NCBI GenBank assembly: GCA_033442325.1
Contig: JAWQFM010000016.1
Coordinates: 378,097-442,096, forward strand
Origin: Salpingoeca rosetta
Taxonomy: Eukaryota > Protista > Choanoflagellata
Direction: 5' to 3'
DNA: 64,000 bases
In this document: positions 1 to 64,000 of the stretch, one piece after another
How the letters are laid out: each line of letters opens with the position of its first letter
Position numbering within the stretch: the first letter of the stretch is position 1
Notes under the pieces: model-generated
Databases searched by the model: none
The model's input: the letters and a program-made list of their open reading frames with translations, nothing else
Told to the model about the DNA's origin: nothing
Translations under genes and position numbers: made by a program

Positions 1-64
1 TGTGTGTGTGTGTGTGTGTGTCTGTGTGTCTGTGTGTGTGTGTGTGTGTGTGTCTGTGTGTGTG

Positions 65-106
<42 letters not shown>

Positions 107-243
107 GACGTGTGAGCGAATACGAGAATGTGCCGCCACGTGTGCCAATTCAACTATGCATATATGCTTCGTCATTGTACCCATGGTCTTGCTCACACAT
201 CCAATCTCACGTGTATTCCTTTATGCACGCACATGCGACCCAG

Positions 244-325
244 CAGGTGCAGACATCTGCGCGTTCGACATCCGTATTTGAAACACAGCTGGATGTCCTC
301 GGCAAATCGCTCTTGCAGCAGGTGA

Positions 326-372
<47 letters not shown>

Positions 373-1433
373 CAAACACACACACACACACACATGCAAA
401 CACAAAACACGCACACGCATTCTGAACCCCCTCCCCCGGCCTCCATTCCTTGATCGCACAGGCCACGTGTCTGCCCAGTGGATACCATGCCGCGCTGCTG
501 AACGAGAACATCCCAATTTTCACGGTCCGCACTGTACCAATGCGCTCGCCTTCCGAGCATTCCCAATCGAGAAAGGGGCGGTACCACCTGCAGCAGTACC
601 TGGGCCTGCTGGAGGGCGCCTTGCGCTCCATGAACAACATGGGCCAGCGGTTTAACCTGTCCTTCACCTACTACTTTCTGCTCGCGCGTCAGCGGTTTGT
701 GTCCATAGGCCGGTACCTTCCCGGCTGGATGGCTGCGTTGGTGGCAGTGGTGGTGCGGGTGATGGTGGCGTGGCTGAAGCTCGGTGGTGACTTGACAGTG
801 AAGGGCAACAACGACAACGATCGTGCTGATGTTGATGATGTTCTTGATGATGATTTTGACGATAATGGTGATGGCAGAGCGAGTGTGGATCGTGGTGGTG
901 ATGGTGATGCTAGTGGTGGTGATGATGGCAGCGAAACGCGGGACACATCCGCAGTTGCGGTGCGGAGGAACCGCGCCCGAAGAGAAGGAGAGCAAGCACA
1001 AGATGCTCATGCTGCTCGTGATGATGTTGATGTTGGCGGTGGTGATGATGATGGCAGCAGTGAGGAGGAAGTGGTAGCGGAGGAAAGAGACAGTGAGGGT
1101 TTGGATGAGAAAGGAACGCTTGCGTCGTGGTCATCATCATCGTCGTCGTCGCTGTCATCATCATCATCGTCATCATCATCTTCATCTTCCCTTTCATCAT
1201 CGTCGCTGAACGATGATGAGGAGGGGGATATGGGTGCTGCGCCAGCATCTGTACTTCACAGCAATACCCCTGCACAGGCAGCTACCGCTGCTACTGATGA
1301 TACTCCGGGCACCTGCGTTGCTGGGCTGCGTCTCAACCATCTGCCTTGGTCGATCAGGTCACGGACAGTGGCAATTGGACAGGCGGTCCTGTTGTCCGTT
1401 GCAGGATTCGCACTGCCGCTGGCACTCGTGCTT

Positions 1434-1464
<31 letters not shown>

Positions 1465-2567
1465 TGCTGCAGCGCGCGCCGACAGATGCACACACGTCGC
1501 TGTTTGGAGCAGACTCGCCCACGCTCAACACAGCGAATGCAGACGCAACGCAGTCGGCGTCATCAGTGTCGGCTGCGTCTCCGTTGCTGTCGTTTGATGA
1601 CGTCGTGCTCGCAACCGCCCGCGCACTCGTCAATATGGGAATCACCTTCCACGTCGGCAGCAACCCCGCTCCGGTCTCATCATCGTCACCACCATCATCG
1701 CCATCATCGCCATCATCACCGCCAGCAGTAGATCAGGCAGTGTCGGCGTTTGTTGCGCGCACCACGGCGCCGCTCCCCGCTGACACATCGACAGCTGCGC
1801 TGGTACCCGTTGTGTATGCAATCGCATGCACCCTCGCGTGTCTTGCTGGCGTTGCGGCAGCCAGAGCCACGGCCAACGTGCTGCTGGATGTCGCTGGTGA
1901 CGGCGATGACGACAGAGGCGGTGGTGGAGATGATGATCATTGTGAAGGTGAAGCAGATGATGCTGGAGATGGTGGAGATGAGCTTGGAGGGCACGTTGGT
2001 GACAAGGAGAACACAACCGTCACTGGTCCCAGTGGTGAGCCTGCCCCTGCCCCTGCCACGGCTCGAAGCGATGAGGAGGAGGAGGAGGTGTGGGCTGCGT
2101 TGCCAGTTGTGCTGCTGCTGGTTGGCGGGATGCTGTGTGCAACGGTGATGGTTTTGAACCTTGGCATCTTCATCGCCATCTTGTCGCTCGGCTGCTGGCC
2201 TCTCATGCTGGCATCGCTGTCGTGCACAATGCGCAGTCAGACCGAGAGCAGCAACCGTTGCCATTGGCGTGATGACAGACACAGTGCCATCGCCAGCAGC
2301 GCCAGCAGCGCCAGCAGTGAGAGGCGTGGGTGGTGGGCATGGGGGAACTGTAAGGCCAGGATGCGGTTGTGGGCAGCGCGGTTTGTGGTGTGTTCTGTGC
2401 ACCCGGTGAGTGTGATCGCGGCGCTTACTGCGTGGTCACCCGTGGAGGTGGGGATGATATTCGCACATGCGCGGGCGTTGCATGCTGTTTGCGTGTGGCT
2501 CCACCCGCTCGTGTTTGGTGTCTGGGTACCCATGGCCACGCTCGCATGCTTCCTGGTCACGCGGTGA
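244..2567 (+). CDS. GPAA1: GPI-anchor transamidase subunit GAA1/GPAA1, 5'-partial (visible exons ~244/247-321 and 462-2567)
   Basis: Spliced read GKSLLQQ|ATCLPSGYHAALLNENIPIFTVR followed by LEGALRSMNNMGQRFNLSFTYYFLLARQRFVSIGRYLP matches the Gaa1 luminal motif (EGxxRxxNNLxERxHQSFFxYxL...FVSIGxY). Several hydrophobic segments follow. GT..AG intron at 322-461, phase 0. Confidence 0.85.
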
Positions 2568-2774
2568 TCGAATACACAATTTGTAATAAGACCTGACTGA
2601 CTTCATGTGGAATGCAACAAATCTAGAATTTACTCGACAGTTTTTCGACATTAATGCAAGTCGCAGGGATTCGTGATCCGTGCATGCTTGCATGGCCCAC
2701 TCAAGGTGCACGCGCGCATACACACACACACACACACATACATGTAGAAAGACAGACAACCCCAAAACAGGAGA

Positions 2775-3809
2775 TCACTGCATGCCAAGGGTGGCCGGGA
2801 TGCTCTCGTAGAGGCTCTTGAGAGCTTGGCGACGACGCACGTCTTCTGGGTCGCTCTTGGCCAGGACCGACTCCTTCAGTGCGGCATTCTCCTCCTCGTA
2901 CGCGCCGACTTCCTCGGTGGAGAAGGGCGTATCCACGCTGGCTGGAAACATCAAGGAATAGCCGAGGCCGAGCAGGTGCTCCTTGGTCACTCGCTCCACA
3001 ATCTTGATCTGGTCCTCCGTGAGCTGCTTCTTGTACTTCTCGGTGTTCGTTGCCAAGATTTCACCCTGTGCCAGGTTGCGCCACATCTCGGACGCTGCGG
3101 CCCGCTTGCGCCCCTCCTCGCTCTGCGCAAAGTCCTGGCGGTAGGTTGGGTTGAACTTGAAGCCGAGGAAGGTGCAGAGGCGCTGCAGCGTTGAGTCTGG
3201 GTCTGCTGTCAGCTCCTCGTACGAAACCTTGATGACTTGTTTGGGGTAGGTCTGCAGCACGTGTTGCACGTGGTCCTGCAGCTTGGCCCATTTCTTGGCG
3301 ATGGCGTACACGTGCTTCTCACCATCGATAGCCTTGGTGAAGGACAGGGCCACCTCACGAGGGTCGCGGTAGAGGTAGATGAACTTGACACGGCTTCCGT
3401 AGTAGTCGACAAGCTTGTCGGCGTGCTTGGAGTAGTTCATGGCCTTGCAGATCCACTTGGTGCAGCCGCCTTGAATGGCGTTGGTGTTCATGAGGGCATC
3501 GAAGACACCCATCACGCTGCGTTCAGCGCATGCCTCGAGAACCTCCTGCGTGCTCACCCCATCCATGCTCTCCCAGGGCACAGGATTGGCGCGCACGATG
3601 TTGCGGGAGAGTGAGACAAATGCCTCAAAGGTGGCGTCATCTTGGAGGCGAGACTCGTCAACAACGCGCGGGAGAACCTCGTCGAGGTACTTGGGAGGAT
3701 GGGGTGCTGCGACCTTATCGTGCAAAGACAGCAGAAGCTGAAGGAGGTTGGAACCGCTCCGCTGGCATCCAATCAGGAACACGGGCTGCACGTCGTCTTG
3801 GCTGGCCAT
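2775..3809 (-). CDS. Intronless PAPS-dependent sulfotransferase (Sulfotransfer_3-like, bacterial-type), 344 aa from MASQDD
   Basis: 5'-PSB loop FLIGCQRSGSNLL and 3'-PB motif YLYRDPREVALS; VSYEELTADPDSTLQRLCTFLG. Single uninterrupted ORF with no signal anchor. Confidence 0.9.
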   Translation of the reverse strand: MASQDDVQPVFLIGCQRSGSNLLQLLLSLHDKVAAPHPPKYLDEVLPRVVDESRLQDDATFEAFVSLSRNIVRANPVPWESMDGVSTQEVLEACAERSVMGVFDALMNTNAIQGGCTKWICKAMNYSKHADKLVDYYGSRVKFIYLYRDPREVALSFTKAIDGEKHVYAIAKKWAKLQDHVQHVLQTYPKQVIKVSYEELTADPDSTLQRLCTFLGFKFNPTYRQDFAQSEEGRKRAAASEMWRNLAQGEILATNTEKYKKQLTEDQIKIVERVTKEHLLGLGYSLMFPASVDTPFSTEEVGAYEEENAALKESVLAKSDPEDVRRRQALKSLYESIPATLGMQ

Positions 3810-3967
3810 GGTGCTTCGTGTTTGGTGCTTTTGGTGCTTGGTGAAGTGGTGCTTGGTCAAATGATGGTGCTAGGTGCTAGGTGCTTGGCGCTTGGCGCTT
3901 GGTGCTTGGCGCTTGGCGCTTGGTGGGCGTTTGATGCTTTGTGAGGAGGTATGTGGGCGTGCCGGTA

Positions 3968-3977
3968 ATGACGTCAT
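3968..3977. promoter_or_regulatory. Palindromic CRE/bZIP site ATGACGTCAT (copy 1)
   Basis: Perfect 10-bp palindrome containing TGACGTCA, flanked by tgccg..cggca arms, ~160 bp upstream of the sulfotransferase ATG. Confidence 0.5.
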
Positions 3978-4133
3978 CGGCAAGTACATAACCACACCCG
4001 TCTTGGTCAAATGATGGTGCTAGGTGCTAGGTGCTTGGCGCTTGCTGCTTGGCGCTTGGTGGGCGTTTGATGCTTTGTGAAAGTAGTTCAACTTCATGAA
4101 GTCGGTAGGAGGAGGTATGTGGGCGTGCCGGTA

Positions 4134-4143
4134 ATGACGTCAT
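4134..4143. promoter_or_regulatory. Palindromic CRE/bZIP site ATGACGTCAT (copy 2)
   Basis: Second copy, created by the tandem duplication; ~230 bp upstream of the PILS-like ATG. Confidence 0.5.
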
Positions 4144-4375
4144 CGGCAAGTACATAACCACACCCGTGATGAGTAAACCGCACAACACAACATAACCATT
4201 GATTCCCCCACACCACACCACAGGGCAGGTGCAACACAACACGTGACAACGCACCAGAACAAACACACCAGAACAAACACCACAACGCAACACAACACAA
4301 CACAACTAACACAACACAACACAACAACCACACCACACCAAATAAACTCACAACACAACCCAACACACCGACGAC

Positions 4376-7230
4376 ATGGGCGGCCTCGACATATCAGGCG
4401 ATGTCGTGGCTGTGGCAGCATCCACCGTGGGCTCTGTGCTGATGCTCAGTCTCGTGGGCGTCTTCGTGGCACACTATCCAAAGCACCCATCTGGCGATGT
4501 TCGTCTATCAGGTCGGTGGTTTGGTCTCCCGCCATCGCGCTGCAACGAATTTGGCTATGTCTGGTAGTCGTTCAGCAGGTTGTGGGACCGATTGTGAAGC
4601 ACGCGCCTGGCGCGTTTCGTTTTGCCCCAAGTTTGTCACGATGCCTTTGCTTTCTGTTCGGTGTAGGCATGCTGCAACAGTCATCCATTCGTCAGATTGC
4701 AAAAGTGGCGACGACCGTGTATATCCCATGCTTGGCATTCACCCGGCTTGGAAGCCGCCTGTCCATTGATACCATGAAAGAAGTGTGGCCGATGGTGCTC
4801 TACGCACCAGGTTAGAAGAAAGGGGGGCCTGCGATGTGCTTTTGTGATGTGCTCATTGTGGCGGTATGTGGTATGCAGTGCATTGTGTGACGTGGATATG
4901 CGACATTGAATTGTACTGCGTCATGCATGGTGCTTGGAATGTGTGGGAAACCGGCCCCAATACCACCGCCGGCCCTGTTCCGTGTTGGTCATCACGACAC
5001 CTGCACGCGACGCACGAGCAGTCTTGTGAAACGTAGTTGTGGTAGTGAGCACACGCCACAGCGCAACACTCCCGCGTATCTATTGCGATCACTCACGCAC
5101 GCCACCGGTTACTCTGTTACTTGCAATGTGTTTGAACGATGCTCAGCTCAGTGTCTGCTGGGCACGTTGGTGGCCTGGCTTGTGTGCCGCGTGTTTCTTG
5201 TTCCAAAGCAGTTCCGGCAAGAGTTCATTCTCGCTTGCTCACACCCCAACATGATTGCGGTGCCCCTGGTCATGCTCGAGGTCAGTGAGTCACATCGCCT
5301 ACATAGCAAGCTGTGAAAGTGCCTCCTTCCTTCTCCTGGCATTGTTGCTGCGTTTGCGTGCCTTGTCCATGAGTTGGGCGGGAAGAAAGCGCGTCACTGT
5401 GACAGGATGACGTGAAGGAGTGTGTGCGTGAAGTGCATTGATCAGCCGATTGCTTGCACATGCGCTGACCAGATGGCTTGCTTCCTTGCGTGGATGTGTG
5501 TCGCCTGTGCGTGCTTGTTGATGGTCTGTTCTACCAGGTTCTCTGCCAGCAGTCACAGCTCGCTGGGGAGGACTCCTGTTCAGAGCGATCGGCCGCCTTT
5601 GTCTTCGTGTCTGTCGTGGGCTGGTACCTGTACTTCTGGACAGTCGGCCTTGAAACTATCAAGCACCTGAGTGTAAGTGCCAAGTGGGAAATGCTGGTGA
5701 CATCAGCGGGCTAAGTTCGGTTTCCACGAAGCTCTGCCGGCTTGCACAGGCCTACACACCCCGCGCTCACAGCACCATAACCCACTTGCTTCCAACGAGC
5801 CAATTTATGGTGCAATCGATTGCCCTCTTGATCAGACTTGAAACGCGCGAAAACTCACGATGCAGTGAAACTTGTCTTGTTGCTTGTTGTTGACGACGGC
5901 AGCCTGAGACTCAAGCGCTTGAAGCGAACCAAGGTGGCGAGGGTTCGTCCACCATATGGCAATCACTGAAGCAGCTTGTCAACAACTTCTTCAATCCTCC
6001 GCTCATCGGATCGTTGTCAGGCCTCGTTGTTGGGCTTGTGCCAGAGCTTCAGGTACTCGTAGTTTAGAACACGCACCTCCTACACACACACACACATACA
6101 CACACATCTGAACGTGAAAGTATATCTGATCATTGAACACTTTTCCCGTCCATCACGACACACGCTGTTTGCATGCTTGTGCTTGTGCTTTGCTGACATG
6201 TCACTGTGTCAGTCACACACAGAGAGATCCACCAACCCATCGTCCTACGCGTATGCAACACACTGAACACATTACATCTCACGACGGTATCCACCCATCC
6301 TTCGCCCTTGCGTTTGCCGTTTGCTCCCTGCCTTGCCCAACTCAGGATTTGTTCTTTGGCGGCAAGGCACCTCTGCTCTTCTCGACATCTGCAGCCAAGA
6401 CGTACGCCGCAGCTGTAGTCGGGGTCATGTCAACAGTCATGTTTGTGACGCTCGGCAAGTCCATCCCCAGCCTTGACCTGAGGGAGCACGCGGCAAAGCT
6501 GCTTCGAATGTTTAGGCCCGCAGACAAGAGGTCGCTGGAGGATGTTGAAGTTGCTGGTCCCGATGACACCAGTACGAACAGCAGTGTGCAACTGATGGCT
6601 TCACGTGACAGCATCAGCGTGGGCGCGGTGCTCGCTGGTCCAAGTCAATGTTCAGACCAGCCATCGTCTCACCAGCAGCAGCACACGGTTCCCGCTTCGT
6701 ATGACGACAACGGCGTGCTGCTGATCGACGTTGATCGTGTCCTCGAAGAGAACCACCTTTCTCTTGCCCTTGCACGGGCCAACGGCCAGGATGACGCTCG
6801 TGCGACAAGTTCTGCTACTGTTCCACCATCAGCAACCGCACTGAAGCTGCTTGTCCCAGCCACGAGCAACGCCACAACAACACCAGAACAGAAGCAAGAG
6901 AAGGACCACCAATCCGCAGCGAGCTGGGGTGCCCGCAACCTGGTGCTGTTTGTTGTGACGTCCATGCTTGTCTTACCCGGCTCCAAGCTTGGACTCATCA
7001 TCTGGCTTGGGCCACACGTGTTTGGCAGTGGCGCCAACGCCGCACTTGTTCAACTCGTGCTGTGCATTCAGAGCATCACGCCAACTGCGAATCTTCTTGT
7101 GGTGGTGTGTCAGCGGGAGGGTGCACGCGCATCTGCTGAGCGCATGTCACGGGGCATTCTCCTGCAGTACACGGTTGCCATTGGCTCACTGCTCATCTTC
7201 ACCGCGCTCGGTGTTGCCGCGTTCTACTGA
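4376..7230 (+). CDS. PIN-LIKES / auxin efflux carrier (Mem_trans) family transporter; exons 4376-4511, 4667-4810, 5147-5280, 5538-5672, 5903-6052, 6346-7230
   Basis: All six exons splice in frame at GT..AG. Motifs: VYIPCLAFTRLG, crossover ACSHPNMIAVPLVML, YFWTVG, FNPPLIGSLSGLVVGLVP, LFFGGKAPL and QSITPTANLLVVVCQ; about 10 TM helices. Confidence 0.85.
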
Positions 7231-7680
7231 CGCAACAGCGCCTGTGTGTTTTGTCTTGTGTGAGGGGCTGTGTGCGTGTGTGTGTAATTGATGTCTCTCC
7301 AACACTGTTGTGAGTCTTCGTATGCGTGACCATGCATTGCCACTTCTGAATGCAGTATGTGCTGTGTGAATTGCTTCATTTCATAACGAAACCACAGCAT
7401 CGAGTAAAGGAAACGCATGGCGCCTGAGAAGCAACCATGTCAATCAACACACACACGAGCTTCAACACAGGCATTCAGGAACACACACGCACACGCACGC
7501 ACGCACGCACGCACGCACATAATCACACACACACACACACGCACCCATGTCAATCAACACACACACGGGCTTCACAGGCATTCAGGAACACACACACACA
7601 CACACGCACACGCACACACACACACAGAGTGTTATCCGCCGTGTTGAAAGAAGAACGTCAGGCGTGGCGTGTGGGTGCGT

Positions 7681-9806
7681 TTAGTTGAGTTCGAGGCAGT
7701 CCTTGGGCACACGTCCCCGTTTGCCGCCGCGCTCGGCCATGATCCAGTCCTCCGGGACGGAGGCGTCGTTTGGAAACACGAGCAGCACTTCATCTGCGGT
7801 GATGGTCAACTCCTCCTCGCTCTCCGCATTTCGGTTCGCCAGCGCTTTGGCAGTCATCTGGGTATGTGCGTGCGTGAATGTGCATGTGTGAATGTGCGTG
7901 CGTGAATGTACGTGCGTGTATGTGCGTGCATGTGTGAATGTGCGTGCGTGAATGTACGTGCGTGCGTGAATGTACGTGCGTGAATGTGCGTGTGAATGTG
8001 TGCGTGTGCGTGTGTATGTGTGTGTATGTGTGAAAACGGAGAACAGCATCATCAGCATCACCTTCCCCCCCTGCCACGTCACCGTACCCCCACCGGCGGT
8101 TCGCTGTCGAGCGACGTGTCGTCCAGTGGCGCCATGTTTGGATCAGCGCTCCTGTGCACATGTGCATGCACACACACACACACGTTCATTGTTCGCACAT
8201 GCACATGCACATGCACATGCACATGGATTTGCACGCGCGTGCATGAAGTGAGGGTGTCCATGGGTTCACACACGCACACATGTACACACACTTGTACACG
8301 CACACATGTACATGCACTCATGTGCACGATCACATTCCACGCCAAAGACCGTTCATCTTACGTGCTTGGTGGCGTTGCCTGTGCAATGCCCATGTCCCTG
8401 TGTTTCGCATTCACACACGTGCACGCGTGAGTGAGATGCACAACAGTGATGAGGCGTATCTCGAAATTGCACTTGTTCCAGCCTGCAAATGCTCCAATGT
8501 TCGCGACAACGCACCACCACTACGACGACTACCATCACCACCACTACGACGCACCACCACTACCACCACTATCACCACCACCACCACTAGCACTATCATT
8601 GTCACCACGCGCGTGCAACTCACTGCTCGAAAGCGGATGCGAGGTCCGCCAGCTCTTTGGCGGCCTCCTCAAAGTAGCGCTGCTGCGATTTGATCAGCGA
8701 CAGCAGCCGGCTCGCGTGCTCCTCCTGACGCAACGTAGCCCACGTGGTGATATGTGTATATGTGTGTGTGTGTGTGTGGTGTGGAGTAAATGGTGAGCCT
8801 GCACAAGAAGAGTGAGGCAGTGCGCAATGCAACACGGAAGCTCATGATTCAAGAAACGCACGTACGCACGTACGCACGCACACACGCACACACGCACACG
8901 CACGCACACACACACACAAAACCACCGCACGTTTTTCTTGTCGGTGTTTTCGAGGATGAGTTTGACGCTTTCGTATTTGTCGTCAAAGACGGTCTGCTTC
9001 GTCATCAGCTCAGCCTCCGCCTGATGACGATGGTAATGATGATGATGGTGGTGGTGGCGGTGACGATGAACGGAGGATGATGGCGTGAGTGTGGTTGCTT
9101 CGGGGAGTTGCTCAGTCGCTGTGCACCGTGTGCAAACACAACGTTACACACAAGCATACACACACAGACACAAACGCGCACACACAGACACATTCAAACA
9201 CACACACACACACAGCACCTGCTGCTGTTTCTCTGGAGACGCCTTCTTGACACGCGACTTGGCGGCATCGAGATCAAGACGCAGCGAATTCAGCGCCCGG
9301 CGCTCGGCCTGACATTGGTGGTGGTGGTGGTGGTGGTGGTGATGGTGGTGGTGTGGGGATGGGTGCAAAACCGAGCGTAGTGTGGAATGGAAACAAGGAA
9401 CAATTAACCTCGCAATTATCCACACACGCACACACGCACATACACATGCACACACGCACACCACGTACATGCGTGTTGTGCCTTTCCCCTTCCTCTTCTC
9501 TCTGTGTCCACGCACCGCTGCACGCTTGAGGTCTGACTGGACAAACTGCTTGAGCGGCTCAACAAATTGCGACTGCACATCTCGTGTCAACTCCGTGAAC
9601 CGGGCGCCCACGGAAACCTCCGCCTCGCCTGCACGCTGCAGCGCCGCACCTGTGTTGTGTTGTGGTGTGTGAGTGTGTGTCGCTTGTGAGAGTGTTTGCA
9701 GAGTGGTGTGAGAGGTGACCATGCCACCTTCCAAACCATCACTCGACTCCACGCCCCCTCCTTCCACATCACACACACACACACACACGCAAACACACAC
9801 ACACAC

Positions 9807-9846
<40 letters not shown>

Positions 9847-10091
9847 TCACTCACTCACACACACACATACACACACTCACACACACACACATACACACAC
9901 ACATACACACCACTCCCTCCTCCCGTTCACTTGTCCACATATGCGCACCGTATTGGGTGTCGGTGCCCACGGCATCGGCCGCCTCGAGGAAACTGTTGCC
10001 GAGTGCTTCCAGCTCGTTGATGTGCGCACGTGACGGCCGCTTCAGTCGCGCATACACGCTCGCCTCAAACCGTCGGCCTGCCCACGCGTGA

Positions 10092-10133
<42 letters not shown>

Positions 10134-10860
10134 AATGGGTGTATGCACATGTGCATGTACACATGCATGTACACGTGTGTGTGTGTGTGTGTGTGTGTGT
10201 GGTAGCGCAAGTGTGACGAGAAAGAGCAACGGCACAGTAAGGCTGAGTCAAAGTTGCTCACTTGGGTTTGGTTGGAGGTATGCAGACGTCGCCTTCAGCA
10301 TCTTCTCCGTTTGCCTGTTACAGGTCAAAACACATGATGACAGAGGGTCAGGGAGAAGGGTGAGGCGGTGTAAGCTGCGCACACGAGACAACGCAGCCAT
10401 TCATGTGCAAGCACACACACACATGTACGCACACAGAGTCACCTGCACACATTCTCAGCGAGCAGCAACGCACAGACCGCACATACGAGGCACTCACGTC
10501 TTCATGGCGTCTGTCTTGTTGGCGAGGGCCGTGAAATCCTCATCGTACTCCGTCTTCTCGGCCCGGCCAAACTTCTCGCCCGTGTACTGCACGCATGTGT
10601 GCAACACCCGACGTACCAAGCGTGCATGCATGAGTGACAAACGTACGTGAGTGACAAGCGTGCATGAGTGACAAGTGTGTGAGTGCTAAGCGTGTATGAG
10701 TGCCAAGCGTGTGCGAGTGCCAAGCGTGCATGAGCAGGTCGCTAGATTCGCACACCAACGCACACCGACGCACACCAACACACACCTACACACATCCGCA
10801 ACCACAACCATAGAACAGCACCTGCTTGGCACGGGCAAAGCGGGAAGCGATCTTGTCCAT
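7681..10860 (-). CDS. SH3GLB: Endophilin B-like N-BAR + SH3 protein (multi-exon)
   Basis: MDKIASRFARAKQ|YTGEKFGRAEKTEYDEDF..., YLQPNP, RLDLDAAKSRVKKA and QQRYFEEA (N-BAR). The last exon 7681-7857 encodes an SH3 domain (EEELT...EDWIMAERGGKRGRVP). Boundaries of the linker exons at ~8090-8480 are uncertain. Confidence 0.88.
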
Positions 10861-11202
10861 CGTCGGTTGGCTGTTCTTCGCCTTGGCTCGCTTGCTAGAT
10901 GGTGTTGTTTGGCGTTGCTTCTCGTTCGTCTTCTTCTGCGTGTCACAATAGCGGAACACACGCGCAAAACACATGAGCAAAATGAACAGAATGCAACACA
11001 CACACACACACCAACACACAAACACACAAACACACAAACACATGAAGGAGGAAGCCACCCGAAGCGCAGCTCACCATAGCTTCCACTCGCTCTCGCTCAC
11101 TCACAGCGCTCCCACCACTGCTTGCTGTGCTTTGCTGACTCACCGCTCCGCTGAAGAAATCGTGGTTGTTGGCGATTGGTGAATGTCATGCACGACTTTT
11201 CG

Positions 11203-11231
11203 TTCGCGCCAAAGAGCAAAGACGCGCGAAA
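11203..11231. promoter_or_regulatory. Pair of canonical E2F/DP sites upstream of POLD1
   Basis: TTCGCGCCAAA at 11203-11213 (contains TTTGGCGC on the minus strand) and GCGCGAAA at 11224-11231 (TTTCGCGC on the minus strand). Both match TTTSSCGC. Confidence 0.65.
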
Positions 11232-11306
11232 ACAACAACAGCAAACACGTCCGTGCACGGATACGGTGATGCATGCATGGTGGTGTAGTGGTGAGGGTGA
11301 CATGGC

Positions 11307-11484
<178 letters not shown>

Positions 11485-11676
11485 CACTTGTTGTGGTGGC
11501 GCTGCTGGAGCAAGATGATTGTGCTCGTGTTTGTCATTGCTCTGTCAACTGCGCTCACTGTCGTTGCTGTGCGTTTCTTTTGCGTGTGGTGGTCGACAGT
11601 TGATGATTCCAAGCAGCATCATCAACAGCAGCAGGATAATCAGCAGCAGCAGCAGCCAGCGAAAGGAACCGCCGCG

Positions 11677-21249
<9,573 letters not shown>

Positions 21250-21251
21250 TT

Positions 21252-21285
<34 letters not shown>

Positions 21286-21669
21286 CGCGTGCGTGCGCAC
21301 CTGTTCTCTTCTTGCTATCTTTGCTCCTCTTTCCACGAGCCTCCCTGTGTCCTACAAACAAATTGTCGCCGCGTGCCGCTGCCTTTGGGTGCCGTGCTTT
21401 ATGCCTTTGGTCGTAACGAAAACAATGAAAGCGTTGCTTGTTGTTGTCAACACATCACTCCAGCATATGTGTATGGATCTCAACCGATATGTAACTCATG
21501 GCATCATTGCTCAACAACGCCGCAAACCAACAGAGTGTCACATCACTGCATCACATCACTGCATCACATCACTGCACATGACGCCAACCCCACACAACGC
21601 AACGCCAACCCTCTCTCAATCAACGTGTTCCCTTGCATCAACACATTGGTCTTCCTTCTTTGCGTCGCA

Positions 21670-22288
21670 TCAGTGCTTCTGGGCTCCCCCCTTCTCACTC
21701 CCCTTCCGCTCGCTGCTGCTGCTTGCTGTTTCCTTTGGAACGGGGATGTCGCCGGAGAGGACGGTGCGCTTACCGAGGTTGGCAAACGCATCGGCGTGCA
21801 GGCGCTCTGCGATTACGTCTGCGTGGATGCCGCGGTAGTTGCGCGGGATGAGCGGCGCGAAGAAGCCCATCACCCCCTTGGCAATGGACTCCCCCGTGCG
21901 GGACTCGTTGCGCTTGCCGAAGATAACGCTGGGCTCGAGGATGGAGACGTTGGGCACGTCTTTGGCAAGGACAAGCTGCTCCATCTCGCCCTTGAGGCGC
22001 GTGTACGCGAACTTGCTGCGTGCGTTGGCACCCATGCTGCTGACGACGCCAAGGTAGCTTGCGCCGGCGTCAGCCGCCCACTGCGCGCACTTGTCTGGCA
22101 GGCCGACCTCGATGGCCGTGTATTTCTCAAGGTCGGGCGTCTTCTTGCGTGTGGTTCCCGTGCAGATGTACACGTGGTCCACGTGCTCGCCTTTTGGCAG
22201 TGCCTCAACCACATCCGCGTTCACGGGGTTGACCAGCTTCTCTGTGGCGCCCTCAAGCTGTGTGGGTATGAGAGAGAGAGAGAGAGAG

Positions 22289-22339
<51 letters not shown>

Positions 22340-22558
22340 ATGGGTCACTTGTAACAATGTGGAGATCATGTGTTAAAGCCATCAACAAACACACACCACA
22401 CACCACACCTGGAGGGGCCGGCGGGTTGGGGCAATGATGCGGGAGTAGCGGGCATCCGCGAGCAGCTTTGGCAGCAGCATGGAGCCCACCAGGCCCGTCG
22501 CTCCTACGAGCACCGCCACCACCTTCTTGTCGCCCGACATCGCAGCATCATCCGTCAT
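21670..22558 (-). CDS. TIP30/HTATIP2 (YraR-like) atypical SDR NAD(P)-binding oxidoreductase; exons 22558-22409 and 22257-21670
   Basis: Rossmann motif VLVGATGLVGSMLL; YICTGTTRKK, VVSSMGANARSKFAYTRLKGEME and SILEPSVIFGKRNESRTGE are typical of the TIP30/CC3 family. Phase-0 GT..AG intron. Confidence 0.85.
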
Positions 22559-22724
22559 TGTTGCTTCGCTCGCTCGTCCTGCTTGCTCTGGTGTTGCTCG
22601 GTTGTCCTCAATTGTGGAATGTTTGAAGGTGTGGTGGCGATTCTTCCCAACTGCTTGTCGTTTTTCGCGTTCCATCCATCGCTGCGAACCAAGTGCGTGC
22701 GGCGTGCAGGTGAGAGTGGTGATA

Positions 22725-23546
22725 ATGATGGAACAGACGAAGCAGCAGGAGGCGGAGAAGCAGCAGGTGGAGGGCGTGGCGGCATTGAACATACAACAAG
22801 ACAGCACAGACGACGCAAGTATCATGCCGCCATCGAAGGAGCAGCAGCCCGCAGCGGAGGAAGCGCCTCAGCATGGCGCTGTTGCGGTGAGCGCGCGGCG
22901 ATCCCTGACATTGGACCTTGAGCTGCGACCGGTCAAGGAGGCAGACACCGCAGAACAGCTGCTTCCCTTGCTTGAGCAGCTTTCCACCGTTGGCGACGTC
23001 CCCCCACAGTTCTTCAAGTATGTGTTGTGTGCTGTGCGTGTGTGTTGTGTGTGTTATGTGTGTTGTGTGTGTGTGTGTGATGTGTGTGATGTGTGTGTAT
23101 GTGTGTGTGTGTGATGTGTTGTGTGTGTGTGTGATGTGTGTGATGTGTGTGATGTGTGCGATGTGTGTGATGTGTGTGTGTGTGTGCAAACCTGCACAGA
23201 AACACGTGCTTTGGGTGCTACGTCTCTCTGTGTGCGCACGGCTGCCATGACTTTGGCGTGTCGGAATCGTCAACCAACCAACCAACTTATCCTCCTATCC
23301 CTGCTGTCTGGTGGTGCTGAAGGGTGCGACAGGAGGCCGTGCTGCAGGATGAGAACACAATCATGGTCGTCATCGAAGACTTGCGGGCAAAGAAGCTCGT
23401 TGGCTGCGGTACCATCGTGAGTTGGCGTGCAGCACACGCGCGCATGACAGGCGTGCATGACAGCTATGCGCTGCACCACACTCAATGCTGCACTTCTTGT
23501 TCGCTGTTGCATGTGCCCTCGCGCACGTTGACCTGTCTGCAATGCG

Positions 23547-23610
<64 letters not shown>

Positions 23611-23782
23611 CTCGTTGAGCCAAAGTTTATCCACGCTGGCGGCTTCGTTGCCCATCTTGAAGACCTCGTCATCGAGCGCGGCCTGCGATCAAAGGGTATG
23701 TGGGGATTGTGCGCTCGTGACTGCCGGTGTGTGTGTGTGTGTGTGTCTGTGTGTGTGTGTGTGTGTGTGTCTGTGTATGTGT

Positions 23783-23814
<32 letters not shown>

Positions 23815-23971
23815 CTATCTCTTGCTGTCTCAGTTCTCGTGCTGGTTGACGCGTCCTGTCTTTTTGTGCAATCGTGTGCGGCAGGCCTTGGGAGCTGGAT
23901 TGTCAACAGTCTCATGAAGGTGGCCGAGGAGCGTGGATGCTACAAGGTGCGCTGACGCCTGCGTGTGTGCA

Positions 23972-24005
<34 letters not shown>

Positions 24006-24331
24006 TGTGTGTGTGTACTCTGTGCTCAAAGTCTCATTGTCGTGCATCTGCCTTGCTTTCTCGTCTCTGCTTCTGCCTTTTACCACTCCTCCTTCTCTCC
24101 TTCTTACCCTCGCCCTCTCGTGCACACACGCGCACGCACATACACACGCGTGCACGTCGCCAACGCGCTGCAGATGCTGGTTGACTGTTCAGAGGAGAAT
24201 GTGCCCTTCTACAAGAAGAACAACTTCAAGCACAAGGGCACGTGCATGACACTCTACTTCCCCGAAACTGCCGCATCAGGCCAACTTCGACACATCCAGG
24301 TATGGTGTGTGTATGTGCGTGTGTGTATGTG

Positions 24332-24389
<58 letters not shown>

Positions 24390-25384
24390 CGTGTGTGTGT
24401 GTGCCTGTGTTCGTGTCCATTTGTTTGCTTTTGCTGACTGCCTCGCACACACACACACACCCACCAATCGCTGCCATTGCCTTTCGTCAGGTCGCACCGG
24501 AGGACTTTAGGGACGAGTTCGTCGTGCGTCAGCTCCACATTGACGACATCAAGAAGTGAGCATGCTCGAGAGTATCGGTGTCTGTTTGTGTATCTGTGTG
24601 TGTGTGTGTCTGTCTGTCTGTCTATCTGTGCGCGTGTGTGTGTGTGTGTCTGTCTGTCTATCTGTGCGTGTGTGTGTGTGTGTGTCTGTGTGTGTGTGTG
24701 TCTGTGTGCTTTCGTTTACTCTTAACCCCGCCACCAGCTGTACACCATCACCATCACCATCACCAGTACCATCACCAGCACCATCACCATCACCATCACC
24801 ATCACCATCATCATCACCATCACCATCATCATCACCATCACCATCACCATCACCATCACCACCGTTGCCACCATTACCACACTGGCAGGGGCTACCTTGA
24901 GCTGCTGGCGCAGTTGACGGTGGTGGGCAATGTTCCTGCGGACGTGTGCGCGCGCCGCATCGCACAGGCGGAACGCAACAACTGCTTCTTCATCGTCATC
25001 GAACACAAAGAAAAGGTTGGCCTGCTGTTGCCGCTTGAGTGCTCGTTTGATGTGGCTTGTTTGGTTTGTTCGTTGAGTTTATTCGCTCTGTGTCTGTCTG
25101 TCTGTGTGGTTGGTGCCTGCTTCCCTTTGCAGTCATCTCATCGTCATCACCATCATCATCACCACCACCACCACCACCACCACCGCCTCCACCATCACCA
25201 CCACCATCATTGTCACCGCCGCCACCATCATGAAGGGCCAGATTGTCGGGGCGGGAACGCTGCTGGTTGAGCAGAAGTTCATCCGCAGCGCGGGATTCGC
25301 GGGCCATCTCGAAGACGTTGTTGTCGACGCCGCAATCAGAGGTGGGGAGGGGGTGATGGATGGGGCGTGTGCGTGTGTGTGTGC

Positions 25385-25437
<53 letters not shown>

Positions 25438-25783
25438 TGTGTGTGTGCGTTGGTATTTGACGTTTGGTTGCATTTCGTTACTCGTGTAATTGCAACTCCT
25501 CCGCAACGCCCCCACACACGCACAAATACGCCCACTTGCGCAAACGCTCACCCAACGCTCATGCTTCCTTCTCCATGCCTGCTTCAACCCCCTTCGCTCC
25601 CCACTCCCTACTCCAGGCAAAGGGCTTGGCACAAAGATTATTTCGTATCTGACGGAACTGGCGCGGAAAGTTGGCTGCTACAAGTGCATCTTGGACTGTG
25701 ACGACCACAACGTGCCGTTTTACGAGTACTGTGGCTACAGCAAGGGCCACTCGCCCGCGTTTATGGCAAAATACTTTGAGTGA
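22725..25783 (+). CDS. GNPNAT1: Glucosamine-6-phosphate N-acetyltransferase with two tandem GNA1 domains (multi-exon)
   Basis: Domain 1: [40 protein letters not shown]|[13 protein letters not shown]. Domain 2: [58 protein letters not shown]. The two are joined in frame by ...LRHIQ|VAPEDF... Confidence 0.88.
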
Positions 25784-25812
25784 TGAGCTGAGTTGTAGCG
25801 TGTGTGTTGTGT

Positions 25813-25852
<40 letters not shown>

Positions 25853-26109
25853 GTAGTTTGGGTGTTGTATTTTGGTTGTGTGTGTATGCATATGTGTGTG
25901 TGTGTCGTAATCAAACTTCGAGACACAAGGAGAAAGGGAGAGGAGACGTGATATTGTGTATCTTGTTGCTGTTGTTGTTTGTTGATTGAGGACCACACGC
26001 GTGTGCGTACACGTGTTTGTCGTCAAACGTGTATGATCACCATTACATGCCTGCAGCGTGGATTGATGGCGTGAATTGTCACTCAAGCGTGTCGGCGTCC
26101 CGAGCGCGT

Positions 26110-26213
<104 letters not shown>

Positions 26214-26451
26214 ACAACAACAACAAGTGTTGCAAATTGCATTAGCCCATCACAGGTGCAATTTGCAACGCATCGGTGACGCAATTTCCGCTGCTGTCAG
26301 TGGGCAATACAGGCACCACCTTTCGTGTCACCATTCTTTCATTCACATCACCGCTCCAAGCAAGCAAGCACAGCGACCACTCGCTCTCCCCCATCGCAAG
26401 CCTTGCGAGAGACTATCGGCCACCTTCACCCTCACCCCTGACAAGCAAAAG

Positions 26452-26602
26452 ATGGCGCAGCCAACCAAGAAGGCCAAGGTTGCTGGCAATGTGTTCAACC
26501 ATGACGAGAAGACCCCAGCCGTGAAGCAGGCCGGTGAGTGTCAGTGTGCCTGTGTGTTTGTTGTGTTTGTGTTGCTTTGCATTGTGTGCGTGTGTGTGTG
26601 TG

Positions 26603-26645
<43 letters not shown>

Positions 26646-26715
26646 ATGTGTGTATCTGGTAGCTGGTCACTCCATCAGTCCCCCCCCCCTCGCCCTCGCC
26701 CTCCCCCCCCCCACC

Positions 26716-26750
<35 letters not shown>

Positions 26751-27352
26751 TCTCTTTGTTTCCTCCCTTCCCATGCCTTCCTCTATTCCTCCTCATCTGA
26801 TGACACCAACCACATGCACCGCACAGGCAACGGCCTCGTGGAGCAGGATGGCCTCAAGGTAAGCTTCCCGCTTGCGCCTCCGTTTTGAACGACTATCCCT
26901 GTCACGGCGGCTGAGTTTCGCATCTTGCATCCATCAGCCTACGCTCCCTGCTTACAACGCTGCTCACGCATTGTGCCCCCCCCCCTTCCCGTCTCCTTCT
27001 CCTCGTTCTTCACCTCCTCTTTCTCGCATCACCTTGTGCAGTACTTCACTGGCTTTGGAAACGAGTTTTCGTCGGAAGCCATTGAGGGCGCCCTGCCCAT
27101 CGGCCAGAACACGCCGCAGCAGTGCGCGTACGGCCTGTACGCGGAGCAGCTCTCCGGCACGGCCTTTACGCGCCCGCGCTCCCACAACCAGCGCAGCTGG
27201 CTCTACCGTATCCGCCCCGCCGTGGTCCACGATGCCTTCAAGAAGGTGGGAGTTGTTGTGTTTGTTTGTTCGTGTGTGTGTGTGTCTGTCTGTCTGTCTG
27301 TGATTGTTTGTTTGTGTGTGTGTATGTCTGTCTGCCTGCCTGTCTGTCTGTT

Positions 27353-27383
<31 letters not shown>

Positions 27384-27577
27384 GTGCACGGAGAGTTTTG
27401 GACCATGCCCTGCACGAACGCGCGCACACAAACACAAGCATGTGGATTTGCTTCTCACGCGATCGTGGCTTTGTTTGTGGTTGCTGTTGCTCTGCTGCAT
27501 GATAGGTGGACGTGAACAACATCAACCAGAAGTGGGGCGAGTGCGAGGGTGACCCCAACCAGGTGAGCCACAATGGG

Positions 27578-27650
<73 letters not shown>

Positions 27651-28315
27651 TGTGTGTGCACACGCCTTTGTGTTTGCTCTTGATCCACACCAGACGCAAC
27701 CACGCACAAACCCCACACATGTGCTCACCCCAACCCCCAACCCCTACCCCCCCCTCTTTCCCTCCGTTCAGATGCGGTGGAGCCCGTTCCCGCTGCCCAA
27801 GGACGGCGAGCGCGTCAACTTTGTCCAGGGCCTGGCGACGGTCGCCGGCGCCGGTGATCCGTGCATGCGCAGTGGCATGGCCATCCACGTGTACGCCTGC
27901 AACGCCAACATGGACAACTGCTGCTTCTACAGCTCCGACGGCGATATGCTCATTGGTGGGAAAGGGGGCATGACGTCTGTATTCGCGTATTTGGGTGATG
28001 ATGATGGTGATGATGATGGTGATGATGATGGTGATGATGATGGTGGTGGTGGTGGTGGTGGGTTGTAGATCTTGTGTGCGTGTGTGGGTGTGTGGGTGTG
28101 TGGGTGTGGGTGTCTGTCTATCTGTCTGTCTGTCCGTCCGTCTGTCCGTCCGTCCGTCAGGTTTTCTGTCTCCATGTGCTCACACGCCATCTTCATCACC
28201 ACCGCCAACCAAATCATCTTGCGTGTGTGACTGCCAGTTCCCCAGCTGGGCACGCTGCACATCACGACCGAGTTTGGCGAGATGAACGTCTGCAACAACG
28301 AAATCTGCGTCATTC

Positions 28316-28361
<46 letters not shown>

Positions 28362-28529
28362 TANNNNNNNNNNNNNNNNNNNNNNNNNNNNNNNNNNNNN
28401 NNNNNNNNNNNNNNNNNNNNNNNNNNNNNNNNNNNNNNNNNNNNNNNNNNNNNNNNNNNNNNNCGTGTGCTGTCTTTACTTGCAGTGTGCTATTCTTATA
28501 CCCCCACTAATGCGGTATTCTCAAACACG

Positions 28530-28590
<61 letters not shown>

Positions 28591-28769
28591 GCCGATGTGG
28601 TTTTGTGACCCGCTGCTTGCGAAGTACCTTTCTGTTCACAGTTTCCTACGTTGCATGTGCTCGTGGTTCCCCTGCATCTCACATCATCACCATCACTGTC
28701 ACTGTCCCCAGGGGCTACATCAGCGAGATCTTTGGCAGCCACTTCCAACTGCCAGACCTCGGCCCAATC

Positions 28770-28809
<40 letters not shown>

Positions 28810-29080
28810 TGTGTGTGTGTGTGTGTGTGTGTGCGTGTGTTTGTGTGTGCTTGTGAGGATAAGGGTTTCGTGCTGTCTTCATCGCGATTACACACTGTGT
28901 TCACAATGACCACCATCACTGCCGCCGCCGCCGCCGCCGCTGCCGCCGCTGCTGCTGTATCAGGTGCCAACGGCCTTGCCAACCCGCGGGATTTCCTGAC
29001 GCCAATCGCCAAATACGAGGACGTGGATGGTGATTTCACCGTCTACAACAAATACCAGGGGCAAATGTTCTCCGCAAAGC

Positions 29081-29145
<65 letters not shown>

Positions 29146-30673
29146 CATTTCTGTCGCTATGTGCACTCAGGTCCAGAGCATCAGCCTTCGTGTGTGTCTG
29201 CGTATGACTTTCTCTTTCTTCTGTTTTATGCATCTCCATGATACTTCTATTCCATCCCTTCCGTTCATCCGCACTCCAAACACCACCAGGACCACTCCCC
29301 TTTCGACGTGGTTGCGTGGCACGGGAACTACGCGCCGTACAAGTACGACCTCGCAAAGTTTGCCGTCGTCAACTCTGTCTCCTTTGACCACATGGTAAGC
29401 GCTGCTGTGCGTGTTTGTTTGTTTGGTTGTGTGTGTGTGTGTCTGTGTGTCTGTGTCTGTCTGTGTGTCTGTGTCTGTGTCTGTCTGTGTTTGTGTTTGT
29501 GTTTGTGTGTGTGTGTCTTGCTTGCGTTCGTCCCTGTTCACCTCATCCCCCAAATTGTTCCCCCCCCCACATCAACACATGAGCATGAGATGCTCATGCA
29601 TCACCTCACACCCACATGCCGCTTGTCTCCTTCCTTCTCCCCACGCCTCCTCTTTTGTCATGTGTTCAGGACCCATCCATCTTCACGGTGCTGACGGCGC
29701 CAACACCAACACCGGGCCTTGCCCTGATTGACTTTGTCATCTTCCCGCCCCGCTGGTCTGTGCACGAGCATACGTTCCGCCCGCCCTACTACCACCGCAA
29801 CTGCATGGCCGAGTTTATGGGGCTCATTCGCGGCCACTATGAGGCAAAGGCAGAGGTGCGGTTCATTGATTTGGTCGAAGTGTGCATGTGCGTGTGGGGG
29901 GGGGAGCGGAGGCAGACGCAAGGATATGATGTCCTGGGTCATTTCCTGTCCTTTCATGTTTCCTTGCTGTGTTTACAACACTCATCTTCACCACTGCACC
30001 ACTTGCGCCACTGCACCACGACCGCCTCCATCACCTCATCCCAACACCTACCACCACCACCTTCCAACCATCCGCCCCTTTTCCCAGGGCTTTGCGCCTG
30101 GCGGTGCGACGCTGCACAGCATGATGACTCCACACGGGCCCGACCGCCAGTGCTTTGAGTCTGCCAGCAGCGCCGAGCTCAAGCCAGAGGTCATTGCAAA
30201 GGGAACACAGGCATTCATGTTCGAGACTAGCCTGGGCCTCAAGGTACGCACTGTGTGCGTGCGTGCGTGTGTGTGTGTGTGTGTGTGTGTGTTGTGTTGT
30301 GTGTGTGTGTGTGTGTGTATGATTGTCGCTCTATCTGGCTGTCGATGTGCAAGTCGTCCCCCCCCCCACCTTCCCTTGCTCTCCTTGTTACCCACTTCGT
30401 GTGCCCTCACCTTACACACTGTTTCTCTTCATTGCCGTTCAGACAACCCCGTGGGCTGCCACGTGCGGCGCCCGCCAAGAGGACTACCACGCTGTACGTT
30501 GTCTGCCCATTGGTGGTGGTGGTGGTGGTGGTGGTGGTGGTGTTGACGTGCGCTGCCTGCCCATGTGGCCAACGCTTCGCCCATTTGATCGATGCCTCTC
30601 CTCACACACATCGCACAAACACGGGCAGGTGTGGCGCGGTCTGGACAAGCACTTCAAGCCGCCATCGAAGTAA
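26452..30673 (+). CDS. HGD: Homogentisate 1,2-dioxygenase (multi-exon; one short exon apparently in the N gap)
   Basis: [78 protein letters not shown]; Fe-ligand region [16 protein letters not shown] and [10 protein letters not shown]; AFMFET. Confidence 0.97.
28364..28463. other. Assembly gap (100 N)
   Basis: Run of N inside HGD, directly after a (TG)n tract. Confidence 0.99.
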
Positions 30674-30878
30674 ACTCGAGCGGGATGATTCCCATGAAGA
30701 ACACATTGAAACCCATGGGCGACTTGACCTGCACACATACACACACACGCGCGCGTGTCGTGCTGCTCGTTGCTGTTTGTCTTGTTTGTCTTGCGTTGGA
30801 TGTGATGTGATTGTGACATGAAACAACTTGTGCCACGTTCATCTCATCTCACTGAAATCCGGACAAGCAACAACAAAG

Positions 30879-31002
30879 ATGGGAATGGGCGTGGTGTGGA
30901 TGGTGTTTGCTGCGCTGTGTTGGGGAGGCACCAACCCCCTCTTGAAGGACGGAGTACAAGGTTGCAGTGTGTGTGTGTGTGTGTGTCTGTGTGTGTCTGT
31001 GT

Positions 31003-31039
<37 letters not shown>

Positions 31040-31056
31040 TGTTTGTGTTTTTGGGT

Positions 31057-31135
<79 letters not shown>

Positions 31136-31849
31136 ATTTGTGTACGTGTGTACATGTGTGTGCGTGTGCACGTGTGTGCATGCGTGTGTGCGTGTGCACG
31201 TGTCGGCCTATCTGTCTGCCCACCTGTGCGTCTGCATGTCTGTCTGTGACCATTCCCCCCCCCCCCGGTCCTCGCTGCACGTACGGCCCTGCTTGTGCCA
31301 CGTCCTCCTTCCTGCCTTCCTTCTTTCCCTTTGCTAGTGTTCTGGTTTCATCTCCTCATTGATGGTTGTGTCTACGGTTTCAAACAGGCTTCGATCGCGT
31401 ACACGGCTCGCTGTGGCAACGACTTCTGTTCCTCGCGCGCCGATGGCGCTTTGTGGTGAGTGCCTACGTTGATATCGTGACCACAGTGTGGTCTTCAGGC
31501 TGCCCCCTAGGCACCATCACCCACTCACTCACTCACTCACTCACTCACTCACTCACTCACTCACTCACTCACTCACTCACTCACTCACTCACTCACTCAC
31601 TCACTCACTCACTCACTCATGCAGGTACCCTTTGGTGTGAACCAGTGCGGATCGGTCTTCTTCGCCATGAGCATTGCTTCAAGTCCGCTTGGCGCAGCGG
31701 CAACTGTTGTCAATGCCCTGACCTTCCTCTTCACGGCCATCGTGGATGCCATCCTTGGGCACCGCCTCCTCCTTTCTTGGCGCCTGGTCGCCGGCACTGC
31801 CCTTGTTCTCTTTGGCGCACACCTCACACTCACAGCTGCACCCACGTGA
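30879..31849 (+). CDS. TMEM234: TMEM234-like small multi-pass membrane protein (DMT/EamA-related), 3 exons
   Basis: AALCWGGTNPLLK, WRFV|VPFGVNQCGSVFF and VVNALTFLFTAIV match the TMEM234 signature motifs (WGxTNP, PFxxNQxGS, NSLxFxFT). Confidence 0.88.
31522..31619. repeat. (CACT)n tetranucleotide microsatellite ending just before a TMEM234 3' splice site
   Basis: About 24 CACT units followed by ...catgcag. Confidence 0.95.
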
Positions 31850-32493
31850 CACTCATTATGCTTGCTCATCGTGCATCTGTGTATCTACGTTTGCGTGCCC
31901 TTCTATCCTCTACACACACGCACACACACAGACACGCACACACACGCACACACGCACACACGCACACACGCACGCGCACTGCGACGATGCTGTGCATTGG
32001 TTACTCCTTCCCTGCATCTCACCCATTCTATTGTCCCCTTTGTTTGTCGCAGGTCACACCCAAGCGCTGCGTTACGTTACATTATTACATCAAGCTTTAC
32101 TTTGTCTGAAGTACTGTCTCGAAGCATGTCCCACACTATGAAGAAGAAGTTGACGATGAAACGCATGCATACAAGCTCCCAAAGACTCTCTTGTCAGTCG
32201 CATCCACGCACGCCTATGAAGCCCTGAACACAAACAAACGACCTCGCTCCCTCGACACGCAACTTACGACACACAACACACACGACACAACGCACAACCC
32301 AACACACACACACACACACACACATATCGCACGACACAACAAACAGCATACACACAGACATATCACACACACACACGCGACACACCAACACAACACCAAC
32401 ACATACACTCCTTCCCTATGTCTCTGTTCCCCCTCAACTCTCGAACCTCAACACGAACAACACATACGTAATGCCATGCATCCTTCACGCTCA

Positions 32494-35183
32494 TCATCGA
32501 TCTGTGTCGCTGTGCATGTCGGAGAGGTGGCCTCTAAACGACCCCTGCAGTGATGATGGGAACTGCGGCGGTTCTTCGTACTCTGGTGTTGGCGGGCGCG
32601 TGGATGGGCCGGACCAGTATGCGGGCTCCTCCCACACACCTGCCGCCATAGCCACATCCCCGCTCATGTCCAGGTTACTGTCGTCCAGTGGAATCACATC
32701 TCGTCCTGCACGAGCCTCTGCTTTAACCCGGGGTTGCCTAGCACCGCCATGCGCACCACCACGAGCCCCGTAGTCGTCATCGTCATCATCGCCAACCGCG
32801 CTGCTGTCGCCTGCGATGCTTGCAGGCTCGCTGCGTGACATCCAGGCACGTGGCGTGCGGCCCGTGCGAACACCGCGGTCGTCCTGGGCATCTGCCTCGT
32901 GGCCACGACGAAGACGCCCGCCATGCACGCGCTTCGGGGTCCCTGTTGGTGTCGTCGATGTTGGTGTCGATGGTGCTGTGTTCTTCACGGCCACGCGCGA
33001 CGGCAATGGCATCTCAGCCAGCACGTCGCCTCCGCTGTTGATGCGGCCATCGTACAACGGCACATGGCCCATCCGACTCTCAAGCGTGACATCGGCGCTC
33101 TTCGCGTAGTCACCATCGCCATCGTCGTCATCAATGCTCTCCAGGTCATCTATGGTGTCTGCATCGCCGTCTCCGTAAAAGCTGCTGTCACCGCGCGGGT
33201 CACGATCCGAGCTGGCGCTGCCTCCGCCATACAGCCACGCATCAGAGTACTGGGGCGGTGCCTGGTACGGCGGCACGTCGAACACATCGCTGTCCACACC
33301 ACGCACGGGCAGCGGTAATGGTGGTGGTGTCATGCGGCCATCCCTCTGCCAATCAGAGGCGATTGATGCAGCCCCGGTCATGTGCATGTCAAGCACGCCG
33401 TCCTCAGCGTACAGTGAGCCACCAAACTCGCTCGTGGGCCGCTTGCTCACGTCGCTCATGCTTCCCCAGTACTCGTCTGCGTCGCTCGTGTAGTCGTCGT
33501 CTCCATCCGTCGTCACGTCGTCCACTTCATATGGGGTGTACGCTGGTGGCGGTCGGTATGGTGGTGCCTGCAGACCCTCGCGACTAGCCCCGCCGCCAGC
33601 GAGCCACTCAAACTGCGGGCGCGGGCGCCGGCCTGAGTGGGACAGGCGCTCGTAGATGCGGTCGCGAAGGCTGGCACGCCTGCTGGCTTCGCCCTTGCTC
33701 AGCCCAGCGCCCATGCCGCCCTTCTGCATCGCCACCCTCTCCACGGAGGCGTAGGTTGGCGGCGCAATGTAGGCAGGCAAGTCCGGTGCTGCCGGCACGC
33801 GGGTCAACTCCGACACACGGCGAGACTTCTGCCGCCACAGCCGCAGCACCACCACAAGCGCAAGCACCGTCACCAGCACAAGCACCGTGAGAACAGCTAC
33901 GATGGCCATCTCCGTGGTGGAGAAGCGGTTGACGGCGCTCGGGTTGGAGCCGCCGTCATCGCACCCACACAGGCAGGCGCCAGCAGCATCCCCCACGGTC
34001 ACACTCGAGACGGTCAGAGCCGTCGCATCCGTCACATAGGGCGAGGCCGCCTGCAGCGTGGGCAAGAACGTGCCATCGCTCCTGGCAGCGCCGTCGTGCA
34101 TGAGGCAAGCAACTGTGGCGTGGGTCTCGGTAGGCATGGACACGGCGACATCAACGAATACAGCGGTACCAAGAGATGTTCCTTCCTCAACCGTCACCGC
34201 GGCCATCCCCTGCAGACGTGGCCGTGGTCCTGTGGCTGCTGCGCCTCCTGTGCGTATCGCAGCTGCTGCCTCGACGGGTGTGCCAAAGTCCGTCACGTCG
34301 TACGCGCAGGAATGAGCCGAGTAGAACCCAGCAATGTTGTCAACAGTCACAAGGCCCTGCGCGCTGGCAGCCAACAGCTCTGGTGGAATTGGAAAGTCAA
34401 ATGTCGTTGCCTTGTCCACGTCGCCAGAGACAAGGGCTTGCAGCTGCTGCAGTGGGATGGCACTGAGCAAGTTGAGGCTGGTTGCAGACGCCAGCGCCTG
34501 TGTCACATCTGTGAGGAAGGCTCCGATATCGGCCGCTGTGGCATTTGTGATGGATCCATCAAGGTCGGACAGCGTTACGGTGACAGCCACGGTCGTGTCT
34601 GCGCCATCGGGGTGCACACACGTGCAGACGCGATCAGATGTCACTGTTGGAGACGCCGCCTCGTGCTCAAACACGTCACACTCCGACACGCGCGCACACG
34701 CTGCATCAGAGGTGGGTGTGGGCAATACAGCAATGTACTCTTGCTCGCCGTCAAAGCGACATGTGGTCTGGTTGACGCACACACGGTCGCTTGTTGCAGT
34801 GGGTGCAACGACCTGATACTCTGTCGACAGGTCGCACTCAGTCAACAAAGCACACTCCCGATCAGCAAGCGCAGTGCAGCTGGATGTCTCATACTCCATT
34901 GCAGGGTTGCATGTTCGACATGGGGCACATTCTCGGTCGCTTGTGGAGGATGGCCCAGTCAGCTCATATTGGCTCTCACCGCACACCGTCAATGCTAAGC
35001 ATGTGCCGTTTGCAGTCCTGAATTCGGTGTCGAGGCACTCTGCAGTTGTTGTAGTTGTAGTTGTAGTTGTAGTTGTAGTTGTAGTTGTAGTTGTAGTTGT
35101 AGTTGTAGTTGTAGTTGTAGTTGTAGTTGTAGTTGTAGTTGTTGTAGTTGTAGTTGTAGTTGTAGTTGTAGTTGTAGTTGTAG

Positions 35184-35236
<53 letters not shown>

Positions 35237-35261
35237 ATCGTTGTTGTAGTAGTAGTTGTAG

Positions 35262-35310
<49 letters not shown>

Positions 35311-36200
35311 AGTAGTAGTTGTTGTTGTTGTTGTGGTTGTTGTAGTAGTTGTTGTTGTTGTTGTTGTGGTTGTTGTTGTGGTTGTTGTTGTGGTTGTGGT
35401 TGTGGTTGTGGTCGTCGTCGTTGTCGTGGTTGTGGAAGTTGTAGTCGTCGTCGTTGTCGTGGTTGTGGAAGTTGTAGTCGTGGTGGTAGTTGTAGTCGTT
35501 GAGGTTGAAGTTGTACTTGAGGTTGTACTTGTAGTTGTTGTGGTCATCGTTGTCGTTGTAGTGGTCGTTGTATCACCCGAGGAGGTGGACGTTGTGGATG
35601 TCGTGGTGGTTGTGCTTGTTGTAGTGGTGGTTGTGGAAGTTGTCGACAACCCACTTCCAGTACTTGTGCTTGTTGAGGACGTTGAGCTGGAGGTGCCGCT
35701 TCCTGTTGAACTTGTCGTCGTGGTTGTCGTGGTAGTTGTCGTGGTGGTTGTTGTAGTTTTTGTTGGAGTAATGGGGATGCTTGTGGATGATGATGTAGAT
35801 GAAGATGAAGTGCCACTTCCAGTCGAAGTTGTCGTGGTGGTCGTGGTAATCGTGGTGGTCGTGGCGGTGGTTGTTGTTCCGCTCCCAGTGTCTGTTGTGC
35901 TCGTTGTCGTCGTGGTTGTGCCACTTCCTGTTGATGTTGTGGAAGTTGTCGATGTCGATGTTGTCGTTGTTGTACCACTTCCAGTGCTGCTTGTGCTGCT
36001 CGTTGTAGTTGTCGTCGTCGTTGTGGTTGTGCCACTTCCCGTGGACGTTGTTGTTGTTGTTGTTGTAGTAGTAGTAGTAGTAGTTGTTGTTGTTGTAGTA
36101 GTAGTTGTTGTAGTAGTTGAAGTAGTAGTTGTTGTTGTGCTGATGGTTTCTGTACCACTACTCGATGTTGTTGTTGTAGTTGTTGTTGTTGTTGTTGTAG

Positions 36201-36240
<40 letters not shown>

Positions 36241-37033
36241 GGAAGTTGTTGTTGTAGTAGTAGATGACGACGATGAGGATGACGTTGGTAATGTTGTCCC
36301 GCTTCCAGTTGAAGTCGTTGTGGTAGTTGTTGTCGTGCTGGTTGTGCTTGGTGTTGTAGTTGTTGTGCTGGTCGTTGTTGGCGTTGGGGTTGGTGTGGGT
36401 GATGGCAGGATGGCGGTGCCTGTTGACGAGGATGGCCTTGGGGACACTGTTGGTGCTGAAGGCGGCACGAGCGGAGGCGGGCTTGATGGAACCAATGGAC
36501 TGCTGGGCAACACTGGCGGTGTTGCCGGCTGTGAGGGCGTTGGTAGCGGCGACGGCGACGTTGGTGGCACGAGCGGCGGCGGTGATGTGGGCGTCGTTGG
36601 TGGTGCAGTGGGCGGTCTGGGCAGTGGCGTGGGCACAACAGGCCTCGACACAACCACGCTGGTCGTCGCAGGGACAGCGGTTGCTGTTGTCGATGCGCTG
36701 GGACTTGCAAAAGTGGACGGCCGCAGTAGTGTAGGCGACGCAGACGAAAAGATGGGTACACCTGTGCTGGGAACAGGGGTTTGGCTCGGAACCACGCTGA
36801 CAACCGATGACGGCGTGGGCGAAATGCTTCCACTTGACACGACGGGAACACTGATGCTCTGCGATGGCAGCACACTTGACGGTGCAGTTGCTGAGGACGA
36901 GACGGGCGCGATTGTGGCAGTTGTCACAATTGACGTCTGTGTCGATATGGGCACGCTTGCGCTTGACCGCGGCAGGCTTGAGACAACTGATGACGATGTC
37001 GTGGCAGTTGTGGTTGTGGTTGTGGTTGTGGTT

Positions 37034-37068
<35 letters not shown>

Positions 37069-37367
37069 AGTTGTGGTAGTTGTGGTAGTTGTTGTTGTCG
37101 TCGTCTTTGTTGTGGTGGTGGTAGTTGTGGTAGTGGTGATTGTGGTGGTTGTTGTCGTGTCGCCCGAGAAGCCTGTTGTACTTGTGGTGGTGGTGGTTGT
37201 CGGTGGCGATGTTGATGTTGATCCACTGCCAGAACTCGATGTTGTCGTCGTTGTCGTACCTGTTATTGTCGTGGACGCCGTTGTTGAGTCAAGTCCACTT
37301 CCTGTGGTGGTGGTTGTTGTTGTTGTTGTAGTTGTAGTTGTAGTTGTAGTTGTAGTTGTAGTTGTAG

Positions 37368-37401
<34 letters not shown>

Positions 37402-39640
37402 AGTTGTAGTTGTAGTTGTAGTTGTAGTTGTAGTTGTAGTTGTAGTTGTTGTTGTTGTTGTTGTTGTTGTAGTTGTAGTTGTTGTTGTTGTTGTGGGAAG
37501 GGACGTTGTACTACTCACGTCTCCAGACGAAGACGTCGTGGTCGTGGTCGTTGTCGTTGTGGTTGTCGTTGTCGTGTCTCCACTGCCTGTTGAGGACGTT
37601 GAACCAGCAGTACTTGTGGTTGTCTGCACAGAACTTCCAGAGGAGGTCGTGTCAGCATCTGTCGCTGTGGTTGTCGTAGTCAACGTGGTTGTTGCGGCTG
37701 TGGTGGTTGTGGTTGTTGGTGTTGTTGTAGTCACCACCGGCGATGGGCTTGGCGTTGGCTGAAGTGTGGTAGATGCACTTTGCGTTGCTGTGGGCGTGGG
37801 CGTGTGCGTGGGCGTTGGTGTTGGCGTGACCGTAGCAGCGCTGGTTGGCGGCTGTGGCGATGACAGCGGCGGCGGCGACTGAGGAACGTCGGGGGACGAG
37901 GGCACCGGTGGCGGTGAGGATGACGGCAGCGTGTCCGTGAACAGCGGCGAAGGCGGGCTGAGTGGCGGTGGTGAGATGGGACTGCTGGGCCGAATGGGCA
38001 CGCTGGACGGCGGTGGTGTCACAACAGGCACTGTCGGTGACGGAGAGGGCGATGTAGATTGTGCCAGCGATGACGACACAGTGGCAACCGAAGACGACAC
38101 AAGCGGCACAGCTGTCGTTGTTACCACACCCTCGCTGACAATGCTGCTGCTGATGCTACTGCTGCTGCTGCTGGGAACAGTCGCTGACGAGGGTGGAGGG
38201 ACCAAGGATGAAGTCAACGTCGAAGAAGGTGAAACACTGCTGTCCACGGCTGATGTGGGCACAGGAGACGGCTGAGAAGCCACGGCTGAACGGGTGGAAA
38301 GCACCGAACTACTGCTGGCTCTCAAATCGCTGCTCGAGGGTGCAAGCACAGATGTCGCTGTTGGGAAGGGCGTGCTTTCGATGGGACCAAGCCCGCTGAC
38401 TGCTGAAGATGCGGGTGATGGAGACGGTGTTGGCTGTGCAGAGAACACCGTCGTGAGGATTGGCGCAGAAGAGGAGGATGTCACCGCGATGGAAGCCGAT
38501 GGTAGCTGAGGCGTTGGCGACGGACTCCCACCGGACGCTACCACTGTCCCAATTGCACTTGCCGTTGCTGTGGCTGCTGGTGTTGTTGTTGTCGTGAAAA
38601 GAGAAGACGAAGAAGGAGTAGGCAGCGTCGACGGGGATGGCGAGGGTGAGTTCAGCGCCAAGGATGACGATGGTGCAATTGGAGGAGACACGGAGCTCGG
38701 TGAGGGCACCTGGATCTGTGAGCTGCTGATGGGCAGCACCACAACAGAGGAGGATGGTGGCCCAACAAGTCGACTGGAGGCTGCCGGAATAATCAGGCTT
38801 GAGGACACCACGGGCACAACTGGACCAGTGGAATCCGTGGTGGTCGTAGTTGTTGCTGTTGTTGATGTGGTCGTGGTAGTTGTTGTGGTACTTGTCGTGG
38901 TACTTGTCGTGGTCGTGGTTGTTGTGATTGTCGACACGTCACCAGATGAACTTGAAGTCGTCGTAGTTGTGCTGGTCGTCGTTGTAAGTGGTGACACCGT
39001 GGGGTCACCAATTGCCTGCACTGTGGCTTGAGCGCCATACGCTGACTGAACCCACGCCTCAAACTCAAGAATGAAATCGCGAAGCGCGGTCGCAACTGCG
39101 TCTGCCTTTGGTGCATCCGTAATCACTTGGATCACAAGCACCACCCCATCGCCACCAACAGCCTCTCGCCTCGATCGCACTTGCTCATCAAGCCGCAGCA
39201 CAACATCCTCCTCAACCACAAGCGGCGCCAGCAGCTCCACAATCGCACCACGCACCTCTTCTGCATCAATCGCACTCACGTTCACATTGCTGATCACCAG
39301 CGTGTGCGACACAAGCACGCGTGTCACCACCACAGGAAACGACGATGTGCTTGTTGATGTCGGCGCCAGTGTCACCTTGCCCCCACCACTGCTTGTGCTT
39401 GTGCTTGTGGTGGTAGTTGTTGTGGTGCTTGTGATAGTGCTTGTGCTTGTCGTGGTAGTTGTTGTGGTGCTTGTGCTTGTGATAGTGGTTGTCGTGGTTG
39501 TCGTGGTGGAAGACGACCCACTTCCTGTGTCTGTTGTTGTCGAGGTTGTGGACGTGGTGGCGGTTGTAGTGGACGTACCGCTTCCAGTTGATGATGATGT
39601 TGTTGTAGTTGTTGTGGGAAAGACTCCACTTTCCGTCGTT

Positions 39641-39705
<65 letters not shown>

Positions 39706-42665
39706 TGTCGCTGTCGCCGTGGTTGCAGTTGTGGTGCTGGTGGTGGTTGTTGTGGTAGTGGTAGTGGTCGTCGTGGTGCCACTTCCGGTATTGGTTGTTG
39801 TGGTGGGGGTGGTCGTTGTCGTTGTGCTGATTGTCGCGCTGGTCGTGGCTGTTGTGGTTGTTGGCGTGCTGGTCATGGTTGTTGTGGTGGCCGATTTCGT
39901 CATCGTGGATGTCGCACCGCTTTCACCGCCGGTTGTGCTGCTTGTTGTGGCTGTCGTGGCTGTTGTGGTCGTGGTCGTGGGTGTTGTGGTTGTCAATGAG
40001 ATGGTTGAGCTGGAGGTTGTGGTCGTGTCGCCGCTTCCATTCTCCGTGGTCGTGAACCCCGTTGTCGTTGAACTTCCTGTTGATACCGTGGAGGTTGTGC
40101 TTGTGATCGTGCCACTACCACTGCTGCTTGTGCTTGTCATTGTCGGCGTGGGTGTTGTGCTTGTGGTTGTGGTGCTTCCGCTGCCACCACCTGTCGTGGA
40201 GGTTGTCATGGAGGCTGTCGTGGAGGCTGTCGTGGAGGCTGTCGTGGAGGCTGTCGTGGAGGCTGTCGTGGAGGCTGTCGTGGAGGTTGTCATGGAGGTT
40301 GTCATGGAGGCTGTCGTGGAGGCTGTCGTGGAGGTTGGCGTGGAGGTTGGCGTGGAGGTTGGCGTGGAGGTTGGCGTGGAGGTTGGCGTGGAGGTTGGCG
40401 TGGAGGTTGGCGTGGAGGTTATCGGCAGCGACGTGGTCGTGTCGCCACTTTCATTTCCTGCAGTTGTCGAAGTTGTCGAAGTTGTCGTGTCACCACTGGC
40501 AGTCATTGACGTGGTCGTGATTGGAAGTGTGGTAGTGGTGGTGGACACAGTTGTAGGATCTGCTGTGGAAGACGTCGTACTGGTGCTGTCAGCGCCTGTG
40601 GTGGTTGTTGTGGTCGTTGTGGTCGTTGTTGTTGCTGTTGTTGTGAAAGGGTTTGGTGTCGGCGATTGCTGTGGTGTGACTGGCGCTACAGAGGTGACAG
40701 GTGCAATGATGGCTGTGGACTGCGGCGGGTTGATCAGGATGCTGCTCGCTGTTGGCTGCACGACCGAACTCGACACCACAATCACCTGCGGTGGTGGCGT
40801 TGGCAACACGCTTGACACCGACACACTGCTGCTGATGATGCTGCCCGTGGTGGCCAACGTGCCGCTGCTGCTTGCCACCGAGGGCTGGACAGCGGCTGAT
40901 GACACAATGCTGTCGGGCACAACCAATGTTGCAGATGGAGACGGGAGTGCTGATTGCACCGAAGACACGGATGGTGACGGTGATGATGATGATGGTGGTG
41001 CATGCGACACGGCAGGGGTTGGAAGAGATACCGTCGTTGTGCGACCTGCCGATGTCGCTGTCGGAGACACGCTGCCGCCACCAATGTTGCTGCTTGAGGT
41101 TGTAGTTTGCGAGGACAGCAGGGATGGAGAGGGCAGCAGCGCGGATGCGGCAGCTGTTGAAGCAGGTGCGCGCGTCATCGAAGGTGTTGACAGCGTGGTC
41201 AGTGCGAGGGATGTGCTCGCTTCAACCGAACCGTCGTCTGCCGTGGCTGATGGCGGCAGGGTTGCTGCAGATGATGATGGCGGTGAGAGGGATGGCAGCT
41301 GCGTTGGCAGCGGCGAGGCAGACTGTGCCGCTGTTGCTGCAGGTGTGGCGCTGGCGCGTGCTGGCAAGCTGCTTGAAGCCGATGACGTGGTGGGCAGCGA
41401 TGCTGTTGTCTGTGACACCTGATGCATGATCGAGCTCCTTGGAGGCACCACGACCACCGACGACACCGGCACCAACACCGAAGACCGCACTGGTGCAATC
41501 ATCTAAGCGTGACAGCAAACCACAATACAGTATGGCGAGAGAGAGTGTGTGTGTGCAGCAGCGGCAGTTGAAGCGTGAGCTCTCATGTGAAAGGTGTAAT
41601 TTGTGCGCGCATACTGCCGTGCGCAGATATCGATGCATGGTGGCTTGTCACTCAACACGTCAACAACACAACCTGATTAACACGACATGCACACTGTCGA
41701 CTGGCATGTGCTCGGGACACATACACTCACACAAACACACACGCGCGCGCGCGCCCGCGCACACACACCCACTCACTCACTCACCCACACAACCACACAC
41801 ACACTCACTCACTCACTCACTCACCCACACAACCACACACACACTCATTCACACAAGCATGCGCACTGTGTGTCGGACCTGTGTCGATGAAGGTGCCAGT
41901 GCTGGTGTTGAAGAGACGGGTGCAGGCACAAGCAAGCTCGGCTGTATGACAGTGGACGTGCCGGTTGTTGGCTGCTGACTCATGATGGCCGAAGTCGTGA
42001 ACGCTGGTGATGGCGTTGGAGCAGCTGCTGCTGTCGCTGGCGTCGAGGCCACCAACACTGTTGAAGTGGGGCCTGCGGGCTTGCGTGTTGGTGAGGCTGG
42101 TGGTCTCGGCAGTGTTCTGTTGAAGACGGGCGGCGGCGTTGTTGGAAACAGCGCGAGAAGGTGGTCGACGGTGACGTTGCCCGATGCATCACGCCTTCCT
42201 ATTCTCCTTTCTGCGCCTGCTGCAAGCACCAAAGCATGAAGGTGAAATCAGTGCTGCGCATGTGCGGTCCACGCACAAGCTGTGTTGGCACATACAAGCG
42301 CACATACAGGCACACTGGCAAGCGTACACAGAAACACATGCTTCCGTCTTCGTGCAGAGGAAACAAACGACACACGCACAGGGTTGCACAAACAAGAAAC
42401 GACACACACGCCATCCTCAACGCACGATTGCGCGAGCTGGGCTGCCCCAGACCGTACCGTGGCTGTGACCCCGGTTGGTGCTCAGGGCAGGATTGTTGTG
42501 GTGTGGCGCAACGGTGGTTGCTGTGGGTGCGGTTGGTGCCACTGCGGAGGCCGTTGTGACCTCTGAGTTGGAGGTAACTGTGACACACACCACCACAAGG
42601 GCAAACGCAAAGAGGCGCAGCAGCGCCAGCACCCCAGAGCGCACAGGGGCTCGTCGCTCTGCCAT
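32494..42665 (-). CDS. ~3,180-aa mucin/proteoglycan-like type I membrane protein; exons 42665-42458, 42216-41879, 41502-32494
   Basis: Signal peptide MAERRAPVRSGVLALLRLFAFALVVVCVTVTS; phase-compatible GT..AG introns; Thr/Ser/Pro-rich ectodomain; SEA-like module ~38990-39325; Cys repeats ~34617-35037; single TM 33844-33909 followed by RLWRQKSRR; ~450-aa cytoplasmic tail. Confidence 0.85.
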
Positions 42666-43154
42666 GTTGGTGCCGCCGCAGCTGCTGATCTGGTTCAACG
42701 GGCGTCTCAGCATGCCACGACCATGGCAAGGCGAAGACAACCGCAACTCAAGAGTGCGTTGACAAGCGCGTGCGCCGTTCTTGAGTGGGGCTGTGTGGCG
42801 CAGTATTGTGCTAGGCAGGATATGACTTGGGAGAGAGAACACGGCAAGCAAACACGACCCAAACGAGGACGGGACCAGCTGCTCAAAGTAAAGGCAGGTG
42901 GGTCTGCTCTGTTGTGTGCTGTTGTGTGCTGTTGTGTGCTGTTGTGTGCTGTTGTGGTGTTGATGGTGGCTACTGGTTGGTTGATTGGGGGTGAAGGTGA
43001 AACAATAAGGGGAAGAAGGAATGTACGCTGCGGGTGTTGTGCGGAAAAGTTGCTGGTGTCTTCACAAAACCAACTTTTTTTTTATTTTCCTGATTCGGGG
43101 GTGGTGTGCAATTGGCAAACCAGGCTCAAGCGGTGCAAATTGCAACGAGTGCCG

Positions 43155-43168
43155 TTTGCGCGGGCAAA
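43155..43168. promoter_or_regulatory. Degenerate, near-palindromic E2F-like site upstream of FANCI
   Basis: TTTGCGCGGGCAAA ~60 bp before the FANCI ATG; the minus strand TTTGCCCG fits the relaxed consensus WTTSSCSS. Confidence 0.4.
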
Positions 43169-43225
43169 ATACAAACGCAAGGAAAGGAAGGACACTGGTT
43201 GGAACGTGTTTGTGCAGCAGCAAAG

Positions 43226-45903
43226 ATGGTGGTGGAAGCACGGCGACGTCGGCGCGAGGATGACGATGATGATGACGATAATGATTGTGGCGGGCAGACT
43301 GAACAACAGCAGGTGGTAGAAGGTGAGGAGGAGCATGAAGGTGGGGAAGACGAGGAAGACGATGAAGATGAAGAAAAAGGTGGCACATTGCAGGAAGACG
43401 AGGAGGACACGGAGGCGATGCCTGCGGTGGACACTGCCGATGACGGTGATGGTGGCGCTGCTGCTGCTGCTGCTGAAGAAGAAGAAGAAGCAGAAGAAGA
43501 AGAAGGTGTGCAGGGGCGAAAGCACCACCGGTTGACGCAGCGGGGTCGTGGGCCAGAGAACGTTGAAGTCGTTGGAGACTTTGCCACCTTGAAGAAGAGA
43601 ACGCGCGATATGCTTCGCACAGGACACAAGGCCAGCCCTCTTCTTCGCCCCATCTTCAGCCAAGACAACGCCGCCTTTGACGGTCTGTCTGCATGTGTGT
43701 GTGTGTGGGGGGGGTGCGTTGTACGTGTATGTACGTTTGTGTGTGGGTGTGGGTGTGGGTGTGGGTGTGGGTGTGGGTGTGGGTGAGTGGGTGTGGGTGA
43801 GTGGGTGTGGGTGAGTGGGTGTGGGTGTGGGTGAGTGGGTGTGGGTGAGTGGGTGTGGGTGTGGGTGAGTGGGTGTGCGTTGTGCGTGTATGCACGTTTG
43901 TATCTCTGTCTCCTTTGTCGCTTCCCTTGCGTTTGTATGTGGTCGGCCAACTCAACCCACCCCCACCCCCGCTCCGCCTTCCCTTCCCTCCCCTCACATA
44001 CACCCTTCCACAGAATCACCGCGCGGGGACTCGTTTCGGGAGAGCGTTTGCTTGTTTCTGATGCAGCTGATTGAGGACCCTGGGCTGCACGCGACGCTGT
44101 GCTCGGACCTGCTGGACGTGCTGATGGTGGGCGTGGACTCGCTCAGCGGCGACGGGTTGGTGGCCGTGTGCACGCAAATCCTGCGCGCCGTCAAGGCAGC
44201 CAACGGGAACGAAATCACCCAAAACTCGACCACGGCGACGCCCATGTCCCCCAACAACAAGCCGTCGCCGTCCAAGCGCAGGGGCACGCAGCCGCGCACG
44301 GGCACGGGCAAGGTGTTTGAGCTCATGCCCAAGGCGCTGTCTCGCCTGGAGACGCTGGACGCCATCACGGGCGAGCTGGACACGGGCAACGCGTTCAAGT
44401 CGTTCTTCCTGAACCGGCTGTGCAACATGCCGTGGCCACCGCAGCACGTGCTGCCGATTGCCGACGCCTTCAAGACGGTCAACTTTGACGCGGACCAGTT
44501 CAAGTTTGCCGCTGCCAAGCTGGTGCGGTCGCTGCACGATGTGGCCACGGAGGAGGTGCCACCGCTCGTGTACCAGCTCCTGTTGCTCTCTGCCAAGGGC
44601 CAGCGCGCCGTCATTCTGCAGGGGGTGCTTGCGTTTTGTGCGGCGCAGTCGTCAGCGGCGGTGCAGGCGCCGACGGCTGCGCTTCGCCACGCCCTCACTC
44701 AGGCCCAAGGCACCGTCCTCATGCACATCTCCTTTGCCGTCAAGCAGGACCAGGTGTGTGTGTGTGTGTTGTGTGTGTGTGTGTGTGCTTGCGTGTGTGC
44801 GTGTGTGTTTGAAGAAGGAGAATGCAACACGCGTGGTTGGATGTGTTTGCTTGGTTGGTCGCTCATCTCCGCCGCCCTCCCATTCGCCGTGTTGTGATAA
44901 CCGACTACATGCCGTGTCAGGACCTTGGACGAGAGCTGTTGAAACTGATCAAGGCGGAGGCAAGCGTGTCACCGTTTACTGTTGCCGCTGCCCTCTGTCT
45001 TCTCACCGTTCCCCGGTTTGAACAGACCGTGCAGTCCGTATTCATGGTGAGCCATTGCCCCGTGTCTTGTGTCATGCGTGCGTGTGTGCGTGTGTGTGTG
45101 TGTGTGTGTTTGAGTGTGTGTGTGTGTGTGTTTGAGTGTATCTCAACATCATTTTGCCATGACGCTCGCCCACACATGCACACACACCCATGCACACTCG
45201 TGCTCCACGCACGGCCATCACCGCCGAATTCACCACTGCCCAGAACATGACCACGAAGCACGCTGCGACGCAGGACCGCCTGTGTCGTGCCGTCTGGCTC
45301 GCGCCATTCTGCAAGCAGAGCCTTGATCCACTCCGCACTTTCAAGGTGGCGCTGTGTGTGTGTGTGTGTGTGAGTGTGTGTGAGTGTGTGTTTTTGTGAT
45401 TGAGTGTGTGTGTGTGTGTGTAAACATCTCGTCTTTCGGTTTGTGCATATGTTTGCACTTGCAGTTGCTGCTGCTGCTACTGCTGCGAATCTCTTTCCTT
45501 GCTTAGATGCAGCGATTCTTTGTGGCTCATCACTCCCCCCCCCCCACACACACGTTGTACATGTGTGTCGCAATTGGCATCACCAAACCAGACTGTGGTC
45601 AACGGGACCGCCAACGGCTGGGACTACATCACCGCCCCGCTGCTGCGCCTCTGCTTCTACTTCCTCGACTCTGTCAAGAGCGCGTCAGTTGTGTGTGTGT
45701 GTGGGGGGGGGGGTGTTTGTGTGTGGGTGTGGGTGTGGGTGTGGGTGTGGGTGTGGGTGTGGGTGTGGGTGGGTGTGTGGGTGTGTGTGTGGGTGTGAAT
45801 GGGGGATGTCGACGTACTCCACTCATTTTCGTTGTCGTGGCAAGGTCTCCCATCACCACTCATCCTGTCACACGCAACCCAATTGTGCTTTTTCACACAC
45901 TCA

Positions 45904-45974
<71 letters not shown>

Positions 45975-46682
45975 TCCCTCTTCAACTCAAACACGCAAAA
46001 CACGTTTGCATAAGCAGGGGTGTGAGTGTGGGTGTGAGCAGCGCTGTTGCCTCCACGGCACAAGCCGCTGTCACGGCCACAGCCACGACTGTGTCGGCAG
46101 CAGCTGCATCAACATCAACAGCCATGCCTGCGTCCCTGCTGTCTTCAAAGGGGAGAGTGGGCGACCAGTTGCGTGCAGATATTGCGTCAGCTGTCATTTC
46201 AAAGGCGTTTGGAATGCATTCGTCCGCGCGATCGTATGTGATTGACGAAATGATTTCCCGCATCATCACGCGTTCCTCCCCAAACATCAACGGCTACCTC
46301 GCCCTCTTCTCCAGGTCCTTGGTTTGCATAACTGTGTGTGTTGATGAGCTGTGTGTATCTGTGTTAATGTGTGTGCATATGAACTCTGTGTGCGTTTATG
46401 TGTTTGTGTCTGTGTGCGTTCACTCTGCTCGTGTGCGTGCATCTACTTCCACCGTGGTTCTCACCCACTTTCCCTCGTCCTTCCTCGTCCACCCCTACCC
46501 CCTTCTCTTGACAACTGCACTATCAGGCTCATTCGTGCGCACGTGCACGATTTCGGCGATTTCACGGAAAAGCTGCGGGATGTGCTCGACTATCTCGTGT
46601 TTCTTCCCTCGGACCAGAGCACAGCCATTCTGCAGGTTTGTGGATGCGTGTGTGTGTGTGTGTGTTGTATATGTGTGTATGC

Positions 46683-46719
<37 letters not shown>

Positions 46720-49374
46720 GTCAGGTGTATTGGTTGTGGAGACACGTGTGCGATCCCCACAAAGCAACATCAATCGCGCTTATTCCTCGAGCACACTCCA
46801 ACTCTCACCACACACAACACACACACAACACACACAACACACACACACAACACACACACGCATACACACATACGCATACACCTGACCAAACACACACACG
46901 CGCACACACACACATGACACGCCACTCATGCGCACCAACCAAACTATCACCACCCCTCAACACCTCACCACTCACTCACCCTCCCCCCGTGTGCTTACTT
47001 TACTGCTCAGGCGCTGCTACCGCTTGTGACGACGACGGAGCGGCTGAAGGAGGCGTGTATCTTGGTGCTGCGCAAAGCGCTCTTCAACCGCTGCATCGAC
47101 GCCCGCATGACAGCCGTCCGCGGATTCCTCCTCCTGCTCCAATCGTTCCACGTCTGTTTGTTTTGATTGTTGAGTGAGCTTGTTTGGTTTGTTTGTTGGT
47201 TTGTTTGTTTGTTTGTGTGTTTGTTTGTTTGTTTGTTTGTTTGTTTGTTTGTGTGTTGTACTTTGTTGTGGACGTGCGCGTCCTATGGCTCGTTTTCAAC
47301 CAGTTTACTGACCAGTGTCGCTGATGCTCTTGTTGCAACCCTCGGCATCCTCTCAGGATCCCATTCTGTGCACAGAGGTGAGCATCGCTCGGAGGTGATG
47401 GCGCTGCTTGTTGCACCATCAACAGAACCAATGCCAACAGCACCAATCATAGCCTGTCATCATCACCGCAACGAACTATGCCACACTGCACGACTCACAA
47501 TCTGGCTCTGCATCTAACCAAACACGTGCGAACACACGAATGCAACAACTGATTTCCGTGTGGACATTTGTTCCCCTTCAGATTACCACATCGCTGCGCC
47601 GCTGCTTCTCGCAGCAGCTCGCTGTTCGCCAGCTTCTCTACCAGGTGCAGGTTGCTGCCATGTGTATGTGTGCGTGTGTGAGTTTTTGTGTGTGTGTGAC
47701 TTTGTGGAAGAGTTTGTGTGTGTGTGTGTGTGTGTGTGTGCATTGTCGTCCTCCACCCTCCTCCTCCTCCGCCCCCAACACACACACACACACATCACAT
47801 CACACACCTCTTGCTTCTCTGCTCAGGTGAGCGCCGCCACTGCGTGCGCATCGCCCTCCACCGCCCCCGCCATCGCCGACCTCCTCGACAACCAGGTTGC
47901 ACGCCGCTGTGCCTCAGTGCATGGTGTTGGTTGTATTGGCATCACCATTTCATCCGTTGTCCCTGTACATTCTGGCCTGTGCTCGTGATTTACCCCTTGT
48001 CCTTGCGCTCGCGGCGCCACCCTCCTTCTCACACAACCCCCTTTTCTCACACTTCTTTCCCCGCCAAACCCGGCAACAACGCAACACAAAAACATACGTC
48101 TCCAGCGTGTTCGTCTGCTGCGTCAGACGGACGGCGAGTCCGGTCCCCCGTTTATCATGGCGTCCATTGTCAACGACAAGGCAGACGCGGTGCGCAATAC
48201 GTGTTTTGTGTGTGTGTGTGTGCGTGTGGTGTTTGTGTGTTTGTGTGTTTGTGTGTTTGTGTGTTCGGTGTTGTGTGTGGTGTGGTGTAGTGTGTGTGTG
48301 TGTGTGTATGCTCGTGTATGCGTGCGTGCGTGCGTGTGTGTGCGTGTGTGTCGTTTCATTTCGTTTCGTTCGTGCGCCGCGAATGGACATGTTCGCCTCT
48401 TTCCCCTCCCCTCCTCATCTTCCTCTTCCTCTTTAACGGCACAGAATCACCAAACGGACTCCATTGGCGGTCTCATCAACGCGCTACATACCCTCTCCAC
48501 CATCAAAGGTGTGCCTCCGTGACATGTGCAGCGCACAACAACTCTCCACAGTGGTGTTTGCACGCTGATTCATCTCAACCCCTACAGACACTACCAAACA
48601 AACACGCACGCACAACGCACATTCACATCCTAACAAACACGCACACACACGCACACATGCGTACTTGTGCGTGCTCTGCAGAGGTGTCGGAGACACACCT
48701 GTCGTCGTTCCTGTCGCAGTTTGTGGCGAAGATGCTGAAGAGCGATCTGGAGGACTTTGAAATCGACAAAGCCGCAGATTTTAGCGACGCCAGGTGACTC
48801 GTTCGAGCACTGCACTATGGTGTCAAATCATTCATTCAAGCTGCAACGCAGCTCGTGTTTGCAAAGTTGTTGATGACACCAACATTGTGTTGAACCTCAC
48901 GTTGCCCCCCTCCCCCGCACGCCCTTTCTTTCTCTCGTTTCCCGCCATCATCATCGTTAATGTCATCTTCGCAAACACGATCTCCTCCTTCCCTCCTTTC
49001 TATCTCTCCCACTAGCAGTGGTCCCAGTGCACGGAACACGGCTGCCGCGCATGCGCTGATTGAGTGTTATGACGCGTGCATCAACATTGTCGTTCAGAAC
49101 GAGTTTACGCTCGAGCGCTGCCAGCACATTGTCACCCTCCTCAGAAAGCGACAGGTGCTTGCGGAGCAGTGGTGGTGGTGGTGGTGGTGGTGGTGGTGTG
49201 GTGGTGGTGGTGGTGCTTGCGCTGCGGTTTGCCCTTGCTCCGTTTGACACACTTCTGTTTTATTAACGCAACAGCTGTCTCAGAACGCAAAGCCGTCTTT
49301 TTCTCGTGGGTATTCGCCCCTGACACACACGCACAACACACACGCACAACACACGCGCACACACACACATGCAC

Positions 49375-49443
<69 letters not shown>

Positions 49444-50366
49444 GCAGACGGTGTGTGATTTGCTGAAGGAAGGCAACCGCAAGCGAAAGGCGACAGACCG
49501 CTGCCTTATCTCCATGCAGACGCTCTCTCGTGTCTTCTCGTTTATCCTCATCAACACAGACCCAGACGACGCGGTAGGACGACCCATATTCTTGTGTTTG
49601 CGTGCATGTGTGTGTAAATGTCCGCGTGTGTTTATACGTGCGTGTGTGTGTCTGTCTGTGTGTGAGTCCATGTGCAGTTGAATGTATCTGGACGAACAAG
49701 CTCAAATCCTTGTTTGATCTTGTGTTCACGCTGCCTCCGTCACCATTACCGCCCGCTTGCCCTCGTCCAGGCGCCGCAAGCAATCCTGACAAGCAAAGTC
49801 TTCCCCATGCAGTTCTTCCTTTACGCATCTGCACATCTTTTGTCACAGGTTTGGACACACATAATGCACTTACACACATGTCATGAACTGCACACACACA
49901 TATTCACACATACACTCGTTCGCCCATTGTTGCATGGTTTGTCGTGGCCTGACTCTGCGGTTTGCATGTCACGTTCCATTCATTTTTCCATGTGTACCCT
50001 GTCATTGCGCGAATGCCAGAATGCAAAGAGTGCAGACGCCGTGCAGATTGTTAGCATGCTGCTGCGAGAGGTGTGCTATCATGTTACCGCAGATGTGTGC
50101 GTGTATGTGTGTGTGTGTGGTGCTCTGCTTGTAGCGAAGCATGTTGTGCGTCATATCCCGTTTTATCCCCAACGAACGCACGCACAGCCCGCCTACTCAT
50201 ACTCAAACATTCACATCCACGCACACACACACACACACTCTCTCTCTCTTCCTCTCAGAGCGCGCGCTCGCTCGCGTCATCACCGCTGGCCAAGCTGTAT
50301 GACGACAAGAAGAACAAGGTGACTATAGCGTGGGGTTCGTGCGTTCGTATGTCCGCATTCAATGTG

Positions 50367-50410
<44 letters not shown>

Positions 50411-50713
50411 GTGTGTGTGTGTGTGTATGTGCGTGTGTATGTGTGTGTCTGGAAGGAAGGGACGTTGGTTGCATGCATCTGGATTGACTTGACCACGCAT
50501 GGTTGTATGCCTTGATTTTATGTTCTGCACACTTGCCTTTCACACACACACACACACACACACATACACACACCTTGCCTTGCACGTGTGCAGGAGTATA
50601 CCAGCTCTTGTGGAGATTTGCTCTCTGATTGTGTCCAAGTATTCACAGGGCTCCGTCACGCTTGCCGCCAAGGTCTGTCGCGTCATGTGCACTTCCCGTG
50701 TGTGTTCTGACGA

Positions 50714-50795
<82 letters not shown>

Positions 50796-53700
50796 GCACG
50801 CACGCACGCACGCACGCATGGTCGCAGGGAAAGGGGTAGGTGTGCAGTGCAGTTTGTTCTGGACATACTGAGACCTAAAGCCTGTGACCCCTTTGCCTCT
50901 CCGTTCTCACGCTTGTTGCTCGTCACACCTCCGCTGTTTTCACCATGGCCACCCCACAGCTGCATGCATTTCTCTCAAACCTGTGCGAAACAGGAGACAC
51001 AATGGAGGACTCTTCCATTGTTAAGGTGCGCTCTGTGTGTGTCTGTGTGTGTGTGTGCGTGTGTGTATCTGTGTGTGTGTGTGCGTGTGTCTGCCTTCAT
51101 GCCGAACAACTTGCACTTGGTGGTCTGTTTCAGTGGCTCGTGCTTGTCTCCCAAGCTTGTGATGTTACACCACTTCATTGCCTGACCTCGTTTCGCCCCC
51201 CCCCCCTAACACACACACACTCACTTACACTCACGCGCACGCAAACACAAACATACACACGAAAACACAAAAACACACACATACCCAGGCCGTGTGCCAG
51301 CAGCTGCTTGAAGCGGACAACTATGGCGATGTCGCATTCAAGCTGACGCTGGATGCACAACAGCACCTGGGGTTCATGCGCCTTGTAAGTTCCTTTCCGA
51401 TATGCTTTCGTTTCTCTGAGGCTGATTCTGTGTCTCCTTTGCGTCTGTGTTTGCAGTCGAAGGCGATTGCTTCCATTTCAAATGCCTTTGCAGCACTCAC
51501 TTTCTCACTTTCTCACTCACACTCATCCACGCGTTGACACACGCGCACGCACATGCGTGCATCCATGCGGATACAAACACCAACTCACACCCACACCCAC
51601 ACACACCCACACACACACACACACACATCTCTGATTTAGGATGAGGCGGAGGATGATGAACAAGCAACGCTGCACTATCACATCGTCTCAAAGCGCGTGT
51701 GCGAAACAGCCGTCATCCCCGTCCTCCTCGCAGACGACTGCGATCGGGTATGCGAACACATCACTTGCACCCGCGCACATGCTCGTGCAACTCACGTGCT
51801 CTCCTTTTGTGTGTGTGAGTGTGTGTGTGTGTGTGTGTGTTTTGTTGTTGTTGTGTTGTTGTGGCTGTGCACGCACATGTGCATCTGGTGCGCATGTCAC
51901 ACATGTGTACACGCCACCTGCATTCCCTGCGTTTTCTCTCGCGGCCCCCGTTCTCATGCACATTGCACGCCATTGCTTCGCTTCTTCCAGCGGTTGGCAG
52001 ACATCAACTTTGCCATCGATCAGTACACGTTGCTCCTCAAGTCCAACGCAGCGGTGCGTGCGTGTGTGTGTGTGAGTGTGAGTGCGCGCGTGCGTGTGCA
52101 CATGTGTCTGTGTGTATGTGTGAGTGTGAATGTGTCTGTGCGCGAGTTGTGTGCGTGCGTGTGTGTTTTGCTTTGTTTGTCAAGTTGCTCGCTTGCCTGC
52201 CCTCCACCACCGCTCTCCACGCATCCCCCTGTTCGCTCTTGCTACTCACGTTCTGCTCTGTTCATCTTCACGCGGTGCAGATGGATGTGAATACGGATGA
52301 ATCGCAGCCCGAGCTGCCGTGCGAGGATCCCTTGTACGAACGCCTTCTTCGCATCACAAAGACCATCAGTACGTCAAAGACGCGCGCGCTCTCAACTGCC
52401 ACGCCATCACCACAATTGGCGCACAACACCAACATTGTCTGGTCGCTCGTCTCAACACGTTTGACACACGCGCTTGTGGATGAAACCACAAACACTGCAA
52501 CACACAATTGCACACGCGTTCACACTTACACATCATATCAATGCACACACGCCAGAGGAAATGTTGCGGACCGTGTTTGAAGGCCGCGCAACGTGGCTGC
52601 GGTTCTTCAAGGTGCCGATGACGGGGTGGCTTGCTCGCTTGCAACAACCCTTGTGTTTTTTGCCATATGTACACTCGCGTCGTGCGGAAGATACGTGTGC
52701 CACAACACACGTATATGTACATGCGCACACGCTGACTCACTATCATGCGCATGCAACCCATCCTTTGCTTTGGTGCTGAATTCCCCCTCCCCCCGCCTCA
52801 GACAACGCGGAATCTATATGACACGCTCTCCAACGCCTGCAGAGCAGTGCTCCTCTTCTTCCAAACGTACGCCATGCCGCAGCTACTTGCAAAACAGATG
52901 GCCTTGAGCGTACTGTGAACCTCTCGTTTCACAACACACACATGCACGCACGCACACACACACATACACATACACACATACACGTACACACACGCGCGCA
53001 CACACACACACACAAATGAGCACGCCATCTCTCCTTCATGCTCACACACACTCTCTCCCCTTTCTCATGTGTATTTTCGCAGACACAAAGACACGCGTGT
53101 ACCAAAGCTCTTCCAGCGTATTGTGCACTTCTGCTCAAAGCACATGTCACCGGTGAGCGCCCATCCGTGTTGCACTGACACCGTGACAGACGAGCAGACG
53201 CGCGCAAACTCGCTCACATGTTGACGCACGTGAAAACACACACACACACACAAACCTGGCGTCTGTCCAGTTTGCTCACCTCAACATATCACTCATACTT
53301 GTTCACACACGCACATACACACACAATCTCCCCTTCCGTCTGGATTCCGCAGCAAGTGTACATCACCATCAACTTTGTGAACGAGGAAGAAAAAGAGGAA
53401 AAACCGAGAAAGGTGCGGTCGTGCATCTTAGTTGCTCCCGCTTCTCTCACACACTTGTGTGCTATCGCCGCCCCCATCTCATCCCTGTTCCTCGCGCCCT
53501 GTGCTTGGATTTGCATTGTCCCTCTGATTTTCAGCGCAAAGGTCCTTCTGCTGCGGACAAGCTGATTCCAAACGTCGTCTACGCGCTCGAGATTTACGAG
53601 AAATTCGTCATTCGGGTGGGTGCACTGTGACGTGGTGTGTGTGTGTGTGTGTGTGTGTACATGTGTGTGTGTGTGTGCGTGTGTGCATGTGTGTGTGTGT

Positions 53701-54449
53701 TTGTTTTTGTGTTACATTTCCTCTCGTTCTACAATCCATGGCCTCCAAGCCTCTCCTTTCTCTTTGTCCTACACTCACACACTCACACGCTCACACGCTC
53801 ACACACTCACGCTCACACGCTCACACACTCACACACTCACATGCGCGCGCACAATGTCACCACCCATGCGTGCACACACGCACAGATTGAGAAGAAGGCG
53901 CATCTGAATCTGCTGAAGCACATGAAGCGCAGCACGGCACGCGACTTTCGCATTTCAGCACAGACCATGCAAGACATCATCTCCAATGCAACAGCCGATG
54001 ATGATGAGGATGAGGATGAGGGTGCAGCCGAAGACGACGCTGGCGACGAAGGAGAGGAGGAGGAAGACGACGACGACGATGGTGATGATGAGCCTGCAGG
54101 CAAAGAAAACACACAACGCGGCAAACGCACGAGCAAAGGCATTGCAAAGCGCAAACCAACGACAAACCGGGGGCCGGCCTCCAAGGTTGGTCTGCCTGTC
54201 TGTCTTGTCTGTCTGTCTGTCTGTCTGTCTGTGTGCCTCACAGTATGTCAAGAGTACATGTACTTTGCGAACAAAACATGTCTGCATCAACTCTCAACCT
54301 CCTTTCCCTCCCGCCGCCCCTCGCCACGCACACACGCTTACGCTTCACGCTCACGTCAATAATATGTACTCATCCTCCTTGTCCCCCCCCCCACCACACA
54401 CACGCACGCACGCACGCGCACACAGACGGCCAAGCGCAACGCACGTTGA
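43226..54449 (+). CDS. FANCI: Fanconi anemia group I protein (multi-exon; some internal boundaries uncertain)
   Basis: EVPPLVYQLLLLSAKG, QGTVLMHISFAVKQDQ|DLGRELLK, SPFTVAAAL; ubiquitination-site motif LVLRKALF (K codon 47074-47076); SLRRCFSQQ; C-terminal IPNVVYALEIYEKFVIR|IEKKAHLNLLKHMKRSTARDFRI. Confidence 0.93.
43742..43876 (+). repeat. (GGGTGT/GGGTGAGT)n G-rich satellite in FANCI intron 1
   Basis: About 20 GGG runs separated by TGT or TGAGT. Confidence 0.85.
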
Positions 54450-54953
54450 TGTTCGATGTTCGCTTTTCCTTTCTCTCCCCCCCCCCCCCACCTCTTCTCA
54501 CATCCCGCTTTGCTTTCGCTCTTCTGTGCGATCGATGACTTGTTCAATTGTCAAAGGAAATGCTCAAAGCACACATGCATCCAGGCATCCACACCTTCTC
54601 TCTGTCTCACACAAGCAACGCAAGCGCCCCCATGCAGTCTGAAAGCACAGCCAATAAACGAACACCTCCCCACAACCACCCGCATGTCCATCCCACGATG
54701 GAACAACAACCAAATCACGTTGGTGACTGGGGGTCTGAACACAAGCGCAAAGCATGACGGAATATCAACGGCTCCAATACACTCTCAAGCACTCTCCTTC
54801 CATCGCACACATTTTTCGACTTTCTTTCACGCTGACGCTCACACTCACACGACACTCACACTCACAAAACACCCTCTCAAACGCAGCACTGCCTCAGAAC
54901 ACACGACACAAATTAACACACACTCTCTCTCACACACACGACACAGCCCCATA

Positions 54954-55223
54954 TCAAGGGGCAATGGCCGCTTGTTGTGAAGTGGGATAGAAGGCAAACT
55001 TGGTCACGTCCAAGCTGTCTGCTTCAACAGGCTCATCAAAGACGAGCAAAACCTCCCCTGTTGACGATGAATCACAAAGTGGTCACAGAGATGATGTGAG
55101 TCGACTGGCGGGTGGGTGTTGGACCAGTGAAACAGCAAGGCATCAACAAACTGCAACGACAACTTAACCATTCTATTGCACGCACCACTGTCTTACTCTA
55201 ACATTACCACCACTACCACCACC

Positions 55224-55257
<34 letters not shown>

Positions 55258-58200
55258 CTACAACTACAACAACAACGAACCTGTGTCCATGTCAATCTCG
55301 TAGCCAAGCAACTTCGGTGCAATGGCGTCTGGAGTAAAGCCATCCATGGGTTTGGCATCCTCTGAAGAAACTTCAACAACGTCGTTACCAGCCATGTCGC
55401 TAAACGCCCAGAACGGGAACGACACAAACACGCGCGTGACATTGAGGCCGATGCCCTTCAGCTTCATGGCATTTGCATCCGCAACAGAAATGGCAATCGT
55501 CACGACCTCAAGTCGCGTGTTGGGCCACGACAACAAGCTCGTGTGCAGTCGCTGAGATGCCGTCGCGGCCGTGGCGTTGTTAGAGGCCTGCAGTGACACA
55601 AACCATGCCTTGGTGTCGGTGGCATTCATCGTCTCTGAGAACGTCAGCGACAACAGCGGCTGCGTCAGGTTCATGTTCAGGGTCACGCTGAGCAGGCGAG
55701 GGCGCACAGCGTCGCCCACAAATGCTGACGCCTGCACAGCGCTGGTCCTGGGGATGCTCTCCAAACTGTTGACCGCAGCATCAACCACAAACCCAGCGTT
55801 TGCAAAGACATACGTTGTTTCGACACTCGTAAACAGGGACGTGTCGTCCTTCAAGAGGTTCAGCAGAGTGTTGTTGAGAGCAATGGTAAAGTTGAGGTCA
55901 ACGGCGTTTGCGGGAGAAGCAACAACGGCAGCAGTCCAGCCGCTGAGCATAATCACTGCCCCACCACCGTCAGCACGCGAGGTGAGAGAAAGGCCATCAA
56001 GCAAAACCAGCGACGGCACGACAGGCTCGTCAAACGAGAAGCGAAGCGTGCCAGAGGACATGTCAACGTCGAAGCCGAGGAGTTGGGGTGGTGTTGCATC
56101 CGCGGTGAAGTTGGCCGCAAAGATGGCGTCTAATGGCGGGTTGGAAACAATGGCATTGCCAGCCATGTCCTCGATAAAACCAGACGACAAAGACAGCCCG
56201 CTCGTTGCTTTGGAAGAAAACAGGAGCGGACGCAGTTTCAGTGCCGTCAGATCCTCATAATCAAGTGTCCAGTTCAGCACAAGCCCATTCGTGGTGGACA
56301 GCGTGCCCTCTCGAGTTGTGTTGTGACTCGCGTGCTGTGACCAGAACAACACGTTGTCAATTGGACGGCTCGTGTTGGCGCGCACGGGCTCCGTGAAGGT
56401 GATGCTGAGGGAGCCGGCGTCCATGTCCACCACAAACGACTCAACCGCCGGCGGCACCGCATCCCCAACAAACGACCGCACCCCAAGCGCTGCGTCCCCG
56501 CTCGTCGCCTCGCTCCCAACACCAAACACATCAGCAACAAGCGTCCCGTCGTGCCACACAAACGCCGTCTCCGCACTCGTCACAAGCGGCTCAAGCACCT
56601 TCATCGCATCCACGTCCGCCTTGGTCAGCGCAACATACACCCGCTCCTGGTCCTCGCTCCAGCTCACATCCCCTCCAACAAGCCGCCGCTCCGCAACAAT
56701 GCCACTCCCGCCACCAACGGCCCCTGCTGACTCCGCTGCCGACGCCGCTGCGCTCGCGTTCCCGTACGCCTGCAACACAAGCGCCGTCACATCCACCGTG
56801 CTCACATTCACGGCCTCGCTAAACTCAAGCCCAAGCACCTCAGACGTCATGTTCAGCGTCGCGTTCACCACAACCGGCGCCCGCGTGTCCGCTACATACG
56901 CTGCCACCTGCAGCGCTCGGTCCCCGGGCACCCCAATCACGTCGTTGCCTCGAATGTCGTCAAGCATCGCCGCCCCAACGCTCACATAGCTGTTCCCGCG
57001 ACGCCGCCCAACCCCGCCAACAAGCGCAAGCCCCAACACGTCCGCCGCCGCGAGATCAATCACCACCTCAAACCCAACATCGCTCTCCGTGCCGCTCCCG
57101 CCATCCTCAAGCAGCGTGTACCCAACAACGCCCCCAACACCAACCACCCCGCGCCCGCTCTGCACCGTCACATGCTCAACCTTCAGCGTCCCAGGATCAA
57201 CAACGTCGTCAAACGACAGCACAAGCTGCCGCGCCTGCATGTCAAGCACGCACTGCACCACGTTCGTCCGCTCAAGGTCCGCTGCGTGTGCCCGCGCCGC
57301 CTGCGCATCCTCCCGCCCAATCCCAAACACTGCGTTCCCCGCCATGTCCGCCACAAGCTCAGGCCCAAACCACATGAAGCTCGTCCCCGCATCCGCTGCA
57401 AGCCCCGCCTGCCGCTTGATCGCCGTCTCGTCGTCCTCGCTCAGCGACACCACAACCCAGCTCTGCCCAACCTCAACACCGCTCGCGGCCGCAACATCGC
57501 TTGCGCTGCCAACGCTGCTCACGTCGTTGCCGCCCCCGCGCACGCTGCTCCCCTCGCTCAGCCGGTGCATCTCAACCGTCGTACCAGCACCAGCACCAGC
57601 AGCACTCGCGTTCCGCACGCTCTGCAGCACAACCGCGCCAACATCAAACGTGCTCACGTTCACGGGCTCGTTGAACAGCAGCCGGATCTCAGCCGCCTCA
57701 AGGTCAACATCAAACGCTGCAAGCCGCGGCCCAACAACGTCCCCAATGTAACCCCGCGCACCAAGAGCGCCCGTCCGCTCAATCCCAACAACCCCGTTCG
57801 CCTCAAACGCCGTGTCCACAATCGCGCCAGCGCCCACGCTCAGGTACGTCGTGCCCGCGCTGGAGCCAACACGCCGCGCCTTGATCGCACGCATGTCCTC
57901 CCCGCTCACGTCAACCACAACCACAAGCACGCCCTCTGCCGTGCTGGACGGCGCGCTGCTCTCCGTCAGGCAGTACACCTGCTGCGCCGTGGTCTCGTTT
58001 GCCGTGGGCTGCAGGCACACCTGCGTGGTGTCGAGCGACGCCGGGTCCACAATCTCGCTGAAGGAGAGGATGAGCGACGCCGCGCTGACGTCCAGCACAA
58101 ACGACTCCAGCACCGGCGCAACCTCGTCACGCAGCAGCTGCTGCACGACAAAGCCTGGGAAGGACAGCCCTGTTCCCACAACCGGGTTGTCGTTCATGTC

Positions 58201-61200
58201 AAGGATGGCACCGTCGCCAAAGTAGATATAACAGTCTCGCTTGACAACACACACCAGCGTGTCCTGCTTCAACAGGTTGAGACTGATGGGCTCCAGCTGC
58301 ACAGCGATGAGCTGCGACGGCTGCGTCGACACAACACTGCCCTGCAGGTAGTCCACAGACGAGTAGCCGAGCTCCAGTGGCCCGCGCTCGTACGAGGACT
58401 GCAGTGACAGCGCCGACACGTTGAGCGAGCTGGCGTTGACTGTTTCATCGAAATACAGCACGAGCACACCCGTGTCCAAATCAATGGACTGGAAACCATC
58501 TGTTGGCAGACGGGGACGAATCACGTCCTCAAAGTACACGTCCACCACCTCTACCGCCTCTGGGACAACAAGACCCTCGGGGTCAGCAACAAAGCCCTCC
58601 TCCAAGTGCGCGACACAGTCGTCGCTTGCCGTGCACACGGGCACAGCCTTGAGCAAGTTGAGGTCCTGGGCCGACAGAATCACCGCCAGCGTGACCAAGT
58701 CGACGTCAATCACATGTGACGTGCTGGAGACGCGAAAGTCGACGGCGCCAGGCACGTTGCTGTCTGCCACGCTCGCGAGGAACCGAAGGTAAGTGATGTT
58801 TACTGCATTCACGTCCACAGGCTCCGAGAAGGCGAGCGTGATCACGCCCGTGGTCACGTTCACCTCGGAGAACACCAGCATCGGCGGCTGAGAGTCGGCA
58901 ATGAACGAGCGGGGGAATTCCGCAGCGGACAGTGGCACGGGAACAACCGGATTGCCGGCCATATCACGCACAAGCGATGGCCCAAAGCTGAGGGCCGTGC
59001 TGTTTCGCTGCGACGCCAAGGTGGTCGTTGCACGCAGGTACTCCGAATCTTCCACAGACAAGTACACCGTCACAAAAGAGTCGTTGACTTGAGACACATA
59101 TCCTCCAGTCAGCGTGTACACCTCCGAGGGACTGGCAGGGTTGTTGCTCAAGACGATGGATCGCACGTCAAACGTGGACACGTCAACGTTCTCGGAGAAT
59201 TGCATGTGCATGGTGGCATTCACCATGTTCACGTCGTACACCTCCAGCTGGGGCGCAATGGCGTCGCGCGTGTATTGGTTCACGGGAAGGGCCAGCGTCG
59301 TGTCAATGGCAAAGACCATGTTGGTGGCCGTGTCATCCGTCACGCCATCTTCCGTCACCAGATATGTGGTTCTGTTGGTGGTGGCCAGGTCAAACGCAAG
59401 CTCAAGCTCGCTCACATCCGCAGAGGACAACTTGGCCACGATTGTGGAAGGAAATCCTGCGCTAAGCAGCTGCCAGGACTCCAGCGCGGGTGCGCCAAGC
59501 CGCAGGGTGGATGTGGGCGAAGTGCGTGTGTTCTGCAGCGAAATCTTGGACAGGTTGAACGCTGCCGCCGACACGTTCTCGTCAAAGCTCAACGTTATCT
59601 CGTGCGAGGTCATGTTCAGGTCAAATGCCACGAGCCGTGGGCGCACCAGGTCCACGCGATACACGCGCGGAGCAGCGTCAGCGGACACAGCAATGGGCAC
59701 CATGGCGTTACCGGCCATGTCACGTGCAAACGTGCTCGTGCACGAGAGCACGGATGCCGTCTTGCTCTGCATCAGCGCTGGCACGGCCTTGATGGCCAGG
59801 CGGTCCGCGTCCGTGAGGTTGAACATGGCGCGGCGCGCGTCGATGCGCACCACGGGTGTACGGTCAGCCAGCGTCACGTTGAAGCGGCCTGTGTGGTCCC
59901 TGTTGAAGGTGAGCTGGGTGGCGTCGATGGAGGACGCGTTGATGGCCTCGTTGAACTCCAGCGTGACCGTGATGGGCAAAAGAAGACCATGCGCTCCCTC
60001 CGTCATTGTCAGGTCAAACGCCACCAACTCCGGTGGTGTGCGATCTGCCTCGTAGACACCGCCTGCACTCGCGGTGAGCGCAACAGCCTCGGCAGGCACG
60101 ACGGCGTTGCCCGCCATGTCAACCACGGTGTCGCTGGCAAAGGAGAGGAAGGTGGAGGCGGCGTCCACCGCGAGAGACGTGGCCATCTGCATGCGGTCCA
60201 GGTTCTCTCGCGTCAGGGTGAGGGTGAGCTCCGCAGGGTCGTTCATGATGCGGGTGGCGTCGAGTAGGCTGGGAACACCAACCACCTCGGCATCCACTCC
60301 GGGCGTGGCCATGGTCGCGTTGGCCGCGGACAGGAACACCAGCTTGCTGGCGTTGAAGGTGTTCACGTCGATGGGCTCCGTGAACGTGAGCGTCACGTTG
60401 CCGCTGTCCATGCTCAGGCTGTAGCCAATCAGTGCCGGGGCCACTGCATCTGGCACCAGCGTGCGCACAGCAACCTGCTCAACCGCAAGCACGCGGTTGC
60501 TCATGTAGTCGGTCACGAGCTGCGGCGTGAGGGACAGACAGGTCGTGTTGGCCAGTAGGCCAAGCGGCCGCCGCCACGCAAGCTCGTTGAAGTCAGACTC
60601 GTGCAAGTGCACGCGCAGCCCAAGCACGCCAAGCTCTTCAAGGGCTGGTAGAAACTCCAGCGTCCAGCTCGAGGTGACATTGGCGGTGACAATGACTGGC
60701 ATCATCGCGCCATTGACACCCGTGCCATTCCGCATCACCATCGTGTCGTTCAGCCATGTCTGATTGTTGTACAGGGAGGTGGCGTTCAGAAGAGTGCCGT
60801 TCACGACCGCGCTAGCGTTGCCAAAGAGTACGCTTGGATCAACGCAGTCCATGCTGACGGTGAGCTGCGTGACGTTGAACGTTGCTGGAACCACGGGCTC
60901 GACAAAGTACAGGTCGAGCGTCCTGTTGCTCATGTCGAGGTCAAAGGCGCTCAGCTGCGGCCGCACGTGGTCCTGCACAAACACCGCTGGAGCGTGGAGG
61001 TCCGCGGCGGTGCGCGGCACAACGGGCTGGCTCGCCATGTCACGCACAAACTGCGAGGTGATGGCAATAAAGGACGTGTTCCCGTTCACCATCAGCCCTG
61101 GGATGCGCATGATGTTGTAGATGTCGGCATGGGAGAGGTAAAACGCAATGCTCGTGTCGTTCACGCTCTCCGTCCTGGCGTCCATCACCGTGTAGGAGCT

Positions 61201-64000
61201 CAGGGAACTGGCATTATTGCTGTTGTTGCTGCTGCTGCTCTGAACCGCCGCCGACGCCGACGCATGGAAGGACAGCTGCGTGTAGTCGAGCGTGGTCACG
61301 TCCACGGGCTCCGAGAAGAACATGTCCACGCGAAGCTCGGGCCCACCGCCGTTGTGGCTCGTCGGGTCTGTGAGGTTCATGTCAATGTCAAACGCCAGCA
61401 GACGTGGCGAGACGGTGTCCGGGTAAAACGCGGACGCATGCAGCGCCGTTGCGTTCTCCGCCACGGTGTTGGGAATGAGCGTTCCGTTGACTGTCGACGC
61501 CGGTGTGGGGATGGGCACAACGGCAAAGTCCGACATGTCTGCCAGGAAGGTGGCGTTGTGGCTGATGTACGTGGTGGCCAGCGAGGAAGCGAGCGCAACG
61601 TCCCGCTTGATCTCGTCCATGTCGACCTTGAGCAGGTCCACCATGATCCACACGGCCGAGGGCCAAGGGTAGTACTCAATGTCCTCACCATACACGGTTC
61701 CACCCGTGAGCTGCACCGCGCCATCCCCTTGCGGAGGGACATTGTCGGCGTTGGCGTCATACCCGATGGGCAGCGCATCAGGTGTGGCCTGCAGCACAAT
61801 ATGGTCCGGGCGCACCGTGCTCACGTTGATGGCCTCCGAGAACTGCAGCCAGAGCGTTCCCGCAGTCATGTTGAGGGAGAAGTCCACGAGCTCCGGCGCA
61901 ACAGCGTCCACGACAAGCACATCCACCTTTCGGGTGATGGCCACCACGCTCTGCAGCTCCACCACGCTTCGCAGCGCGCCTTCCTGCAGCCGCACAAAGG
62001 TGTTGTCGCGCGTTGTGGCGAGGTCTGGTCGCCGCTTCAGCGCATTCAAATCGTGCTGTGTCAGCTGCACAACAATGTCAAAGCCATGCGGGCTGGCCGT
62101 CGAACCGCCCTGCAGCGTGTAGTACTCTGGAACCATGGCGCCGGGCACGATGTTCACAATGCCAGCGGACTGCTGTAGCACGATGCGGGTGGGGTCGAGC
62201 GTGGACGCGTTCACCACGTCGTCGAAGAACAGGTGCAGCTCCGCTGTGTTGATGTCAAGTGTCACGCGCTCCAGCACGGCTTGCGACGTGTCGGCCACGT
62301 ACGAGTCTGGTGGCACACCTTGAAAGGCGCTCACGGGGTCAGACGGCAGCCCAAACTTGTCCTCAATCACGCCGGGGCCCATGGCAAGGAAGGTGTTTCC
62401 AATGTTCGTGGCAATGGTGCCGTCGAGCTTGAAGCTGCGAATGTCCTCGCGGTTCAGCAGCACCTCAATGGACGTCTTGTCTGTCGTGGCGTAACGCACG
62501 CTGCCGCCCGTCAGGGGCACCACCGTCCCGCCAAGCCCGTTGGAGACGGAGATGATGCGAATGAGGTCGTACTGGATGGTGTCAATCTCAACCGCCTCGG
62601 AGAAGGTGAAGCGCAGCAGGTTGTCACGCAGATCAAACGCGTCAAAGGACACGAGCTCCGGGTTTGCCTCATCCGTCGTCACGGCAGACGCCTGCAGACC
62701 CTCGGCCATCGCCTGAATGGCGTTGTTGGACATGTCCGAGATGGCGCCAGCAGACAGCCGAATAAACGTGTCGTTCACGCCGGTGGCCATCCCCGTGACA
62801 GCCTTGATCTGGCGAATGTCTGCGGGCAACAGCTCCAGCGCCACAAGCGTCGAGTCGCGGCGGTCAGACACAAGCGTGGACCCCGTCAGCGTGTACGCGT
62901 TGCTGCTGTTGTAGATGCGGGTCCCCTGGATGGTGATGCGCTGCGCATCGGTCGTGGCGCCGTCAACCGTCTCGTCAAACGTGAGCAGCAGCTGCCCCAC
63001 GCGCTGGTCAAGCGTAAACGAGACAAGCTGTGGTGGCGTCGAGTCCGGCGTAAACGCGGCTGCACGCTCGTCCACGTTGAACGTGCCAACGGGGACGGCC
63101 TGCACCGGGTTGGCGTTCATGTCTGCAAACGCCGTCGCGTTGAAGCGCAGGTAGCACGTGGTGCGCGAGCGACAGATGCGCACCTGACCTGGTCGGAACT
63201 GCTTGAGTCGGTTCAGGTCGGCCACCGTCAGGTTCACCGTCACCTCAAGCACGTCCGGCGAAAACACGCTGCCGCCCGTGAGCTTGAAGAGATCCGTGGA
63301 GTCAAACGACTCCGCAAGCGCAATGGACGTGTAGTCGATGACAGAGACGTCAATAATTTCGTTGAAGAGCACCTTGATGCGCCCATAGTTGAGGTCAAAC
63401 CGCACAAAGTTCACCAGCTCTGGCCGGGTCGTGTCCTCCGCGAACGTGCGCACGCGCTTCGCAGCAGTGGGCGCAACCGCCCGCACTGCGTTGCCCGTCA
63501 TATCCTGCAGCAGCGAGCGCTGAACGGAAATGAAACACGTCGTGTTGGACACGCACAGGCCCTCCCGGACTTTGAGTGAGTTCAGGTCGTCAAACGTCAG
63601 CAGCACAGAGAAGGTCGTGTACGCAAATGGGTCGGGCTGTGACGCCGGATAAGGATGTGTGTTGAACACTGCGCCGCCAGTGAGCGTGACACTCTGCACG
63701 GGTGCAGACACAGACCCGCTGCTGATGCTGAGGTTGGTGTTCACGGCATGCGACTGCAGCGTGATGCTCTGCACATGAATTGTGGACGCGTTGTACGCCT
63801 CGTTGAAGGTCAACGTGAGCACCTCCGACGTCAGGTTCAGGTCGAACGACACGAGCTCGGGCGCAATCATGTCTGGGATCAGCAGTGCAGCGCGTTCGGC
63901 ATCGTCCGCCCCGCGGGCCACAACATCAACGCCATTCATGTCCCTGACCATGCCCTGCGCAAAGGAAAGCCATGTGGACGCGGGATCCATGGCGAGGCGT
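54954..64000 (-). CDS. 3' part (>2,900 aa) of a giant extracellular-type protein made of ~130-aa beta-rich repeats; exons >64000-55281 and 55057-54954
   Basis: 21 complete repeats plus partial ones at both ends, consensus D-x-x-x-P-x-L-x-x-F-x-L-[DN]-M...L-x-L-x-F-x-E-x-V...LTGG...L-x-x-x-D-x-x-x-[LI]K...DM-x-GN-x-V; many N-x-S/T sequons. A phase-1 intron at 55280-55058 continues the repeat as DMDTG|EVLLVFDEPVEADSLDV, then TGA. Confidence 0.88.

What the first reader, a model, noticed from the sequence alone, without database searches (positions are those of the whole stretch)
32494..42665. Giant mucin-type receptor with dystroglycan-like logic: mucin stalk, SEA-like module, TM, PY tail
Seen: signal peptide, an RRIGRR basic site, over 2,000 aa of Thr/Ser/Pro stalk, a SEA-like alpha/beta module containing RSRR, Cys repeats, a second globular region, one TM and a long Tyr/Pro-motif tail with no catalytic domain. 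Known: dystroglycan and membrane mucins combine an O-glycosylated stalk, a cleaved SEA module, one TM and a signalling tail; dystroglycan is regarded as animal-specific. Inference: a pre-metazoan glycocalyx-to-cytoskeleton linker, analogous or remotely related to dystroglycan. No cadherin-like domains are visible, so orthology is not claimed. This is the best candidate for an undescribed system in the window.
Basis: partly seen in the sequence, partly recalled or inferred. Interest (0 to 1): 0.85.

Follow-up and report, generated by a model that had tools for sequence, protein, structure and literature searches.

The report
Giant choanoflagellate membrane mucin, WW-binding tail
This is a real, spliced and transcribed gene for a 3,185-residue single-pass membrane mucin of a choanoflagellate-type genome; it is not a dystroglycan relative, but its tail carries four conserved paired Pro-x-Tyr motifs of the kind that dock tandem WW-domain proteins such as KIBRA, which makes a surface-coat-to-Hippo link testable.

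Summary
The minus strand carries a 3-exon gene (42665 to 32494), and both introns are removed in transcript contigs. It encodes 3,185 aa (Thr 32%, Ser 16%, Pro 9%). In order, the protein has:
- a signal peptide and an RRIGRR site;
- about 2,100 aa of Thr/Ser/Pro stalk in two blocks;
- a 110-aa alpha/beta module between the blocks;
- four TNFR-type Cys repeats (Pfam TNFR_c6);
- a 236-aa unassigned juxtamembrane domain;
- one TM segment;
- a 445-aa tail with no Pfam domain.

The module folds confidently (pLDDT 82.5) as a ferredoxin-like b-a-b-b-a-b sandwich, and RSRR sits in its disordered b2-b3 loop. This is SEA-like in topology and context only. Pfam SEA does not hit it, there is no GSVVV motif, and SEA structures are not preferred among the fold matches.

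Dystroglycan homology is not supported. DAG1 has no match in the whole genome, and there is no cadherin-like domain.

Only two environmental fragments are relatives. One of them keeps the same four tail motifs (P-x-Y-x-x-[PA]-P-x-[YWF]) in the same order. Three of the four in this protein fit the published consensus for tandem-WW ligands, and the genome encodes a KIBRA-like WW tandem.

Verdict: a new, lineage-restricted variant of the transmembrane-mucin / SEA-like receptor kind. The mechanism is inferred, not shown.

The parts
42458..42665 (-). Exon 1, coding part: start codon at 42665 and signal peptide (42567-42665, MAERRAPVRSGVLALLRLFAFALVVVCVTVTSN). The 5' UTR runs on to at least 42900.
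   Evidence: Translation. Hydrophobic peak at residues 7-18. Transcript contigs cover 42458-42900.
42220..42457 (-). Intron 1 (238 nt, GT..AG).
   Evidence: Joint 42219/42458 in contigs of runs X4 and X5 and in 2 raw RNA reads of X15.
41879..42219 (-). Exon 2: RRIGRR basic site (42191-42208), two N-x-T sites, and the start of the Pro/Ser/Thr/Ala-rich stalk.
41503..41878 (-). Intron 2 (376 nt, GT..AG), containing a GTGAGT-type simple repeat at 41760-41852.
   Evidence: Joint 41502/41879 in contigs of X4 and X5. Tandem repeat.
39346..41502 (-). Stalk block 1 (exon 3 part): Ser/Pro/Val-rich segment, then Thr-rich runs with TSTP and TTAS repeats.
38983..39345 (-). Intra-stalk alpha/beta module (protein residues 903-1023), a ferredoxin-like b-a-b-b-a-b fold. 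One paralogous copy lies in a giant cadherin-repeat protein elsewhere in the genome.
   Evidence: AlphaFold2 pLDDT 82.5, pTM 0.70. Fold searches. Paralogue 42% identical. No Pfam family.
39166..39177 (-). RSRR (residues 959-962) in the disordered b2-b3 loop of the module. It aligns to RARR in the paralogue and is a candidate proprotein-convertase site.
   Evidence: Loop residues 57-63 of the model have pLDDT < 50. R57, R59 and R60 are invariant in alignment A4. It is the only R-x-[KR]-R in the ectodomain. Three convertase P-domain loci in the genome.
35044..38982 (-). Stalk block 2 (about 1,313 aa): alternating Ser/Pro/Val-rich and poly-Thr segments. Pure Thr runs reach 65 residues and are partly encoded by a hexamer simple repeat.
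34618..35043 (-). Four TNFR/NGFR-type Cys-rich repeats (16 Cys). This repeat type is very abundant in the genome.
   Evidence: Pfam TNFR_c6 E 5.9e-10, 39.8 bits against a cut-off of 29.4. More than 130 matches in the own genome.
33910..34617 (-). Family-specific juxtamembrane domain (236 aa) ending in a conserved C-x-C-G-C just outside the membrane. It is possibly a second ferredoxin-like/SEA-like sandwich with a long helical insert.
   Evidence: Conserved in P0001 (41% identical) and P0002. No paralogue. No Pfam or PDB sequence match. Low-confidence model, pLDDT 52.8. Fold matches at Z 6-7.6 include several SEA domains.
33835..33909 (-). Single transmembrane segment (MAIVAVLTVLVLVTVLALVVVLRLW).
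   Evidence: Kyte-Doolittle peak of 3.3, the only one besides the signal peptide. Aligned with the TM segment of P0002.
32497..33834 (-). Cytoplasmic tail of 445 aa (excluding the TM-closing LRLW): Asp/Gly/Ser/Pro/Arg-rich, with 18 Tyr and no recognisable domain.
33751..33780 (-). Tandem PY motif 1, LPAYIAPPTY.
   Evidence: Aligned to LPAYIAAPLY in P0002.
33538..33567 (-). Tandem PY motif 2, APPYRPPPAY.
   Evidence: Aligned to APPYQPPPIW in P0002.
33247..33276 (-). Tandem PY motif 3, VPPYQAPPQY.
   Evidence: In the MAFFT alignment it falls opposite VPSYEQAPSF in P0002. By order along the tail its counterpart would be IPQYEHPPEY.
32560..32589 (-). Degenerate tandem PY motif 4, TPEYEEPPQF.
   Evidence: The fourth motif of P0002 is VPSYEQAPSF.

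Best explanation
The locus encodes an expressed 3,185-aa type I transmembrane mucin. It belongs to a small family restricted to choanoflagellate-type organisms.

Shown:
- the gene model and its splicing;
- the composition and the order of the domains;
- the TNFR-type repeats;
- a confidently predicted ferredoxin-like module inside the stalk, with a conserved R-x-R-R in its flexible b2-b3 loop;
- a conserved, unassigned juxtamembrane domain;
- one TM segment;
- a disordered tail with four conserved paired PY motifs.

Inferred mechanism:
1. The two Thr/Ser/Pro blocks are densely O-glycosylated and form an extended stalk that projects from the cell surface.
2. A kexin/furin-type convertase may cut the module loop, leaving the two halves held together by the shared sheet. 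SEA and SEA-like domains of animal receptors (MUC1, Notch S1, KIAA1549) behave this way. The distal stalk could then be shed under force or regulated.
3. Inside the cell, each PY-xx-PY unit docks a pair of WW domains. The best-fitting reader is the genome's KIBRA-like WW tandem, with Nedd4-type WW-HECT ligases or Yorkie as alternatives.
4. The state of the surface coat would thereby be coupled to Hippo-type signalling and/or to ubiquitin-dependent turnover of the mucin.

It resembles dystroglycan and membrane mucins in logic, but it is not their homologue.
For: Gene and transcript:
- Open frame and exon phases.
- Spliced contigs with both joints at depths 94 and 40, plus raw reads whose first mate lies on the + strand, as expected for a minus-strand RNA in a stranded library.

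Mucin:
- Thr 32%, Ser 16%, Pro 9%; about 2,100 aa of stalk.
- Mixed Thr codons (ACA 436, ACG 188, ACC 161, ACT 133).
- PMT-type O-mannosyltransferase matches at 2 loci.

Module:
- pLDDT 82.5, strands and helices in b-a-b-b-a-b order, loop 57-63 disordered.
- Matches to extracellular ferredoxin-like/SEA-class domains: SorCS2 Z 7.9, PCDH15 MAD12 Z 7.7, CELSR1 Z 6.7, MUC16 SEA Z 6.5.
- The paralogue keeps R-x-R-R and is also flanked by poly-Thr on both sides.
- Convertase P domains at 3 loci.
- Precedents: furin cutting inside SEA-like domains of Notch and KIAA1549 (PMC13570299), and SEA-like domains acting as proteolytic switches (PMC6586460).

Family:
- P0001 (E 2e-32) and P0002 (E 1e-3) share the Cys repeats, the juxtamembrane domain, C-x-C-G-C and the TM segment.
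- Locus L012 shows an S/T-rich stalk upstream in the same frame.

Tail:
- The motif P.Y..[PA]P.[YWF] occurs 4 times in this tail and 4 times in P0002, in the same order.
- None of 100,000 shuffles reached 4 in either tail (means 0.002 and 0.006).
[quoted passage not shown] That consensus binds coupled WW tandems at nM affinity (PMC6744271).

Readers in the genome:
- A WW tandem whose best solved match is KIBRA WW12 (E 2.4e-26), including the inter-domain linker.
- 38 WW matches in all, and three WW-plus-HECT loci.
- Hippo genes are functional in S. rosetta: warts knockout doubles rosette size (bioRxiv 10.1101/2024.07.13.603360).
Against: - No glycosylation, cleavage, localisation or binding data exist.
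- The module's fold is one of the commonest. eIF2-alpha, PheRS, KpsE/Wzz and IS200 transposase domains score as well as SEA-class domains or better.
- Pfam SEA gives no hit.
- R-x-R-R conservation rests on only two sequences.
- The juxtamembrane model is of low confidence.
- The one complex prediction tried (a single Nedd4-like WW domain with PY motif 1) gave no verdict.
- PPxY motifs bind many WW proteins, so the KIBRA-like reader is a choice by fit, not a finding.
- RNA coverage of the main exon beyond its first ~1.1 kb was not examined.
Confidence: 0.6

Rival explanations
1. [quoted passage not shown]
For: - Shared order of parts: mucin stalk, cleavable alpha/beta sandwich, one TM segment, PY tail.
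- Beta-dystroglycan also has a PY-xx-PY pair that binds KIBRA (PMC6744271).
- Sponge dystroglycans have a long Ser/Thr-rich N-terminal half, and POMK, B4GAT1 and LARGE exist in choanoflagellates (PMC4582122).
Against: - Pfam DAG1 has no hit in the gene or in the whole genome.
- No cadherin-like/Ig domain and no Gly-Ser site.
- No dystroglycan chain appears among the top 50 fold matches of either domain.
- An exhaustive HMMER search of the juxtamembrane domain plus tail found no animal protein.
- The PY pairs are internal rather than at the C-terminus.
- Dystroglycan, dystrophin and laminin are reported absent from choanoflagellates (PMC4582122).
Confidence: 0.03
2. A passive glycocalyx or barrier mucin. 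The stalk only coats and protects the cell or mediates adhesion, and the PY motifs serve solely as Nedd4/Rsp5-type ubiquitin-ligase docking sites for endocytosis and turnover, with no signalling.
For: - Three WW-plus-HECT loci in the genome.
- PPxY-dependent down-regulation of membrane proteins is the most widespread use of such motifs in eukaryotes (general knowledge).
- The first motif reads PPTYASV, an extended PPxYxx-hydrophobic form.
Against: - The exact two-residue spacing is conserved in all four units and in both homologues. That points to a coupled WW tandem rather than single WW domains (PMC6744271).
- Turnover would not need four units or a 445-aa tail.
- This reading is compatible with the main explanation rather than exclusive of it.
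Confidence: 0.25
3. A phosphotyrosine scaffold. The 18 tail tyrosines are substrates of the abundant choanoflagellate tyrosine kinases and recruit SH2/PTB proteins. Phosphorylation would switch WW binding off, as happens at the beta-dystroglycan PPxY.
For: - Tyr makes up 4% of the tail and many tyrosines lie in acidic contexts (DDDYTSD, DADEYWG, DGDYAKS).
- The size of the choanoflagellate tyrosine-kinase repertoire is general knowledge and was not tested here.
Against: - Only the PY-embedded tyrosines are seen to be conserved with P0002.
- No kinase or SH2 evidence was gathered here.
Confidence: 0.1
4. Artefact: a low-complexity open frame, a mis-assembly of repeats, or a pseudogene.
For: - Poly-Thr runs are encoded by simple hexamer or trimer repeats.
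- Other frames of the same DNA are also open for hundreds of codons.
Against: - Spliced transcripts exist.
- 3,002 codons without a stop run through non-repetitive domains.
- Pfam-recognised repeats, a confidently folding module and conserved homologues.
Confidence: 0.02

Closest known systems
Animal SEA-type transmembrane mucins (MUC1, MUC13, MUC16, MUC17)
   Same: Signal peptide, very long Pro/Thr/Ser O-glycodomain, an alpha/beta-sandwich module with a cleavage-prone b2-b3 turn, one TM segment and a non-catalytic signalling tail. The MUC16 SEA domain is among the fold matches of both globular parts (Z 6.5 and 6.8).
   Different: - No Pfam SEA match and no G/SVVV autoproteolysis motif; a basic R-x-R-R loop stands in that position.
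- The confident module sits in the middle of the stalk, not next to the membrane.
- TNFR-type Cys repeats and a novel juxtamembrane domain are interposed.
- The tail motifs are different.
- No sequence homology was detected.
KIAA1549 (human O-mannosylated type I membrane protein with SEA-like domains and a furin site)
   Same: Large Ser/Thr-rich O-glycodomain, predicted SEA-like domains that contain a furin site, a TM segment and a long cytosolic domain (PMC13570299). This is the closest analogue for 'convertase site inside an SEA-like sandwich of a mucin-like receptor'.
   Different: No sequence match in the Pfam scans. KIAA1549 has three juxtamembrane SEA-like domains and no TNFR repeats. 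Its tail is not known to carry paired PY motifs.
Dystroglycan (DAG1)
   Same: Mucin-like stalk, an SEA-like maturation domain class, one TM segment, and a tail with two PY motifs two residues apart that bind the KIBRA WW tandem (Kd about 96 nM; PMC6744271).
   Different: - No IG2_MAT_NU region, no cadherin-like domain and no Gly-Ser site.
- No Pfam DAG1 hit in the gene or the genome.
- Four internal PY pairs instead of one C-terminal pair.
- The partners dystrophin and laminin are absent from choanoflagellates (PMC4582122).
Notch heterodimerisation (HD) domain and other SEA-like 'proteolytic switch' receptors (PCDH15 MAD12, IA-2, EpCAM/Trop2)
   Same: Ferredoxin-type sandwich in the ectodomain of a single-pass receptor, in some cases cut by furin and still held together (PMC6586460, PMC13570299). 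PCDH15 MAD12, Trop2 and IA-2 appear among the fold matches.
   Different: Z scores of 6-8 are no higher than for unrelated ferredoxin-like proteins. No neighbouring folded domain shields the module, which is flanked by poly-Thr on both sides.
Fungal signalling mucins and wall-stress sensors (Msb2, Hkr1, Wsc1, Mid2); from general knowledge, not tested here
   Same: Single-pass proteins with a long O-mannosylated Ser/Thr stalk, a short Cys-rich or regulatory region, and a cytoplasmic tail that recruits signalling proteins. Msb2 is activated by proteolytic shedding of its mucin domain.
   Different: No sequence relationship was found. The fungal tails use other partners (Cdc42, Rom2), and no ferredoxin-like module or paired PY motifs are known there.

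Membership tests
Dystroglycan (DAG1) | Sequence match to the dystroglycan C-terminal region (Pfam DAG1, PF05454; the IG2_MAT_NU core of PMC4582122) | tested here: not met
   No hit in Pfam scans of the ectodomain pieces and the tail at E <= 1 to 10. No PF05454 match anywhere in the genome, although that search had no positive control.
Dystroglycan (DAG1) | Cadherin-like/Ig domain next to the maturation domain, and a Gly-Ser alpha/beta cleavage site | tested here: not met
   No Ig or cadherin family in the Pfam scans. The predicted secondary structure of both globular parts is alpha/beta, not all-beta. The loop carries RSRR, not G-S.
Dystroglycan (DAG1) | C-terminal PPxY dystrophin-binding site, with dystrophin and laminin present as partners | tested here: not met
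   PY pairs exist but are internal, and the C-terminus reads ...SDMHSDTDR. Absence of the partners from choanoflagellates is taken from PMC4582122 and was not retested.
SEA domain (Pfam PF01390) / canonical SEA mucins | Match to the SEA profile and a G/SVVV autoproteolysis motif between b2 and b3 | tested here: not met
   No SEA hit for the module, its paralogue or the juxtamembrane domain at E <= 10. The only PF01390 match in the genome lies on another contig. No GSVVV in the sequence.
SEA-like fold class (structure-defined: Notch HD, PCDH15 MAD12, IA-2, EpCAM) | Extracellular b-a-b-b-a-b alpha/beta sandwich in a cell-surface protein | tested here: met
   The module model (pLDDT 82.5) has exactly this order of elements. 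It aligns to SorCS2, PCDH15 MAD12, CELSR1 and the MUC16 SEA domain at Z 6.5-7.9.
SEA-like fold class (structure-defined: Notch HD, PCDH15 MAD12, IA-2, EpCAM) | Closer structural similarity to SEA-class domains than to other ferredoxin-like folds | tested here: inconclusive
   Unrelated ferredoxin-like domains score as high or higher (Z 8.0-8.4). Foldseek finds nothing at E <= 1e-3. For the juxtamembrane domain, 8 of the top 50 matches are SEA-class, but the model has pLDDT 52.8.
Mucin (PTS-domain glycoprotein) | Long Pro/Thr/Ser-rich domain in a secreted or membrane protein | tested here: met
   About 2,100 aa at 50-100% Thr+Ser+Pro, lying behind a signal peptide.
Mucin (PTS-domain glycoprotein) | Dense O-glycosylation of that domain | not testable with these tools
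   Only the capacity can be shown: PMT-family matches at 2 loci, and POMK/LARGE reported in choanoflagellates (PMC4582122).
TNFR/NGFR cysteine-rich repeat proteins | Pfam TNFR_c6 above the gathering score | tested here: met
   39.8 bits against a cut-off of 29.4, in 3 stretches. P0001 scores 45 bits.
Tandem-WW ligands (Phi-Phi-x-Y-x-x-Psi-P-x-Y; PMC6744271) | [quoted passage not shown] | tested here: met
   LPAYIAPPTY, APPYRPPPAY and VPPYQAPPQY fit the consensus, and a fourth unit is degenerate (Phe in place of the last Tyr). Two units in P0002 also fit.
Tandem-WW ligands (Phi-Phi-x-Y-x-x-Psi-P-x-Y; PMC6744271) | Measured binding to a coupled WW tandem | not testable with these tools
The KIBRA-like tandem was found only afterwards.

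The most novel reading that the evidence does not exclude
The mucin is a surface input to the Hippo pathway in a unicellular relative of animals. Its four conserved PY-xx-PY units capture the KIBRA-like WW tandem (or Yorkie) at the plasma membrane. Shedding or tension on the glycosylated stalk, gated by convertase cleavage of the ferredoxin-like module, changes how much of that regulator is sequestered. This would place a glycocalyx-to-KIBRA/Hippo coupling, known in animals for dystroglycan, before the origin of animals, and built from a non-homologous receptor.
Probability: 0.15. Interest if true: 0.8.

Novelty: new variant of a known kind. Interest (0 to 1): 0.5.

Why it matters
Membrane mucins with a cleavable alpha/beta sandwich and a signalling tail are treated as animal (largely vertebrate) inventions, and dystroglycan as animal-specific. 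[quoted passage not shown]

Its tail gives a concrete hypothesis that can be tested genetically. The Hippo pathway controls rosette size in S. rosetta, but its upstream membrane inputs there are unknown. A receptor with four KIBRA-type paired PY motifs is a specific candidate.

The two unassigned domains (the intra-stalk module shared with a giant cadherin-repeat protein, and the juxtamembrane domain) are new families that merit structural work.

If the tail motifs serve only for turnover, the finding is a well-documented but ordinary lineage-specific mucin.

Tried and rejected
- **Homologues of the intra-stalk module.** A word-indexed search within giant proteins and a profile search among short proteins found none. 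The only relative is the paralogue in the same genome.
- **More family members.** A profile search with A2 and two metagenome scans found none beyond P0001 and P0002.
- **Sequence matches to solved structures.** None for the module or the juxtamembrane domain.
- **Relationship between the two globular parts.** hhalign gave probability 0.2, so they are not detectably related.
- **Language-model look-alikes.** Only sub-threshold leads. An SEA cluster scored 0.79 for the module. Nothing useful appeared for the juxtamembrane domain or the tail.
- **Complex prediction.** A single WW domain of the Nedd4-like gene (L018:3026-3202) with PY motif 1 scored 0.12 against a mark of 0.34. This is no verdict and counts neither for nor against binding.
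- **Dystroglycan homology.** Considered and rejected; see the membership test.
- **A catalytic or folded domain in the tail.** Considered and rejected: no family at E <= 1 and low recognition.
- **Ser-Gly sites as glycosaminoglycan attachment.** The idea comes from another note. I only counted 41 SG dipeptides and took it no further.

Full report
**Observation**

The region 32494-42665 holds one gene on the minus strand. A 3,002-codon open frame runs from 41502 to 32494. Upstream of it lie two short exons. The start codon at 42665 opens a typical signal peptide.

Laying public reads and contigs on 41200-42900 gave two joints: 41502/41879 (skips 376 nt) and 42219/42458 (skips 238 nt). Both have GT..AG ends on the gene strand. 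Both appear in one contig each of two runs from one study, at depths 94 and 40. The second joint is also seen in two raw RNA-seq reads. Raw reads over the exons have their first mate on the + strand, as expected for a minus-strand RNA in a stranded library.

Exons 1 and 2 add 549 nt, so the three exons join in frame into a 3,185-aa protein with Thr 32%, Ser 16% and Pro 9%. The genome is 55.4 Mb in 68 contigs. It carries the repeat families and Hippo genes expected of Salpingoeca rosetta. I call it choanoflagellate-type on that basis only.

**Anatomy**

Coordinates were verified. From the N-terminus:
- Signal peptide (42567-42665).
- RRIGRR (42191-42208).
- Stalk block 1, to 39346.
- A 110-aa alpha/beta module (38983-39345), with RSRR at 39166-39177.
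- Stalk block 2 (35044-38982). Pure Thr runs reach 65 residues and are partly encoded by a hexamer simple repeat.
- Four TNFR/NGFR-type Cys repeats (34618-35043; Pfam TNFR_c6, E 5.9e-10, above the curated cut-off).
- A 236-aa juxtamembrane domain (33910-34617) ending in C-x-C-G-C.
- The only internal hydrophobic segment (33835-33909).
- A 445-aa Asp/Gly/Ser/Pro/Arg-rich tail with no Pfam family.

**The alpha/beta module**

A two-sequence alignment gave an AlphaFold2 model with mean pLDDT 82.5 and pTM 0.70. The order of elements is b1-a1-b2-loop-b3-a2-b4. The loop (model residues 57-63, holding RSRR) is the only low-confidence stretch. This is the ferredoxin-like sandwich that SEA and SEA-like domains share, and the b2-b3 turn is where SEA domains are cleaved (PMC6586460).

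The exhaustive structural search placed several domains of animal surface receptors at Z 6.5-7.9: the SorCS2 membrane-proximal domain, protocadherin-15 MAD12, CELSR1 and the MUC16 SEA domain. A designed ferredoxin fold scored highest there at Z 8.0, and unrelated eIF2-alpha, PheRS and IS200 transposase domains fall in the same Z range. In the second-look search the top matches reach Z 8.0-8.4, with the designed fold and eIF2-alpha domains leading. Foldseek gave nothing at E <= 1e-3.

Pfam SEA does not match the module or its paralogue at E <= 10. The one SEA match in the genome lies elsewhere. So 'SEA-like' holds for topology and context, not for family membership.

The module has exactly one relative anywhere I could search. 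This is a copy, 42% identical in the genome search and 36-40% in the MAFFT alignments. It lies in a 7,387-codon open frame on another contig that encodes a giant protein with cadherin repeats, EGF domains and mucin blocks. There too the module is flanked by poly-Thr on both sides, and RARR aligns with RSRR.

R-x-[KR]-R occurs only once in the 2,700-aa ectodomain. The genome has three loci with a proprotein-convertase P domain. Convertase cleavage of the loop, with the halves staying associated, is therefore a reasonable inference with good precedents: Notch S1, and KIAA1549 (PMC13570299). It remains an inference.

**The membrane-proximal part and the family**

The Cys repeats belong to a family with more than 130 matches in this genome. 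The juxtamembrane domain and the tail have no paralogue.

An exhaustive HMMER search of the juxtamembrane domain plus tail against 1.84 billion representative proteins returned two hits only.
- P0001 (E 2e-32, 41% identical) comes from a Tara Oceans scaffold.
- P0002 (E 1e-3) comes from a JGI metagenome contig.
- Both are fragments called on eukaryotic DNA.
- The contig of P0002 is open in the same frame from its first base, through about 480 aa of Ser/Thr-rich stalk, four Cys repeats, the juxtamembrane domain, C-x-C-G-C, a TM segment and a tail.

The architecture is thus conserved in at least three organisms. No animal, filasterean or other named protein was found. Further profile and metagenome searches added nothing.

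The juxtamembrane model is poor (pLDDT 52.8). Its secondary structure again reads b, long helical insert, b-b-a-b. Eight of its top 50 matches at Z 5.9-7.2 are SEA-class domains: Gpr126 SEA, TMPRSS6 SEA, three MUC16 SEA entries, Trop2, IA-2 and SorCS2. I treat a second SEA-like sandwich next to the membrane as possible, not shown. The two globular parts are not detectably related to each other.

**The tail**

The motif P-x-Y-x-x-[PA]-P-x-[YWF] occurs four times: PAYIAPPTY, PPYRPPPAY, PPYQAPPQY and PEYEEPPQF. The expected count in shuffles of the tail is 0.002, and none of 100,000 shuffles reached four. P0002 has four as well, in the same order along the tail, with the same statistics. The first two of these are aligned to ours.

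This is not just 'PPxY'. [quoted passage not shown] Lin et al. (PMC6744271) showed that this arrangement, with consensus Phi-Phi-x-Y-x-x-Psi-P-x-Y, is what tightly coupled WW tandems (KIBRA, MAGI2/3) bind with nM affinity. Single or widely spaced PY motifs bind only at uM affinity. Beta-dystroglycan carries one such pair and binds KIBRA at about 96 nM.

Three of the four units here fit that consensus exactly. [quoted passage not shown]

The genome has 38 WW matches and three loci where WW domains are followed by a HECT domain, i.e. Nedd4-type ligases. It also has a WW tandem at G000:C18:233629-233862 whose best solved match is KIBRA WW12 (E 2.4e-26). The alignment runs through the inter-domain linker that couples the two domains, and a coiled-coil region follows.

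Hippo, Warts and Yorkie exist and function in S. rosetta. Warts knockout doubles the number of cells per rosette and enlarges the ECM core (bioRxiv 10.1101/2024.07.13.603360).

**Most likely working**

- Shown: an expressed type I membrane protein with a very long PTS stalk, folded modules as described, and a disordered tail with conserved paired PY units.
- Inferred from composition and known biology: dense O-glycosylation. PMT-family enzymes are present, and POMK/LARGE are reported in choanoflagellates (PMC4582122).
- Inferred from fold, loop disorder, the conserved basic site and precedent: convertase cleavage of the module loop, giving a non-covalently held, sheddable distal stalk.
- Inferred from motif grammar: recruitment of a WW tandem. 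The KIBRA-like protein is the best fit, with Nedd4-type ligases or Yorkie as alternatives.

The turnover-only and phosphotyrosine readings are compatible rivals.

**Comparison with the known**

The design matches the class of single-pass receptors with an O-glycodomain, an SEA or SEA-like sandwich and a signalling tail: MUC1 and other SEA mucins, KIAA1549, dystroglycan and Notch HD. Membership of any of these families fails on every sequence-defined criterion tested.
- Pfam DAG1 has no match in the gene or the genome.
- There is no cadherin-like domain and no Gly-Ser or GSVVV site.
- No dystroglycan appears among the fold matches.
- The PY pairs are internal rather than C-terminal.

The literature agrees that dystroglycan, dystrophin and laminin are absent from choanoflagellates (PMC4582122). 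Its hint of remote relationship and of a cytoskeletal link is unsupported.

**Novelty and score**

I rate this a new variant of a known kind. It is a lineage-restricted transmembrane mucin family with two unassigned domains and a tandem-PY tail, seemingly undescribed. Papers that mention S. rosetta and mucins discuss gel-forming mucins, rosetteless and glycosyltransferases, not this protein.

Interest is moderate. The architecture by itself is convergent and unsurprising in organisms rich in surface glycoproteins. The conserved KIBRA-type motifs, however, turn 'what feeds the Hippo pathway before animals' into a direct experiment.

**Limits**

- RNA evidence covers only the 5' 1.7 kb that I laid.
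- Module conservation rests on two sequences, and the juxtamembrane domain on three.
- The one complex job gave no verdict.
- Choanoflagellate transcriptomes could not be searched.

Noticed in passing
G000:C18:137993-160153 (minus strand; loci L014-L017, L010): A 7,387-codon open frame encodes a giant surface protein. It has more than 20 cadherin-type repeats, EGF-like and receptor-L-like regions, large unassigned beta-rich regions, several mucin blocks and the only paralogue of the intra-stalk alpha/beta module. 230 bases in it read N (withheld).
   Followed up: partly
G000:C18:233629-233862 (L020:2594-2851, minus strand): A KIBRA-like WW tandem. Its best solved match is KIBRA WW12 (E 2.4e-26) with a conserved inter-WW linker, and a coiled-coil region follows. 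It is a candidate upstream Hippo regulator in this genome.
   Followed up: partly
G000:C32:81742-81951 (L019): A second pair of directly adjacent WW domains, in an 852-codon open frame that is otherwise low-complexity. Its identity was not determined.
   Followed up: no
G000:C7:1991236-1996436, C14:268016-274343, C2:1110603-1114233: Three loci where WW-domain exons are followed by HECT-domain exons on the same strand, i.e. Nedd4-type ubiquitin ligases. The C7 gene is split into many short exons separated by (GT)n-rich introns.
   Followed up: partly
window 42682-42900: Raw RNA reads here have the opposite orientation (first mate on the minus strand) to those over the mucin exons. This suggests a divergent transcript on the + strand starting just upstream of the mucin gene.
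   Followed up: no
window 35048-35572, 36047-36255, 37007-37494, 40192-40424: The poly-Thr and TSTP runs are encoded by simple 3-, 6- and 12-nt tandem repeats (for example GTTGTA x 87 at 83% match). Stalk length is therefore likely to vary between strains through slippage.
   Followed up: no
window 35040-40520 (stalk): The whole protein has 41 Ser-Gly dipeptides, most of them in the stalk within recurring T-G-S-G-T, E-S-G-D or S-S-G-D contexts that punctuate the Thr runs. Another note of this scan reads them as possible glycosaminoglycan sites. I only counted them.
   Followed up: partly
G000:C28:706292-706501: The only match to the canonical Pfam SEA domain in the whole genome (27.9 bits, just over the cut-off), in a 277-codon open frame unrelated to this gene.
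   Followed up: no
L013:129-1370 (Tara Oceans scaffold): The homologue P0001 ends at a stop codon inside its transmembrane segment (…VLGVLVLL*). This is either an intron at that point or a truncated copy. The scaffold is too short to tell.
   Followed up: no
window 55264-63990: Another very long minus-strand open frame (2,908 codons) lies 13 kb upstream in the same window, and other notes of the scan describe it as a repeat-built giant protein. The neighbourhood is rich in large surface or matrix genes.
   Followed up: no

Follow-up and report, generated by a model that had tools for sequence, protein, structure and literature searches.

The minus strand of the window (the whole 64,000-nucleotide stretch of Salpingoeca rosetta DNA that was analysed; positions are counted from its first letter) encodes a protein that is, by its translation, a giant type I membrane mucin, anchored in the membrane and provided with a predicted signal peptide. 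The Thr-rich stalk is punctuated by Ser-Gly (SG) motifs, which a first-pass annotation had taken as attachment sites for glycosaminoglycan (GAG) chains. As far as the sequence can tell, these motifs satisfy only the minimal xylosyltransferase rule. We give about even odds to the view that most of these motifs carry no GAG and are hinges, or bear small glycans, within a brush of O-GalNAc glycans.

The features of the gene are listed in Table 1. The stalk is ~2,150 residues long. Positions 35040-40520 correspond to residues 328-2155 of the 3002-aa ORF, and of these 1828 residues 858 are Thr, 343 Ser and 158 Pro (47%, 19% and 9%, respectively). No regular repeat unit is found in the stalk, only periods of 3-42 nt. 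The previously described succession of three cycles, each with an S/V/P block, a Pro-rich block and a Thr/SG block, can be seen in the block profile, with the reservation that the first Pro-rich block is weak and that a folded insert splits the first Thr block. Sites in Thr/SG block 1 include NESGD, ENGSGD, GGESGA, NTGSGT, STGSGT and DTGSGS; those in block 2 include STGSGD, SSSGDV, TGSGLD, SSSGSGS and GFSGD, separated by pure poly-Thr runs. In block 3 the SG sites are confined to residues 1734-1975, eight of the ten have the form [ST]TGSG[TL], and the block ends in ~180 residues that are nearly all Thr and have no SG. The candidate signal-peptide exon is a separate upstream ORF, in which a basic n-region comes after the ATG at 42665, then a hydrophobic core and lastly a short polar end. 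Several in-frame GT-AG options could join it to the main exon, with GT donor candidates at 42560-42421. The cytoplasmic tail has three P-x-Y-x-x-P-P-x-Y double-tyrosine motifs (PPTY, PPAY, PPQY).

Table 1. Features of the mucin gene, with positions in the window and residues of the 3002-aa ORF.
Feature	Positions	Strand	Residues	SG sites	Basis
Candidate first exon with predicted signal peptide	42452..42665	(-)			frame translation and in-frame GT-AG search
Main exon: stalk, Cys repeats, TM helix and tail	32494..41502	(-)			uninterrupted ORF, 3002 codons and stop
S/A/V/P-rich block 1	40753..41502	(-)	1-250	1 (residue 213)	
Thr/SG block 1	39367..40665	(-)	280-712	12	
Folded insert	39010..39366	(-)	~713-831		AlphaFold2 single-sequence model
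Thr block 1b (short)	38815..39009	(-)	832-896	1 (SSSGDV)	
S/V/P block 2, then Pro-rich block 2	37738..38814	(-)	897-1255		block profile
Thr/SG block 2	36964..37737	(-)	1256-1513	7	block profile
S/V/P block 3, then Pro-rich block 3	36406..36963	(-)	1514-1699		block profile
Thr/SG block 3	35023..36405	(-)	1700-2160	10	block profile
TNFR-type Cys-rich repeats (n=4)	34621..35022	(-)	~2161-2294		Pfam PF00020
Juxtamembrane domain, C-L-C-G-C at its end	33910..34620	(-)	2295-2531	1 (residue 2359)	
TM helix, single	33844..33909	(-)	2532-2553		hydrophobic run in translation
Cytoplasmic tail, 449 residues, acidic	32497..33843	(-)			translation

The C-terminal part of the protein was used in a Pfam scan (residues 2150-3002). 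Only TNFR_c6 (PF00020) was found, at E 8.5e-8 and 32.9 bits (cut-off 29.4), with no tail domain and no death or other signalling domain. The TNFR-type repeats align by BLASTP with the protein P0003, and the S. rosetta genome yields 119 or more matches to repeats of this kind; the repeat is a mass-amplified building block in this genome and not a mark of receptor membership. P0003 also shows 24% identity from the juxtamembrane domain over the TM helix to the first PPxY motif, and the whole C-terminal cassette (Cys repeats, C-L-C-G-C domain, TM helix, PPxY) is common to both proteins. As P0003 has this cassette without a mucin stalk, the stalk is lineage-specific, added onto an anchor that is conserved. 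No paralog of the juxtamembrane domain was detected in the S. rosetta genome at E <= 1e-5, no stalk-bearing ortholog was found, and the AlphaFold2 model of the juxtamembrane domain is unusable (pLDDT 38.7). The folded insert is modelled with a ferredoxin-like beta-alpha-beta-beta-alpha-beta topology (pLDDT 70.6); it has no Pfam match, and a Foldseek search of the PDB gave generic ferredoxin-like matches only (E >= 0.006). There is no Pfam SEA match, and the G-S-V-V-V cleavage site is absent. At the equivalent turn the sequence is G-D-G-V-V-L-V, which lacks a Ser nucleophile after the Gly.

The hand count of about 35 SG sites in the ectodomain proved accurate: 35 were counted, 33 of them inside positions 35040-40520. 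The motifs said to interrupt the Thr runs are also present (TGSGT 9, SGSG 2, SGD 8, ESG 3), as are 17 GSG, and Gly does lie mostly within them, since SG or G(SG) holds 44 of the 59 Gly of the Thr blocks and 48 of the 74 of the segment. Outside SG motifs the Thr blocks have only 15 Gly, several of them adjoining one of the motifs. Composition-matched shuffles, which had been suggested as a check, leave the observed SG number above expectation both globally (13.9 +/- 3.2 expected against 33 observed in whole-segment shuffles, z = 5.9) and locally (14-19 in shuffles of 10-100-residue blocks, with 33 attained in at most 1 of 3000); G-S-G is found 17 times against 0.8-1.7 and S-G-D 8 times against 0.2-0.4, although counts inherited from one ancestral unit would inflate every such test. 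Such a unit is indicated by codon use. The G-S-G serines are AGY-coded in 17 of 17 cases, in comparison with 33% for the remaining Ser of the Thr blocks, and thus the motifs probably derive from one ancestral unit and not from 17 independent events. The S-T-G-S-G-T core nevertheless has 11 codon spellings, and identity in the motif flanks (0.56/0.54) is near background, only marginally higher than the 0.51 +/- 0.036 of random Thr-block windows. Together with the AGY serines, this suggests a motif that is old and retained, and not recently copied. Judged by these comparisons, the SG motif is a discrete element, kept while the neighbouring sequence drifted. SG motifs are also missing from most of the poly-Thr of the neighbouring mucin (hundreds of residues), which argues that they are no by-product of composition.

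The genome encodes clear polypeptide GalNAc-transferases, and the stalk is therefore likely to be first of all a mucin. A GALNT1-like ORF of 669 aa matches at E 9.4e-121 across catalytic and lectin domains, the GT2, Glyco_transf_7C and Ricin architecture is present at no fewer than two genomic loci, and a C1GALT ortholog has been reported in S. rosetta (PMC8022947). In the reading that we prefer, a signal-peptide exon would precede one 9-kb exon, which encodes the stalk, the TNFR repeats, the juxtamembrane domain, the TM helix and the PPxY-rich acidic tail. The Thr runs would be densely O-GalNAc-glycosylated by GALNT1-like enzymes, the stalk would extend as a bottle-brush some hundreds of nanometres long, and this may serve as a glycocalyx spacer or an anti-adhesive coat. 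The SG motifs (the S-T-G-S-G-T core and x-S-G-D) would be Gly-flanked breaks in the brush, of single ancestral origin. Most would serve as flexible hinges with sparse glycosylation, or bear a small glycan only, and the minority beside acidic residues are still plausible xylosylation sites.

The fit of the sites to GAG attachment rules bears directly on this reading. Human XT1 has one hard rule, Ser followed by a small residue, and tolerates or likes G in position -1 and T in position +2 (PMC5992326). All 35 ectodomain SG sites obey this rule, nearly all within low-complexity Thr/Ser sequence. However, acidic residues are typical of GAG acceptor sites at -4 to -2, and the C. elegans chondroitin motif is strictly E/D-G/A-S-G; the review that gives this motif cautions that proteoglycans are not identifiable by motif alone (PMC8418075). 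D or E is found at -4 to -2 in only 4 of the 35 sites, so that the acidic residues expected near the acceptors are mostly wanting, and no site fits the strict motif. Both counts favour hinges. Against hinges, D or E does occur within -4 to +5 at 16 of the 35 sites, and a hinge does not specifically need a Ser between glycines. Moreover, known GAG sites classically have the acceptor Ser between two Gly, as in G-S-G, and XT1 is lax except at +1 and favours Thr at +2 (PMC5992326). A second giant S. rosetta protein, encoded on the minus strand of another contig (G000:C18:135438-155998), also carries the SG motif in its mucin modules. Its poly-Thr/Ser modules are likewise punctuated by [G/E/S]-S-G-x, with Ser AGT-coded in 20 of 23 sites. 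In that protein, however, the motif lies within a longer regular unit, T-S-T-S-T-S-T-x-S-G-M/T-E-P, with Glu nearly always adjacent, and the remainder consists of cadherin, EGF, LamG and furin-like repeats. Its 23 sites of the [G/E/S]-S-G-x-E type, with their adjacent acids, look more like modification sites, which again speaks against hinges.

EroS is a bacterial chondroitinase that triggers mating in S. rosetta. The species guess on which the chondroitin proposal depends is confirmed: a 42-nt arm of S. rosetta rpl36a, mostly intronic (PMC7314544), occurs exactly once in the 55.4-Mb assembly that contains the window, and controls gave 0 matches. The premise that the organism makes chondroitin holds, as unsulfated and 6-sulfated forms have been reported biochemically (preprint 10.1101/139022). 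The core proteins were not identified in that work, whose authors propose structural modification of proteoglycans as the swarming trigger; chondroitin digestion products do not induce swarming, so that the signal is taken to be a change at the cell surface. EroS-type treatment leads chiefly to contacts between cell bodies (10.64898/2026.06.27.734982). Exons like xylosyltransferase-1 are found at G000:C10 (E 3.8e-16, 2.9e-7 and 1.3e-6 to PDB 6EJ7), colinear with human XT1 residues 113-382, and the genome also has a GT43 glucuronyltransferase gene and chondroitin GalNAc-transferase-type (CHGN) genes. GAG priming should thus be possible in S. rosetta. A genome search gave no clear sign of a Fam20-type xylose kinase.

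On these grounds a mucin-proteoglycan hybrid is a tentative but real alternative. Some or many SG serines would be xylosylated by the XT1-like enzyme and extended to chondroitin or chondroitin-6-sulfate, with ENGSGD, NESGD, STGSGD, DTGSG and SSSGD as first-choice sites, and the protein would be an EroS substrate on the cell surface. Trimming of the chains would cut steric and electrostatic repulsion and permit adhesion between cell bodies, in keeping with the contacts and the trigger cited above. The hybrid is also favoured by the enzyme genes, by the XT1 rule, by SG, GSG and SGD numbers far above shuffles in a motif kept despite synonymous drift, and by the scarcity of the motif in the neighbouring mucin. 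It is weakened by the lack of an acidic patch at most sites, the absence of the strict chondroitin motif and the lack of a clearly detected xylose kinase, and conservation of the sites has no ortholog for comparison. The proposal of a chondroitin core protein therefore stands in its priming and polymerising genes and the minimal acceptor rule, but not in its acidic context.

Known systems offer partial parallels to both readings. Animal TM mucins of the MUC1, MUC4 and MUC16 type share the very long Pro/Thr/Ser stalk, a small alpha/beta domain inside the ectodomain, one TM helix, short linear motifs in a cytoplasmic tail, and a host organism with GALNT and C1GALT-type enzymes. Unlike them, the S. 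rosetta protein has no Pfam SEA domain, no G-S-V-V-V site and no regular tandem repeat; TNFR-type Cys repeats adjoin its membrane, and no sequence homology was detected. Dystroglycan also combines a mucin-like ectodomain with one TM helix and PPxY in the tail, but Pfam finds no dystroglycan-type domain in the C-terminal 853 residues, and the S. rosetta anchor is a TNFR-repeat cassette common to non-mucin choanoflagellate-type proteins. Part-time and membrane proteoglycans whose ectodomains are rich in Ser/Thr (syndecans, thrombomodulin, CD44), and likewise perlecan domain I, have GAG sites of the S-G-D and G-S-G types. They resemble the S. rosetta protein in these types and in Ser-Gly acceptors within a disordered, O-glycosylated ectodomain (the O-glycosylation being predicted for S. 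rosetta), with SG just upstream of a small alpha/beta domain; in perlecan, GAG sites precede the SEA fold (PMC6266596). Their sites, however, usually lie in acidic patches, there is no homology, and 35 sites per mucin stalk would be an aggrecan-like number. The C. elegans chondroitin proteoglycans represent an invertebrate-grade chondroitin system with SG acceptors, but their mapped sites have the strict motif (PMC8418075).

It is unlikely that the SG motifs are neutral remnants of a single repeat unit which unequal recombination has multiplied along the stalk, free of function and selection. The uniform AGY serines do suggest a single origin, which would inflate the shuffle tests, and mucin repeats expand and contract fast. 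However, with 11 synonymous spellings and near-background flanks, very few decayed copies remain (the 15 stray Gly in the Thr blocks), and the identical motif with AGT serine occurs in the unrelated giant protein on the other contig. Less probable still is a sensor in which the TM helix and the PPxY tail transduce loss of chondroitin into swarming and mating: the type I topology, the long tail with three PPxY-type motifs and the inactivity of digestion products (10.1101/139022) agree with it, but nothing ties the gene to mating, Pfam recognises no signalling domain in the tail, mere loss of repulsion requires no sensor, and the genome holds many further candidate core proteins, so that this part of the first-pass annotation is not upheld.

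It is improbable, too, that the protein is both a mucin-chondroitin hybrid and a main physiological EroS substrate, with chain removal unmasking the cell-body adhesion that leads to swarming and mating. If this were true, it would be the first choanoflagellate proteoglycan core protein identified; a mucin-proteoglycan hybrid, once confirmed, would also be the first of its kind known from a non-animal. The gene is a reasonable entry among candidate chondroitin core proteins, and a ranking of such candidates makes the question of the EroS target directly testable, CRISPR tagging and truncation being already in use for S. rosetta. Should the hybrid not be confirmed, the protein would still be a clear giant TM mucin on a choanoflagellate-specific TNFR-repeat anchor. 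A giant mucin in S. rosetta would mean that the mucin-type architecture of the glycocalyx is older than animals.

The product of the minus-strand mucin gene, whose features are listed in the table below, is securely a giant membrane mucin, probably of type I topology. The first ATG of the 3002-codon ORF is immediately preceded by a stop codon, and roughly 1 kb further upstream on that strand lies a short ORF with its ATG at 42665. This ORF looks like a classical signal peptide: basic residues come first, then a hydrophobic core, then a short polar stretch. Several candidate GT-AG introns of 920-1150 nt would join it in-frame to the big exon, as judged from the frame compatibility of the junctions. 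Sequencing reads over 40650-43300 gave contigs only, with patchy cover and no joints at exon 1-exon 2; all sampled words of 32494-35040 are present in read runs whose RNA origin is guessed, not established. Database searches were made with the large exon alone as query, without exon 1 joined.

Features of the mucin gene and of other loci (window positions unless a residue range or a contig is named; G000 is the S. rosetta assembly of the window and C3, C10, C16 and C18 are its contigs)
Feature	Position	Strand	Details
Main ORF of mucin gene	32494-41502	-	3002 codons, uninterrupted
Stalk		-	three cycles, each S/A/V/P-rich block, Pro-rich block, Thr-rich block
Folded insert in Thr block 1	39010-39366 (residues 705-835 modelled)	-	
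Cys repeats, TNFR-type, n=4	34621-35022	-	PF00020, 32.9 bits vs cut-off 29.4
Juxtamembrane domain		-	about 235 residues, C-L-C-G-C at its end
TM helix, single	residues 2532-2553	-	
Tail, acidic	32497-33843	-	449 residues, three P-x-Y-x-x-P-P-x-Y double-tyrosine motifs
ORF overlapping mucin exon	34874-37762	+	962 aa
ORF overlapping mucin exon	39071-41422	+	783 aa
Separate Thr-rich stretch	11283-11483	-	67 residues, 59 Thr, 0 Gly
C18 mosaic protein	G000:C18:135438-155998	-	
Mosaic mucin directly upstream of window	G000:C16:367800-376000	+	
XT1-like gene	G000:C10:1332000-1338000	-	many short exons
XT1-like piece	XT1 residues 113-155		E 2.9e-7 vs PDB 6EJ7
XT1-like piece	XT1 residues 200-302		E 3.8e-16 vs PDB 6EJ7
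XT1-like piece	XT1 residues 337-382		E 1.3e-6 vs PDB 6EJ7
GALNT1-like ORF	G000:C3:743629-745635	+	669 aa, single ORF

The stalk had been described in the first-pass annotation as three cycles of S/V/P, Pro and Thr/Ser-Gly blocks. This layout is seen, with the exception of cycle 1, in which the Pro block is weak and the Thr block is split by a folded insert of 120 residues. The insert is predicted with moderate confidence (pLDDT 70.6) to be a ferredoxin-like beta-alpha-beta-beta-alpha-beta sandwich, and it has no specific structural match in a Foldseek search of the PDB and no match in Pfam. A "SEA-like" assignment is possible but not established, as a specific Foldseek match is lacking; the would-be cleavage turn is without Ser. 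For the juxtamembrane domain, AlphaFold2 (pLDDT 38.7) gave no usable structure. At the contour length that is usual for glycosylated mucin domains, the stalk of about 2,150 residues, most of them extended, would span some hundreds of nanometres.

The two plus-strand ORFs that overlap the mucin exon are the ACN codon runs read in antisense, as mirror images, and are not necessarily genes. The strong positive GC skew at 34-44 kb also stems from these runs. The separate Thr-rich stretch near 11 kb has another reading frame context and is probably part of another mucin-domain gene within the window.

Ser-Gly (SG) dipeptides number 33 in residues 328-2155 and 35 over the whole ectodomain, in agreement with the earlier count of about 35. 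Whole-segment shuffles yield 13.9 +/- 3.2 against the 33 observed (z = 5.9), and shuffles within local blocks of 10-100 residues yield 14-19, with at most 1 in 3000 reaching 33; thus the proposed excess of SG survives comparison with composition-matched sequence. G-S-G occurs 17 times versus 0.8-1.7 in shuffles, and S-G-D eight times versus 0.2-0.4; TGSGT (9), SGSG (2) and ESG (3) are also present in the stalk. That Gly in the Thr runs resides mostly in such motifs is likewise borne out: 44 of the 59 Gly of the Thr blocks are within SG or G(SG), and several others adjoin such a motif. The Ser codon is AGY in all 17 G-S-G motifs, compared with 33% of other Thr-block Ser, which points to the descent of all G-S-G motifs from one ancestral unit; therefore the motif counts do not represent independent events.

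For human xylosyltransferase 1 (XT1), Ser as the acceptor (position 0) and a small residue next to it, at +1, are obligatory; at -1 every uncharged residue is tolerated, at +2 Val or Thr is favored, and acidic neighbors are preferred in general. Gly flanks and acidic residues clustered at -4 to -2 are usual in known glycosaminoglycan (GAG) sites (PMC5992326). All 35 SG sites conform to the hard rule, with Gly both before and after the Ser in 17 of them. Asp or Glu is found at -4 to -2 in only four of the 35 sites, and within -4 to +5 in 16. In mapped C. elegans chondroitin proteoglycans the sites show the stringent motif E/D-G/A-S-G (PMC8418075), whereas none of the 35 SG sites of the mucin gene fits it. 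It should be noted that motifs by themselves are considered ambiguous for GAG sites (PMC8418075). The best-looking candidates are of the types E-N-G-S-G-D, N-E-S-G-D, S-T-G-S-G-D, D-T-G-S-G and S-S-S-G-D.

A 42-nt arm adjoining rpl36a, mostly intron, published with the S. rosetta genome-editing work (PMC7314544), has exactly one perfect match in the G000 assembly (55.4 Mb, 68 contigs) and none in the control, which identifies the organism as Salpingoeca rosetta. The codon pattern [S/T]-T-G-S(AGY)-G-T was used to scan the whole assembly. No overall enrichment was found (25 matches vs 30 for the control); the matches cluster at two loci with six each, the mucin gene and C18:136438-145810. The second locus encodes a giant surface protein of mosaic build, in which cadherin, EGF, LamG-like and furin-like repeats are combined with mucin modules. 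In these modules 23 sites of the [G/E/S]-S-G-[M/T/F/V]-E type occur, nearly all beside Glu and with an AGT-coded Ser in 20, and a case can be made that this protein is a stronger candidate for a GAG core than the mucin gene. The mosaic mucin directly upstream of the window has VWA-like, LamG-like and furin-like modules, and the middle of its locus holds a gap of N in the assembly. G-S-G-S-G clusters are confined to a region near its C-terminus, and no SG is found in its long poly-Thr stretches, e.g., an open frame with 281 Thr. Because these stretches are devoid of SG, poly-Thr in S. rosetta does not automatically bring SG punctuation with it; the punctuation is a discrete element of some mucin domains.

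Pfam exon scans of the genome for a xylosyltransferase (PF12529, PF02485, E <= 0.001) gave no match, which proved to be a false negative. A weak 16-bit match led to an XT1-like multi-exon gene on C10, colinear with human XT1 residues 113-382 (PDB 6EJ7); the runner-up family, core-2 GlcNAc-transferase, reached only 0.013. The locus contains runs of N, and the open frames at its positions 107-446 are duplicated at 3475-3814, a sign that the assembly may be faulty here. The genome also has GT43 and CHGN-type genes, and a genome profile search for Fam20C (PF06702), a method that cannot show absence, had no match. The full-length GALNT1-like polypeptide GalNAc-transferase aligns with human GALNT1 across the catalytic and lectin domains (E 9.4e-121), its architecture is repeated at further loci, including loci on C14, and the literature reports an ortholog of core-1 synthase (PMC8022947). 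Judged from these gene sequences, S. rosetta clearly possesses mucin-type O-glycan initiation. Thus both GAG-type and mucin-type initiation are available to the mucin. S. rosetta itself also encodes chondroitin lyase-like genes (PMC7971027).

The SG motifs are real breaks within the Thr brush and have probably been retained. The reading we prefer, which in our judgment has an even chance of being correct, is that they serve as hinges or as sites of minor glycans, few or none of them bearing GAG. The first-pass annotation had instead proposed a chondroitin core protein. That at least some motifs bear chondroitin, the mucin being one substrate among several of EroS, the bacterial chondroitin lyase that induces S. 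rosetta mating, is a serious possibility that we nevertheless consider somewhat doubtful. It agrees with the published picture, although none of this is evidence for the mucin gene in particular: S. rosetta chondroitin is unsulfated and 6-sulfated, swarming is not induced by its digestion products, and the proposed trigger is a structural modification of surface proteoglycans (10.1101/139022). Contacts between lyase-treated cells are reported to be mostly from one cell body to another and not to depend on the collar (2026 preprint 10.64898/2026.06.27.734982), and chain trimming on a very tall anti-adhesive mucin would give such sticking. However, this proposal depends on a minimal motif that mostly lacks the canonical acidic context, and several rival core proteins are candidates. 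A named choanoflagellate proteoglycan core protein was not found in the literature searched.

The conserved core of the motifs is S-T-G-S-G-T, few decayed copies are seen, and the motifs are unevenly spaced, 2 to 252 residues apart. The copies show 11 distinct spellings at synonymous positions, and their 30-nt flanks have identities of 0.56 and 0.54, a marginal excess over the 0.51 +/- 0.036 of random Thr-block windows; hence they are not recent. We read this as a motif that may be retained while the surrounding Thr runs turn over, with the proviso that intact motifs are those selected for counting. Neutral relics of one repeat unit, with which the shared AGY codons could be reconciled, are improbable. 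Least probable is the earlier suggestion of a specific sensor that transduces the EroS cue, since trimming chains on a tall anti-adhesive mucin needs no dedicated sensor.

A word search with the C-terminal 853 residues detected no ortholog with a mucin stalk, and no matched protein has a Thr stalk. Relatives of comparable length have only the TNFR repeats in common with the mucin gene, with the exception of two proteins, P0003 and P0004, in which the similarity (24% identity) also takes in the juxtamembrane domain and its C-L-C-G-C, the TM helix and the first PPxY motif. With residues 2296-3002 (the C-terminal 707) as query, no relative was detected in the length range 389-1237 aa. The S. rosetta genome holds no paralog of the juxtamembrane domain (at E <= 1e-5), and at least 119 matches to the TNFR-like repeat lie in large ORFs throughout it; this repeat type is a mass-amplified extracellular building block. 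The anchor cassette, including the PPxY site, is conserved beyond S. rosetta, because the first double-tyrosine motif of the tail aligns with a similar motif in the distant relative P0003. The ectodomains of P0003 and P0004 are of the FG-GAP/VCBS type. Since these anchor-sharing relatives are without a Thr stalk, the stalk is a lineage-specific addition onto a conserved anchor cassette. A mucin on a choanoflagellate TNFR-repeat/PPxY anchor, with candidate GAG sites, is a variant of the transmembrane mucins, and the proteoglycan hypothesis is a timely one that the genetic tools available for S. rosetta can test.
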